This document shows positions 1-64,000 of a stretch of DNA of 64,000 bases, one piece after another. Made by a program: the position numbers and the translations under genes. This DNA comes from Eledone cirrhosa (taxonomy: Eukaryota). The stretch spans positions 42,532,001-42,596,000 of the forward strand of contig OZ024757.1 in assembly GCA_964016885.1 (NCBI GenBank), in the 5' to 3' direction. How positions within the stretch are numbered: position 1 is the stretch's first letter; the number at the start of each line of letters is the position of its first letter. Below the pieces are notes generated by a model that was not told the DNA's origin, did not search any database, and worked only from the letters and a program-made list of their open reading frames with translations.

Positions 1-138
1 ACCTTATTTCTCATTCTTTTTTCTGATGAAGGACTAGCGTCCGAAACGTTAAGACCCTCTTCCTGCTATATCAAACGTTAACCTAATATATCCCTTCCAT
101 ATACTGTACCGATTGTGTTGTTATTTCTGTTTACCTTC
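1..138 (+). mobile_element. Penelope-like pseudo-LTR fragment with minimal hammerhead motif (19-54)
   Basis: CTGATGA-A-GGAC-TAGC-GTCC-GAAACGTT-AAGA; same family at ~12067-12172 (+, truncated) and ~21001-21220 (-). Confidence 0.7.
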
Positions 139-1085
139 AGCCACAGGAAACAAGTACCACCAATCTCTGGGAGGGCCCTGTAGAAACAGTAGATAGCTTC
201 TGCTACCTAGGTGACCGAATTAGCAGCGGAGGTGGGTGTTCAGAAAGTACAATAACTAGGGTAAGAACGGGATGGAAGAAGTTTAAGGAACTACTACCAC
301 TGCTAGCTGCAAAAGGCTTCTCCCTCAGAATGAAAGGCAGACTGTATTATGCGTGTATCCGAACAGCGATGTTGCATGGTAGTGAGACCTGGACGCTGAA
401 GGTGGAAGACTTACGTAGATTAGAGAGAAACGAAGCCTGCATGCTCCGATGGATGTGTAACAGTAATATACGTGAACGACAAAGCATAAATGAATTGAGA
501 GAGAGACTGAGCATAAGAGGAATCAAATGCTGTGTGCAGGAGAGGCGGCTGCGCTGGTATGGACATGTGATGCGTATGAAGGATGACAGCTGCATAAAAA
601 GGTGCAGAGCACTAGAAGTTGATGGAAACCGCGGAGTGGGGAGACTCAAGATGACCTGGGATGAGGTGATAAAAGCCGACCTTACCCAATTACACCTCTC
701 AAAGACAATGACACACGACCGTGACTTCTGGCGTCACGCAGTAATACAGAGTACCCGACATCCCATGGGTACAAGCTGAAGCATATAGACAATATGCCCC
801 CACACCCTCCCACCGCAAGGTGGTCGTGGAGGTGCCACGGCAAAAAAGCACCCAGCCCACACTGTAAAGTGGACGTGTAGGCGCCACGAAAAAGCACCCA
901 GCACTCACTGTAAATGAGGTTGGTGTTAGGAAGGGCATCCAGCTGTAGAAATCAAGCCAAATCAGTTCCTGTATGAGCAAGGCATGGTCAGCCGACCAGA
1001 CACTGCCCACAACAGGACAACCCGTCTCACCCATGCTAGCGTGGAAGAACGGACGTAAAACGGTGATGATGATGATGATGATGAT
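139..1085 (+). mobile_element. RTE-like LINE 3' fragment
   Basis: VDSFCYLG...MLHGSETW...[11 protein letters not shown], 3' UTR and (GAT)n tail. Confidence 0.9.
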
Positions 1086-1187
1086 TAGATAACTTAATCA
1101 ATGAAACAATTAATACTGTAAATAAAACCCTTTTTGTGCTGTTGACCATGTTATTCTTCACTCTTTCACTATATATATATATATATA

Positions 1188-1232
<45 letters not shown>

Positions 1233-1242
1233 ATATATATAT

Positions 1243-1752
1243 GTGATGCGTATGAAGGATGACAGCTGCATAAAAAGGTGCAGAGCACTAGAAGTTGATG
1301 GAAACCGCGGAGTGGGGAGACCCAAGATGACCTGGGATGAGGTGATAAAAGCCGACCTTACCCAATTACACCTCTCAAAGGCAATTACACACGACCGTGA
1401 CTTCTGGCGTCACGCAGTAATACAGAGTACCCGACCTCCCATGGGTACAAGCTGAAGCATATAGACAATATGCCCCCCACACCCTCCCACCGCAAGGTGG
1501 TCGTGGAGGTGCCACGGCAAAAAAGCACCCAGCCCACACTGTAAAGTGGACGTGTAGGCAAAAAAGCACCCAGCACTCACTGTAAATGAGGTTGGTGTTA
1601 GGAAGGGCATCCAGCTGTAGAAATCAAGCCAAATGAGTTCCTGTATGAGCAAGGCATGGTCAGCCGACCAGACACTGCCCACAACAGGACAACCCGTCTA
1701 ACCCATGCTAGCGTGGAAGAACGGACGTAAAACGGTGATGATTATGATGATA
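1243..1752 (+). mobile_element. Near-identical second copy of the RTE-like 3' end
   Basis: Duplicates ~567-1080; begins directly after (TA)n; (GAT)n tail. Confidence 0.9.
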
Positions 1753-1828
1753 TATATAGAGAGAGAAAGATGGATTTATGAAGAGAAATTAAATGATTTT
1801 TTTTGTTTTGCTTTATTTATCTTTTCAG

Positions 1829-1994
1829 AGATCATTGCCATTTCATTCAGTTGTGTCTAAACATTCTGGGTACTCACCTCTCTCTTGCTCAAGCCAGTGG
1901 TGTTTCCAAGGGAATCCTCGGAGATCATTCTCGACCATTCCGGAACTTACTCTTTCGTCTACTCGATATCGATACACCTCCATCGGTGCAACAG
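1829..1994 (+). CDS. HERC1: HERC1 exon
   Basis: AG/GT; [20 protein letters not shown]. Confidence 0.9.
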
Positions 1995-3564
1995 GTGACC
2001 CATGCTTCATTTATTCCTCACTTCTTTTCACCATGTCACACATCACAAACATCATCGTCGGATCGGATCGGGCGAATTGCCTGGACCAGCTCCAGTCTCC
2101 CTCTCCTAATGCCCCGTCCTCCGTCGTTGTTTTCATGTCTTCAATTGTTAGACTAACATCTTTAGTCAGTTGGTTGATATGTCATCTGAGGATGCTCGAT
2201 GTGAGAGTGTTCATGGGTTTATATCCACAAAAGAAGACTAATAAGCTTGTCTTTGCTTTCAGTAGCAGGGCCCAGCGCTTCTTATCTTTCTTTCCCTAAC
2301 TAAAGCTGGTACAGGAAGGATCTGACCATATAGTTCTTCTTTCAAGGAATTCTGCTTCCAGGACCTGTTCAACACTGTGCAACATTTGGGTGTATGTCCC
2401 ATCAAGCTTCTTCTCTCATCTAATCTAAAGTCATTGTCCATGCTAAGGAGTTATACAAAAGAACTGACTACAACTACATCACATACAACCTTGTATAGTT
2501 ATATACATACACTAATGTGCACTGCAATAGATATTGTAAATACACTTTCTAAACAGGAGGGATTGATGTATTAATATAATTATATGCTGTTAATGTATAG
2601 TATTTCAATTAATTAATGAAGAATATACTAAAATTATTAATTATTTCATTAGTAAGATAGCAACTTAATGTAAGGTTCTTATATAGAACCAGAGCTGGTT
2701 TTTGGCCAGGTTGTTATCAAGAGGGTGAACTGAAGAATGTGTCTGAGAGCCAGTTGTGTGTTTAACTAAAATGTGTTGTTCTTTATTTCAGGCTGTGATA
2801 GAAACCTTATCAATTGGTGCCCCCTTATTATTACCACCACTGAAGGAGAGAATGGAACTACTTCATTCCTTGCTCCCACAAGGCAGCGATAGATGGGAAA
2901 CACTATCTAGGGGCCAGGTAATGTTATCACATATTTCTACAGTATTTAGGGACCAGTTAACATTATCACATATTTCTACATTATTTAGGGACCACATAAC
3001 ATTGTATATTTCTTCATTATCACATATTTAGGGGTCAGGTCACAACAGTGTATATTTCTACATATGTAGGGACCACATAACATCATGGGAAACGATGATA
3101 ATGGTGATGATGATGTATATATTGTATGTCTTTTCTCTTCAGCGTATGCAACTTGACATCATTCTTGCGAGCCTTCAAGACAATTCCCACATCGCGTCCC
3201 TTCTCGGATTTGCTGAGCCATTTGACTCCACAATATCTACCAGTCCAGACTACGACAACACCATGGATGTTGAACTAGCTGAAGTATTAATGAAAACCGT
3301 CTTAAGGACACTTACTTTCCATACTGTACGATAATGTTTCACTCTTTCACTTTTTTTGTTCCTTTACTGGTTTCAATCATTAGACTGGCCATGCTGGGGC
3401 ACCACCTTAAAGGAATATTAGTCAACCCCAGTACTTATTTCTTTTCTAAAGCCTGGTTGTGCTTATTTTATCAATCTCTTTTTGTTGAACTGCTAAGTTA
3501 TGGGACATAAACACACACACACACACAGATACAATCTTTCTCTATCTGTCTCTCTTCCTCTTTT

Positions 3565-3640
<76 letters not shown>

Positions 3641-6600
3641 TATACATCTTCATGGAGATGATGATAAATAGTATCAACAATGGAAAGAGCAAGGAAACAT
3701 TGTTTCCTTGCTCTGATCTTACAGTTAACTTCTTTTCCTATTTTTTAAACAATCAATCATTCCCTTCAACATTTCTGGCCATGTTCCTATATAAGAAATA
3801 AATATTTAGTACAGTTCCACCTCTATGTGTTCAGTTTGTAGATGGACTCACTACCATAAGGTTGTGGTTCAATTCCTGGACTGATCAATATAGAATAGTT
3901 TTAATATCTTTGCTAAGAGTGTTTGATTGATTTTTTTTTTATCCTTCCTTGTTGTTTTTCTTTGTTGTTGCAGGTACAGGCTTTGAATGAAATAAAGAAG
4001 AACAGTGATAAAGCTTTACAGTTGTTGTGTGTTGACAACAGCTCCCCACCCCACCACCTACACAGCTTATTGTCGTCCTTGCACAAACATTTGCTAGCTT
4101 ATTGTCGCAACAATTCAGAAAATAATGACATGGTATGTAAACTCCAGTCAAACTTAACCCTTTCGTGATGCATTTCTAATGAAATACACTCTATTTTAAT
4201 TAATTAATGAAGAATTATTTCATTACTAAGGTAGTAACTTAATATATGGCTCTTATATAAAATTACGTTGGAAAAATTAAAAAGGAACCCTCTATTTCAG
4301 TTAATTAATGAAGAATTTTGAGGGATTTGCTAAAATTGTTAATTATTTCATTACTAAGATAACTTAACATAGGGTTCTTATGTATAAATTATGTTGGAAG
4401 ATTTTAATTTAAATAGGAACCCTTTATTTCAATTAATTAATGAAGAATTTTAGAAGAGATGGATGTTATCCTTGCCATTGCTACTTCCTTATTTGCAATA
4501 ATTAATGTTGTGTGAAATGATTCTGTGAGTGACAGTGACTGGGATAGAACTACAGAACTACTAGAGAGTTAACATTTATTTCACTTTGTATTTCAGTCAA
4601 GTGCTGGATCAGTACTTCACCGCCACTTGTCATTAATGCTGCCACTCTCTGGAGAAATTCTCACATGCTGTTCCCACATGATAGCAGACATACAAGATAA
4701 CTCCTCGCTCTTGAAGAAAGTTGGAGGTAAGTAAATCACTTCTTTCTTTTTTGTCAAGTTGGTATTTAATCGGAGAAGCTACTGAGTGGCCACTCTCAGA
4801 TATGCTAGGGCTGCATCTCATTTGCATACATACCTGCATTTTACAGAGTGTACCGGGTGTATTTTATCATGTCACCAGCACTCAAGAAGTTGTCATATCG
4901 TTGACTCAAAAAAGGAGTCCTCTTGACCTTTTTTTTCTTTTGGCATGGTTTCTACAGCTAGCTGCCCTTCCTACCACCAACCACATTACAGGGTGTACTG
5001 GGTGCATTTTATTGTGTCACCAACACTAGAGAGTTTGTTGGGGCCCTTGACGTATACCTGAAAAAAAAAACCTATTTTTCGAGATGATTTCTACAGCTGG
5101 CTGCCCTTCCTTTCACCGTCTGGGTAAATTATAACATTGTTGTATATATTCTTGTATTTTCAGAAATCTTGTTTGATTCCCCTGCTGGTGCCATGTTAGT
5201 CCACGTAATCTATGCATTATTGTTGCTTCCTCAACACTCAGCCCTCACCCCGTTGCTACACGATCTGCTTAACTTCCTGCCATGTCTTGATAAAATCAAC
5301 CGCAACCTCTTAGCTTATCAAATTATTGAAGAATACCCCCAACAGTCTGATCTACCCGGTGAGTTTAACCATTTAAACATTTTTGTCAACGTATTTCTAA
5401 TAAAATGCACTCTATCTAAATTAATTAATTAAAAAAATTTTGAGGTATTTATTAAAATTATTATTTCATTACTAAGATAGTAATTTAACATATGGTTATT
5501 TTATAAAACTATATTAGATTTTGATTAAAATAAGAACTGGTTGCTATCAAAAGGGTTAACCCTTTTCCCAACCATATTTCTAAAGAAATTCACTCTGTTT
5601 CAATATTTTAATGAAGTTTTCTAAAAGATTTTGTCTGTTGTCCAGAATCTCAATGTCCAGCTGTATCGCAGTGGTCATGGTTACTTGACCTAGAGAGGTC
5701 ATGTTCCCTGTTAGTTGGTCGGTCATTACATACTCTATTACTCGGTCCACCTCTGTCCAGTTCGGAGAAAGTCAATACAATTTGGCTGGAGAGCCGTCTC
5801 TTCAGCAATGGCCTTGAAAGACGAGCTTCCGACTTAGGTAAGACATAGTTTCCTTCCTCCTTCTCCTCCTTCTCTCTCTCATACACTCTCCTCCCCCTCT
5901 ACCACACCCTTTTCTTGTGTCTATTATATCACCACACCCTCTCACTCCCCTGTCTCTACTATATAACCACACTCCGCCCTCCTCTGTTATCACACTACAA
6001 CCACACCTTCACTTCAATCACCACTCTATAACCACACCCCTCTCACCCATCACCACTCTATAACCACACCCCTCTCACCCATCACCACTCTATAACCACA
6101 CCCCTGTCACCCATCATCACTCTATAACCGCACCCATCACCACTATAACCACACCCCTCTCACCCATCACCACTCTATAACCACACCCCTTTCACCCATC
6201 ACCACTCTATAACCACACCCCTCTCACCCATCACTCTATAACCACACCCTCTCACCCATCCCCACCCATAACCACACCACTCTATAACCACACCCCTCTC
6301 ACCCGTCACCACTCTATAATCACACCCCTCTCATCTGTCATCACTATCACCACTCTATAACCACACCCCTCTCACCCATCACCACTCTATAACCACACCC
6401 CTCTCACCCATCACCACTCTATAACCACACCCCTCTCAACCATCACCACTCTATAACCACACCCCTCCCACCTGTCACCACTCTATAACCACACCCCTCT
6501 CATCTGTCATCACTATAACCACACCCCTCTCACCCATCACCACTCTATAACCACACCCTTCTCACCCATCACCACTCTATAACCACACCCTTCTCACCCG

Positions 6601-9600
6601 TCACCACTCTATAACCACACCCTTCTCACCCGTCACCACTCTATAACCACACCCCTCTCATCTGTCATCACTATAACCACACCCCTATCACCCATCACCA
6701 CTCTATAACCACACCCCTCTCATCCATCACCACTCTATAACCACACCCCTCTCATCCATCACCACTCTATAACCACACCTCTCCCTCTGTCTCTCTCCAG
6801 ATATGATCATCCATGACAGCATGTGTTCAATGCTGTCATCAAAGCCATCTGAAGCCAACATTCCTGAAGACCTCAACTTCGATGTTGACACCATATTCCT
6901 GCTGGAACTCGGTCAAGGGATCCCCAAAGAACCAGTGCAACATGTACAGCAGATGATGTTTGAGTATGCTGAGAAGAAAGGTCAGTTAACTCGCCTTTAT
7001 ATTTGTTAATGTTGTTATGTAGATCATTCAGGCTTATATCTGTCCCCAAACATCTATATTCTATCTTCTTCAGACTGGGATACATGTGAAATGAAAGATG
7101 ATTCCCTGGATACTATATCCAGGTTCTTACTGGCAGCTTTATTAAAACACTGCGACCTCCTCGCCACAGCACAGTCCACTGAGAGGTAACTTGATTTTTA
7201 AACATTTTATTTTATTTTCTAATAAATGACTGATAAGTTTCAGAAAGCTGGTACATCATCATTTAATGTCCATTTTTCCATGCTAGCATGAGTTAAAGTT
7301 GTCCTATTCTGAGACAAGTCAGATCAGATGACCATGTTTTGCTCATACAAAACTGTTTCTGGCTTAGTTTCTATGGCTGGATGCCCTTCTTAACGCCAAG
7401 CACACTTTACATTGTGGACTGGGTGCTTTTTATCGTGCTACCAACACGACCACTTTACGGTACTATGTGGTAGAAATATATAAAGGGTAAATGATGAGAA
7501 ATAAAACAAAACAAAGTAATGTTTTACCCAGTATATTTCAGCATGATATTTCCGAGCTATTACCCTCTTTTCAAAGGATGACAAATAAAACATTATTTAG
7601 TTTTGTTTTATTTATCATCCTTTGCCCTTTATATATTTCTACTGCATTGTATCGGCTTTTTGAAACTTACCAATCATTTATTACATTCCTTACAATGTTT
7701 TGTATTAACTATACACTCAGTGGAACGTGAGACCGTACATTAGCGAAACTCAGATTCCTGGCCAGCCTGGGAGATCAGTGGCTCTGCTTCATTACTGATT
7801 TGGTTTGTATGGACATGTCCAACCCTTGCTAGCAGGTAAATGCAGATGTTAAAACAATGATGATGATGTATTTCACTAAAAGCTAAAATTCTGTCTATTA
7901 TTTCTGTTCATGTTTTAGACCCAACCGTAGTCTTGTGATGGCGTATCGACTGGTTTACCAAGCACGGAGCCGTCTTATCGGATATAAATTGTCTCCAAAC
8001 CAGGCCCCAAAATTCACTGGATTGTTGCACTCCAACAGAATAACTACACATAAACGGGGTCACCGTTTATCAGAAGAAGAAGAAAGCAGGGAAGTTGTTA
8101 AAAGTGAGGAAGGACTAGAGAAACAGAAAGGTGTTGTATTGGGGCTGTCCCCTTTATTTATTGTTGTAAGAAACTGGATTAAAGGGGACACTCTTTGTGT
8201 TGTTGTTGGGGGTGGTGGTGTTGGTGGTCTCTTGTCAGACTGCTATGTTATGGGACATAGACACATACAGATACAGACATGGATGTTTATATACATATAT
8301 TTATCATATAACACATTATCATAAGTGTGTGTGTGTATATATATACACATATATATAAATATATATTATCACTGTTTAACACCCATGTTTCCATGCTAGC
8401 ATGCGCTAGACGTGTTGTCCCATTCTTAGACAAGTCAGGTAGAAGCTATTTCTATATTAAATTGTGTTATATATATATATACATACATTCTTATATGTAT
8501 TCTTGTGACTGTCATATTGAAAGGGAGCTAACAGTATACAGTAATATATATATATATCCTTCAGTTTCTATGTCTTCTTCTAATTCCATGTGTTCCTCTT
8601 CTGACTCTATATTGTTCTCTTCACAGATGAGGCTGACACTACCAGTGGCACACAGTTGAAAGAATCTCCCAGTGACAGTTCCTTTGATGATATCTGTCGT
8701 ACTTGGTTGGAAAGATGTGTGTTTCTCATTATTGGAGTAAGACAACCTTTAGCAGGTAAACTGTCCTTCAGGTTCTCTCCTTGTTTATCTCTTCTAATAT
8801 TTAACCTTTACTTTCATCATCATGTGACGACAGCCAGGGCCGGGTTTACCACTGTGCTTAGGTGCGCCTAAGCACAGGGCCCCGTTAGCCAGAGACGTCC
8901 ATCTTCCAGCCCCAAAAAATGTTTACTTCCTACAGGGCCCAAGTAAGGAGCCTCATAACTTAACTAGCACAGGGCCTCATTTGTCCTAAATCTAGCACTG
9001 CAGATAGCCTAGTGGTGAGGGTTCAATTCCTGGGTTGTATATTGTGTTCTTGAGCAAAACACTTTATTTCACATTGCTCCAATATACTCAGCTGAAAATG
9101 AGTACCAGCAATAGCTTAGGGTTTAACCCTGTGATGGACTAGCGTCCTGTCCTGGTGGGAGTCTTGAATTCTCAGACACTTAATGCCATGGAAACCGGGA
9201 TAAGCACCAGATTTCTGGGCTTCAGACAGACTTTATTTCATCATCAACAACAACATTGTTTAATGTCTGTTTCCCTGCTAGCAAAGATTGGACATATCAC
9301 AGACTGGTCAGTACTCAAACAGATCCTCTGAGCTCCAGCTGGTCTTTGTCTCATTCTCTCTATTTATATATATGTTGTCTGTTTTCAGATGAAGAACTTG
9401 TCTTGTCAGATACAATCTACGGCAGTCGGTCCCACGTATCACAAGGTAGGTAACTTTATATTTACTATTTAATGTCATGGCGATATGATGACCTAAACTT
9501 GTTCCTATTTACTGACACATAGGCACTACACAACACTACACCCTATACTATCTTATACTACACAACACTACACCCTATACTATCTTATACTACACAACAC

Positions 9601-10678
9601 TATATACATCTATCCTCTCTCTATACACATGCACACACATATATATATGTACAGGGTGTCCCCAAAAAATGTATTCACACATGCATGTCTTTTTCTCTCT
9701 CTATCAATCTACAAAGCACCATACAACACAACACAGCACCACACTACACAACACAACACAACACAGCACCACACCATTTAACTACACTGTGTCTCACCAT
9801 ATCACACCACACATGAAACTGACCTAGGGTTACACAACCATCCAGTCATCTTGGATACCAAACTTTAACCCTTTACCATTTACATTACTCTATATTTACT
9901 ATTGTATTTTTGTGATAAAGGCTTTACCTCACATAATATCAAATCTATGAGATTTTGATATCATTCATTTTAAGAACAATACCTTAACATCAGTATGAGC
10001 AGCCAGTTTGAACAGAACGAGGTGAGAGAATCCAGGCTGAATATGGCTGGTTTAAATGCTAAAGGGTTAAATACACGAAAGTCATTATTTTATGAAATAA
10101 AAATTGTTTTTATGTTGTTTTTTTTCTGAAGTTTAACTTTCTATTTTGTTTGTTATCAGAGCACAATACGGAGAGACGACTTTATTTGTCTCCCAGGAAG
10201 AATAAGAAGTCTGTCACACGAACCAGTAGCTCTCCTAACTTATGTTGTTTGAATGACATTGAGGAATCAAATGGTGAAAATGAAGCTGGGAGTGAAGTTA
10301 GTCTCTGAAGTTGTTATCTTAAACCTTTTAATAAATACCAAGACCCTTCAATGGCCCCTGCTTATATGACACAATATTGTACTGTGTGTATCATCATCAT
10401 CTTTATCAAGAGTGCGACTTGTATATATTTATCTAAAATCCTTATAACTTCATTTTTACGAAGGAAGCAAAATATAAATCTGTTATGAGCAATGACATAG
10501 TCATCTGACCTGACTTGTCTCATAACATAAGAACCCATCTTAACCCAGGCAAATGTGGAAAAAATAGACATTAAACCATGATGATGATGAGAAGGAACCT
10601 ATGTTATGTTCCAAACACCAGAATAATGATGGCTGTTAATTTGATAAGATGTTAGCCATGCAAGATATTTTTTCAAAT

Positions 10679-10718
<40 letters not shown>

Positions 10719-12170
10719 CCACACTCATACACATATACTTACATGTATATATATATATCTAATGTTTATTTTGTAGACCTTTGGTAACGGAGGTCAGCGC
10801 TACACTACGGCACAGTGTAATGGAACTGCTACACCACTCTCTGGAGAAAGTAACTATATTGATATCACTCACTCTCTCTCACTCTGTCTCTATTTGCTCT
10901 ACTCTCGCAGTCTCTCTATATATTTACCATCATCTCTCTGTCTCTCTCACTCTCCAGATACCAGTATGGAGTCATTACAGAAAGTGAAAGAAATCTTGCG
11001 CCGTCTTCGTTGGCGTCAAGAGCGTGTTGGAGACATCACACCTGGCTACTTTGGTGAGGAGAACGAGCACCACACCTGTCGTAAAATGTGCATTAAGGAG
11101 CTGATGCTTGACATTTTCCATTTTGTGTGCGGTGAGCACATCATGTACCAGATGTACTTCGCTAAATCCCTGGAACACCAGCAAGAGAGGGCTCAGTCGA
11201 GGGTCGACTCCCTGCACCAGATTGTCGAGTTGTTGTCCACCGAGAAAGACAAGACGGCCAGCATCCGGCAATCGAGTATCGACAGCCAGGACAGCAATAA
11301 TGGTTCGACCCCGGAAGACTTCACACTGACTACTTTACTCAGTTCCGTACACCTACAGTTCCTGTCCGGCTGCTTTGGTCTGAGCTCGTTGCCGTTCGAA
11401 ACGACGTCGGCTCTGCCTGACGGAAGTCATTACCAGGACGGCATCAAGGCGGCACGAGCTCAAAGCCAACAAGAGGTCCAGTTGGCCGTCCACAGAATCT
11501 ATGAGCTGTTGGTTGGGGCACTGGTCACTACGTCCAAGTCTAAAACCCTGGAGGAGAGCACAAAACAGAAGCTGCTACTCTCCACCGTGCTGTCCATGAG
11601 CAACAAGTACTGCCCGGCAGACCTGTCCCTCGCCGTTTCCTGCGGTCAGTTGCTTCCCCTCCTCTACAGCCTCAGCGAGAACGCCCACACCGTGCCACTC
11701 ACCATGCAGATTCCACCGTCTTCCTTAAACTCCCTCCAGCTAAACAACATGCTCCAGCTGGGCAGTCAACACCTTCTACAGATTGTTGCTGTTGGTACGG
11801 GGATGTATGCTGAGAGACTCAGTGATGGAGTCATCCAGAATGTCGTTGATTTACTCTGGAAACAACTGGAGAAGCTTCTGTCCTCGGCAGTTTCTCACGG
11901 GAAAGACGTACAGCAAGGTAACGTTGACTTTTTACTTTCTTTCTATTTATCTATCTATCTATATACACACTAATATATAATGCTCTGAGTATATAAAAAG
12001 CATCCAGTCCACACTGTAAAGTGTACGTGTAAAAGACATGGCAAAAGGCACCCAGCACACTCTGTAGCGTCCAAAACATTAAGACCCTCTTCCTGCTATT
12101 TCAAGCGTTAACCTAATATATTCCTGCCATATACTGTACCGATCGTGTTGTTATTTCTGTTTACCTTTTA

Positions 12171-12219
<49 letters not shown>

Positions 12220-15134
12220 TTACCGAGAGTGAGGAATCAAAGCATATCACATATGTTTGATTTTTGTGCTTCTCAATAAACATTTGAATTATATATATAT
12301 ACTAACTCCGCTGTGCTATTCTGTGGAACCCGAGCTTCAAAGTGCTGTATATTGTCACTCTATCTTCCTAGTGCCATACTGCTCCATCCAGGCCACCCAG
12401 TTCTATAGTGTGTCACCCTATCTCCCCATTGCCATAGTGAGACAACCTCATTCCATATTTCCATACTGAGTCATTCAAAATGTCCAGTTCCATGGTGTGC
12501 CATCCGAGCTCCAAAGTGCCTTATTTTGTCACACTGCGACATCCTCGTTCCATATTTCCATACTGTGTCACTCAAGCTTCCCAGTGACATAGTATACCAC
12601 CCTAGCTCCGCAGTGCCATATTTGAAATAAAATATGAAAAAATTCTTAATTTATTTTAGTAATAATGGTGATTATTATGTTTGTCATAATTTATTAATTA
12701 TAAATGAAATGTGTAATTAATGATTAAATTATTTATCCAATTTCTAGAATCCTGTCCCAATCAAATAGCCATTGGTGATTTCTTAGTATTTCTTCGAAGA
12801 ATTGCAGCCTCAGTTCCAGTCCAATCCCGCTTGGCCTGTAAGAAATGGACCAGTGTTCTCCTGGATATTGCTGGGAAGTTTTCTGAGAAAGGTAACAACA
12901 GTTTTACCACCACCTGACTACCTTTTTGTTTTTGTTTTGTTTCGTTTTTTCACCTGGCCTAGTGGTTAGGGTGTTGGATTCACTATCGTATGGTTGAGGG
13001 TTCAATTCCTGTAACTGATGGCATGTTGTGTTCTTGTTATAACACTGGGCCTCTTATCATTAAAATATGTGTGAGCTGTAACAACATGATAGGACTGGGA
13101 CCCTTATCATTAAACCACCCGAGAAACATCCTATGAGATACACAACCTTGTAGGAGATTAGCTAAACCTACATAGGTGTGAGTTGTAGCAACAACATGAT
13201 AGGACTGGGACCTCTATCATTAAAACAGCCAAGATACAAACTTGTAGGAGGCCAGCTAAGCCTGCATGGGTGTGAACTGTAACATGATACAACTACCCAA
13301 GAAACGTTCATATGAAAAGGGTTAACCAATGTTGTTTGTTTCTTGTTCTAAAGGTTTACCATTAATCAGCAGCCTGAGAACCCGTCTTATTTCCCTACAT
13401 CTGCTTGCTGTCATTTTACCTGCCTGTCCTAAAGATCTGGAACGAGAATATTTCGATACCGTACGTACAATGGTTTTAGTTCTTTTCATTGTTGTTTTGG
13501 TGTTTGTTTTCTTTGAATGTCCCTTCAGGGTTAGGGCTAGGGAGTTAAAAGTTCCAGTTGAGAGTGGTGGGATTGGGGAATTGGGGGTGTGTGGTGTGCC
13601 AACAGATGTTTCTGACTGTTCCATCATACCACTGCTTCACCTCCAACTCATCCATTTCCCCACTCCTATATCATCCACTGTTCTACCCCGTAACTCATCT
13701 CTTTCTTTCTTTACCCCAGATTGTCCACCGGTTGTTTCACGACATGGCCCAGCACATGTGGTTTGTACCCGTGGTACTCGCCAACCAACAAACTCTGGCA
13801 CGCAAGAACGAACTGATGGAGAAAATCGATGAAGTGGAACAGACAGATTCGAGCAGCGGCTGCTCCATCTCCGCCAAGAAACAGGAGACCCTCACCAAAC
13901 AGAGCACCTCCTTCGACACTGATAAGACACTCTGCTGTAGTGTTGAAAACGGTCACACCCTCGTCCATGGGCCGGGCGGCAAAGGTTATGGTCTTGGCAA
14001 TATGCAAATTACATCTGGCTGTTATCAATGGAAGGTGAGATTGATGAATTAATGGGGTTTGTTTTTTTTTTAAATTGTTTTTGTTTTTATTTCTTTTGTA
14101 TATTTTGGAGGAGAACTGATAGTCAGTAGAGCATCGGTGTCTGTTTTGACTCTCTGTGTTCCGAGGTCGACTTTGCTGTAACTTCAACTTTTTAACACAT
14201 GATCGGAGCTGCACACAATCCTATCATTGAAACATCTGCAAAAAAACCTTGTATGTGATATAACTTTGTAGGAAGCCAGCTAAACCTACTTGGCTGTGAG
14301 CTGTAAAAACATGTTAGGACTGCGGCCCCTATCATTAAAACATCCTACGAAAACCTCCTTATAGATACAGCTTCATTGGAGGCCAGCTAAACCTACATAG
14401 GTGTGAGTCGTAACAATATGTTACACCTGGGACCTCTATTGTTAAAACACCCAAGAAACCTCATAGGAGGTCAGCTAAACCTATCTAGGTGTGAACTGTA
14501 ACAATAACAACAACATGATAGGACTGGGGGCCATATCATTAAAGCATCCAAGAGATCTCTGATGAAATAGAACCTTGTAGGAGGCCATCGAAACCTATAT
14601 ATATGTGTATATGATGGGACCGGGGCTCCTATTATTAAAATGCCCAAGAAACCTCATGGGAGGCCAGCTAAACCTACAAAGGTGTGAGCTATACATTTAA
14701 TTTTGTTTTATATATTTCAGTTCCTGATTGTGAAGGAGAACAGTGGCAATGAAGGAACATGTGTTGGTGTATCCCGGTGGCCTGTCACTGACTACTGTCA
14801 AAGTACGACCACCGATATGTGGCTATATCGGGCTTACAGTGGCAATGTTTATCATAACGGAGAACAAAGTGTCACATTGCCTGGTTATAGCCAAGGAGAT
14901 TACATCACAGTCCTGTTGGACATGGACGCTAGGACATTGTCTTTTGGAAAGAATGGAGAGGTAAGATTAATACTACTACTACTACTACTACTTTCATCTC
15001 ATTCTAAATAAACTGGAACTACATGAAATAAAGTGTCTTACTCAAGGACACAATGCATCATCCGGTCTGAGAATTGAATTCACAACCTCTCAATTGCAAG
15101 CCATGTGCCTTCATATATGTACATTATATATATG

Positions 15135-15181
<47 letters not shown>

Positions 15182-17415
15182 CTTTATATTATATTATATA
15201 TATATATATATATATATAAGTTAATTATATATATATATATAAAGGCTGGTTGTATGATGCCTGTGTGAGGAGCGCGATGCTGCATGGTAGTGAGACATGG
15301 GCAGCAACTGCAGAGGATATGCGACGGCTGGAGAGAAATGAGGCAAGCATGCTCCGTTGGATGTGCAGTGTAAATGTGCGTGAACGACCCAGCATAAATG
15401 TGTTGAGAAAGAAACTGTGTCTGAGAAGGATAGAATGTAGTGTACGGGAGAGGAGACTGAGGTGGTATGGACATGTGATGCGCATGGAGGATGACCGATG
15501 GGTGAAGAAGTGCCAGGAATTGCCAGTTGAAGGAAGACGTAGTAGAGGTAGACCACGAAAAACATGGGCGGAGGTGGTGAGAACAGACCTCAGATCATTG
15601 AAGCTCACGGTGGAGATGACGAGGGACCGTGACGAGTGGAGAGATGCTGTGCTGAATAAGACCCGTCCCACCCTTGCAAGCAGGGAGGGGCGGACGTAGA
15701 ATGATGATGATGATATATATATAAAGTTAATTATATATATATATATATATATAAAGTTAATTATATATATATATATAATTAACTTTCTATTAGTAAAGTA
15801 TAATTTGTTTGATATATTTTCAGAAGTTAAAACTTGCCTTTGATGACATAGATGCCACAGAACTGTATCCTTGTGTTATGTTTTACAGTTGCAACCCTGG
15901 AGAAAAGGTAACATTACAACTGACACTTCCTCCCGCTCTCACCCTCTCACCCCCTCTCAAACTTCTACCATCAACAGAACTGCCAGAACCCTATTCAATA
16001 TATTGAGCCTCTGAGATCAGGAACTGATCTGAAGACAATTAACACCTGTTACCTAGCAACCAGTTGCTAGAAAAACCTTACAAAAGGGGACAAAAAAAAA
16101 TAAAGAAATTATTATTGTCAGACGCCATGCTTTGACGTATGGAGTTACGGCCCTTACCATTCTGAGTTCAAATCCCACCAAGGTTAACTTTGCCTTTCAT
16201 CCTTACGGGGTCGATAAAATAAAGTACTAGTAATACACTGGAGTAATTGCTGGCCCTGTGCCAAAAGTAGAAGCAATTATTATTTTTCATGCTCCTCTTC
16301 TATTGCTCCTCCCCCGCTCTAAATGTCTGTCTGTCTGTATTTTTAGGTGAAGATAACCGACATGCAGGTTCAGGGAGCACCATGTGACCTGCTCCCTGGG
16401 GACCCACTCTGTGCCCCAGCCACCACCACTATGGTGGAAGCTGCCATCTCCCTACTGCGGACCCTACACAGCAACGAGAACTGGACTGGACCCATCAATG
16501 ATATGGTTATTAAACAAATCAATAAAATTGAGAAGTTCGAGGCCCTCTCTGAACAAGGTAAGATGGTATGGTGGGGTGGGGATGTGGTAGGAGTCAAGTA
16601 TGGCTGGGATGAGGGAGTGGTGGTAGGCTTTTATTATTTGTATCATCATCATTGTTGGTGCCTTGTTGCTCTCATCACCATCAATACCACTACCAACACC
16701 AACATCACCATTGCCAGTACCACTACCTCCAACACTGACACAACTGTTAACACCATCACAACTATCAACACTATCACCACCACTAGAGGTGTTTGGAAGA
16801 TAACTTAAAGGCTCTTACATAAATATAAACACTTGAAAACAAACAAATGTGTATTGTACAGCTAGGAACAGTTACAAACAGTTTGGTATAAAAAAGGTTA
16901 AAATAGAACACCACCACCACCACCATCTCAGTTATTACATGACACCACCACCACCACCATCTCAGTTATTACATGACACCACCACCACCACCATCTCAGT
17001 TATTACATGACACCACCACCACCACCATCTCAGTTATTACATGACACCACCACCACCGCCGCCATCTCAGTCACACCAACACCACCACCACCTTCATCTC
17101 AGTTATTACATGATACCACTAACAACACCAACACCTTCATTACTTGATATGTCTCTAAGTTGTACCATTTCTTGATATTGCAGAGGAAGATAAAGAAGCT
17201 TCTGTTCCAGCTGCCATTACTAAAAATGAAAGTGATACAAAGTTATTATTTCAGTCGGTAGAAACATTATGTTATGAAGTAAGTCTTCTGAATTTTCCTA
17301 AATTTTCTCATTTTTCTACTCTGTTGTGATTAAAGTTTGTTCAGTTTTAACTAGACAGCAATGAATATATATATATATATCATCATCGTTTAACGTCTAG
17401 CTTCCATGCTAATAT

Positions 17416-17451
<36 letters not shown>

Positions 17452-17611
17452 GTCTCACCCATGCTAGCGTGGAAGAACAGACGTAAAACGATGATGATGA
17501 TGATATATATGCTAGCAAGGAGAGTGAATGTTAAAATGATGATATATATTTATGTTTATATACAATCCTTATTGAGACCTCTATGGACTTTGGTCTTCAA
17601 ATTATTACTAC

Positions 17612-17672
<61 letters not shown>

Positions 17673-19037
17673 GCTATAACAGAGGAGTTCAAGACAGGCT
17701 GCCCATGGGAACTCCTATACGCAGACGACCTGACACTCATAGCGGAATCAATGGCCGAGCTAGAGAAGAAATTCCAAACATGGAAGCACGGCCTAGAGTC
17801 AAAAGGACTTAAAATTAACCTGGCTAAGACCAAAGTTCTAGTTTGTAGGAAAGAAAACAAGGCGGCGGTCTCTTCTGGGAAATGGTCGTGCTCGGTATGT
17901 AGGAAAGGCGTAGGTAGAAACTCCATCTTATGTCCTAAATGCAAAGTATGGGTGCATAAAAGATGTAGTGGGATCACAGGTAAGCTAACTAAGAACATAG
18001 ACTTTACATGTGGCCGGTGTTCTGGTGCAATAAGTAGCAGCAAGTGCCCACAAAATACTAGCTCTTTCAATTGCGCAGAGGGTTCTATAGAAATAGTGGA
18101 CAGCTTCCGTTACCTGGGCGATAAAATCAGCAGTGGGGGAGGGTGCTCTGAAAGTACTGTAGCTAGAGTCAGAACTGGTTGGAAAAAGTTCAGAGAGCTT
18201 ATACCACTATTAGCTGCTAAAGGGTTCTCCCTAAAAATGAAAGGCAGGTTGTACGATGCCTGCATACGAACAGCAATGTTGCATGGTAGTGAGACCTGGG
18301 CATTGTGTGCAGAGGATATACGCAGACTAGAGAGGAACGAAGCTTGCATGCTCCGCTGGATGTGTAACAGTAATATACGTGAACGGCAAAGCATAAACGA
18401 ACTAAGGAAAAAATTAGAGATAAGAGGGATCAGATGTTGTTTACTCGAGAGAAGGCTGCGTTGGTATGGACACGTGATGCGCATGAAAGTCGATAGCTGT
18501 ATTACAAAGTGCAGGGCAATAAAGATAGACGGTAGCCACGGAATAGGCAGACCTAGAAAAACATGGGATGAGCTGATAAACTCCGACCTCACACACTTAC
18601 ACCTCTCCAAGACAATGTCACTGGACCGTGACCTTTGGCGGTACTCAGTAACAGAGAAGACCCGCCTTGCCAGTAGGCATCTCTAACAAAATACACCCCG
18701 TCCCGCCACCACCCCCACCCCATCCACACCACCCCGTTCTATGTAAAGTTATGTTGGTGCCGCGCCATCCAGGCCGAAACAAATGAGATCGTGTAGGTGT
18801 CACGACAAAAAAACACACAGTTCACGCTGTAATGTGACCGTGAAGGCAACACGGTAAAAACCTCCCAGACCCACACTGTAAATGTGGTTGGTGTTAGGAA
18901 GGGCATCCAACTGTAGAAAACCTGCCAGACAGTCCTATGCGAGCAAGACAATCACTCTTGCCTCAAGTGGGACTACCCCCGTCCAAACCCATGCAAGCGT
19001 GGAACACGGACGTTAAACGTTGATGATGATGATGATG

Positions 19038-19097
<60 letters not shown>

Positions 19098-19616
19098 TCA
19101 TCACCACTACCCCCATTTTATGTCCAAGGAGACAACGAACTGCGGGTATTCCAACTTATGTTGGGAACCTGAAACCCTAACCCCTGGTCCAGGCATTTTT
19201 CACTCTCATAAATATGTAAGACTGAAAACAACATCCCCTCCTCATCTTCCTCATCCTCTCCTCCACCTCCACAGTCTTTCTCTGTTTTTTTATTCTTTAT
19301 TTCTCTATATTTTGTGTGTTGTAGGTGTGGCCTAGCCTTGTGTTGATTGGTGGCCTTGATCATGGCCTGCGAGTTGGGGGCCGATGTAAACATAAAACTG
19401 CCTACAAGAAGGGCACCTTATTAGGGGTTTCAAGGGACCAGTCTACCACAGCTAAGGTCCACTGGGATGACAGTGACACATTCATCAGGTGACATCTCTC
19501 CTTCTCTCTCTCTGTATATGTATGTATGTGTGTGTGTTTTTTTCTATTTCTGTTTGTGTGTGTCTGCGCGTGTGTGTGTGTATATATATATATATATATT
19601 TGCCTGTGTGTGTGTG

Positions 19617-19647
<31 letters not shown>

Positions 19648-22600
19648 CTTTCTATTTGTCTTGCCCTCTTTATTTCTCTGTGTGTGTATATATCTGTATA
19701 TGTGTGTGTATGTATGTCTTCCTATTTCTGACTATATATATATGTATATGTCTCCCGTCTTCTCTCTTATCAACTTTATCACCTTCTCCTTCTCTTCCCC
19801 CAGTGATGCTGCCATCTCCAATCTTGACCCAATAGAACCAATTGAGTTTGACATCAATCACCTGTCTGGCCTCACCCCACACCTTTTACAGGCCGTCATG
19901 AAGTTGACCCTAATCAGTGATGAAAAACACTGTGCCCAGCTGACCCGGCAACACGAGTACAACTGCTCTAACAATGGAGCGCCTAAGAAGCCGGGGAAAC
20001 CTGCTGATGAACTGCACGAGGACCTAAACCCGGACGAAACTGCCGTGGACCCTGTTGGCACAGCTGTGGTTGCCGCTAACACCACCATCACCTCCGATGA
20101 TCAACCCCAGGCAGCTTACCAGGAACAAGTCTCCGACGAAAGCTGTCGACAGAGACCACCAACAGATCACAACGCAGATAAAAAACGACAGTGTCTTTTG
20201 CTGCACAGTGCTGCTAACTATGCTAGTTTGGGCACCCCGTTTCCACCGACACCACCACCACTACCGTCCGCCATGCGCAGTGCATCGGCATCTGTCTCGA
20301 TGGTGGACAGCCGAGAGGCCGTACAAGGGTCGCAGGTTGACATGTCTCAGGTATTTTCCAGCAGTCGGGAAAGTTCCTTAATAAACTCCAGTTTCTCCGA
20401 CACACCGTCTTGCGCTAACGAGATGACGGCGACACAAAAGTTCAGCAAAGAAGAAAGCTCTGAGGAGAACGTCTTTGAGGTGAATTCTTCGGAGGACAAC
20501 GCCTTGCAACACGAGCTGTTCAACTTCAGGATGGCGTCATTGAAGTTGGCCGCACTGAGGATGCTTTACAGAGTGATGCTCACCAATAAATATGCCGAGA
20601 TGCTGCTCGTGCCAAAGTCAGACCTGCGTGCTGAGAGCAGCAAAGCACTTCCCGACGGGACCGTGGTTAGACGAGACGACGACATGAAAGGGGAGCTACG
20701 TGCCATCATGAAGCAGATGGTGAAGCTGGCTACGGTTCCATCACCGTTCCGACGACTAGTGTCGTTGGTGGAACTTGAACGAGCCCAGAATGTTCTCTAC
20801 CAGGTCATGATACAGACTCAGTCTGACAACCAGGCTAACCTCTCACAGTATGAAGGTGAGTAGTTGTAACACACACATATACACCATACCACTCACACGC
20901 ATACCTCCATCCACACACATATGTGTATTCATTCGCACACAAATATATACTGATATACACAAATACACATACAGAGTAACACATATGTATATATATATGT
21001 GTAAAAGGTAAACAGAAATAACAACACAATCAGTACAGTATATGGAAGGAATATATTAGGTTAACGCTTGATATAGCAGGAAGAGAGTCTTAACGTTTCG
21101 GACGCTAGTCCTTCATCAGAAGAAAGAATGAGAAATAAGATAGATTGAAGGGAAGGGTGGGGTGGAATTGAATTGGAAAAAATGTCTTTAGATAAAAATA
21201 ACAGGTCCATTCATGTTGACATCATATATATATATATATATTCACTGTTTTTTTCTTGTGTCAATTTTCAGAACAACTGGATAAGCTGAGAGCATCAAAA
21301 GGTATGAAGGCAAGTGTTGACGTCAGCTGTAGCCCTCCCCTGGAGAGAAGTAATAGCACCAGTACTTCAGCATCTGTAGATGATAGTAATGTGAACAGTG
21401 GCACCAATGGGGTCGGGACTCGGCGTTCTAGTATGGACAGCAGTTCACTTCTACAGAGACACCAGCCTGTTGTACATAGGATCAGGACAATGTTAAGTGA
21501 ACCAAGGTTAGTTGACACTACACCGCATCACTATACTACACTGCACCACCACACTATACTACACTGCATTAAATGACACCACACTACATTACACCACTAT
21601 ACTACATGACACCACCATATTACACTACACTACATTACATGACACCACCATATTACACTACACCACCATCCTCAAGTTTGTTAATTCAAATGTTGATGAT
21701 TGTACTTTTCAAAGGATGTCTTGCTAATGTGGTTTGTTTTCTCTCTCTCTCTCGCAGTCTTTCAGCGGTCCCCATTAGCGTGTCACCACTACAACATCCG
21801 ACACTGTCTCCAGCAACTGTGACAGCAGTGAGTCCAACACCACAAACACCACCTTCACCTCTTTACGCTCCCCTCATAGAGATGGGTTTCAGTCTTAACC
21901 ACATTGTACAGGCAATGAGGGCCACAGGTTTGTAAAGCTACATCTTACTGTTTCTATTTCAACCTTCCATCCCTTCCATCCCTTCCCTACCTTCATACCA
22001 ACAATGGAATCTTCCATCTCTCCCCGACCTTGACACCAACAATAGAACCTTCCATCTCTCCCCTACCTTGACACCGATAGAACCTTCCATATCTCCCCTA
22101 CCTTGACACCAACAATAGAACCTTCCATCTCTCCCCTACCTTGACACCAACAATAGAACCTTCCATATCTCCCCTACCTTGACACCGATAGAACCTTCCA
22201 TATCTCCCCTACCTTGACCCCAACAATAGAACCTTCCATCTCTCCCCTACCTTGACACCAACAATAGAACCTTCCATATCTCCCCTACCTTGACACCAAC
22301 AATAGAACCTTCCATCTCTCCCCTACCTTGACACCAACGATAGAACCTTATATCTCTCCCCTACCTTGACACCAACAATAGAACCTTCCATATCTCCCCT
22401 ACCTTGACACCAACGATAGAACCTTCCATCTCTCCCCTACCTTGACACCAACGATAGAACCTTCTATATCTCCCCTACCTTGACACCAACGATAGAACCT
22501 TCCATATCTCCCCTACCTTGACACCAACAATAGAACCTTCCATCTCTCCCCTACCTTGACACCAACAATAGAACCTTCCATCTCTCCCCTACCTTGACAC

Positions 22601-25600
22601 CAACGATAGAACCTTCCATCTCTCCCCTACCTTGACACCAATGATAGAACCTTCCATATCTCCCCTACCTTGACACCAACAATAGAACCTTCCATATCTC
22701 CCCTACCTTGACACCAACGATAGAACCTTCCATATCTCCCCTACCTTGACACCAACGATAGAACCTTCCATATCTCCCCTACCTTGACACCAACGATAGA
22801 ACCTTCCATATCTCCCCTACCTTGACACCAACGATAGAACCTTCCATATCTCCCCTACCTTGACACCAATGATAGAACCTTCCATATCTCCCCTACCTTG
22901 ACACCAACGATAGAAACTTCCATCTCTCCCCTACCTTGACACCAACGATAGAACCTTCTATATCTCCCCTACCTTGACACCAACAATAGAACCTTCCATC
23001 TCTCCCCTACCTTGACACCGATAGAACCTTCTATATCTCCCCTACCTTGACACCAACAATAGAACCTTCCATCTCTCCCCTACCTTGACACCAACAATAG
23101 AACCTTCCATATCTCCCCTACCTTGACACCAACAATAGAACCTTCCATATCTCCCCTACCTTGACACCAACAATAGAACCTTCCATATCTCCCCTACCTT
23201 GACACCAACGATAGAACCTTCCATATCTCCCCTACCTTGACACCAACGATAGAACCTTCCATATCTCCCCTACCTTGACACCAACGATAGAACCTTCCAT
23301 ATCTCCCCTACCTTGACACCAATGATAGAACCTTCCATATCTCCCCTACCTTGACACCAACGATAGAAACTTCCATCTCTCCCCTACCTTGACACCAACG
23401 ATAGAACCTTCTATATCTCCCCTACCTTGACACCAACAATAGAACCTTCCATCTCTCCCCTACCTTGACACCGATAGAACCTTCTATATCTCCCCTACCT
23501 TGACACCAACAATAGAACCTTCCATCTCTCCCCTACCTTGACACCAACAATAGAACCTTCCATATCTCCCCTACCTTGACACCAACAATAGAACCTTCCA
23601 TATCTCCCCTACCTTGACACCAACAATAGAACCTTCCATATCTCCCCTACCTTGACACCAACAATAGAACCTTCCATATCTCCCCTACCTTGACACCAAC
23701 AATAGAACCTTCCATATCTCCCCTACCTTGACACCAACAATAGAACCTTCCATATCTCCCCTACCTAGACACCAACAATAGAACCTTCCATCTCTCCCCT
23801 ACCTTGACACCAACGATAGAACCTTCTATCTCTCCCCTACCTTGACACCAACGATAGAACCTTCCATATCTCCCCTACCTTGACACCAACAATAGAACCT
23901 TCCATCTCTCCCCTACCTTGACACCAACAATAGAACCTTCCATATCTCCCCTACCTAGACACCAACAATAGAACCTTCCATCTCTCCCCTACCTTGACAC
24001 CAACGATAGAACCTTCTATCTCTCCCCTACCTTGACACCAACAATAGAACCTTCCATCTCTCCCCTACCTTGACACCGATAGAACCTTCTATATCTCCCC
24101 TACCTTGACACCAACAATAGAACCTTCCATCTCTCCCCTACCTTGACACCAACGATAGAACCCCTCTTATAATAATGGCAATCTGTGTGCGTGAAGAATG
24201 GCTCAATATAAAGGACCCTATCATCCTAAAATGTCTGGCCTTCTGTCTGTCTGTCTCTATTGGAAATAATCAATTAATCAATAATTTATGTACCCCCTTC
24301 CCATCTCAATTACTTCCATCTAGGTGTGAACATCGAGGCATCTGCTCATGTAGTGAACACCCTGGCTACCTGGATGGTGGAACATCCCATCACAGAAACA
24401 TCCAACCAAAACGAACAATCCAGTGGTGGCGGTGCGGCCAGTTCTACATCCACCTGTGTACCTGTTGACCTGTCTTTTCCACCCACATCTCTCCCCTCCA
24501 GGGGAACACCACTCACAGACATGCTTAATGCCCATATATACAGAATTGCTTCCGACTGGTAAGTCATCTCTCTTCTTTCATTCTCATGAATAATTCTTCA
24601 ACACAACAAACTTTGTTTGATGATTGGATTAGTAACCTGACTGTATTTTTCTGGCTGTATTTCTAATGAAAACAAAAAGAAAGGATCCGATTGTGAGATC
24701 AGACCAAGGACACAATGTTTCTATTGGTCTTTCTATTGCTGATACTATCTGTTAGTCACAACTCCTGGCAGAAGAAAGGAGCTGATCATCAGATCAGACC
24801 AAAGAGACAATGTTTCTGTCAGTCACAACTCCTGGCAGAAGAAAGGAGCTGGTCATCAGATCAGACCAAAGAGACAATGTTTCTATTTATCTTTCCAGTA
24901 GCTCTAATTAAGTATCTGGTCTTTAAGGATCCGTCCAACCCTTACTAGCTGGGTAAACATACATTAAATAATGATGATATATGTTTGTATGTGCAGGGAA
25001 AACACCCTCCAGACGACAGAGGCACCAATGGCACATATTGAGACGTTGTCCGATCAATCGTCCGATGAACGTGAAGGAGAGATACACTTGGGACGCACAC
25101 GCAGGCGACGTCTGTGTCGTACACGGCACATGGATATACGTAATTACCTCACCAGACCTTGTACGTATGTCTCATGGATAGAGTTTCTTGATCACATACA
25201 CACAGGCTCTCTCTCTCTCTCTCTCTCTCTCAAATGCACATACACGCACGCTCTCTCTTACATACACTGGTTCTCTTACACACACAATCTCTCTCTCACA
25301 AACATACACACACATACACACTCTCATACATAAACACACATATACATTCTCACATACATTTACACTTTCACACACATGAACAGACACATACAAATGTAGA
25401 TATGTTGATGGTTGAGTGTGTATGTAGCTGTTTATCTCTCTCTCTCTCTGTCTTGTCCAGCTGGAACGAGAAGTCTCAGGGAGAGCCACCGGGAGAATCG
25501 ACCAGATCGTCAACATGAGATTGGTGAAGCCCGTCCCCTCTACGACTTGGAGTTTGATCTCTTTGATGATTTGTTGTATGAAGAAAATACTGATGCCTTC

Positions 25601-25872
25601 TCACCCTTGGAGTCTTCTGAGCAGGTCAGTTGTCTTTGATAGACACACATACACACACACATATATATATATATGACTGGGGTTGTACTACATCATATAT
25701 ATATATAATAAACATATAAACATTGACAGGGGATAATTTGTACAGAGTGTAAGAACAGATAATTACAGTGGTAGCATATTAAAATTTAACGAAAACTTCA
25801 AATATAGAGGCTACCTCCATAACTATGTCTTCTTACACTCTGTACATATTCCCGGTCAATGTTTGATATGTT

Positions 25873-25916
<44 letters not shown>

Positions 25917-28819
25917 TCATCATCATCGATATATATATATATGTCAATTGACCTTTAATCTTTAATAAATGCTCAGATTTATTCCTTAGAATCTTTGAGC
26001 TACTTCTACAGGTGGTATGGCACATCTTTGTGATTTTCTCAGACATGATATCTATAATTTTGTTAGTATTACATGCACGCACACACATATAATATATATA
26101 TATATCCAGGGAGTGAACACGGAGTTACTGTAGGTTCATCCAGGTGAATACTCGATGTTTAGGTTCGCGTCAGTATTGAGGTTTAGAGCTAGACAGCTTA
26201 GTGTCCAGGGCTAACTCCTACACGGGAGGACGCCGTCTGTGTAACTTATGCTCAGAGGAAACATTACAAATGTTGTTTACAAAGGACCAACTCCTAAACA
26301 AAAAAGACGAACTGGTAACTGCATCCAAACACCGATTGCATAGGACTTACCTCGCCCTCAAACCCCCTCATGACCCGGGTGGGTAGACAATGGCTGCAAC
26401 ATCCTTCTTTTCCCCACTTGCCAAACAAGATAGGGGAAACCCCAGCTAACTTAGGTAGATGTAGTTCTTTTCTTTTCCTTTTTCTTTTCTTCTTCCCTTT
26501 ATCCCTTCCTATCACTTCCTTCCACTACTCCAAGGCAGCCCATTGGGCTTTTGTAGCCCCAGAACCCCCACCCCAGTAAATTATATATTGCACTGGCCGA
26601 AAACGCAATACCAACTAAATATAGCAGCTGCTTTAGACTCTAGAGATTTTTTTATTACTTTTTACTATTTAATTTTATTATTTTTATATATTTTTTTATT
26701 TATTTATTATCTTTTAATCTCAATTTATTAACCTATTCTATAACCTCCCACTCTCTAATTCCTCCAGAATCCTTTGTCGCCTGCTTCCTGACAAGCCTAA
26801 TTTCATACACAATCCTCAGAATTTGCTGTATAGAATTCACTTTCAACGCTTGACCAGCTACACCCACTCCCTCATTGTTCTACAGGCAAGTCCAGCCCCT
26901 CCCACCCACTCCCATGAAAGATTTAATTGTGTTTACAAGAAATTTTGACCTATCATTTGACAACTACAATCTTCCCATATAAGGAATTACCCCTTGATAA
27001 GTTCTGCTATTTATTTACCACGCTAAAAATTCTAATTTAGTCCAGAAATAGCCATCGAAACGGCTTGAGCTCTGCCGTCGGGGTTAAACTTTTTCCTATA
27101 TATATATAATAGTAGAACACTGGAGGGTTATATCCGTAGTAGTAGAGCACTCAGTCCATGGGACAAGTTTGGTAGAAGTTGCACAACAGTTAGTTCACAG
27201 TATATATCATCATCATTTCATCATCATTTCATTTTACGTCCGCTTTTTCCCTGCTTACAAGGGTGGGACGGGAACTGATGCTGGCTTGATTTCTACAGCT
27301 GGATGCCCTTCCTAACACCAACCTCATTTACAGTGAGTGCTGGGTGCTTTTTTGCCGTGGCACCTCCACGACCACTTTGCAGTGGAATGATAGGGACCCC
27401 AGTCCCTATCATCTCATTTCTACAGCTGAGTAAACTGGAGCAATGTGAAATAAAGTGTCTTGCTCAAGGAAACAACACATCATTCGGTTTGAGAATTGAA
27501 CTCACAACCTTTCGATTGCAAGGCCAATGCTCTAACCACTAAGCCATGTGCCTCCATTAATATATATATATAGAGGTGGGGGCTGGCCATTTAGTAGTAA
27601 AAGTACCCTGTGTAATTTAATCTTAATTTAACGAGGAAATTAATTATAGCATATCTCTATTGAATGAATTATTTGTTATTTTCAGATGTTGATTGCAGCC
27701 AATGATTGCCAAGAACCAGTCAGTTGTGATCTGTGCTTAACGAGGACATCAAACTTTAATACACATATGAAGTCTACCCATCCAGGATGTGGAAGTAATG
27801 TTTACATTTTATATATTTATATTATATGTGTGTAGTTGTATGGCTGTCTGTCTCTGTTCTCACCTATCTCATCATCATTTTACGTCCACTTTTCCCTGCT
27901 TGCAAGGGTGGGACGGGTCTTATTCAGCACAGCATCTCTCCACGGTCCTTCATCATCTCCACCGAGAGCTTCAGCGATCTGAGGTCTGTTCTTACCACCT
28001 CTGCCCATGTTTTTCGTGGTCTACCTCTACCACGTCTTCCTTCAACTGGCATTTCCTGGCACTTCTTCACCTATCAGTCATCCTCCATGCGCATCACATG
28101 TCCATACCACCTCAGTCTCCTCTCCCGTACACTACATTCTATCCCTCTCAGACACAGTTTCTCTCTCAACACATTTATGCTGGGTCGTTCACGCACATCG
28201 ACATTGCACATCGGAGCATGTTTGCACAACGGAGCATGTTTGCCTCATTTCTCTCCAGCCGTCGCATATCCTCTGCAGTTGCTGCCCATGTCTCACTACC
28301 ATGCACATCGCGCTCCTCACACAGGCATCATATAACCGGCCTTTCGTACGCAGGGAGAAACCCTTCTTTGTCAGCAGAGGAAGCAGTTCCCTAAACTTCT
28401 TCCAACCCGTCCTTATTCTAGATACTATGGTCTTGGAACACCCCCCCCCCCTCCTATGCTAATCTGATCTCCTAGGTTCCGGAAGCTATCCACCACTTCT
28501 ATAGCACCCGCCTGCATTTGAAAAATGTGTCTATCAATGCGACTTCTACTGTCTAATTTCCCTGTACATCTACTGCATACATATTTCTCCCTACCTGTTA
28601 GTTTGCCTGCTATCCCGCTACATCTCTTGTGTACCCAGGATCTGCATTGTGTGCATTTTATAGAATTTATGCCAGTTCCTTTTCTGCATATTGAACATGG
28701 CCATTTCCCTGATGGAATCAGAGTTTTGTCCTCTTTTCTACTCATCAACACTTTTGTCTTAGCTAGGTTCAATCTCAGTCCTCTTGCTTCCAACTGCTGT
28801 TTCCATAGCCAGAATCTCA

Positions 28820-28865
<46 letters not shown>

Positions 28866-29311
28866 TGTATGTGTGTATATATAAATATGTATGTATACAT
28901 ATATATATGTATGTATACATATCTATACACTCTATTTTCTTTAAAGTATGGGGTACTAATTTTTAGTTAGTAACTTATATCGGAAATACTTCATTTATAT
29001 ATATATATATATATCATCATTCATCATCATCATTTCATTTTACGCCCACTTTTCCCTGCTTGCAAGGGTGGGACGGAAACAGATTCTGGCTTGATTTCTG
29101 CAGCTGGATGCCCTTCCTAACACCAACCTCATTTTACAGCTTTTTTGCTTTTGCAGTGGAATGATAGGGACCCCAGTCCCTATTATCTCATTTCTACAGC
29201 TGAGTAAACTGGAGCAATGTGAAATAAAGTGTCTTGCTCAAGGAAACAACACATCACCCGGTCTGAGAATTGAACTCACAACCTTTCAATTGCAAGGCCA
29301 ATGCTCTAATA

Positions 29312-29399
<88 letters not shown>

Positions 29400-29428
29400 A
29401 ACACATATACACACATATATAGTTATAT

Positions 29429-29468
<40 letters not shown>

Positions 29469-32400
29469 TGCAATGTTTGTCTCTGTGTGTGTGTATGTCC
29501 ACTCCCATAGCCCTCTTTTTTATGTTGCCACCACAATGCTAAATCAATGTCCTACTTCTCAACTTCCTCTCACTCTAACAACCTCTCTCATATTGTTACC
29601 ACCTCTTACTTTCACTCACCTGACTCTTATCTTTTTTATTATTTGTCTTTCCTTTCTCATTTGCTTTAAAATATGGAGTTTTTATTATTTCATACTGAAG
29701 AATTTTGGCTCATTTGTTCAAATCACGTTGCTGCTTTCTTGTGTGGTAGATTTAATCTGTTGCCAGGTTTAACACCATCACCAAGGACCTTGGGTGCCTT
29801 TTTGGCTATGTCCTCTTTGTTGTAAACATTTGGGTCAGGCCTCCAATTTGTGGATGCCTACCTCCTTCTCACTTCCCTGTCGTTCTCTCTCTCTCTCTGT
29901 CTGCAATGCACTGAGAATACCACAGCTCTTCCTTTCTTTATCAATTGGTAAAAGAAAAAGCCAAACAAAAACAAAAAAAAATATGATTTCAAGTAAAAAA
30001 AAAAAAGGGTGGGTGGGAAATATTTTGTTTAATAATACAAAGATATTTTAAAACATGTTATATTTGGGGAGGAGGATGTTGTCCTAACATTGCCAGAAAA
30101 TATAGTAAAACACACTCACTGTTTGGTTTGGTTTTTGTTTCAGTATATTTTTATATTTCTATAAATATTTTAACTGGAAATATTTATAGAAATATAAAAA
30201 TATTAGGACCACATGACCCTCCCCAAATATAACAATATCTATTTCAACACTTGATTTCATATTAAAAAAAAGAACTTGCAAAATAAATACATCGCCACTA
30301 TGTTAAAATTATTTTCAGTTTCTTTTAACCCCTTTTTCTTACAGTACCCCTTATAAAAGGTATTTCCTGTTATGTTTTTGTTTTGTTTTTCAAATAATTT
30401 GGAAGATAATTAACAATGTGGAAGGATTTAGTAACACAACTAACTTTTTCCATTATTAATCTGATGTTCGGAATATAACTTAACAAAGGTTCTTACATAA
30501 AATTACGATGGAAGGTTTTTATTAAAATGTGAACACTTTATAATAAACAACTTTGTATCATAGAAGCAGTTTCAGGGGGTTGGTATTGGAAGGGGTTAAT
30601 GGGTCTCAGTGAATCTGCATGTATTAGCTATATGACGTATTTATATATATATATACACACACACACACTCATAGATACATACATATACACACACATATTT
30701 ATATATACACACACATATTTATATATACACACACATATTTATATATACACACACATATATACATATACATACGTATATATATATATATATATATACACAA
30801 ACTCATAGATACATATGGAAGAACGGACGTAAAACGGTAATGATGATGATGATATATATACATATCATCATTGTCATCGTCATTTTCATGCCTGCTTTTC
30901 CATGCTAGCAGGGTCTTCTCGAAATGAGAGGACAAATATCTTCCATATTCTCGAAAGATGGTGATGTTGGCTTTCTACAGGAGTTAACCCACCCACCCTT
31001 AGTAACTAAATATAACACTTAATCTGATGCTCGACTGATTCTTTAACTTGTTATTATTGTTGATGTTGTTGTTATTGTTGTTGTCTATTCAGTTAATTAT
31101 TAATTACCTCCTCCCCCCACTACCCCCTCTTCATCTCACACCTTTATTGTACAAACACACACAAAAAAAACCCCACCCAAATATCTCTTACTGTTAACGA
31201 GTTAGGTGTCAGAGTTAATTAATTAATTTTACTTTAGTATACTTAACATAATTTATAACTGTTTATGTTATAATAATTGTTTCTACTTTTGTCACAAGGC
31301 CAGCAATTACCCCAGTACATTACTGGTACTTTATTGTATCAACTCTGTAAGGATGGAAGGTAAAGTTAACCACGGCGCGATTTGAACTGTTTATGTTACA
31401 ATAATAATAATAGTTGTTTCTTTTACGTTCTGAGTTCAAATCCTGCCAAGGTTAGCTTTGCCTTTCATCCTTTTTTACTGGGTCAATAAAAATAAAGTAC
31501 CAGTAATGCACTGGGGTCAATTTAATCGACTTTATCCTCCCCCACTAAAATTGTTGGCCTTGTGCCTAAAGTAGAAATCATTATTATTGCAGTTGCTAAT
31601 AATAATATTAATAATCTTTACTGTTTTTGTTGTTGTGTCACAATTTAATAATAATAATGATAATAATAATAATGATGCTAGTAGTGTAAACCAAAGAAGG
31701 CCATAGGATAGGAGAGATCATCACCATCACCATCACCACCATCATCATCATCACCATCACCATCATCACCATCACCATCATCACCATCATCATCATCATC
31801 ACCATCATCACCATCATCATTACCTTCATCATCTCATTATCAACGTTTAATATCTGTATTTCCCTGCCAGAATGCCCGAAGGGGCTAGACAGGTCATCAC
31901 AGACCAAGTCTACACTTTAATGGGAGCTACTGACAGGTTGGAGTGCCTGTATTTCATTTACCTATGTTCTTATACTTTACAGAGTGTACTGGGTGCATTT
32001 TAGCATCACAGCACCAGCACTAGGGAGAATGTTATTATATCCTTGACATAACTGAAGACCCCCTCCCTTGATCCTTTGTTTAACAAGTTCTCTATGGCTG
32101 AATCTCCCTTTCTAATGCCAAAGCTAGGACAATACTGAACACAACAAGCAGCTGAAGATGGCCAGAGGGTAAAACGACTGAAATGTGACTTGAATAATAC
32201 AGCATAAGGACACTTAGTTTGAATAAATCAGTTTTTAACAGCGATAGCTCCTCATCTCGGACATTCAGACAAAAGTAGGAGTAGTAGTTGTGGTGGTAGT
32301 TATGGAAGCAGTAGTAGTGGTGGTGGTTGTAGTAGACATTGTAGTAGTGGTAGTAGTACTAGTAGTAGTAGTGTTGATGGTTGTGATGGTAGTAGTAGTG

Positions 32401-32623
32401 GTAGTAGTATATAGTTACTTCTAAACTGCCCACTCCCTGTTTTGATTGTGTTTCGTTAGTTGGGTGTGTTGTGTCTTCTTAACAGCTCTCTCCCTCTATC
32501 TCTCTCTCTCTTTACACACACACACACACAACAGCTCTCTCTCTCTACACACACACACAACAGCTCTCTCTCTCTCTACACACACACAACAGCTCTCTCT
32601 CTCTCTACACACACACAACAGCT

Positions 32624-32660
<37 letters not shown>

Positions 32661-33595
32661 CACACACACGCAACAGCTCTCTCTGTTGATGGTTGTGATG
32701 GTAGTAGTAGTGGTAGTAGTATATAGTTACTTCTAAACTGCCCACTCCCTGTTTTGATTGTGTTTCGTTAGTTGGGTGTGTTGTGTCTTCTTAACAGCTC
32801 TCTCTCTCTCTCTCTCTCTCTCTCCACACACGCAACAGCTCTCTCTTTCTCTATACACACACACAACAGCTCTCTCTCTACACACACACACACACAGCTC
32901 TCTTTCTCTCTCTCTCTGCACACACACACACAACAGCTCTCTCTCTCTCTCTACACACACACAGCTCTCTTTCTCTCTACACACACAACAGCTCTCTCTC
33001 TCTACACACACAACAGCTCTCTCCCTCTCTCTACACACACAACAGCTCTCTCCCTCTCTCTACACACACAACAGCTCTCTCTCTCTACACATACACAACA
33101 GCTCTCTCTCTCTACACACACACAACAGCTCTCCTCTCTCCACATACACACACAACTTCTTTCCTCTCTGTATCTCTACATACACACATACACATGCATA
33201 CAATGACTGCTCTCCCATCCAAACACACACACACAACTGCCCCCGTCTCTCCCCTCACACACCCACAACGTAGCTTGAAATCTGTTAAATAATATGTTTT
33301 TCTAGGGAATTGTCGTAGTCATGGCTACAGTAGTTCTGGAGTGTATACTGCTGGCTGGTATGGTGGGACGTGTGGTACAGGTTACCCCTTCTATTTGTTA
33401 TGTCCTGATTGCCGAGCCTTCCATTTGGACATGTCTGGCAATGCTGGTGGCGGTGGTGGTGGTGCCGCTGCCAGTCACTCTCCCAGTACCGGTGGTGTGG
33501 CACCTGCTTGGAAATCTGCTCAGCTCCGGCAAACAGCTCCGGACTTCTTGTGCCCAGGGGGATCCGTGCATGAGGGTATGTGAAATCACTCACTT

Positions 33596-33629
<34 letters not shown>

Positions 33630-36600
33630 AAATTTTCTATTGAAAAAAATAATTAAGTAATTTGAAATATTAAAAAGTAATAATATCAAAAATTATTATC
33701 ATTATCAACATTATTATCATTATCAATAGTGGATTGGCAGTATCGGTAGAGGGTCGGACGCCATGCTTTCCAGCATAGTTACGTCCCTTTATGATCTGAG
33801 TTCAAATCCCGCCGAGGTTAACTTTGCCTTTCATCCTTACGGGGTCGATAAAATAAAGTACCAGTGATGCACTGGGTAATTGGTGGCCTTGTGCCTAAAG
33901 TAGAAACAATTATTATTATTTTTATTGTTATTTAATAAAGAAAGTATTATTATTATTGTTATTGTTATTATTATTATTATATTTATTGTTGTTATTCCAA
34001 TCATAAGAAGGGTCCCTAGAAGTGGTTGATAGCTTCTATCTAGGCTACATAATTAGCAATGGATTAGGGTGCTCTGAGAGCATAATTATGCTCTAGATTT
34101 AGGAAAGGATGGAAGAGGTTTAGGGAGCTATTTCCACTGTTGACAACAAAAGGTTTCTCCCGACACTCAAAAGAACGACTATGATTCCTGTGTGTGAAGT
34201 GCGATGCTGCATGGTAGTGAGCTGTGACAGCAGAGGACGTGTGTAGACTGGAGAGAAATGAAGCAACCATACTTCGTTGGATGTGCAATGTGTGTATATA
34301 TGTATATAGGAAGGGCATCCAGAAGTAGAAATCTTGCTAAACAAAGGTTTAGGAGGACCCCCTTAGCCATGTCAAGGACATCACAATGTCCTTGGTCTTA
34401 GTCACAACTGTATAATACACCCAGTACATGCTGTAAAGTGGTAGGTGATAGGAAGGGCATCCAGCCCTAGCTATCTTGCCAAACAAAGGGTTGGGAGGAC
34501 CCCTCAGTCACATCAAGGACCTGACAACCTGGCAACAATAGAAATATTTATTTAGTTTTATGTTTATTTGTTTTTTGTTTAACGTTTTCCAACACTATTG
34601 TTTGATGTTGTTGGCACCTTTTTGTTTGTTGTTTGGTATTTTATATTATACACCTGGAGAGGCAATCTGAAACATTTTCACCTGAAACCATCCCTGGTTT
34701 GTGTAGTGTACATGAGTGTGTATGGTGTGCTATGTGTGGGTTATACCTTGTGTGTGTATGTGATGTGCCGTGTGTGTGTGTGTGTGTTGCATATGTGCAT
34801 ATATGTGTCGTGTGTATATGTACATATGAATATATGTGTCTAACTGTTTTGATACCTAACCCACCTCAAACCACCCCTGGTTCTATGAATCACAATTGTT
34901 CAATAGAAAGTGTTTATATTTATGTAAAAACCTTCCATCATAATTTCATGTAACAACCTTTGTTATGTTATGTTCCAAACATCCCTGGTTCTATGATATA
35001 AAACTGTTCATTAGAAAGTGTTTATATTTATGTAAAAACCTGAGGGTTCTATGAGGGTTTAAATTTCAATATAAACACTTTAAAACAAACCTGGTCGTTT
35101 CACAGAACCAAGGGTTAAGCAAGAAGTTTTCTTTTTTTCTTTTGTTTTTCATTTAAAATATTTTTAAGGTTTATTTATTCTTTTCTTTGTTGTATTTTTT
35201 TTCCTTTCAGACGATGCCAACTTGATGAACAACGAGTCACCTCTGGAGAAAGTTCCGGTAAATGATAACGAGAAGCTCCTTCTCAGACTCGGTCTGTCGG
35301 AAAGACGTCCTGCTCCTGATGTTGTCCAGTTTTCAGAAGCTGACCCTCTTGGAGAGAAACTTGTAAGAAGTCATACCTCTGATGACCTGATAACATCACT
35401 GTGTAAGTCCTGTCCCCTACTTTGAGACGTACACTGTTGTCATTGGTAGCATTTAACGGTCATTTTCCCTGTATATATGTGTGTGTGTGTGTGTGAGTAC
35501 GGCTACACCCCTGACATGAGCAAAACCAAAAGTGGTGAAGGTCAACCACAGAGGGGTTCCTCCAACAGGAATGAGAAGGCCCTGGATTGGATATATATAT
35601 TTTTTCATTCAAATTTATACTTTGCTATGTATTGAGTACCTTATTTACTGTGGTTATCCCCGATTGAACCCGGGATACACACACACATATATATAGAGAC
35701 AAACACACTAACATTACCTAATTTCTGCACATGGCAGCTCCATTCAAACAATCGCTAGCAGATCAGAATGGTAGAAACTGGTACATTGGTCCTGGTAACT
35801 CCAATTCTCTACCTACATGAAGTCGTCTTCATCATTGATTAACGGATAAGTGTACAGTCTAATCAGTTAGGTTTGTATTTTAATAATACAGACTTAATTA
35901 GATTATTGAGTGAGAGACAACGACCGAAGCTGTGTCCATCCTATTTGATAAGCTTTGTTTCATAATTATGTGTGTTTGTGCCTAAATACACACACTCACA
36001 GGCACCACACATACAATCTCTCTGTAATAACTATTCCTGATCTATCTGTCCATTATATTTCAGCTGCAACTGCCCGTGCTGTGAAGAGTGTAAAGAACCT
36101 AAAGTCTCTCGGTGAACAAGCCGTCTGTCTAAGAACTCCCCATGAAAGACTGCTTGCCCTGCAACGTATAACATCAGCAATGCAGGTACTCCTTGCTAGG
36201 ACTATGGTCATGAAGGCCCTCGCACTCCTCAGTGATAGGTGAGTAGACTGTACTGACTGTGTGTTGTGTGTCATACATACACACCACCACCACACCACCA
36301 TCACCCACCACCACACCACCACACCACCATCACCCACCACCACACCACCACACCACCATCACCACCAACACCACCACCATCACCACCATCACCACCACCA
36401 TCACCACATCACTAGAACACCATCATACACACCACCATACCATCACTGTTATGTTATATAATGTCTAACGACCCTATCTCATCTTCCTCTTCTACCTCCT
36501 CTCCATTCTCTTCACAGTGGTCCATCCTGCAGCCTGTCAGCTGCCCTAGAAAACATTGGTCTCTCCGACATAATGCTGGTTGTTCGTCTAATGCAGTTCT

Positions 36601-36815
36601 GTGCCTCAGGTAAACTCGACATGTTTGCCTCATCGTTACATGTCACTGAGCCGGCGGAGTGTCTGTCCTACCTCAGTGCAGCCATCGGAGCCTTGGCACA
36701 GGAAAATCCACTTTCTCTCAAACAACTTGTTAAAGTCTGTTCACAGGTCAGTCTCTCTCTCTATCCCTCTCTATCTCTCTCTATATGTCTCTCTATCTCT
36801 CTATGCACATATATA

Positions 36816-36848
<33 letters not shown>

Positions 36849-39220
36849 TAATGTAATTTAAGATAATAAATTTAACTATGAAAATCAGCTAGTTGCCTCC
36901 CCTTACGCATTAACTCCCCTTAGTCACACACACACTTCCGGAATATACAATGTCTTCTCACACAACTAAAACATCCTGATCTATTAATCAAAGTAAGAAA
37001 CGACAAGATATGGTTTATAGCTTGACTCTCCAGACATCCAATGCTGAATCATCGTGGATTGTGTGATAGACCTGTAGTCTATATATTGCGTTTCATGGAT
37101 TGTGTGAGTGGTGATGTGTGCGAACACAGTGGTGCTGTTTTGCCTATTTTATAATATGTTTTGTGATATGTTTGATATTTTGGATATTTTGGTGTTTCTC
37201 TACATTCGGGATTGTATATCATACAGGTGTATGCGAAAAAATGATTTAACAATACGGCCCACATGATAATATTGATTGCCTGCTTTAACTGCCTGATTCT
37301 ACAAGTAACAATCTGCCGCACTCTAATCCTGTATAAATAAGACACGCGTGCATGCTACACGTGAGATTGTTTCATACACTGACTACTCTAAACTTTCCTC
37401 TTGCTTTATCTTCATAAACTGCCAATGTTTTATTTTCATTTTCATTTTCATTTTCATTTTCATCCTTTAACCTTTATATGTAAATTGCCATGCTATATCA
37501 TTATGATGGATGTCAACCCACTGTGGGTCAATATATGCATATGTTTTTATATGTCTCTTGTGTTGAAAAGGAGGTCAAGTATGTTATAGATCACTAAATA
37601 GTTGCTCCGAAGAATCCAAACCTCGGTTTGGAGGAAACAATTGTGAGCAAATAAATGATTTAAACTGAACTTTGATTATTGTAATCTATAAATATATATA
37701 TATACACATACAGGAGTTGCAACCAGTAGATAGTAACAGTAATTGATTTGATCGATCAATTGATTGATGTTATAATTACTTTGACAAAATATTTGTTAGA
37801 ATATTAAAAATTATTTTAATTCATTTTTCACATTTTAATTTTTTTTTTTTTTTTTTTTCTTTTCTTTTTTTAAACATTTCCCATATTCCAGGAATTAATG
37901 CAAGCCGCAACAGGTTGGAGTGCCAACCCCGATGTCCCTGCCCACCAAAAGCAATTACAGAATGCTGTAGTGCAAGAGAGAATGACTTCACCCAATTTTT
38001 CTGTCACCCAGGCACTGGTGTCTCTACTGGCCAGCCAAGGTTGGAGTAAGAAGTTGATGGCACAGAATGTTGCTGAAGAATTGAAAAGTTTGTTACACAA
38101 CACTCACATACTTTACTTTCGTCTCTCACATCTCTCTCTGTATATCTGTCTCTCTCTCTAATTCATTTCACACATCTCTACTTTCACCTGACACATCTCT
38201 CTCTTTCTCTCTACTTTCATCACACATCTCTGTCTCTCTTTCTCGCTCTCTCTCTACTTTCGTCACGCATCTCTCTCTGTCATTCTCCATAAATCTTCTT
38301 CAGATTCTTTCTTGTCAATAACTTTCCTTCCAGATGTCACATCTGTCTGTCATTCTCAATAAATGTTCTTCAGATCCTTACTTGTTGTCACTAACTATCC
38401 TTCCAGATGTCACATTTGTTTGTTATTCTCAATAACTATTCTTCCAGATGCTTCCCTGCAAGGCTCTGGTCAGTTTCTTCATGAGAGGATAACATCATTG
38501 ACCCTGACCGATGCTCTCGCTGCCTGTGTCATCTCCTCTTATGTCCCCCACCAACACCGTCAATGGGCCGCCAAGCAGCTGGTACGATCCATCTCGTCCC
38601 AGATACGGTCTACCTGCGATCACAATGAGAACATGGCTGATTTGGCACATGACCTTCCTAAATGTACCGTCACAAAACTGGAGGGCCACCAGGACAGGCT
38701 CGACTCTTCTGTGTGGAATGAAAAGAAGAACTTATTAGCTACAAGGTTAACCCACTTTATATTAGTAATTTTATTACTGTTCCTCTATCTGTTGCCCACT
38801 TATTAGCCCACTTTATATTAGTAATTTTATTACTGTTCCTCTATCTGTTGCCCACTTATTAGCCCACTTTATATTAGTAATTTTATTACTGTTCCTCTAT
38901 CTGTTGCCCACTTATTAGCCCACTTTATATTAACAATCTTTACTGTTGCCCACATATTTGTTGTTGCTGTTGTTAATTTATCTCCTCCACTTCTGTGTTT
39001 TCAGTGGTTTTGACGGCACCCTGCGTGTGTGGCACCTGCCCAATCGTACCCACCAATACCTGGAGCACACCTGTGTCTTCCAGAAGGAAGAAGGCAACTG
39101 TGAATCATACGTGCAGGAGTGTGCACCGGAGAACATCTGTTGGAACAGCACCGGCAGTTTGTTGGCTGCATCCCTCAACAATATCATGAACGTATGGGAG
39201 ATGTCAGGTAACGTTACTTT

Positions 39221-39292
<72 letters not shown>

Positions 39293-39606
39293 AATAATTG
39301 TTTCTACTTTTTGGCACAAGGCCAGCAATTACCCAGTGCATTACTGGTACTTTATTTTATCGACCCCCGTAAGGATGAAAGGCAAATAATGAATCAAAAC
39401 ATATCAAATATGTTTAGAATTTTGTGTTTCTCAATAAGCCAGCTCAATAGACTTTATCTAGAGCCATAATAACCTGTGTACATATTCTTCTATAGAATAT
39501 GTATTTGGTATATATACAATATACCGTGTTTCTTATATAATATATGGCTCTTTCTCTCTCTCTCTCTATATATATCTATATATATACATATATCTTTTTC
39601 ATTTGG

Positions 39607-39650
<44 letters not shown>

Positions 39651-40237
39651 TCATCATTTACCCATTTTTCCGTATATATATATATATATATCTAATTTCA
39701 GGTCAGAAGGGTTATGTGGATGTCAATCCACACTACATTACAGCTATGACATGGCCACAGAGCAAAGGTGTGGCCGAAGGTATCCACAAGAACAACATCG
39801 ATTCCCTCCTGATTGGTCGAGTCAACGGTTCCATCGCTGTGGTTGATGTCCAAGCAGATAACTCTTTCTGTCGTCTGGAGTTAGAACACTGTTATAGAAA
39901 AGGTTTGGCCCCTTATTTCTACTATTTATAGACATTGGCAGATAATGTGGTCACTATTTCTACCACTTATAGATATTAACAGATAACTGGGCTCTTTATT
40001 TCTACCACTTATAGACACTGACAATGTGGTCCCTATTTCTAATACTTACAGACAATGACATTGACTGGGCCCTTTATTTATACCACCTATAGACACTGAC
40101 ATAATGTGGCCCCTATTTCTACCACTTACAGACACTGACAGATGACTAGCAGGGGTCATGAGTGCAGGTTGACATTTGGTTGAGGGTGTTTACTGAGTGT
40201 TTTATGCACAGACTGGAGCAATAACAATCTTATATTT

Positions 40238-40321
<84 letters not shown>

Positions 40322-40689
40322 CTTTGCTTTACTCTTTAACTTGTACCTGCCCACACAGACTGTGGCCATGCTGGGGCACGACAGTGTTTGATGTTGTATT
40401 GTACTCTCTGCATTTCCTTATTTCTCCAGTGCCTGTAAAATGTCTCTCCTGGCCCAGCGAGGACAAAAGATTTGCTGTTGGCTTCTGTGATGGGACCCTC
40501 TCACTCTGTAGCAGAGTAGACTTCAAACAGCCCCTTACAGTTGATGCTTTTGATGTGAGTAACATAATTATTAATTATATCAGACGTTATTGATTAGCAT
40601 TTGTTAGTTTAGCTAATTGCTCTTGGTGCAATCAATGATTTTTGGAGATTAATTCACTTCTAAAATATATATATGTTTATCTCTCTCTT

Positions 40690-40724
<35 letters not shown>

Positions 40725-40753
40725 TTCGCTCTCTCTCTCTCTCTCTTTCGCTC

Positions 40754-40838
<85 letters not shown>

Positions 40839-43800
40839 ATATATATATAAAGAGCATATAGAGAGAAGTACACATAGGGATATGTGTCCAATCATAGGGG
40901 ATTTAAAACCGCCAGTGTGAAGAACATATTAACGACAGATCTTTAACGCCAGTTTGTAATTTTATATATATATAAAGTTCAATTCCTGGACCAGACAATG
41001 TTATATCCTTGAGCAAGACACTTTATTTCATGTTGCTCTTTCTGCCAGGAGTTGCGACTGGTGGATAATATAAGCAATGGAAACACTAATGGAAACCTTG
41101 TTTCCTTGGTTCGATTTGATGAGTTCCACTCTCCACCTCTTTCGATAAGTGAATGAGGTCTGAGATCTTGCCAATTGTTATATATTTTGTTCTTATTATA
41201 TTACAGACGGCCATTGAATGTATCAAGTACGATCCAACAGGTTTGTTGATTGGAAGTTTCGCCACCGATGATTCATGTGTGAAAATCTGGCACCACAAGA
41301 GAAAGTCCATCCAATGTGTTTACTCACTGAAACACAAGTGCAGTGTCTCTATGATAGAATGGTGTAAGATGGTTGGAGTTGGTGACGATAAAACTCTCAC
41401 CTTTGCTGTGTAAGTTACTCTCTCTCTCTCTCTCCTACTCTCTCTATTATATCTATATACACACTCTCTTACTTTCTCCCTTCCTTGTAATTAGCTGGGA
41501 AGTGATCATGTGTTGGACATTTTGAATGACACACTCACCATCATTTAACGTCCATTTTGTCGTGTTTGGTCCCTAACAGATTATGTAAATGGTGTTGATG
41601 ATGGTGATAGTGTGATGTTGATGAGGATGATGCTAGTGGTAATGATGGTGTTAATGAGGATTGTGACGATGATGATATTAGTGATGATGTTGATGTTAGT
41701 GGTGATGTTGATGATGGTGATTGCGTTAATGGTGATGAACTAACTAACCGAATGTCTTTCCTATTCCAGTGGCTGTGAAAATGGTTGCGTATATCTGTGG
41801 AATATAAGCCAGCCGTCTCCCCACGAAGCTTTCCTATCTCCGAACGTTTACGCCATGGAGTCTCAGGAGGAACTCTCCGAAGCCGCTTCAAACTGTCCCC
41901 CAGCGGAAGACACCCTCCCTGAACACCAGTCGAACAGCAACCTGAAGCCATTACATGTGTTTGTCGGACATATTTCTAAAGTAACATGCTTGGCATTCTC
42001 TCCCAGTGCGTTGATGCTCGCGACAGGCTGCCTGAAAGGCTGGCTGAATATTTGGTCACTGAGGGATGGCACGTTGCTACAGACCTACGTAGGAAACGGC
42101 CTTGTGCGCAGTTGTTGCTGGTATGAAGAACATTCACTGTCGGCTAATTTCGGTCATAGCAAGGACGTGTTCATATTCCACTACGTCTACCCATGTGACA
42201 CCGCTCACAAGAACCACGTGTTAGCTGCTGCCAGGAAGGCGTTGAAAATGCGAGCAATTACGGGACTGTGCAACACCCCTTGTCTAAGAATGCTCTTTCT
42301 ACAGCTCCCTACCATCTTACAAGAGCAGTATTTATATGAAAAACCAGTGACATTAAGTGGGGAACAACTCCTTCACAGCCAGTATCTTCAGAACTTGGTA
42401 TCACTAACAATTGGCTTGGGTCTTGATAACGTCCTCTGTTTCAACTCGGTGCCACCACATCATTGGTACAAGAACATCAAAGGTAAAGAACTGCTCTTTC
42501 TTTATTTTTTTTATGTATATGTCAATTTATCATGTGTATTGTGGTTGTGTTGGTGTCACAACAAAAAGCACCCAGTCCACACTGTAAAGTGATCAGAGTC
42601 ATGCTGGTGACAAGACAAAAAGCTCTCAGTCCATCCTGTAAATTAGTCATATTGGTGCCCAACAAAAAGGGCTGGTGACACCACAAAAAGCACCCAGTCC
42701 AGGCAGTGTTTTTCAACTGGTGTTCGCAGGAACCCTATGTTTCTGAAAGAGGTCGCTGGTGGTTCTGCGAGAAACAGTGATAAATAAGCTAAAAGAGATA
42801 GATATTAATAATGGTACATAATAATAATTTGTATGCGGGGGTTCCCTGAGACATGAAAACTATTTCAAGGGTTCCACAATGATAAAAATGTTGAGAAACG
42901 CTGTTTTAGAGAATTGGGGAAAAAATTGGTTTTGTTCTTTTGGTGGTTGTTATTGTTATTGTTGTTGTATTTCAGGTCGGTCATATGTTGCAGCTGAGTG
43001 GGAATGGTTACTCAATTATTCCACAGCAATAAAGTCTGCTACGGCGCTACACAGACGCTCCAAGTTACCAGCTACGTTTCCTTTACTTGGATATGAACCA
43101 CAACAGCTCCAAGATAATCCGGTGAGTCTGTGATTGTGCTAAAATAATGAATTTCTTTCGTTACCATATTTCTAATAAAAGACACTGTCTATGTCATTAA
43201 ACCTGTCATTACCATATTTCTAATGAAAGACACTGTCTATGTCATTAACCCTTTCATTACCATATTTCTAATGAAAGACACTACTTATGTCATAACCCTT
43301 TCATTACCATATTTCTAATGAGAGACACTGTCTATGTCATTAACCCTTTCATTACCATATTTCTAATGAAAGACATTGTCTATGTCTTTAACCCTTTATT
43401 TTATCAAGATTGATAAAATAAAGTACCAGTAACACACTAGGATTGATGTAATCAACTTTCCCCTCCCCCCAAATTGTTGGCCTTGTGTCTAAATCAGAAA
43501 CCATTATTATTAATATTATTATTATTATTATGAATATTTTCTTTATTTCTTTGTAATTTTCAGTCTGATGGATTCTGGGATTGCGCTAAAGATGCTCAAG
43601 TGATGGCCTGGGCCACACAGAAGCCAGAAGATTGGCAACTTGGTGGTAAATGTGAAGGTTACCTCTGGGGAAGTGGTCGACACGGTCAGATGTGTGAGGG
43701 GGGAAAATTTGCTCATGTTCCTACAAGAGTGCCGTCCTTTTCTTGTGCCCAGCAGGTAATGACAGCCACAGTATAGCTTCTCTGTATTTTATTTTAATTC

Positions 43801-44485
43801 AATTCATCTGTCTATTTGTTTGTCATGTTTGCCTTGAAGGAACAGGGGCCAGTGTAGAGTGGTGAGGACCCTTTAGTTTGGCAGTGGAAAAGTTGACCTC
43901 TCTAGTGTTGTTGACTCATTAAAACTCCCAACTTTACAATTGTGGGGTGAGACAAACACTCTAAATGGTGACCCTGTAGAGAGGTGAGGACCCCTTCAGT
44001 CTTGGAGTGGAAAAGAGGTCCTCCCTAGGGTTCACACATATACAAATGTCTAGAATCAATTTATTGATATATTCTACAGTGTTTCTTTATCTTACAAAAC
44101 AAACTCCTACAACTCCACCATGTGTTAAGGGCCTGATATGTTGAACAATGTTTTTATCTTACCAAATCCCTTCAAAACCTCTTCTAATGCCCTTCATTAT
44201 ATTTCAGATTATATGTGGTCAGAATTCCACATTTGTAATCCAAGCTAATGGCACTGTAATGGCCAGTGGTGAAGGTAGCTATGGTAGGTTAGGTCAAGGA
44301 AATTCTGATGATCTACACTCACTCACTGTCATCTCATCAATGCAAGGTACCCTCTCTTTCTATCTATCTATCTATCTATAAGTCTACCTATCTATCTTTT
44401 TTATCTATCTATCTATATATCTATCTGTCTACCTACCTATCTTCTCTTTCTATCTATCTCTACATATCTCTACATATCTCTATTT

Positions 44486-44521
<36 letters not shown>

Positions 44522-47500
44522 ATATATAGCGCTCTCTATACCTCCCTACCCATCTCTCTTTCAGGTATCTATCTACACATATCTGTCTATCTCTCTATCT
44601 AGCTATCTTTCTCTCTCAACCTAACTATCTCTCTCTTTATCTTACTCTTTCTACCTATATAACGTGAGTGTGACTGTCAGACAGACAGCACTCTTATAAT
44701 GTAGATTATTATTAATGCGCTGTTTGTTTCCCCCCTCCCCCTATCTCTGTGTTTCTAGGTTTTGTGATAACTCAACTTGTGACATCTGTTGGTTCCGATG
44801 GCCACAGTATGGCTCTTGCTGAAAGTGGTGAAGTATTTAGTTGGGGTGATGGTGATTATGGTAAACTTGGTCATGGAAATAGCGACAGACAGCGCCGGCC
44901 TCGACAGATTGAAGCTCTTCAAGGAGAAGAAATTATTCAGGTTGCTCTCTTTGCTATGTTTTTTATTATTTCATTTCATCTTATCTTTTCCTTCTCCAAA
45001 GATGTATAAAAACTGCATACAGATGTGTAAAAACTGCATAAAGATGTAATAAAATGACATATAGATGTATTAAAATGACATACAGATGTTTAAAAAGCTA
45101 CATAAAGATGTTTAAAAGCTACATAAAGCTGTTTAAAGACTGTATAAAGATGTATAGAAACTGCATAAAGATGTATTAAAGTTATATACAGATGTATAAA
45201 ATTACATAAAGATGTTTTAAAATGATTAAATGTTACAATAAATATAGAATATTTAAAAAGGTGTTTAAAAAGGAAGAAGTCCAACTTTAATAAAAGCCCA
45301 AACAAAATTGATATTTTATGTAATTTCTGAACATAATTCTCTTCCCTTTCACTGAAACCAATGTAATGTGATGTGAAGACTGTCATTCTCAACCCTCTTC
45401 TTCTCTCTGGCTTTCTCTACAGTTGGCCTGCGGATTCAAACACAGTGCTGTCGTCTCCCATGACGGTGTGTTGTTTACATTTGGTAACGGAGACTATGGA
45501 CGGTTAGGGTTGGGTTCCAATTCTAACAGGAAAATTCCAGAAAGAGTGACTGCCTTAGAAGGTCATAAAATAGGCTACGTGAGTAAACTGTCTTGGTACT
45601 TCTTTAAGTAAACTGTCTAACTACTAGTATCTGTTATTACAGGCTGTGTAGAGTCTTAGTACTTCCTTGTGACTCTATCTGTTACTATAGGCTGTGTTTA
45701 GTAAACTACTAACTACTACTGTGCGACTATATCTCTATGTGTATGTGTTAACTAATATAAAACACGGTGTATGTATATATGTGTGTGTGTATTATTAATA
45801 TTAGTATATATAAGTGTGTGTATGTGTTAACTAACACTGCTTTTCTATTTGTCAGGCGGCTTGTGGCTTGAACCATTCATTGTGTGTGTCCAAAGACGGT
45901 TCCACTGTTTGGGCTTTTGGTGATGGAGATTACGGTAAACTTGGACTAGGCAATTGTGCCGCTCGCTCCCTTCCGACCAAAATTGAACTCCTCCAGGGTC
46001 AGACAATCAAGAAGGTCTGTTGTGGGGCTCAATTCTCTATTGCACTGGCCAAAGACGGCAAAGTATTCTCATGGGGTCAAGGTAGGTATCACCCTAGATT
46101 CCACATTACAGTTGTTCACTCATATCTCACCATTCTTCACATTCCTCACATTCTGTCACACCACCATACCAGTCATTCAATGAGCCACAAGAAACCACTA
46201 TGTAGTTGATCCACCTTCTGAAAACAGCAGCTAAATCCCCCTCAAATCATCACCCAATGGGAAGTCCACAGAAAAGTGCTGAAAATGATCCCCAAAAGAC
46301 CTGTTGAAACTAAAAATAACACATTTACAATGTGTGGCCTAATGGTTAGGGTGTTGCACTGACAATCATGTGGTCTTGGGTTCGATTCCTGCTCTGGAAA
46401 ATGTGTTGGGTTCTTGAGAGAAATACTTCATGTTTTTTTACATTGCTTTTTCATAAGACTGGGGGCTTTCTATCATCAAAACACTTAAGAAACCTCCTAT
46501 GAGATATAACCTCAGGAGGCCAGGTAAACATATATAGGTGTGAACTGTAATAATACACATATATTTATATGATAGGACTGGGGCCCCTTATCAATAAAAC
46601 ATCCAAGAAAACTCCTATGAGTTAGAGGAGACCAGCTAAACATACATGTCCAACTCTTGTTAGCAGGGAAAGTGGACATTAAAACTGACAATGATGATGT
46701 AGGTGTGAGCTGTCTAGTTTTTCATTTAAAATGCTGAGAAGCTGGCAAAAGACTAGTAGATGTGGCGGAAAATTGTTCCTGGGTGACTGCCATATAAGGA
46801 AAGTAGCTGGGCCAGAAGTGGGGAGAACAGCCTTAATTACTCCCTCCTACCACCACCACCCCTTCCAACCCTGTCTATTTGTTACCTAACATCCCTCCCT
46901 TCTCCTTTGTAGATCGATTCATTGGTTTGCCGGAACCGTTGTGGAGAAATCACACGAAGCCTCAACAGATTCCAGCCCTTGCTGACTTCTTCATCATAGA
47001 CATTGGCGTCGGCTCCGAACACACAATTGTGCTGAGCAACGAAGGTGATGTGTGGGTGTGGGGCAGCAACGCAGAAGGCCAACTGGGAAATGGCACCACC
47101 AACAGCATCCGTGAACCCCAGAAGATTGTAGAACTCTCTGGCAAAAATATCAGACAAGTACCTATCATTATTTAACTTTGATTCATTATACTTCAGTTCA
47201 ATACATGTCACTTGATATCTGGTTTAGTACTGTTCATTTGAACTTAGTTCTACATAGTTGATCTCTGTTCTGTAAAGTTGATCTCTATTCAGTACAGTTC
47301 AGTTGAACTGTTTCATTCCAACTTTTAGATGTACTGAAGCAATGATGAGAATGTAAAAGGACATAATGAAATACTTCAAGGTATTTTTGTCCGACGCTCT
47401 ATCGATTCTGCCAATCTACCTCCTCCTCTAATGATAACAAAAACAAAACCCCTGAATTTCTTTGTTTCAGATCTCAGCTGGCCGCACCCACAGTGCTGCA

Positions 47501-50500
47501 TGGACAGCTCCTCCCCCAGTGAAACATAGCCCTGGCAGTGGTACCGACCTCCAACTGGGTACCCCAGAGAGTATTCCACCCCAATATGCCTTAATCAAAG
47601 AGAATAGTATTGAAGATATCAGGCAGCGGCTCAACTTACTTCACCGTTTCTCAAACCTAATGTACACATCATGGCGACTCTTCAACTTGATACCAAATCA
47701 TGTAAGTAACATCTGACAACTTTCTCTCAGATTAGCTTACCTCTATGTCTCTTGTCTTCTAGATTGTTCTGTGTCTCTAGCAGACTGGCCTCTTCTCTCT
47801 GGCTATCTATCTCTACCTATCTGTCTATCTGCCTATTTGTCTATCTGTCTATCTCTCTGCCTGACGTGCAATCCCGACCAGATCCATACACGACAACCTC
47901 CACCTCATGTGATACATCATAGAGAGGGTGGCTTCGGTGGGGCCCTGATCAACTTGGATCAGTCTAAGGCTTTCGATAGGGTTGACCATCGTTACCTGGA
48001 TGCGGTGCTCGAGGCGGCAGGCTTCGGACCTGTGTTCAGGGGCTGGATTGCTGCAATCCACAACAGCAACATCTGCTCAAGGGTCAAGGTGAACAGCTAC
48101 CTCTCGAAGCCGTTCCATATCACGCAATCCATTTGACAGGGATGCCCTCTCTCCTCCCTTCTGTACGTACTAACTCTTGAGCCACTACTGCGGAAGTTGG
48201 AGCTATTGCAGGGCATCCCTCTGGAACCAGGACTGCGGAAAGCGGCGTCGGCCTACGCCAACGATGTGACAGTAATGGTGTCGAGCACCTCGCAAATCGA
48301 GGAGGTTGGCACCTTACTGAAGGAATACGAAAGGTTCACAGGAGCGAAGTTGAACCGGGACAAGTCCATCGGTTTTCAACTCGGATCGTGGAGAGGCAAC
48401 CGATGCCTTCCGATGGCGTCGTCGGACGCTGGACGGAAGGACCGGTAAAGTTGCTCGGGGTCTGGTTTGGTCCGGACTTCCAGGTGGAGAAGAACTGGAA
48501 CAAGGTGACGGCCAAGGTGTTTGCACTCACCCAGAAGTGGGCCGAGTGCAAACTATCCTTGAAAGGTCGAGCGGAGGTGGCGAACACTTTTATAGTGTCC
48601 GTCATCTACTACCGCTTGACCGTCGTGCCTTGTCCAGCCAAAACGCTCACCAAAATGGAGCACGCGCTCTTCCAATTCCTTTGGAAGAAGCGGGCTCTTT
48701 TGGTGAGAAGATCCATCTGCTGCCAACACCCTTCCAACGGAGGGCTGGGGATGCCGTAGCTGACGATGTGCAAACACGCGCTCAGGCTGCGGCATCTCTA
48801 TGTATTCCTCACCGGACAACCGGTGTGGGCCCTGTTCGTGAGGCGAGCCTTCTCGCTGACCGAGCTGCAGTCCTGGGTCAGCCAAAGACCGAGGGTCAAG
48901 CAAAGACCGAAAATGGGCGACTGGCACATCGAATGTGCTCAGGCGCTCACAGCAATCTGGCAGGCAGAATTGGCGATCAGTGGAGACTCCACTTCGTCAT
49001 TCTATAGAGGGTTGATCCGCAGTAAGTGCGACAACGCGCTCGGAGAAGCTCTAGGCATAGAGGAAGACGAACTGACCAGTCTGTTCGGTAGGACCTTCCG
49101 CCCGGGACCGATGGACAACTTCCAAAAGTCCCTGACCTGGCAGTGCTACCGAGGAGCTCTACCAGTTTGAGACAAGCTCTACAGACATGGGCGCCCGGGC
49201 AAGGACCCTTCGAAAAAGATCTGTCCGAGATGCATGCGAGACGAAGAAACCGTTGCACACGCATTCATACACTGCCCGGGCGTTACCGACCTGTGCGGCT
49301 ATGTAGAACGACTATTGTCGCAGATGGGACCAATTTGACCACCGAGTCCATTGTCATGATCAAACTGCCACCCTCCTTCAAAAACTAAGGAGAGGCGGTT
49401 TTCCTTTGTGTGATAACTATGACGAAAGAGGTTGTATGGTGGACAAGGTTGAAAGGGCTGAGGTCAGACACCTTTCTCTCCGGCCAACAACTGATTCTTT
49501 TTTTCAAATACCACTTTGGAAGAAGAATCAGGATGGAGAGAGAGATGCTGTACCCCATCAAGTTTTATGAAAGGTGGGTGAAAGTGGCGAGAATGGCCCG
49601 AGTGAATGGGCCTTCTCTCTATATCAGCCTGTAGGTTGAGGAAAAAGAGGAGGAGAGGAAAGGAGTCAAACTCTTCGTACTCCTGGAGATGAGGGTTGCA
49701 CATTTTTTCGGGGGTATGTGTTACCCATATGAAATGTCTCCCCCTACTGGGGAAAATCGATTAACTTTTAAATTGTATTTGTGATAATATTTTACACGTT
49801 TTTATTGTATGTAAACTTCCCCCTTTGTATTTGTCCCCTTCTTTTGTGCCCCTGTGGCTAATAAAGAAACATATCTACCTATCTGTCTATCTATCTGCCT
49901 GTCTCGCTCTATCATCTACACACCACACCACACACATCTACACTACACACATCTACACACCACAAAACACACCACACACAATTACACTACACACAAACAC
50001 ACCACACACATCTACACACCACATATATACATTAATAATTCAACAGTTGTCACTGTCTTCTATTTCAGGGTGATATGGGTTACTTTCAACTTGGTTTAAA
50101 TGGAATCCTGAGTGGCCCAATGAGGCCCCTCCTGTCACCTCAGGTCTACACTTTACCCATGGTCAGGTCGCTGGGGAAGACAATGGTTCAAGGAAAGAAC
50201 TTTGGTCCGCTGGTCACTGTGAAGAGGTTACCAACCAGGTGCGTGGGGTCACCACATCTGTAGTGGTGTGGTGTAGTCACAGCATTTAATACACTGGGAT
50301 GTGGTGGCTACTGTTGTAGTGTGGTGTCTGGCTGTGAACTTAGTGTGTAGTGGTGAATGTCATGTATGTCGTTGTGTAATATGGGAAGGTGTATTTGTCT
50401 GTTTAAGGCCCTAATTTCTGTCCTCTCTCCCACTAGATGTCACCACCACTATCCTAACACTCCTATCTCCCACTAGATGTCACCACCACTATCCTAACAC

Positions 50501-53500
50501 TCCTATCTCCCACTAGATGTCACCACCACTATCCTAACACTCCTATCTCCCACTAGATGTCACCACCACTATCCTAACACTCCTATCTCCCACTAGATGT
50601 CACCACCACTATCCTAACACTCCTATCTCCCACTAGATGTCACCACCACTATCCTAACTCTCCTATCTCCCACTAGATGTCACCACCACTATCCTAACTC
50701 TCCTATCTCCCACTAGATGTCACCACCACTATCCTAACTCTCCTATCTCTGACTAGATGTCACCACCACTATCCTAACTCTCCTATCTCCCACTAGATGT
50801 CACCACCACCCTAACTGTCCTACTTTCTATTTTATCTGCCACCAGAGGTAAGAAATGTAAACCCATCTTTGTCCAAGTGGCTCGGCAGGTGGTGAAGATG
50901 AAGCCTGAAGATCTGCGTCTCCCTGCCAGAGCGTGGAAGGTGAAGTTAATTGGAGAAGGAGCAGATGATGCTGGGGGAGTCTTTGATGACACCATTACAG
51001 AGATGTGCCAGGTAAGTACACACACCTGTGTGTGTATGTCACATATGTATGTATGTGTGTGTGTACATTGATGTTTCATGTGTGTATGTATGTGTAATGT
51101 ACCATGTTTATATGTGTGAGATGTGCCATGATGTATGTACACATTATGTTGTTATATATTATTTTATATTATATTATTTTTGCAGGAACTGGAGAAAGGT
51201 TTTGTGCCATTGCTGATTCCAACCCCAAATGAACGACATGAATCTGGAAACAACAGAGATAGGTAAGGGACCATATCAGTGTACATATACCCACACACCC
51301 TTGCTATGTCTGTCTGTTTGTGCCTGTGTGTATGAGTCTGTCTATGTGTGTTTGTGTATGTGTGAATATCTCTGTGCCTAACCACAATGCCCTCTCCCTT
51401 CTTCCCCTGTGTAACCCCCCACATGTATCATATCTCTCTCTCTGTCTCTGCAGATTCCTGCTAAACCCGTTATTGTCTTCTGAGGAACACATGAATATGC
51501 TGAAATTCCTTGGAGTGTTGTTTGGTGTTGCCATCCGTACGAAGAAACCATTAGATCTTCACTTAGCTCCGTGTGTCTGGAAACTTCTGGCTGGAATGGT
51601 GCTAGACATCAGTGACCTAGAAGAAGTAAGTATATAAACATATAATACATATATTGGTCAAATATTGGGCCTAGCAACCTTGGCAAGTGCTTTTATTCTA
51701 TGTATGAACATTAATAAATAATATAATATATAAATAATATTATATTTGGTATAAATCAAAGTTGTAATTGCTATATAGCAGGTACTAATCAATTTGTTTG
51801 AGGCAATCACAAAGCACTCAATAGAGCGGTATGTTAATGCATTATCGTCCAGAATAAACACAGCTGTTAAAAAGTGTGACACCAAGAAAAATGACTGAAG
51901 GCAGTGCCAGGCCATACATATACCACAACAACGATAAATAGAGAAATGTGGAAATCTAACCTGGACCATCTCTTATTGATTACAATCGATATAATCAAAT
52001 AAAATTTCATATATGTAATATTCTTACATAAGGTAGCTCTGGAATGGGTTTTTTAAAATCTTATTTCCATTGAACTTTCTACAGAACAATGAAATTGAGA
52101 TGTTTTTATTTCGATTTATTTTTTATATACATATATAATATATATATATGATGATGATATATAATATATATATATGATGATGATATATAATATATATATA
52201 TGATGATGATATATAATATATATATATGATGATGATATATAATATATATATATGATGATGATATATAATATATATATATGATGATGATATATAATATACA
52301 TATATGATGATGATATATAATATATATATATATGATGATGATATATAATATATATATATATGATGATGATATATAATATATATATATGATGATGATATAT
52401 AATATACATATATGATGATGATATATAATATATATATATATGATGATGATATATAATATATATATATATGATGATGATATATAATATATATATATGATGA
52501 TGATATATAATATATATATATGATGATGATATATAATATATATATATGATGATGATATATAATATCATCATCATATATATATATTATATATCATATTATC
52601 ATAATATGATGATGATATATAAATGATGGAGAGATGCTGTGCTGAAGAGGACCCGTCTCACCCTTGCAAGCAAGGAAAAAAGACATAGAATGATGATATA
52701 TATAAAATTAGTTACAACAGTGACTTATACAGGTACTTAAGTTTCGTTGGGTTATACACTCCAACTCATGCAGCCTGTTATAAAAATAAAGATGGCCTCT
52801 GGTGGTTGAATGTGATTTCTTTTGAGAAATATATATATGTGTGTGTGTCTCTAATATATATTTGCTGGAGAGGTTATAACGTTACACCAGTGTCTATATA
52901 TCTTAATTATTTATTCCAATCTCTTCCAGGTAGACAATTTCTTTGTCCAGACCATGGCTGGTATACGCAACATCCAGGAGAGCGGAGTTAATGAAACAAA
53001 CTTTCATGAAGTACGTACTTTTCCCCCAGTCCACCCTGTAAGGTGGTCATACTGGTGCCATAACAAAAGACACCCAGTCCACCCTGTAAGGTGGTCATAC
53101 TGGTGCCATAACAAAAGACACCCAGTCCACCCTATAAGGTGGTCATACTGGTGCAATGTAAGAAAGCACCCAGTCCACTCTGTAATGTGGTTGGCGTTAG
53201 GAATGGCTTCTAGCCATAGAAAGCCAAGCTAAATATAGATTGGATGAGCAAGACATGGTCACCTGACGTTAAATGGTGATGTGTGTGTCACTGTGTATAT
53301 ATGTCTGTGTGTGTATATATATCACTATATATACACACGCTGTGTGTGTGTATATATATCACTGTATATGTCACACTCTGTGTGTGTATATATGTCATAC
53401 TGTGTATGTGTGTATATCATTATCTCATTGTTGTTTGTGTTGCAGTATATACCACTGGACAGTTTTGAAGGACAGAGTGCCTCAGGCCAGATGCTCCCTA

Positions 53501-53752
53501 TAGTGTCGGGTGGCAAGAGTATTCCACTAACATTCCACAACAGGAAGGCCTACACTGAGGCTGCAACTCTCTATCGCTTGCATGAGATGGATAAACAAGT
53601 ATGTATATAATATTTCATTGTCTAGACCCTCCCTAACCCCAGCGTAGCACTGGTAGAGTATACCCAACTCTGACAACACACATATATGTCCCCCCTCTAT
53701 GTCTACAACTACATTATCTAATATGACCCCCTATATATATATATAACAATGG

Positions 53753-53806
<54 letters not shown>

Positions 53807-53812
53807 CAATGG

Positions 53813-53850
<38 letters not shown>

Positions 53851-55761
53851 GAGAGGTATAGAGATTGTTTTAGCGAGAAGCTAACAGCATTCTATAACAT
53901 ATATGTGACTATAACGTCAAGATGGGAAAAGTAGTTAACGTAGGGTTTAGGAAAAATAATTCGAACTCATCTCAAAAGAGAATCAGGATATAAATTCATC
54001 CACAGAATTTAGTGAAATCCAGGGAAAAATCAATAGACCTTTAACTCATGATAAAATAAAGTTTAAAACACTTATCCTTCAATTTGGAATAACATCAAAT
54101 GCTCTGTATAGTCTTAAAAGACTATTTCATGAAAACTTTCAGTGGAGATGGTCACGGTTGGATTTCATTCATCAGCAGAGCTCAACAGAAAACCAGGGCT
54201 CTCACAGTATTATAATCCGGAAAAGGGAATTCTAAAACTGGCTAGTTCGCCATCATGTGTAATTATGAAAAAGCACATGAGGAAAAAACGGGGCTAGTGA
54301 CGTCAGGATGGAAGTGAATGTTTATTTACGAGAAATAGCAGTCAAATACATTCTGAAAAAAACTCTACAAAAGGAGTTCAGCAAATAGCAATAATTATCA
54401 CAGTTTTTATGAAAAAAACCGGGATTAGTCACAGATAGTTTAAGCACTCTAGGAAAAGAATCCGAGTATAAATATAAATGAGAGGTATAGAGATTGTTTT
54501 AGTGAGATATATATATAACAATGGTTATATATATATATATATATAACAATGGTTATATATATATATAACAATGTTTATATATATATATATATAACTGTTT
54601 CTACTTTAGGCACAAGGCCAGCAATTACCCAGTGCATTACTGGTACTTTATTTTATCGACCCCGTAAGGATGAAAGGCAAAGTCAACCTCGGCGGGATTT
54701 GAACTCAGATCGTAAAGGGACGTAACTATGCTGGAAAGCATGGCGTCCGACCCTTTACTGATACTGCCAATCGATATATATATAACAATGGTTATATATA
54801 TATATATATATAACAATGGTTATATATATATATATATAACAATGGTTATATATATATATATGTCTAGTTGTGTCCATCCATGTTAGTCTGCTCATGAGAG
54901 GAATGAGTTAAAACGAAGGAAGGAAGATGGTGAAAATTCTACAGCAAAAAAAAAAAAAAAATTCAAACAGTATATACGAGATAGGGTATCAAATTACAGC
55001 CCTTTGCAGCTAGGGTGCCGCACTATGGCACTGCTGGGCTAAGGTAGCACACTATGGTACTGGGGAGCTTCAGTGAAACAGTATGAAAATATGGAGCTAG
55101 GGTGACCCTCCTCCCCTCCCACTCCATGGCAATGGGGAGATATGGTGGAAAAATACAGGACTTTGAAGCTGGGGTGCCGTACTATGGCACTGCGGAGCTA
55201 GGGTGGCACACTGTGAAGCTAGTATATATATATATATATATAAATGGCATATGATTATGGTTGATTGTTGTTGCTGTTGTAGGTTGCTGCTGTCCGAGAA
55301 GGTATGGCCTGGATTATCCCGGTCCCTCTTCTTTCCCTCCTCACAGCCAGAAATCTTGAACAGTTAGTCTGCGGCATGGAACAGGTCTCCATTGATGTCT
55401 TACGAAAAATTGTGAGGTAAATAACTATGTGTGGTGGTGTGGTGTGGTGGTGGTGGTGTGGAGGTGGGGTGGAGGTGGGGTGGTGGTGGTGTGGTGATGG
55501 TGTGGTGATGGTGTGGTGGTACTTGGTGTCAACTGATCACCATCTAGTTATCTGCAACTTGAGACTACCTGTAGCCAAAGAAACCCACAAAACTGACGAC
55601 AGGATAATGTTGGAAGCGTTGGTGGATAAGGATGTCAGGACCAGGTTTGCAGATACTCGGAGAACTCCCTGAGCAAACTGAGTACTCCTACGGTTATGTC
55701 TTTCTGCTTTCTAAAGGCAATATTTCGTCGTAGTTTTATTTGAAATATTTACTTCTAATAA

Positions 55762-55820
<59 letters not shown>

Positions 55821-58150
55821 TGTAAAGTGGTCGTGTAGGTGTCATGACAAAAAGCATCCAGCCATAGAAATCTAGCCAGAAACAGTTGTATCTGAGCAAG
55901 ACATGGTCACCTGACCCAACATGCCTCTAATGGGACAAAACTGTGTAAGTGTAACCCATGCTAGCGTGGAAGATAGATGTTAAATGATGATGATGATGAT
56001 GAAGTACAAGTCAGCAGTTTATAATTCACTTTCTTCATACCCTGCATACTAAAATATTGGTGATAAACTAACATATACTCTAATATATATATATATATAT
56101 ATTTAGTTATGTAATAAACAACATAAGATAATTATTTCATTTACCAGTGGTTTCTTGAAGGCAGATATTTATATCTGTCTTCAGTCGTCAGAATGAATGT
56201 GTTTTTATTTAATAAAAACACCATGTTATTCATTCTGACGACTGAAGACAGATATAAATATCTGCATTCAAGAAACTGGTAAATGAAATAATTATCTTAT
56301 GTTGTTTATTACATAACTAATAAGCTCTGTAGCCTACATAGAGCACTCTCTTTTCCTGTACCTTTCCTACGGAAATACTTCATTTATATATATATATATA
56401 TATATTTTTGCTTTGCGAAGTTTTTGATATGAAATCGTGTGTCGAAGCAAATATTGTTATACTTGGGGAGGGTCATATTGTTGTAATAATATTGCCAGAA
56501 TTAATAACAGAACACACTCACTGTTTGGTTGGTTTTCGCTTCAGTATCTTTTATATCAGTTAATTTATTCAGTCCTCAATGATTACCATTGACTGACCAA
56601 CGGTCAAAAATACAGATATAATATAGACACAAACACATATATATAGTCTAACAAACTTCTTTCATTGCACATCTGCAACATCGTCAGTGGTGCTATTATG
56701 TTTCCTCCTGTTGTATTGTATGCCTACGCCATCTTTATTTAATCTGTTTATTTATTTATTTATTTTTGTCTTCTTCTCTGCGTTTGCGTGTGTGTATAGT
56801 GTTTGATGTGTGTTCGCGTTTGGGTGACTGTTTTGGTTATTGTATTCTATCTTAGTTTACTAGTGTGTGTTTATATATGTTTGTTGTTATTGTGCTTGTG
56901 TATATATTTATTTATTTATTTATATTTCTCTTAGGTCAGTATTGTTTGTTTGGGTGTTGTTGTTATTCCATTCATTTTTTCTGTTTAGCTTTGGCCTTCT
57001 AAGTTCTATTTCACTGACCTCTCTGATTTGCCTATCTGCTGAGTCATTTCTATGTTGTCTATGTTACCGTCATGTTGTTGTCTCGCGTGTTCGTATAGTA
57101 CTGACCCGTTTTTTCGTCCTTTTAGTTCCCCCCAGTGTTGGTCTATCCTTTCACCTATGCTACGAGCTGTCTTGCCTATGTATGTTGTTGTCATGTTTCT
57201 GCAAGTACCCTCTGTACATCTTATGCTATAGACTACGTTTCTAGTTTTACAGTTTATCCGGGGGTTTACTTTACATATAATACATTTCCTATTAGTACAG
57301 TGGGTTTTCTTAAAAGGGTATGTTTTGCTGATCAGGGATTTTATGGTGGTTCCTGGCTTTTCTACCACCTTAATCTTTAAGTGGGTCTTTCTCAGGGCCT
57401 TTCTACACTGGTTAGCTAATTTCCCTCCAGGGGTAGCATCCACGAACATGACACTCTGGTATCTCTGGTTGTTGTACCATGAGGTGGCTTTCCCAACAGT
57501 GAGTGTGTTCTGTTATTAATTCTGGCAATATTATTACAACAACATGACCCTCCCCAAGTATAACAATATATATATATATATAAAATGTCTATCCGTGTGT
57601 CTATTGTTGTTCCAGGTACCGAGGTATTGAAGAATCTAGTCCGGTGGTCACATGGTTCTGGAAAGTTCTCGAAACATTTGCCAATGAAGAACGGATTCAG
57701 TTTCTTCGTTTCGTGTCTGGACGGACACGGCTTCCTGCAAACTCTTCAGACATTTCACAGAGATTCCAAATCATGAACTCGGACAGGGTGAGTATTGCTG
57801 GGCACTCTGGTGGGGTTGGGGGGTACTGAGGCGCACTGGTGGGGTCAGGGTGCTGGTGAGTATTGCTGAGACTGGTATGTAGGAAGACATTCTCTCTCTC
57901 TTCAATAAAGTCTCTCTATATCTCTTGCTATCTTTCTCTATCGCTCCCTCTCTTTAATAAAGTTTCTCTCTCCCTGTCTCTCTATCTCTCTCTCTCGCTA
58001 TATATGTATATATATATATATATATATACACATATATATTACACACAGACACACTCTTTCTCTCTCTCTATATATGTATATATCTCACTTTATCTCTATA
58101 TCTGTCTCACCTTCATTCAGCTTTTCTCTTTCTCTCTCTCTCTCTCTTTA

Positions 58151-58186
<36 letters not shown>

Positions 58187-58391
58187 TTTTTCTCTTCCTC
58201 AGAGTCCCGACAGTCTTCCTACATCTCAGACTTGTTTCTTCCAACTACGGCTGCCAATGTATTCAAGTCAGGAGGTGTTAGCCGAGAAACTGCGTTACGC
58301 CATTAATAACTGTCGTTCTATTGATATGGACAACTATATGCTCACCCGCAACACAGATAATGGACAGGGCTCCGACGAAGATCTCTGCTAG
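1829..58391 (+). CDS. HERC1: HERC1-like giant HECT E3 ubiquitin ligase, 5'-partial, 58 exons in window (listed individually)
   Basis: Spliced peptides match recalled HERC1 motifs in order: [23 protein letters not shown] ([11 protein letters not shown]), UBA-like (LIEMGFS), WD40 repeats, RCC1-like repeats ([12 protein letters not shown]), HECT ending [18 protein letters not shown] boundaries are phase-consistent. Confidence 0.97.
2792..2917 (+). CDS. HERC1: HERC1 exon
   Basis: AG/GT; [24 protein letters not shown]. Confidence 0.95.
3143..3325 (+). CDS. HERC1: HERC1 exon
   Basis: AG/GT; [13 protein letters not shown]. Confidence 0.93.
3974..4132 (+). CDS. HERC1: HERC1 exon
   Basis: AG/GT; [13 protein letters not shown]. 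Confidence 0.9.
4597..4726 (+). CDS. HERC1: HERC1 exon
   Basis: AG/GT; [16 protein letters not shown] (not in ORF track). Confidence 0.85.
5164..5358 (+). CDS. HERC1: HERC1 exon
   Basis: AG/GT; [14 protein letters not shown]. Confidence 0.88.
5646..5837 (+). CDS. HERC1: HERC1 exon
   Basis: AG/GT; [18 protein letters not shown]. Confidence 0.92.
6020..6780. repeat. 32-bp minisatellite, ~24 copies
   Basis: Unit ATAACCACACCCCTCTCACCCATCACCACTCT. Confidence 0.95.
6801..6980 (+). CDS. HERC1: HERC1 exon
   Basis: AG/GT; [11 protein letters not shown], phase consistent. Confidence 0.85.
7074..7185 (+). CDS. HERC1: HERC1 exon
   Basis: AG/GT; [15 protein letters not shown]. Confidence 0.9.
7919..8130 (+). 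CDS. HERC1: HERC1 exon
   Basis: AG/GT; [19 protein letters not shown]. Confidence 0.85.
8627..8755 (+). CDS. HERC1: HERC1 exon
   Basis: AG/GT; [16 protein letters not shown]. Confidence 0.88.
8835..9000. mobile_element. hAT-like MITE
   Basis: Imperfect TIRs CAGGGCCGGGTTTA / TAAATCTAGCACTG. Confidence 0.6.
9007..9215 (+). mobile_element. tRNA-derived SINE (family B)
   Basis: B box GGGTTCAATTCC then CTTGAGCAAAACACTTTATTTCAC core; related copies ~12955, 15015(-), 27395(-), 29170(-), 40975, 46335. Confidence 0.75.
9389..9445 (+). CDS. HERC1: HERC1 small exon
   Basis: AG/GT, phase consistent; [18 protein letters not shown]; low conservation. Confidence 0.65.
9869..10066. mobile_element. piggyBac-like MITE
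   Basis: TTAA on both flanks; TIRs CCCTTTACCATTTA / TAAATGCTAAAGGG. Confidence 0.7.
10160..10296 (+). CDS. HERC1: HERC1 exon
   Basis: AG/GT, phase consistent; [16 protein letters not shown]. Confidence 0.7.
10777..10849 (+). CDS. HERC1: HERC1 small exon
   Basis: AG/GT; needed to restore phase; [13 protein letters not shown]. Confidence 0.65.
10958..11917 (+). CDS. HERC1: HERC1 large exon
   Basis: AG/GT; [18 protein letters not shown]. Confidence 0.93.
12748..12891 (+). CDS. HERC1: HERC1 exon
   Basis: AG/GT; [13 protein letters not shown]. Confidence 0.92.
13040..13320. repeat. Degenerate ~100-120-bp tandem/dispersed repeat
   Basis: ATGATAGGACTGGGACCCCTATCATTAAA...GGAGGCCAGCTAAACCTAC; also 14200-14700 and ~46455-46650. 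Confidence 0.75.
13354..13460 (+). CDS. HERC1: HERC1 exon
   Basis: AG/GT; [17 protein letters not shown]. Confidence 0.9.
13720..14034 (+). CDS. HERC1: HERC1 exon (start of SPRY)
   Basis: AG/GT; [19 protein letters not shown]. Confidence 0.93.
14200..14700. repeat. Second array of the same ~100-120-bp repeat
   Basis: 4-5 degenerate units. Confidence 0.75.
14721..14960 (+). CDS. HERC1: HERC1 exon (SPRY)
   Basis: AG/GT; [21 protein letters not shown]. Confidence 0.96.
15241..15713 (+). mobile_element. RTE-like LINE 3' fragment in (TA)n
   Basis: [17 protein letters not shown]...RGRPRKTW, (GAT)n tail. Confidence 0.9.
15824..15907 (+). CDS. HERC1: HERC1 exon (SPRY)
   Basis: AG/GT; [19 protein letters not shown]. 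Confidence 0.95.
16117..16280 (+). mobile_element. tRNA-derived SINE (family A, Meta-domain-like)
   Basis: GAGTTCAAATCC B box; GCCTTTCATCCTTACGGGGTCGATAAAATAAAGTAC core. Confidence 0.8.
16347..16557 (+). CDS. HERC1: HERC1 exon
   Basis: AG/GT; [22 protein letters not shown]. Confidence 0.93.
16905..17115. repeat. 34-bp minisatellite, ~6 copies
   Basis: (CAC)n-CATCTCAGTTATTACATGA unit. Confidence 0.9.
17184..17278 (+). CDS. HERC1: HERC1 exon
   Basis: AG/GT; ends ETLCYE. Confidence 0.85.
17669..19039 (+). mobile_element. 5'-truncated RTE-like LINE with open RT C-terminal frame and embedded PHD finger
   Basis: [17 protein letters not shown]4HC3 finger, [16 protein letters not shown]; stop at 18686; (GAT)n tail; (TA)n on both sides. 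Confidence 0.93.
19325..19488 (+). CDS. HERC1: HERC1 exon
   Basis: AG/GT; [21 protein letters not shown]. Confidence 0.93.
19804..20855 (+). CDS. HERC1: HERC1 large exon
   Basis: AG/GT; [12 protein letters not shown]...[10 protein letters not shown]. Confidence 0.92.
21001..21222 (-). mobile_element. Penelope-like pseudo-LTR with minimal hammerhead (21088-21123)
   Basis: Minus strand TCTT-CTGATGA-AGGACTAGCGTCC-GAAACGTT-AAGA; reverse copy of 1-138. Confidence 0.75.
21272..21506 (+). CDS. HERC1: HERC1 exon
   Basis: AG/GT; [10 protein letters not shown], phase consistent. Confidence 0.8.
21758..21927 (+). CDS. HERC1: HERC1 exon (UBA-like)
   Basis: AG/GT; [19 protein letters not shown]. Confidence 0.9.
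21990..24165. repeat. 38-bp minisatellite, ~57 copies
   Basis: Unit CCTTCCATCTCTCCCCTACCTTGACACCAACAATAGAA with 35-bp variants. Confidence 0.97.
24324..24558 (+). CDS. HERC1: HERC1 exon (UBA-like)
   Basis: AG/GT; [12 protein letters not shown]. Confidence 0.9.
24997..25160 (+). CDS. HERC1: HERC1 exon
   Basis: AG/GT, phase consistent; [10 protein letters not shown]. Confidence 0.78.
25461..25624 (+). CDS. HERC1: HERC1 exon
   Basis: AG/GT, phase consistent; [11 protein letters not shown]. Confidence 0.78.
26106..27097 (+). mobile_element. Penelope-like element 3' remnant
   Basis: [15 protein letters not shown]...[15 protein letters not shown] resembles the PLE GIY-YIG C-terminus; degenerate hammerhead 26987-27087; (TA)n flanks. 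Confidence 0.75.
27686..27794 (+). CDS. HERC1: HERC1 exon (Cys/His motif)
   Basis: AG/GT; [23 protein letters not shown]. Confidence 0.9.
27870..28820 (-). mobile_element. Degenerate RTE-like LINE fragment with PHD finger
   Basis: [10 protein letters not shown]...WPCSICRKG...[12 protein letters not shown]...CSRC; frameshifted; CAT repeats at 3' end, (TA)n at 5' end. Confidence 0.9.
30329..30595. mobile_element. piggyBac-like MITE (AT-rich family; related pieces ~2600-2725, 4155-4450, 5390-5620)
   Basis: TTAA-CCCCTT...AAGGGG-TTAA. Confidence 0.55.
31278..31585. mobile_element. Head-to-head pair of family A SINE fragments
   Basis: Minus copy ~31278-31390, plus copy ~31425-31585. Confidence 0.75.
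32370..33160. repeat. Compound (CT)n/(CA)n-ACAACAG satellite with 312-bp local duplication
   Basis: GTTGATGGTTGTGATGG...TCTTAACAGC block repeated 312 bp later. Confidence 0.9.
33306..33575 (+). CDS. HERC1: HERC1 exon
   Basis: AG/GT; [20 protein letters not shown]. Confidence 0.92.
33727..33915 (+). mobile_element. Full-length family A tRNA-derived SINE
   Basis: A box TGGCAGTATCGG, B box GAGTTCAAATCC, Meta-like core, (ATT)n tail. Confidence 0.85.
34040..34340 (+). mobile_element. Old degenerate RTE-like fragment
   Basis: GATAGCTTC..TATCTAGG...ATGCTGCATGGTAGTGAG...CTGGAGAGAAATGAAGC similar to the other RTE copies. Confidence 0.7.
35211..35402 (+). CDS. HERC1: HERC1 exon
   Basis: AG/GT; [11 protein letters not shown]. 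Confidence 0.88.
36064..36238 (+). CDS. HERC1: HERC1 exon
   Basis: AG/GT; [21 protein letters not shown]. Confidence 0.92.
36518..36746 (+). CDS. HERC1: HERC1 exon
   Basis: AG/GT; [21 protein letters not shown]. Confidence 0.92.
37892..38087 (+). CDS. HERC1: HERC1 exon (3' end uncertain)
   Basis: AG/GT; ELMQAATG...[12 protein letters not shown]; alternative donor after 38039 possible. Confidence 0.82.
38448..38745 (+). CDS. HERC1: HERC1 exon (start of WD40)
   Basis: AG/GT; [12 protein letters not shown]...LEGHQDR. Confidence 0.92.
38751..38935. repeat. 56-bp tandem repeat, ~3.3 copies
   Basis: CCCACTTTATATTAGTAATTTTATTACTGTTCCTCTATCTGTTGCCCACTTATTAG. Confidence 0.9.
39005..39207 (+). CDS. 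HERC1: HERC1 exon (WD40)
   Basis: AG/GT; [10 protein letters not shown]. Confidence 0.93.
39702..39902 (+). CDS. HERC1: HERC1 exon (WD40)
   Basis: AG/GT; HYITAMTWP. Confidence 0.9.
40430..40554 (+). CDS. HERC1: HERC1 exon (WD40)
   Basis: AG/GT; [17 protein letters not shown]. Confidence 0.92.
41207..41409 (+). CDS. HERC1: HERC1 exon (WD40)
   Basis: AG/GT; [12 protein letters not shown]. Confidence 0.9.
41770..42482 (+). CDS. HERC1: HERC1 exon (WD40)
   Basis: AG/GT; [16 protein letters not shown]...[10 protein letters not shown]. Confidence 0.95.
42704..42903. mobile_element. hAT (Charlie-like) MITE
   Basis: TIRs CAGTGTTTTTCAAC / GTTGAGAAACGCTG. Confidence 0.7.
42976..43121 (+). CDS. HERC1: HERC1 exon
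   Basis: AG/GT; [13 protein letters not shown]. Confidence 0.9.
43155..43400. repeat. ~48-bp tandem repeat, ~5 copies
   Basis: TTACCATATTTCTAATGAAAGACACTGTCTATGTCATTAACCCTTTCA. Confidence 0.88.
43564..43755 (+). CDS. HERC1: HERC1 exon (RLD2 start)
   Basis: AG/GT; [19 protein letters not shown]. Confidence 0.94.
44208..44346 (+). CDS. HERC1: HERC1 exon (RCC1-like)
   Basis: AG/GT; [15 protein letters not shown]. Confidence 0.96.
44759..44940 (+). CDS. HERC1: HERC1 exon (RCC1-like)
   Basis: AG/GT; [17 protein letters not shown]. Confidence 0.97.
45423..45578 (+). CDS. HERC1: HERC1 exon (RCC1-like)
   Basis: AG/GT; [11 protein letters not shown]. Confidence 0.96.
45856..46081 (+). CDS. HERC1: HERC1 exon (RCC1-like)
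   Basis: AG/GT; [11 protein letters not shown]. Confidence 0.96.
46913..47157 (+). CDS. HERC1: HERC1 exon (RCC1-like)
   Basis: AG/GT; [12 protein letters not shown]. Confidence 0.95.
47471..47701 (+). CDS. HERC1: HERC1 exon
   Basis: AG/GT; [15 protein letters not shown]. Confidence 0.95.
47863..49870 (+). mobile_element. 5'-truncated, degenerate Tx1/L1-clade LINE ORF2
   Basis: [50 protein letters not shown]-terminal [15 protein letters not shown]; stops and frameshifts; AATAAA end. Confidence 0.92.
50069..50238 (+). CDS. HERC1: HERC1 exon
   Basis: AG/GT; [16 protein letters not shown]. Confidence 0.94.
50425..50812. repeat. 40-bp minisatellite, ~9.5 copies
   Basis: TCCTATCTCCCACTAGATGTCACCACCACTATCCTAACAC. 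Confidence 0.96.
50846..51011 (+). CDS. HERC1: HERC1 exon (HECT)
   Basis: AG/GT; [21 protein letters not shown]. Confidence 0.97.
51186..51262 (+). CDS. HERC1: HERC1 exon (HECT)
   Basis: AG/GT; [15 protein letters not shown]. Confidence 0.94.
51454..51625 (+). CDS. HERC1: HERC1 exon (HECT)
   Basis: AG/GT; [20 protein letters not shown]. Confidence 0.96.
52125..52620. repeat. (TA)n-GATGATGA composite minisatellite
   Basis: ~25-29-bp units, ~18 copies. Confidence 0.9.
52729..52778 (-). ncRNA. Minimal hammerhead ribozyme motif with 1-nt core insertion
   Basis: ACAGG-CTG(C)ATGA-GTTGG...CCAAC-GAAA-CTTAAG-TA-CCTGT. Confidence 0.65.
52930..53010 (+). CDS. HERC1: HERC1 exon (HECT)
   Basis: AG/GT; [13 protein letters not shown]. 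Confidence 0.92.
53446..53598 (+). CDS. HERC1: HERC1 exon (HECT)
   Basis: AG/GT; [12 protein letters not shown]...YRLHEMDKQ. Confidence 0.95.
53843..54507 (-). mobile_element. Retrozyme-like non-autonomous element, 629-bp unit plus ~36-bp terminal redundancy
   Basis: ATATAAATGAGAGGTATAGAGATTGTTTTAG(C/T)GAGA at both ends; contains a complete hammerhead. Confidence 0.75.
54101..54181 (-). ncRNA. Type I hammerhead ribozyme (complete)
   Basis: GCUCUG-CUGAUGA-AUGAAA..UUUCAU-GAAA-UAGUC-UUUUAA-GACUA-UA-CAGAGC; all three stems pair. Confidence 0.9.
54594..54772 (-). mobile_element. Family A tRNA-derived SINE
   Basis: Reverse complement of 33727-33915. Confidence 0.85.
55283..55416 (+). CDS. HERC1: HERC1 exon (HECT)
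   Basis: AG/GT; [17 protein letters not shown]. Confidence 0.96.
56103..56320. repeat. Long inverted repeat made of two hammerhead-bearing pLTR-like arms
   Basis: ~95-bp arms; plus-strand TCATT-CTGACGA...GAAA-CTGG-TA-AATGA at ~56230-56286. Confidence 0.8.
56640..57494 (-). mobile_element. Penelope-like element fragment (GIY-YIG endonuclease)
   Basis: [10 protein letters not shown]...KVVEKPG...CTNRKCIIC...NVVYSIRC...[16 protein letters not shown]; CTGACGA..GAAA motif downstream (~56650-56690). Confidence 0.85.
57616..57787 (+). CDS. HERC1: HERC1 exon (HECT)
   Basis: AG/GT; WFWKVLETF...[10 protein letters not shown]. Confidence 0.96.
58203..58391 (+). CDS. HERC1: HERC1 terminal exon with catalytic Cys
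   Basis: AG acceptor; [17 protein letters not shown] stop. Confidence 0.97.
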
Positions 58392-58583
58392 CTTCTAGAA
58401 ATGTTCTATTGTAAATTTTTATTTATTTTTAATTTTTATTTTTTATTATTATTATTTTTTTTTTTTTTTTGCCAGCTATGAGACTTTGGTGACTGAAGTC
58501 ATTAAGCCTCTATCTCCTCTCCCTGTGTCTCAATGGTGCTTAGTGTCATCTCTAGATGCTATCATTGTACAATCTGCAAATTA

Positions 58584-58589
58584 AATAAA
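58584..58589 (+). terminator. Candidate HERC1 polyadenylation signal
   Basis: AATAAA ~190 nt after the stop codon, followed by a T-rich tract. Confidence 0.5.
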
Positions 58590-58637
58590 CTATTTATATC
58601 ATCAGCAACTTTCATCTTTTTTCTTCCGTCTTTATTC

Positions 58638-59381
58638 TGGCCGGAGTATCGCTAAAAAGCTTTCTCCGATAATGTATTTATTTATTTACTCTTGGTGCAA
58701 CAGATTTGAAATTCCCGGTATAAGGTTAGACTTTCTTTGTTTATTTTTTTATATATGAATATTGATTGTTTCTTATATCTCATTCTGTTATTTTGCCCGA
58801 GAAAATATCTGTGCGTGTCATCAAACGTTGTACACACATAGATATTTTTTCAAGTTCCAATTGAGTTCTAGCACGTGGCCTGAATTCCTTTTAGAGTTCA
58901 TTGTCATGCGCATGTATTGTTTTTTTGGCAGTAATTTATTTCCTCATTTTTGAATCAGTTTGAGTATTTCTTTAGAACTGCTGGACTAGCAACCTAACAG
59001 ATACGTCAGGCACTGATTATGATTATCGCTAAATACTGATGTTGGTTAGATTATCAATATTAGTATTATTGGGGCACCCACTGATGAATTATAGGAGCCC
59101 ACTTGAATATATTTCTATTGATGGTATACAAGCTCCTACATAAATTGGTATAATTTCACCCAAATTGTAGGAATCCTATAATGAAACGAGACGTCCGTCT
59201 GGGAAGAGATATATTCGATATGTCTCATATGAAATAATACAGCCAATTTTCCACGCAATACATTTAGTTAGCACCCCGAACGCTTAATTAGGAATATACT
59301 CACTTATTTCCTAATGTTTGTTGAGTGAGTTGGATTTTGGCCGGAGTATCGCTAAAAAGCTTTCTCCGATAATGTATTTAT
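58638..59381 (+). mobile_element. Retrozyme-like non-autonomous element, 700-bp unit plus 44-bp terminal redundancy
   Basis: TGGCCGGAGTATCGCTAAAAAGCTTTCTCCGATAATGTATTTAT at 58638 and 59338; contains a complete hammerhead. Confidence 0.78.
59077..59203 (+). ncRNA. Type I hammerhead ribozyme (complete, GUC site)
   Basis: CCCA-CUGAUGA-AUUAUAGGA...UCCUAUAAU-GAAA-CG-AGACGUC-CG-UC-UGGG. Confidence 0.9.
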
Positions 59382-60752
59382 CTATATATATATATTTCTA
59401 TCTTATATATATATTTATATATATATCTATATATATATATAAAATAATTGTTTCTATTTTAGGCACAAGGCCAGCAATTACCCAGTACATTACTGGTACT
59501 TTATTTTATCGACCCCGTAAGGATTTTATATATATAAAATAATAAATCGATAACAGAAAAATTGATACAGAAGCGTCATCAAAGTTTTTTTCGAAAGATG
59601 ACTATTTCATCAATTTTTTTTTTTTTTTTTTGTCAGATTTGCTAGAAAGAGCAGTCAAACTTCTCCCCCATGCCATTTCAAAACATGAAGGGTAGATCTA
59701 GTCTTAGATGCCCACTGGATGGTCACTATTGGAATTTCTTTTGGGTCGTTTTCCTCAGCCAGGAGGCTGACCTGGAAGCTTAATAAATATTTTGTTCTCC
59801 ACGCCTCGTATTTTTGTGGCATCGTATATACACACTGAGGTTTTTACAGGGAGAAAAAAGGTTTTGGTATTTTCACTGTAATGGAAGTCGAAAATTAGGA
59901 TTATACCAAAACTAGTTGGCCGCTTTCATGATTCGGAGGGAATTTGTCTGCTATTTCTAGTAGATGATGCGAATATGTAATAAAAAGATATTGTTGTTTA
60001 TTTAACCCTGGACGATGAAAACAATGTATAATCAAAGTGAATCCATCCGTGACCATTGTGAATTTAGTGGCATCAAAGATTACATGCGTCCTTCATTGTT
60101 TAAGATGACGGGAGAAAAATATAGGGAGACAGGTGGTACTATTAAATTAGATATGGCCTGGGCCAATACTGGCCGAAACCTATCAAAGTTAAGACAATTT
60201 GCTGCTATTTCTAACACATGGGTCGGAATTTCTTTTTAAGGGAGACAACTCTTGGGGGCGGAGGTTTCTAGAAAATTTGATAAAATTTTCAGGTGTCCGA
60301 TAACCTGTATCAATTTTTCACACATATTTGAATATATAAAAATAAGCCCTTCGAAGCACTCGGTTCTGTTACGAGGTCCGCCAACGTGTGGGTTGTATTC
60401 TGGACTTAATAAAGTTTGTACATATGCTGCAACACTGTCTTCGATTTTACATAATCTCTCGCTCATATATATATATATTATATATTTAGGTTTGTTGGTT
60501 CACCACTGGATAGAACTGGTCATTCCGTATGGTCAACCTCGATGTAACATTATGGAGAGGACTCAACGTAATGCAACTCACCCGTCTTCGTTTGTGTAGT
60601 TGGTGGTGCGAGTACGGAGTTAATTATTATAAGATAACAGCTTCTACCCCGCGGCCAACCGGGGTAGAAGCTGCTAAATGTTCGGTCGCCCTCATGTCTC
60701 TGATTTTCAGCCCCATGGGTTTTGTCTATTATATTCCTTTGTTATATTTCGA

Positions 60753-60810
60753 ATACCTGATGATGTCACCGGATTCATACTGAACCCGGTCATTGAAATG
60801 ATCATAGTAT
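60753..60810 (+). ncRNA. Minimal hammerhead ribozyme with palindromic stem III, followed by AATAAA
   Basis: ATAC-CTGATGA-..ACCGG..TTCA-TAC-TGAA..CCGGT..-GAAA-TGATCA-TA-GTAT-AATAAA. Confidence 0.75.
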
Positions 60811-61008
60811 AATAAACCTTTTAAGGAATTACACCAGTCCAGCCTCCTGTTATTTTATAATATATACATATATATATATATATATATTGTGTTTGCGAGT
60901 CAACTCGCATTGAAATACGTTCATATAAAACATTGGGCCTAAGCTAACCTTTACGAGTGACTTTAATTAGTGAGACACCGGTTACACAGTTCCGGTGTTC
61001 AGTGAAAC

Positions 61009-62415
61009 ATGGAGATGTCTCAATCCAGACAAGATTCTTTCCCGGCTCAAATTAAACTGAATAGTGAAGTTGTAGAATATCTGTTAAGGGGATCTTTTAA
61101 TACTTTGAAGTCTGCTGAAGATGATAGAAACAATTGTGAGAAAGAAATCAGTCGAATTCTTCGTGTCCTTCCATTGCCGCCTCTTTTTACTGTGGTACGT
61201 CTGAATACCCTGAAAGACGACCCCGAATCTCTTCTGGTTCTCCTCAAGAAACAATTAATAGAAAACCACAGACACAGAGCTGTACAACTAGCTGAACCTT
61301 TTTTCCACCCTCTCATGCCCGATGTTGTTATAATACCAAATATTGGACCAGTTGAAGAGATCAAGAGACAAAGAGGGCAAGTAGTTGTTGATCACTCGTG
61401 TGGTATGTCTGTTTTAAGAGGATCGGAAATATTTGTTCAAGGAATCATTGGTGCTCCTTTAGACATGGGTCCCGGCGATAATGTTTCATTATTTGTCGAC
61501 ATGGAAGGAACTTGTCTCCGCGGACAAACACAACCTTTGAAAGGGGAGAAGATATTTCTCGGGAACGGTTTATCAATGGTGAGCCGCAGTCAAATCTTCC
61601 GCGATTCATCGTCAGATCGTGTTTTATCAGGAGTTGGTATATCCGTAACGAATGGCCTTTACTCGGCTCCGAGACTGGACAATTTAGACCCTCATCTCGT
61701 ATTTCCTCAAAATCTTCCCTCGGCTGTTTGTAGTTACGTGTTAAACCCTCAACCTAACGAAGTTATCTTAGACATGTGTGCTGCTCCAGGTGGTAAAACC
61801 ACACACATTGCCACACTGATGAGAAACGAAGGCCGTTTAGTAGCAATAGATCGCACTAAACCCAAAGCAGAGCGGCTGAGCTTTTTAGTATCTAAATGGT
61901 GTTTAACCTGTGTTGAGGTTTATGCATTTGATTCCACAAAATTACTCCAAGACTCTGCAGAAGTAACTAAAGGCCCTCCCTACCCACCAGAGTCATTCGA
62001 TCGTATTTTACTCGATGCTCCGTGCAGTGCTCTCGGCCAGAGACCCTCCTGTCGTAACATGATGTCTTTATCAACATTGAAATCATTCCCAGTTTATCAA
62101 CGGAAATTAATTCGTCAAGCCATCGGACTTCTGAAGAGAGGCGGTAGTTTAGTCTACAGCACTTGTACCATAACTTTGGCTGAGAATGAAGACCAAGTGG
62201 GGTGGATTTTAACCAATTTTCCTAACCTCATCCTTGCAGCTCAGGTGCCTCATGTCGGAGATATTGGCTTAGAAGGTTCTTCCTTGACACCCGAACAACT
62301 TAAATTACTCCAACGATTCAAACCTGACATTTCAAATAATATCAAAGATTCTTTCAACAAAGACACAATCGGCTTCTTTATTGCTAAATTCATTAAAGTG
62401 GAAAATGTCATCTAA
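61009..62415 (+). CDS. NSUN6: tRNA (cytosine-C5) methyltransferase NSUN6, single-exon CDS, 468 aa
   Basis: PUA region (CGMSVLRGSEIFVQGI), PQNLPS, SAM-binding DMCAAPGGKTTH, motif IV FDRILLDAPCS, motif VI VYSTCT, C-terminal DTIGFFIAKF. Confidence 0.95.
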   Translation: MEMSQSRQDSFPAQIKLNSEVVEYLLRGSFNTLKSAEDDRNNCEKEISRILRVLPLPPLFTVVRLNTLKDDPESLLVLLKKQLIENHRHRAVQLAEPFFHPLMPDVVIIPNIGPVEEIKRQRGQVVVDHSCGMSVLRGSEIFVQGIIGAPLDMGPGDNVSLFVDMEGTCLRGQTQPLKGEKIFLGNGLSMVSRSQIFRDSSSDRVLSGVGISVTNGLYSAPRLDNLDPHLVFPQNLPSAVCSYVLNPQPNEVILDMCAAPGGKTTHIATLMRNEGRLVAIDRTKPKAERLSFLVSKWCLTCVEVYAFDSTKLLQDSAEVTKGPPYPPESFDRILLDAPCSALGQRPSCRNMMSLSTLKSFPVYQRKLIRQAIGLLKRGGSLVYSTCTITLAENEDQVGWILTNFPNLILAAQVPHVGDIGLEGSSLTPEQLKLLQRFKPDISNNIKDSFNKDTIGFFIAKFIKVENVI

Positions 62416-62477
62416 TTAAAAATGTTAATTATTTCGACTTCATTCGTCTCATATTTATAAATTAAACAGTTTTTATT

Positions 62478-62575
62478 TGCTGGAGTATTTCACTGGTACT
62501 TTATTTATCGACCTCCCTCAAAGGGATGAAAAGCAAACTTGAGCTTGGACGGGATTTGAACTCAGAATCTAAAGA
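62478..62575 (-). mobile_element. Family A SINE fragment
   Basis: CACTGGTACTTTATTTATCGAC...GGATTTGAACTCAGA. Confidence 0.75.
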
Positions 62576-63402
62576 AATGAAGATATTTTCAGCTGATATT
62601 TTGATATTTTAATGGAGTTTTTCGACATTTTTTGTTGACAGGTTGGTTATTCTTTTAATTTAATTATTTGTGTTGGAATATAGTGTTAGGTGAACATGTT
62701 CGAGATATTTACACACATACGTACACACCACTCTCACACATATATACTGTCACATATACACAACAGATACACCACCTTCTCACACAGCTCACACACACCA
62801 CCTCTACATACACCACTTTCACATACACAGCAGACACCACAGGGCGGTCTGCTAGAAATGGCAGCCAAATCACGCCTGTCTTATAAACAAAGAGAGAAAA
62901 AGAATATAGTGAAGACTAACTACATTATGTCTGAAATAAAATAAAGTCAGGTTGGTTATGGCTGGGTTGTCTTGGGTCGTAGTTTTACCCTGGAGTTAAA
63001 CACCTCTAACATAACACATGTTCCCCCTCACAACCATCTTGTGCTTCTGGGTTCAGTCTTGATGTATGGCACCTTGGGAGGGCCTGATGTCTCCTTGTGG
63101 CACCATGTGGGTACCTGTGCCGTCGAAACGGCAAGAGCTCAATCGTCGGACACTATTTACAATAACTACACTCTACTTTCCCAAGTATTGAGTACTTAGC
63201 TGAACAATGGTCTTACTAATCTAAACTGGTAACTCCCAGTCTCTCTCTCAGTGGCGAACTGGGTCAAAAAATATTGGTTGCCAGGAGATGAAGGGAGTCC
63301 ACCTACATATAGAATGCTAACATTGGCCCCTAAAATACATGCTACAGTGGGCCCCTGGGGCTCACTTGCCATTTGGCAACCCGGCCAGTCCGCCACTGTA
63401 TG

Positions 63403-63440
<38 letters not shown>

Positions 63441-63567
63441 TATATATATTATTTGTTTGTTAAAATAATCAAATTAAATTAATTCGGTTAAACACAGGAA
63501 TAATAAGGTTGTTACCAAAGAGCCAGAAGATTGACAGGTCGACCCTAAATATGACTAATAGCTCTAG

Positions 63568-63899
63568 GAAAGCCATGAACACCACCACGTCTTTTAAACA
63601 AGGTTTATAATTATCAATTTTCATTATACTTTTGTAGATGTCTCGGTGGTTTAATGGAAGGAATCATAGACGGTGGTGATCCTGGTCTGAATTTCGATCC
63701 TGGTTGGGAGTAGGTTTCCATGGGATGTAAAATAAAACTGAAAATGACCAGGATTGAACCCAGAGCCAGGATCTCCACCGTCTCTAGTACGTACCACTAG
63801 CCCACTGAGACTACTACGAAAATCTTATGAAAATTCATAATTATAAACCTACTTTCAAAATGTTCAATGCAAAATCATTTGGTGTCGTTCATGTCTTTC
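63568..63899. repeat. Imperfect foldback with tRNA-like A/B boxes in each arm
   Basis: AGGTTTATAATTAT..AATTTTCAT..GTCTC(G/A)GTGG..AGACGGTGG..GATCCTGG present on both strands. Confidence 0.65.
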
Positions 63900-64000
63900 T
63901 TAATGTTATTGCTCCTACTTAAGGTCGACTTCTAAATCATTTGGGTGTTCCATAAACTACATCCTCGTTTTCTATATATGCATATATATGTGTGTTATGT

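Follow-up and report, generated by a model that had tools for sequence, protein, structure and literature searches.

A 629-nt hammerhead element of Eledone cirrhosa with a probable fixed internal start of reverse transcription and a probable circular RNA template

How did a non-coding stretch of DNA with a hammerhead motif and a short repeat at its ends come to lie within a HECT-domain gene of Eledone cirrhosa, and from what kind of template was it copied? The locus belongs to a window of 64,000 nucleotides, the whole stretch of DNA analysed here (G000:C18:42532001-42596000; contig OZ024757.1), in a genome of 3.0 Gb, and its features are collected in Table 1. An earlier note, made from the letters alone, described a terminally redundant element with a direct repeat of about 36 bp and one mismatch. 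The repeat is real, its copies at 53843-53878 and 54472-54507 being 36 nt long, 97.2% identical and spaced by 629 nt, with the sole mismatch at a CpG, but terminal redundancy is not what it denotes: the 36 bp are the stub of a second unit, and other copies of the family hold as little as 32 nt or as much as over 12 units. The insertion ends at about 53846 (…CUCUCAUUUA), the last 3-5 nt being indistinguishable from the (TA)n target. With 213 G+C among its 629 positions, the unit has a low GC content, and it contains just two reading frames, of 38 and 49 aa, both on the opposite strand.

Exons of the HECT domain (Pfam PF00632) occupy 51467-51673, 55283-55417, 57614-57781 and 58200-58319 of the plus strand and flank the element, which is therefore intronic and antisense and, as had been noted from the letters, set in a (TA)n-ACAATGGT array. 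The single exon 53446-53598 received no name from Pfam or PDB and gave a weak HECT E3 match (E 0.012); a contig of 5,442 nt from run X4, which looks spliced, covers only the exon 53446-53600. The host gene presumably resembles HERC1. Fragments of a very abundant SINE-like repeat come directly after the TA arrays, both here (54594-54770) and beside a second hammerhead element of 701 nt in the same window (59445-59530), and a minisatellite with a 38-bp period (58 copies, 94% matches) occupies window positions 21972-24162.

Table 1. Coordinates of the 629-nt element, its surroundings and its sister families (window positions unless a locus is named)
Feature	Position	Strand	Remark
Whole insertion	53846..54507	-	one 629-nt unit and the stub of the next, 5'-truncated unit
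Full 629-nt unit	53843..54471	-	non-coding, U-rich
Stub of second unit, 36 nt	54472..54507	-	one CpG-type change relative to the first unit
Fixed 3' end region, putative internal start of reverse transcription	53843..53880	-	about 260 nt 3' of the cut
(TA)n-ACAATGGT array, 3' side of element	53732..53847		insertion target
(TA)n-ACAATGGT array, 5' side of element	54507..54593
Host HECT-domain exon upstream of intron	53446..53598	+	AG/GT bounded, in frame with next exon
Host HECT-domain exon downstream of intron	55283..55417	+	Pfam PF00632
Type I hammerhead (predicted)	54181-54101	-	strict descriptor and folding
Stem I, 6 bp	54181-54176/54106-54101	-
CUGAUGA	54175-54169	-
Stem II, 6 bp	54168-54163/54134-54129	-	28-nt loop
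GAAA	54128-54125	-
Stem III, 6 bp	54124-54119/54114-54109	-	plus A15.1-U16.1 pair
Predicted cut	between 54107 and 54106	-	after AUA
701-nt element ("700-bp element")	58634-59383	+	hammerhead 59077-59203, 2-bp stem III, GUC site
598-nt family	L201:1692-2316	-	TA-targeting, partial tandem, fixed 3' end

The hammerhead reads GCUCUG-CUGAUGA-AUGAAA...UUUCAU-GAAA-UAGUCU(UUUA)AGACUA-UA/CAGAGC, the slash marking the predicted cut. It is the sole match to a strict descriptor in the 64-kb window, where none of 30 shuffled windows gave any, and the type I motif identified earlier on the minus strand is thus borne out. All three stems are present in the minimum free energy structures, whether of the fragment or of the unit in linear or circular form, the circle being the fold that the earlier note had proposed to compute, and the pair probabilities in the circular fold are 0.87-0.88 for stem I, 0.64-0.72 for stem II and 0.85-1.0 for stem III. 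The 106-nt hammerhead fragment is no more stable than its shuffles (z -0.43), in contrast to the 629-nt unit, which is more stable (z -3.46 against 20 shuffles). Rfam gave no match in the window at the gathering score, nor for the hammerhead of the family, taken from one locus (L001), at E<=5. AUA is a workable hammerhead cleavage site.

The window copy is one member of a large family. An exact 28-nt hammerhead pattern has 525 matches in the genome (control 0), a looser core pattern recovers at least 1,856 core-intact hammerheads (reversed control 0), and a DNA search with the unit produced 2,801 candidates, 40 of which were scored and yielded 85 matches, the full-length ones 96-100% identical and many of them tandem at about 630 bp. 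Forty diverged loci, hand-picked from the first 100 of the 1,856 matches with a preference for variant hammerheads, are for the most part 76-88% identical to the window copy and have kept the unit length, so that the family comprises both old and young lineages. The core and stem I were held fixed by the search pattern and are hence uninformative on constraint. Elsewhere in these diverged copies, stem III is 97.5% paired while loop III takes indels; N7 varies freely (U20/G13/C7); the pair 10.2:11.2 is C-G in 27, U-A in 8, U-G in 3 and something else in 2 of 40 distinct rows; the pair 10.4:11.4 shows two double changes among the 40; and stem II covaries, none of 500 shuffles attaining the score, the rows being relatives that represent few independent events. 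GAAA and the UA site are invariant in 35 full units that were picked for their overall similarity. The hammerhead of the family is predicted to be self-cleaving. The A-U pair at the base of stem II, which the earlier note saw in both hammerhead elements, is indeed found in the window copies of the 629-nt and the 701-nt element, but it is no trait of the 629 family: position 10.1:11.1 of the diverged copies is U·U in 22, A-U in 11, A·C in 4, unpaired in 2 and C·U in 1, that is, mostly unpaired, and the A-U pair is therefore the state of a lineage.

The manner of copying is recorded in the ends of the insertions. We number the phases of the unit from 1 to 629 on the hammerhead strand, so that the cut falls before phase 366. 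The 30 best-scoring loci, some of them overlapping, all end a few bases from one 3' point and have TA-rich flanks in 29 cases. A further set, the first 40 additional loci among the 525 matches, was picked by the hammerhead to avoid anchoring on the 3' end; 38 of these share that end, in (TA)n and 260 nt past the predicted cut, whereas their 5' ends are scattered all round the unit, with at least one whole unit in 20. The permuted copies expected earlier thus turned out, once the breakpoints were mapped, to vary at the 5' end alone. An adjacent inverted arm was seen in none of these 40 loci. Among the diverged loci, 38 of 40 extend to phase 625-629; of the other two, one ends at 615 and one continues beyond the sequence examined. 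Where copies were chosen on contig 1 by their 3' end (n=43), the median length is 63 nt, and five hold at least one unit. In 47 loci, (TA)n adjoins the 3' side of the copy 44 times and the 5' side 37 times, and no regular target duplication was found (direct in 3/47 and inverted in 4/47, against about 3% in mismatched pairs). The flanks of L018 and L023 carry short inverted target duplications across the insertion, of 20 and 12 nt; overall, such inverted matches are near the level of chance.

From the fixed 3' end and the scattered 5' ends we infer target-primed reverse transcription from one start, located about 260 nt downstream of the cut; in tandem units of the family, an AU-rich stretch (…AUUUAUAUUUAUA) comes after the fixed 3' end region. 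That the element is non-autonomous and copied from RNA with a fixed start appears close to certain. Taken alone, the window copy could pass for an LTR-like element, or for a satellite or transposon propagated as DNA, the 36 bp being then a true terminal repeat or a target-site duplication; this explanation is already contradicted, and hardly any probability attaches to it, given a redundancy that may be absent or amount to many units, the truncation of copies at one end while the other is fixed, and target duplications that occur at the level of chance.

The positions at which copying stopped were pooled in a truncation map of 144 loci, in two of which the longer neighbouring fragment was taken. 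The map leaves out loci with internal deletions or fusions (L132, L213, L221, L251, L310, L315, L316, L317, L320), with incomplete sequence (L102, L108, L297) or in duplicated regions (L121-L123), as well as overlapping duplicates. In 73 passes over the cut, no stop falls within 3 nt of it, where 1.15 would be expected by chance; a zero of this size excludes frequent run-off and is no depletion. Cleaved linear RNA is, therefore, not the usual template. Stops within the hammerhead body number 20 against 10.7 expected, and an early-abort class of about 59 nt is evident at phases 560-575, with stops in 18 of 38 first passes versus 4 of 89 later ones. A second start site 59 nt upstream was considered and, with two genome matches, rejected for that site. 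An excess of stops just past a full round, near a shared motif, seemed to be present in 20 loci (p 0.02), but the pooled map holds 9 against 7.9 expected, and so the 36 nt of the window copy represent an ordinary truncation point.

Whole-unit stops (phases 1-8) are slightly enriched, at 6 against 1.3 expected, and this is one of the points in favour of a SINE-like element, copied by a TA-targeting reverse transcriptase of LINE type from a linear monomer that ends at the unit junction, with tandems produced by template jumps. The single arm, the single start and the absence of a second site would agree with such an element as well. The unit junction is TA-like, however, which can account for the whole-unit stops; moreover, no tail sequence separates the units, and cleavage by the hammerhead would place RNA ends at phase 366, away from the junction. 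We regard this scenario as improbable.

The units within an insertion bear on whether one template or several were used. In a first set, divergence is 0.87% within insertions (56 pairs) versus 3.8% between them (2,794 pairs), and in an older set, 6.2% versus 12.5%. For alleles found in more than one locus, over about ten lineages, every overlapping unit has the allele in 209 cases and only part of the units in 42; the units of L161 (3.5 units) and of L210 (3.4 units) are identical; and there are a few changes, private to a locus, that turn up in 3-5 units. The uniformity of the lineage alleles and the recurrence of private changes imply a bottleneck of one unit followed by re-multimerisation. 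The nearest neighbour lies in the same locus for just 33 of 66 units, because the young lineages are near-identical across loci. With respect to marks of RNA editing repeated in all units, A>G accounts for 5/20, compared with 11/106.

Arrays of at least five units (L160, L206, L207, L302, L297) consist of ABAB or ABB blocks with a terminal unit of ancestral type and are the products of later local block duplication; L012, with three units, may have been duplicated locally too, and two lineages are combined in each of the mosaics L014 and L005. Given this local duplication, long arrays are weak evidence of rolling. One of them, an old array of at least 13 units at L297 (G000:C1:82126500-82136400), has dimer blocks that alternate between intact and broken hammerhead cores. 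We considered and rejected dimer circles derived from dead hammerheads: L160 and part of L297 do have intact cores in alternation with broken ones, but in L206 and L302 the alternation occurs with intact cores, and this, together with the ancestral terminal units, makes local duplication the explanation of the alternating arrays.

The same duplications, evident in the five arrays just named, count in favour of a reading that keeps the element and the enzyme and changes the template, which would be the uncleaved linear transcript of a tandem locus with an internal start in any unit. The arrays would then be homogenised and lengthened by local unequal exchange, and the hammerhead would serve another step, for example, freeing the RNA from host transcripts. 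According to the accessible text of PMC11167929, uncleaved RNA is the main template of an Anolis element, and its hammerhead mutants insert normally; non-autonomous elements without a hammerhead also go head-to-tail, namely Chlamydomonas MRC1, as far as the available part of PMC8557442 describes it, and the 598-nt family of Table 1, in which no hammerhead was found. Against this reading, each lineage would require a homogenised multi-unit source of its own, copies of 1.2-1.9 units already share lineage alleles between the partial and the full unit, and an active hammerhead of monomer type, with 7 bp in stem III, should leave 5' ends at the cut, where 0/73 passes stop. We consider an uncleaved template, the chief alternative, unlikely, if by no means negligible, and a covalent circle as the main template reasonably probable.

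The enzyme that made the copies is likely of Penelope type. Penelope-like elements with a reverse transcriptase and a GIY-YIG domain are abundant in the genome (10,597 GIY-YIG candidates, of which 150 were scored and 35 retrieved), and the sampled families terminate in (TA)n. Between the 629 family and these sampled families there is no detectable homology: the unit resembles no 3' end of five of them (A-D, F), has no similarity to anything at 30 GIY-YIG loci, and is continuous with no Penelope-type reading frame in any examined copy, nor are its flanks enriched in Penelope-like sequence (family A in 9/388 flanks versus 8/306 control pieces). Two fusion loci point to two different Penelope-like families: in L221, phases 163-396 are joined to the 3' end of family A with a 23-nt inverted piece at the join, and in L284, a whole unit is joined to the terminal repeat of family B. 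Such fusions could be template switches or insertions of one element into another; they are located at about 2850-3290 (L221) and about 3170-4000 (L284), both on the minus strand. Long Penelope-type frames with reverse transcriptase and GIY-YIG domain, of 604-1,096 codons from stop to stop, are present at L124-L128, and in the terminal repeat of the L127 family there is a minimal hammerhead in which U·U occupies the base of stem II. At L122, L123, L130, L182, L232, L239 and L250, members of the 629, 701 and 598 families and Penelope-like ends have accumulated within one (TA)n array or in adjacent ones, which suggests shared hot targets.

The motif TCGCTAAAA, found at the 3' ends of the 629-nt and 701-nt elements, was entertained as a recognition signal of the enzyme and has been downgraded to a weak lead. 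The pattern has 1,079 matches versus 1 in the control, and the last 45 nt of the two elements gave p 0.002 against shuffles; yet at least seven other registers of the 629 score equally, older 629 subfamilies read TTGCTACAA, ACGCTCACAA and others in its place, and with a looser version of the pattern, the control reaches the level of the signal (4,350 versus 9,171). The searchable text of the PMC8557442 supplement does not contain TCGCTAAAA.

The two sister families have ends of the same kind. The 701 family has 547 exact hammerhead matches and one 3' end in 25 of 29 loci. Its copy in the window starts about 243 nt past the stop codon of the host gene (58391), in sense orientation and just after an AATAAA at 58584; if the 3' UTR of the host reads on, the hammerhead of this copy would lie in the mRNA. 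At L123:2756-3198 (minus strand) lies a relative of the 701 family, 77% identical, in whose hammerhead stem II has undergone a compensatory change and loop III is shorter. Homology of the whole 629 and 701 units was rejected, the alignment reaching a z of just 2.1, and the earlier view that the two elements are unrelated in sequence largely stands, apart from one 9-mer near both 3' ends that is not conserved in the older 629 subfamilies. The 598-nt family, with further loci at L171, L175, L176, L181, L182, L185 and L198, has no canonical hammerhead and no Rfam match in the copies examined; outside the 598 unit, at L201:5632-5702 (minus strand), there is a sub-threshold match to Rfam Hammerhead_HH9 (31.8 bits, E 9.5e-5). 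All three families have a short motif near the 3' end in common, and because this motif varies within the 629 family, a common ancestry or a common enzyme of the three is unproven.

Several retrozyme-like families thus coexist in this genome, as had been surmised from the window, but their size is no novelty: the accessible part of 10.64898/2026.07.22.740005 gives consensus lengths of 51-972 bp for animal non-LTR retrozymes, with a mean of 650 in ray-finned fish. At the level of sequence, the 629 element shows every feature of this class. Metazoan non-LTR retrozymes, as portrayed in the available text of PMC7229834, PMC7761336 and 10.64898/2026.07.22.740005, likewise carry a type I hammerhead in each head-to-tail unit, are non-coding, low in GC and free of LTRs, number thousands of copies and co-occur with Penelope-like elements. 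Hammerheads in at least two consecutive units are found in L161, L206, L210, L302 and others of our loci, and the window copy has one. Within the same partial accounts, there are also differences: the unit exceeds the circles confirmed by northern blot, which measure 170-400 nt, though it is inside the published range; stem III, of 1-2 bp with a palindromic loop in the published retrozymes, has 7 bp here, and loop II has 28 nt; target duplications, long when present in metazoan retrozymes, are not regular in the 629 family; and the fixed 3' end, the (TA)n targeting and the read-through of the cut are features that these accounts do not describe. Among the open-access papers surveyed, we found none that treats a retrozyme from a cephalopod or fixed-start footprints of a retrozyme; paper supplements may list similar families.

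Penelope-like elements with an endonuclease offer the other half of the comparison. In the accessible portions of PMC4209133, PMC8557442 and PMC11167929, they resemble the 629 family in their partial tandems, 5' truncation and AT-rich or (TA)n targets, and in that reverse transcription starts internally, on the downstream side of the type I hammerhead of their pseudo-LTRs; the first position of stem II is variable in these hammerheads, too, and is U·U in family B here. The 629 family differs in lacking a reading frame, an inverted 5' arm and the "tail" with two sites, the arm and the second start site being, in the same portions, frequent in Penelope-like insertions and not universal. The non-autonomous Chlamys elements such as MRC1, in the part of PMC8557442 at hand, also form multicopy head-to-tail insertions with pseudo-LTRs, but they mostly lack canonical hammerheads and match an autonomous partner at the 3' end, whereas no partner of the 629 family was found in the sampled families. 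Plant LTR retrozymes, according to the text available for PMC7761336 and 10.64898/2026.07.22.740005, share the hammerhead, a size of 600-1000 nt and a proposed circular intermediate; however, their hammerhead is of type III and lies in true LTRs, PBS/PPT are present and target duplications measure 4 bp, whereas the 629 family has a type I hammerhead, no LTR or fixed repeat and no regular target duplication.

We read the 629 element as an animal non-LTR retrozyme and give a probability of roughly 0.6 to the explanation in which TA repeats are nicked by a Penelope-like enzyme that takes a probably circular, unit-length RNA as its template, with a single internal start. The cycle would begin with transcription of loci that hold at least two hammerheads; runs of U7 argue against Pol III. 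The hammerheads are predicted, from structure and covariation, to excise the 629-nt monomer, which would be ligated into a circle by analogy with the retrozymes of coral, mussel and axolotl, in which RNA circles have been demonstrated according to the accessible text of PMC7229834; cleavage, in the available part of 10.64898/2026.07.22.740005, was obtained in 1/9 tested retrozyme dimers. A GIY-YIG endonuclease would then nick (TA)n, and reverse transcription would start at the AU-rich stretch about 260 nt 3' of the cut, where the fixed end is observed, much as a Penelope-like element initiates internally at AT-rich nicks in vitro in the portion of PMC11167929 available. In the footprints, copying continues past the cut site as well as the junction of units and breaks off at scattered points, leaving from 32 nt to several units, and some arrays grew later by the local block duplication observed. 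Copying of a circle for more than one unit by a Penelope-like enzyme has already been proposed, as the accessible parts of PMC4209133 and PMC7229834 indicate. More tentatively, and with odds somewhat short of even, the whole footprint could reflect rolling reverse transcription of a ribozyme-made, religated circle with one internal start and single-arm (TA)n priming, perhaps by an enzyme, Penelope-like or other, that is as yet unrecognised and acts on the 701-nt and 598-nt families as well.

The window copy itself, with its single hammerhead, cannot release unit-length RNA by double cleavage, and with one unit plus 36 nt, antisense in an intron, it is likely a dead-end insertion. Contigs of the 629 family in run X4, of 335 and 355 nt, include one, the shorter, that bridges the cut site, strand and ends being invisible in contigs; short reads across 54107/54106, once suggested as a sign of circles, are non-diagnostic since a religated junction is identical to the DNA sequence. 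The 629 family belongs to a previously known class of elements, its size and intronic copy are ordinary, and it is the single arm and the single start that distinguish it. For the route from retrozyme RNA to DNA, as well as for the hammerheads and partial tandems of Penelope-like elements, explanations have been proposed since 2014 and are unproven, and in the sole in vitro study the hammerhead proved dispensable. To these, the 629 family brings footprints at the level of single bases, namely, one internal start, no run-off at the cut, units that are uniform within lineages and a covarying ribozyme, and it provides a small substrate on which circular and linear templates can be compared directly. 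If rolling, single-start copying is true, it would supply the missing step from retrozyme circles to genomic copies, with a defined start for reconstitution.

What the first reader, a model, noticed from the sequence alone, without database searches (positions are those of the whole stretch)
58638..59381. 700-bp terminally redundant retrozyme-like element with a complete hammerhead just past the HERC1 3' end
Seen: a perfect 44-bp direct repeat at 58638 and 59338, exactly 700 bp apart, brackets a non-coding unit that ends in (TA)n. Inside is a canonical type I hammerhead (59077-59203). Stem I is CCCA/UGGG, the core CUGAUGA and GAAA are intact, stem II is 9 bp (AUUAUAGGA/UCCUAUAAU) enclosing further hairpins (GGAGC/GCUCC, CCUACA/UGUAGG), stem III is ACG/CGU, and the site is GUC (cut after 59199). 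Known: retrozymes are non-autonomous hammerhead retroelements that replicate via circular RNA and are linked to Penelope-like elements. Inference: one unit plus a short overlap is what reverse transcription slightly more than once round a 700-nt circle would leave. The unit is larger than the few-hundred-nt animal retrozymes I know of and may be an undescribed cephalopod family.
Basis: partly seen in the sequence, partly recalled or inferred. Interest (0 to 1): 0.9.

Follow-up and report, generated by a model that had tools for sequence, protein, structure and literature searches.

The report
Octopus ribozyme retroelement riding Penelope enzymes
This is one of more than a thousand copies of a 700-letter non-coding jumping sequence in an octopus-like genome; it carries a predicted self-cutting RNA and was likely pasted into TA repeats by a borrowed Penelope-type enzyme copying an RNA circle, a known kind of element whose copies show its mechanism unusually clearly.

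Summary
In detail: an exact 44-bp repeat 700 bp apart and a type I hammerhead at 59077-59203. It is one copy of a young dispersed family (999 exact hits to a 23-mer of its 3' end). Copies are not freely permuted. The 3' end is fixed 182 nt past the cleavage site and runs into (TA)n; the 5' end is truncated at varying points; 15 of 70 sampled copies exceed one unit. So the 44-bp overlap is simply where this copy stopped. Units within an array join seamlessly (42 of 43) and share subfamily variants (24 discordant against 204 expected), as repeated laps round one template would give. A 767-bp sister family supplies four compensatory hammerhead pairs and keeps a palindromic helix III, predicted to cleave as a dimer. 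Best reading: a non-LTR retrozyme, likely copied from a circular RNA by a TA-targeting Penelope-like element; a Hydra-clade family is the weakly supported candidate helper. Cleavage, circles and expression are untested. The kind and the size are known; I found no cephalopod report, and the branched helix II is unusual.

The parts
58638..59381 (+). Whole insertion, 1.06 units of family RZ-A (my label)
   Evidence: 5' junction spanned by a contig of single-copy depth in public runs (possibly the same sample)
58638..58681 (+). 44-bp 5' overlap: point where this copy was truncated
   Evidence: other copies truncate elsewhere
58682..59381 (+). 700-nt monomer, 34% GC, no ORF, strongly folded
   Evidence: circular fold z=-5.1 against 30 shuffles
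59077..59203 (+). Type I hammerhead; predicted cut after 59199
59097..59173 (+). Branched insertion in helix II: hairpins 59102-59132 and 59134-59172
   Evidence: one compensatory pair in the second hairpin, four one-sided changes in the first
59186..59199 (+). Helix III strand, palindromic apart from one bulged A; predicted dimer interface
   Evidence: duplex -14.9 against hairpin -0.7 kcal/mol; sister family has two 8-nt palindromes, 20 and 19 of 43 sites
59070..59080 (+). Small hairpin predicted to sequester the 5' strand of stem I
   Evidence: minimum-energy folds
59342..59368 (+). Hairpin just before the fixed 3' end; inferred reverse-transcription start signal
   Evidence: arms G-C in 121, G-U in 33, A-U in 26 sites, the three commonest forms
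59382..59443 (+). Degenerate (TA)n, inferred target remnant
   Evidence: 67 of 70 copies have a TA run at the 3' end

Best explanation
It is a 5'-truncated copy of a dispersed, non-coding hammerhead retroelement (a non-LTR retrozyme) that was likely inserted by a Penelope-like element's enzymes copying a probably circular 700-nt RNA. Steps: (1) loci with two or more units are transcribed (inferred); (2) two hammerheads pair through palindromic helix III and cut at GUC, releasing monomers (structure shown by covariation, cleavage untested); (3) monomers are ligated into circles in which the lone hammerhead is folded inactive (inferred from known retrozymes and folding); (4) a GIY-YIG endonuclease nicks (TA)n and reverse transcription starts at a fixed internal site 182 nt past the cut site (fixed end and TA target shown, enzyme inferred); (5) the enzyme goes round and drops off at varying points, leaving from under 0.1 to about 3.5 units (shown); this copy is 1.06 laps. 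The best helper candidate is a Hydra-clade family with intact 713-codon frames (weak).
For: Multicopy: 818 exact hits to a hammerhead 26-mer and 999 to a tail 23-mer, reversed controls 0; about 1400 tails after correcting for mismatches (74 of 104 exact). Fixed 3' end: 68 of 73 match clusters in 70 tail-selected loci end at 59381; sister family 39 of 44. TA run at the 3' end in 67 of 70 and at the 5' end in 55 of 70. 15 of 70 longer than one unit. Unit-to-unit joins the same length in 42 of 43; length across the cut site unchanged in 118 of 120. Within arrays 24 of 563 common-site pairs discordant against 204 expected, scattered rather than position-specific, across many haplotypes; 2.6% within against 4.4% between arrays. 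Four compensatory pairs between families. Fixed internal start, AT-rich target, partial tandems and inverted 5' pieces (L128) are Penelope-like hallmarks (PMC11167929, PMC8557442). At least three Penelope-like families with long intact frames and TA-abutting ends are present. 5' ends of RZ-A pile up at or just past the cut site: 12 of 69 passes against 57 of 1946 elsewhere, p=7e-7.
Against: No RNA data, so cleavage, circles and expression are unshown. The pile-up window was drawn after seeing the data, is not significant against a TA-run control window (5 of 53, p=0.16), and the test set in advance in the sister family failed (2 of 29 against 37 of 814, p=0.38). Ends at the cut site would in any case point to linear cleaved templates as well as circles. 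The helper link is short and post hoc: tail similarity p=0.0015 for the sister family but 0.07 for RZ-A, and a Neptune family scores p=0.03 for RZ-A; no wider homology. Covariation comes from one split between two families. In a lizard Penelope element, unprocessed RNA was the main template in vitro (PMC11167929); 8 of 9 predicted frog retrozymes did not cleave in vitro (10.64898/2026.07.22.740005).
Confidence: 0.68

Rival explanations
1. Same element and helper, but the template is a linear multimer read from tandem loci, sometimes cut at one hammerhead; no circle is needed.
For: Several copies start within 0-5 nt of the cut site, some one lap out at about 880-890 nt; unprocessed RNA served as template for a lizard element in vitro (PMC11167929); monomer hammerhead predicted weak.
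Against: Copying from a fixed start with 5' truncation can only shorten arrays, yet many haplotypes each have internally uniform arrays, which needs repeated passage through a single unit.
Confidence: 0.17
2. Linear self-cleaved monomers are the template, and the enzyme jumps from the 5' end back to a 3' end to make longer copies.
For: Explains both uniform arrays and ends near the cut site.
Against: 118 of 120 crossings of the cut site have unchanged length; end-to-end jumps usually leave small gains or losses (recalled from R2 work); most copies pass the site (57 of 69).
Confidence: 0.07
3. The unit is the terminal repeat of an autonomous Penelope-like element not yet found, and the copies are its short 3' pieces.
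For: Identical end anatomy; many frog retrozymes match such repeats (10.64898/2026.07.22.740005). The genome could not be searched exhaustively.
Against: 43 joins run from unit straight into unit; in the loci inspected no copy continued upstream into a shared coding frame; no match to four Penelope-like families beyond the short tail.
Confidence: 0.05
4. Small LTR element, local duplication, or arrays built by DNA-level amplification or repeated insertion next to older copies.
For: Direct repeat at both ends of this copy; Penelope elements often insert beside each other (PMC6765202).
Against: Overlap length differs in nearly every copy; dispersed on many chromosomes; joins lack TA filler and units match in subfamily.
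Confidence: 0.03

Closest known systems
Metazoan non-LTR retrozymes (PMC7229834: coral, mussel, axolotl; 10.64898/2026.07.22.740005: vertebrates)
   Same: Non-coding, low GC, head-to-tail units each with one type I hammerhead, strongly folded, co-occurring with Penelope-like elements.
   Different: 700 and 767 nt against 170-400 nt in invertebrates; mostly dispersed sub-unit copies; fixed 3' end at (TA)n, which the sections I read do not describe; hammerhead with 4-bp helix I and a branched helix II, predicted blocked in the monomer.
Hammerheads of Penelope-like elements (PMC4209133)
   Same: Short helix I (4-5 bp), long helix II (7-8 bp there, 9 here), palindromic helix III, predicted dimer cleavage.
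   Different: About 77 nt of branched structure in loop II; pair 10.1-11.1 is A-U in RZ-A (G-C in the sister family); no coding frame.
Poseidon element of green anole (PMC11167929)
   Same: Fixed internal start in a stem-loop downstream of the hammerhead, AT-rich target, partial tandems.
   Different: Autonomous; start lies in the coding frame; two starts giving a 30-40 bp tail, which RZ-A copies lacked in my samples.
Hydra-clade Penelope-like elements (PMC8557442)
   Same: (TA)n targeting; the genome's family has RWR, DKT, CxCx5C, CxxC and CxH motifs and about 45 nt of tail resemblance to the sister family.
   Different: Protein-coding, 3.2-kb unit; its own hammerhead looks degenerate; partnership unproven.
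Non-autonomous Chlamys elements such as MRC1 (10.1101/2021.04.23.441226)
   Same: Head-to-tail, microsatellite-targeted passengers resembling their helper at the 3' end.
   Different: Green algae; no hammerhead reported.

Membership tests
Non-LTR retrozyme | Type I hammerhead in each repeat unit | tested here: met
Non-LTR retrozyme | Head-to-tail repeats with at least two hammerheads at some loci | tested here: met
   L005, L016, L085, L086; not at this locus
Non-LTR retrozyme | Non-coding, GC under 45%, multicopy | tested here: met
Non-LTR retrozyme | Self-cleavage of the transcript | not testable with these tools
   indirect pile-up of 5' ends positive in RZ-A, not replicated in the sister family
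Non-LTR retrozyme | Expressed as circular RNA | not testable with these tools
   no RNA holder listed
Canonical animal type I hammerhead | 6-bp helix I, 4-bp helix II with loop-loop contacts; Rfam match | tested here: not met
   4-bp helix I, 9-bp branched helix II; no Rfam hit
Penelope-type hammerhead | Short helix I, long helix II, palindromic helix III | tested here: met
   against PMC4209133
Passenger of Penelope-like elements | Fixed 3' end, 5' truncation, partial tandems, (TA)n target | tested here: met
Passenger of Penelope-like elements | 3' end shared with an autonomous family | tested here: inconclusive
   p=0.0015 sister family, p=0.07 RZ-A, post hoc; best score among TA-adjacent end families for the sister family only
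LTR retrozyme or small LTR element | Fixed-length terminal repeats, type III hammerhead in each | tested here: not met
   overlap varies, type I, one hammerhead
Autonomous Penelope-like element | RT plus GIY-YIG frame | tested here: not met

The most novel reading that the evidence does not exclude
The copies record rolling-circle, target-primed reverse transcription directly: a 700-nt ribozyme-made RNA circle hijacks a Hydra-clade Penelope enzyme by mimicking its start signal, is copied from one fixed point into TA repeats for up to several laps, and uses a dimer-only hammerhead with a new branched helix II as the switch between cutting multimers and keeping circles closed.
Probability: 0.3. 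Interest if true: 0.75.

Novelty: new variant of a known kind. Interest (0 to 1): 0.5.

Why it matters
That animal retrozyme circles are reverse transcribed by Penelope-like enzymes has been proposed since 2014-2020 (PMC4209133, PMC7229834) and is still described as unresolved (10.64898/2026.07.22.740005). This family gives a mapped start site, a target sequence, length statistics, two covarying families and intact candidate helpers in one genome, so the model can be tested in vitro with an existing assay (PMC11167929). It also shows a hammerhead form that Rfam misses, so such elements are probably undercounted. Nothing suggests a role in the neighbouring gene beyond its position about 50 nt past a likely poly(A) signal.

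Tried and rejected
Rfam scan: no hammerhead hit. RNA runs: no RNA holder listed; three contig runs were laid, which show presence only. Helper search: Neptune-like family with 1217-codon frames, a second Neptune-like family and a 784-codon RT plus GIY-YIG family show no unit homology; a 3.9-kb pair of hits (L081) was two separate short copies. Advance test of the cut-site pile-up in the sister family failed; 6 of its 39 ends lie 8-20 nt past the site, but that window is post hoc and other windows are as full. Core bases are not clearly better kept than their neighbours among copies (1.25% against 1.39%). Earlier scan notes: none. Literature searches for a cephalopod report, for retrozyme with target-primed and truncated and for a branched helix II found none; repeat databases and subscription papers were not searchable, and supplements of the papers read were not opened and may list cephalopod elements.

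Full report
Observation. The 44-bp repeat is exact, at 58638 and 59338. The 700-nt unit has no frame over 64 codons, is 34% GC and folds far better than shuffles, linear (z -5.1) or circular (z -5.1). Rfam does not detect it. The gene upstream has WD40, RCC1 and HECT hits; the name HERC1 rests on recalled domain order. Its stop is at 58389 and a likely poly(A) signal lies at 58580-58589. NSUN6 downstream places the host among octopods.

The family. The genome holds 818 exact matches to a hammerhead 26-mer and 999 to a tail 23-mer, with 0 for reversed controls; 74 of 104 tails in loci not chosen by that word match exactly, giving about 1400 tails. Best copies are 94-98% identical. I sampled 70 loci by the tail word: all those listed up to C1:162.8 Mb plus one array picked out of order. 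Of 73 match clusters, 68 end exactly at the position of 59381; 70 had an intact 3' end and were counted, 3 were dropped. Of the 70, 67 run into a TA repeat, 55 have TA at the 5' side, the median length is 436 and 15 exceed one unit. The longest array seen is about 3.5 units (L085). So the 3' end is fixed, 182 nt past the cut site, and the 5' end is a truncation. This copy's overlap is one such stop. It differs from the column-wise commonest letter at 6 of 665 sites, against a median of 1.6%, so it is fairly young.

Arrays come from one template. Among 135 arrays (six loci left out as overlaps; one of them, L043, was on re-check not a duplicate, and L082 held an array not otherwise counted), 41 have more than one unit. 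Joins have the same length in 42 of 43, with no TA filler. At 35 common polymorphic sites, units in one array disagree 24 times in 563, against 204 expected for random units. The disagreements are scattered, and many haplotypes each have uniform arrays. Within-array divergence is 2.6% against 4.4% between, lower in 30 of 39 pairs. This rules out arrays built by separate adjacent insertions. Copying from a fixed start with 5' loss can only shorten a linear multimer, so some step must regrow arrays from one unit. A circle does this most simply; jumps between linear monomers would too, but 118 of 120 crossings of the cut site are unchanged in length. This is inference, not detection of a circle.

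The ribozyme. A sister family (period 757-774, about 75% identical; 546 exact tail hits) has the same fixed end (39 of 44 clusters) and TA target (38 of 39). In an alignment of 8 and 13 copies, 98% of cells pair, with compensatory changes in stem I, twice in stem II and in the inner hairpin; these reflect one split between two families. Helix III is a palindrome in both: a self-duplex of -14.9 against a hairpin of -0.7 kcal/mol here, and two alternative 8-nt palindromes in the sister. This matches hammerheads of Penelope-like elements, thought to cut as dimers (PMC4209133, passages). In the monomer the active fold is about 6 kcal/mol uphill, with a small hairpin holding the 5' strand of stem I.

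Does it cut in the germline? In RZ-A, 12 of 69 passes end within 3 nt before to 12 nt after the cut site, against 57 of 1946 elsewhere (p 7e-7). Seven copies start within that purine-rich stretch, away from the TA run (4 of 69 in the sample, p 0.03). Against this: the window was drawn after seeing data, a TA-run control window is not significantly lower (p 0.16), and the test fixed in advance for the sister family failed (2 of 29, p 0.38; note, result). I treat it as suggestive only.

The helper. Fixed internal start, AT-rich target, partial tandems and inverted 5' pieces are Penelope-like hallmarks (PMC11167929, main text; PMC8557442, passages and sections 6 and 11). The genome has several such families with long open frames: Neptune-like 1217 codons, a 784-codon RT plus GIY-YIG family and a 713-codon family with Hydra-clade motifs (atlas neighbours carry PF26215 in 25-38% of members; 20% identical to the 784-codon protein). 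The last shares about 45 nt around its own 3' end with the sister family (p 0.0015 against shuffles, one of 8 comparisons, noticed by eye first) and less with RZ-A (p 0.07), where a Neptune family scores p 0.03. The helper is therefore unresolved, with Hydra the best lead.

Comparison. It works like, and meets the testable features of, a non-LTR retrozyme (PMC7229834, passages and sections 14 and 17), which include a mussel family. That paper and PMC4209133 already propose circles copied by Penelope enzymes. A 2026 preprint (10.64898/2026.07.22.740005, parts 1-3 of 5; supplements not seen) links animal retrozymes to Penelope repeats and reports units up to 972 bp, so size is not new; it sampled no mollusc. 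PMC6765202 and 10.1101/2021.04.23.441226 were seen as passages. Searches found no cephalopod retrozyme or branched helix II, but repeat databases were not searchable.

Verdict. Real, correctly classed in outline, with the end structure reinterpreted. A new variant of a known kind, useful because its copies map the start site and target and make the circle-plus-helper model testable. Interest 0.5.

Noticed in passing
window 56420-57569, - strand: Truncated Neptune-like Penelope element in an intron of the HECT gene, with a 78-bp inverted piece and a tail; belongs to a very young family with intact 1217-codon frames.
   Followed up: partly
window 56103-56320: Long palindrome containing a second, compact hammerhead-like motif on the - strand (GUA site) ending in TA; a recurring family.
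   Followed up: no
window 59454-59530 and 60138-60231: Pieces of extremely abundant repeats; the first resembles an octopus SINE by recall only.
   Followed up: no
window 61006-62413, + strand: NSUN6 encoded in one uninterrupted 469-codon frame.
   Followed up: partly
L074, L087, L102-L125, L260-L299: Sister retrozyme family with a 767-bp unit and at least 546 tails.
   Followed up: yes
L254-L259: Hydra-clade Penelope-like family with intact 713-codon frames whose hammerhead looks degenerate (CAGAAGA core), although the clade is reported always to carry one.
   Followed up: partly
L236, L241, L257, L259, L204: Several further hammerhead-like motifs in other TA-targeting repeats; dozens of recurring TA-adjacent end families were seen in under 1 Mb.
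   Followed up: no
L197:5299-6664: The 784-codon Neptune-type family has a separate 455-codon upstream frame within its 4.7-kb unit.
   Followed up: no
window 21972-24162: 38-bp minisatellite, 58 copies, 94% matches.
   Followed up: no
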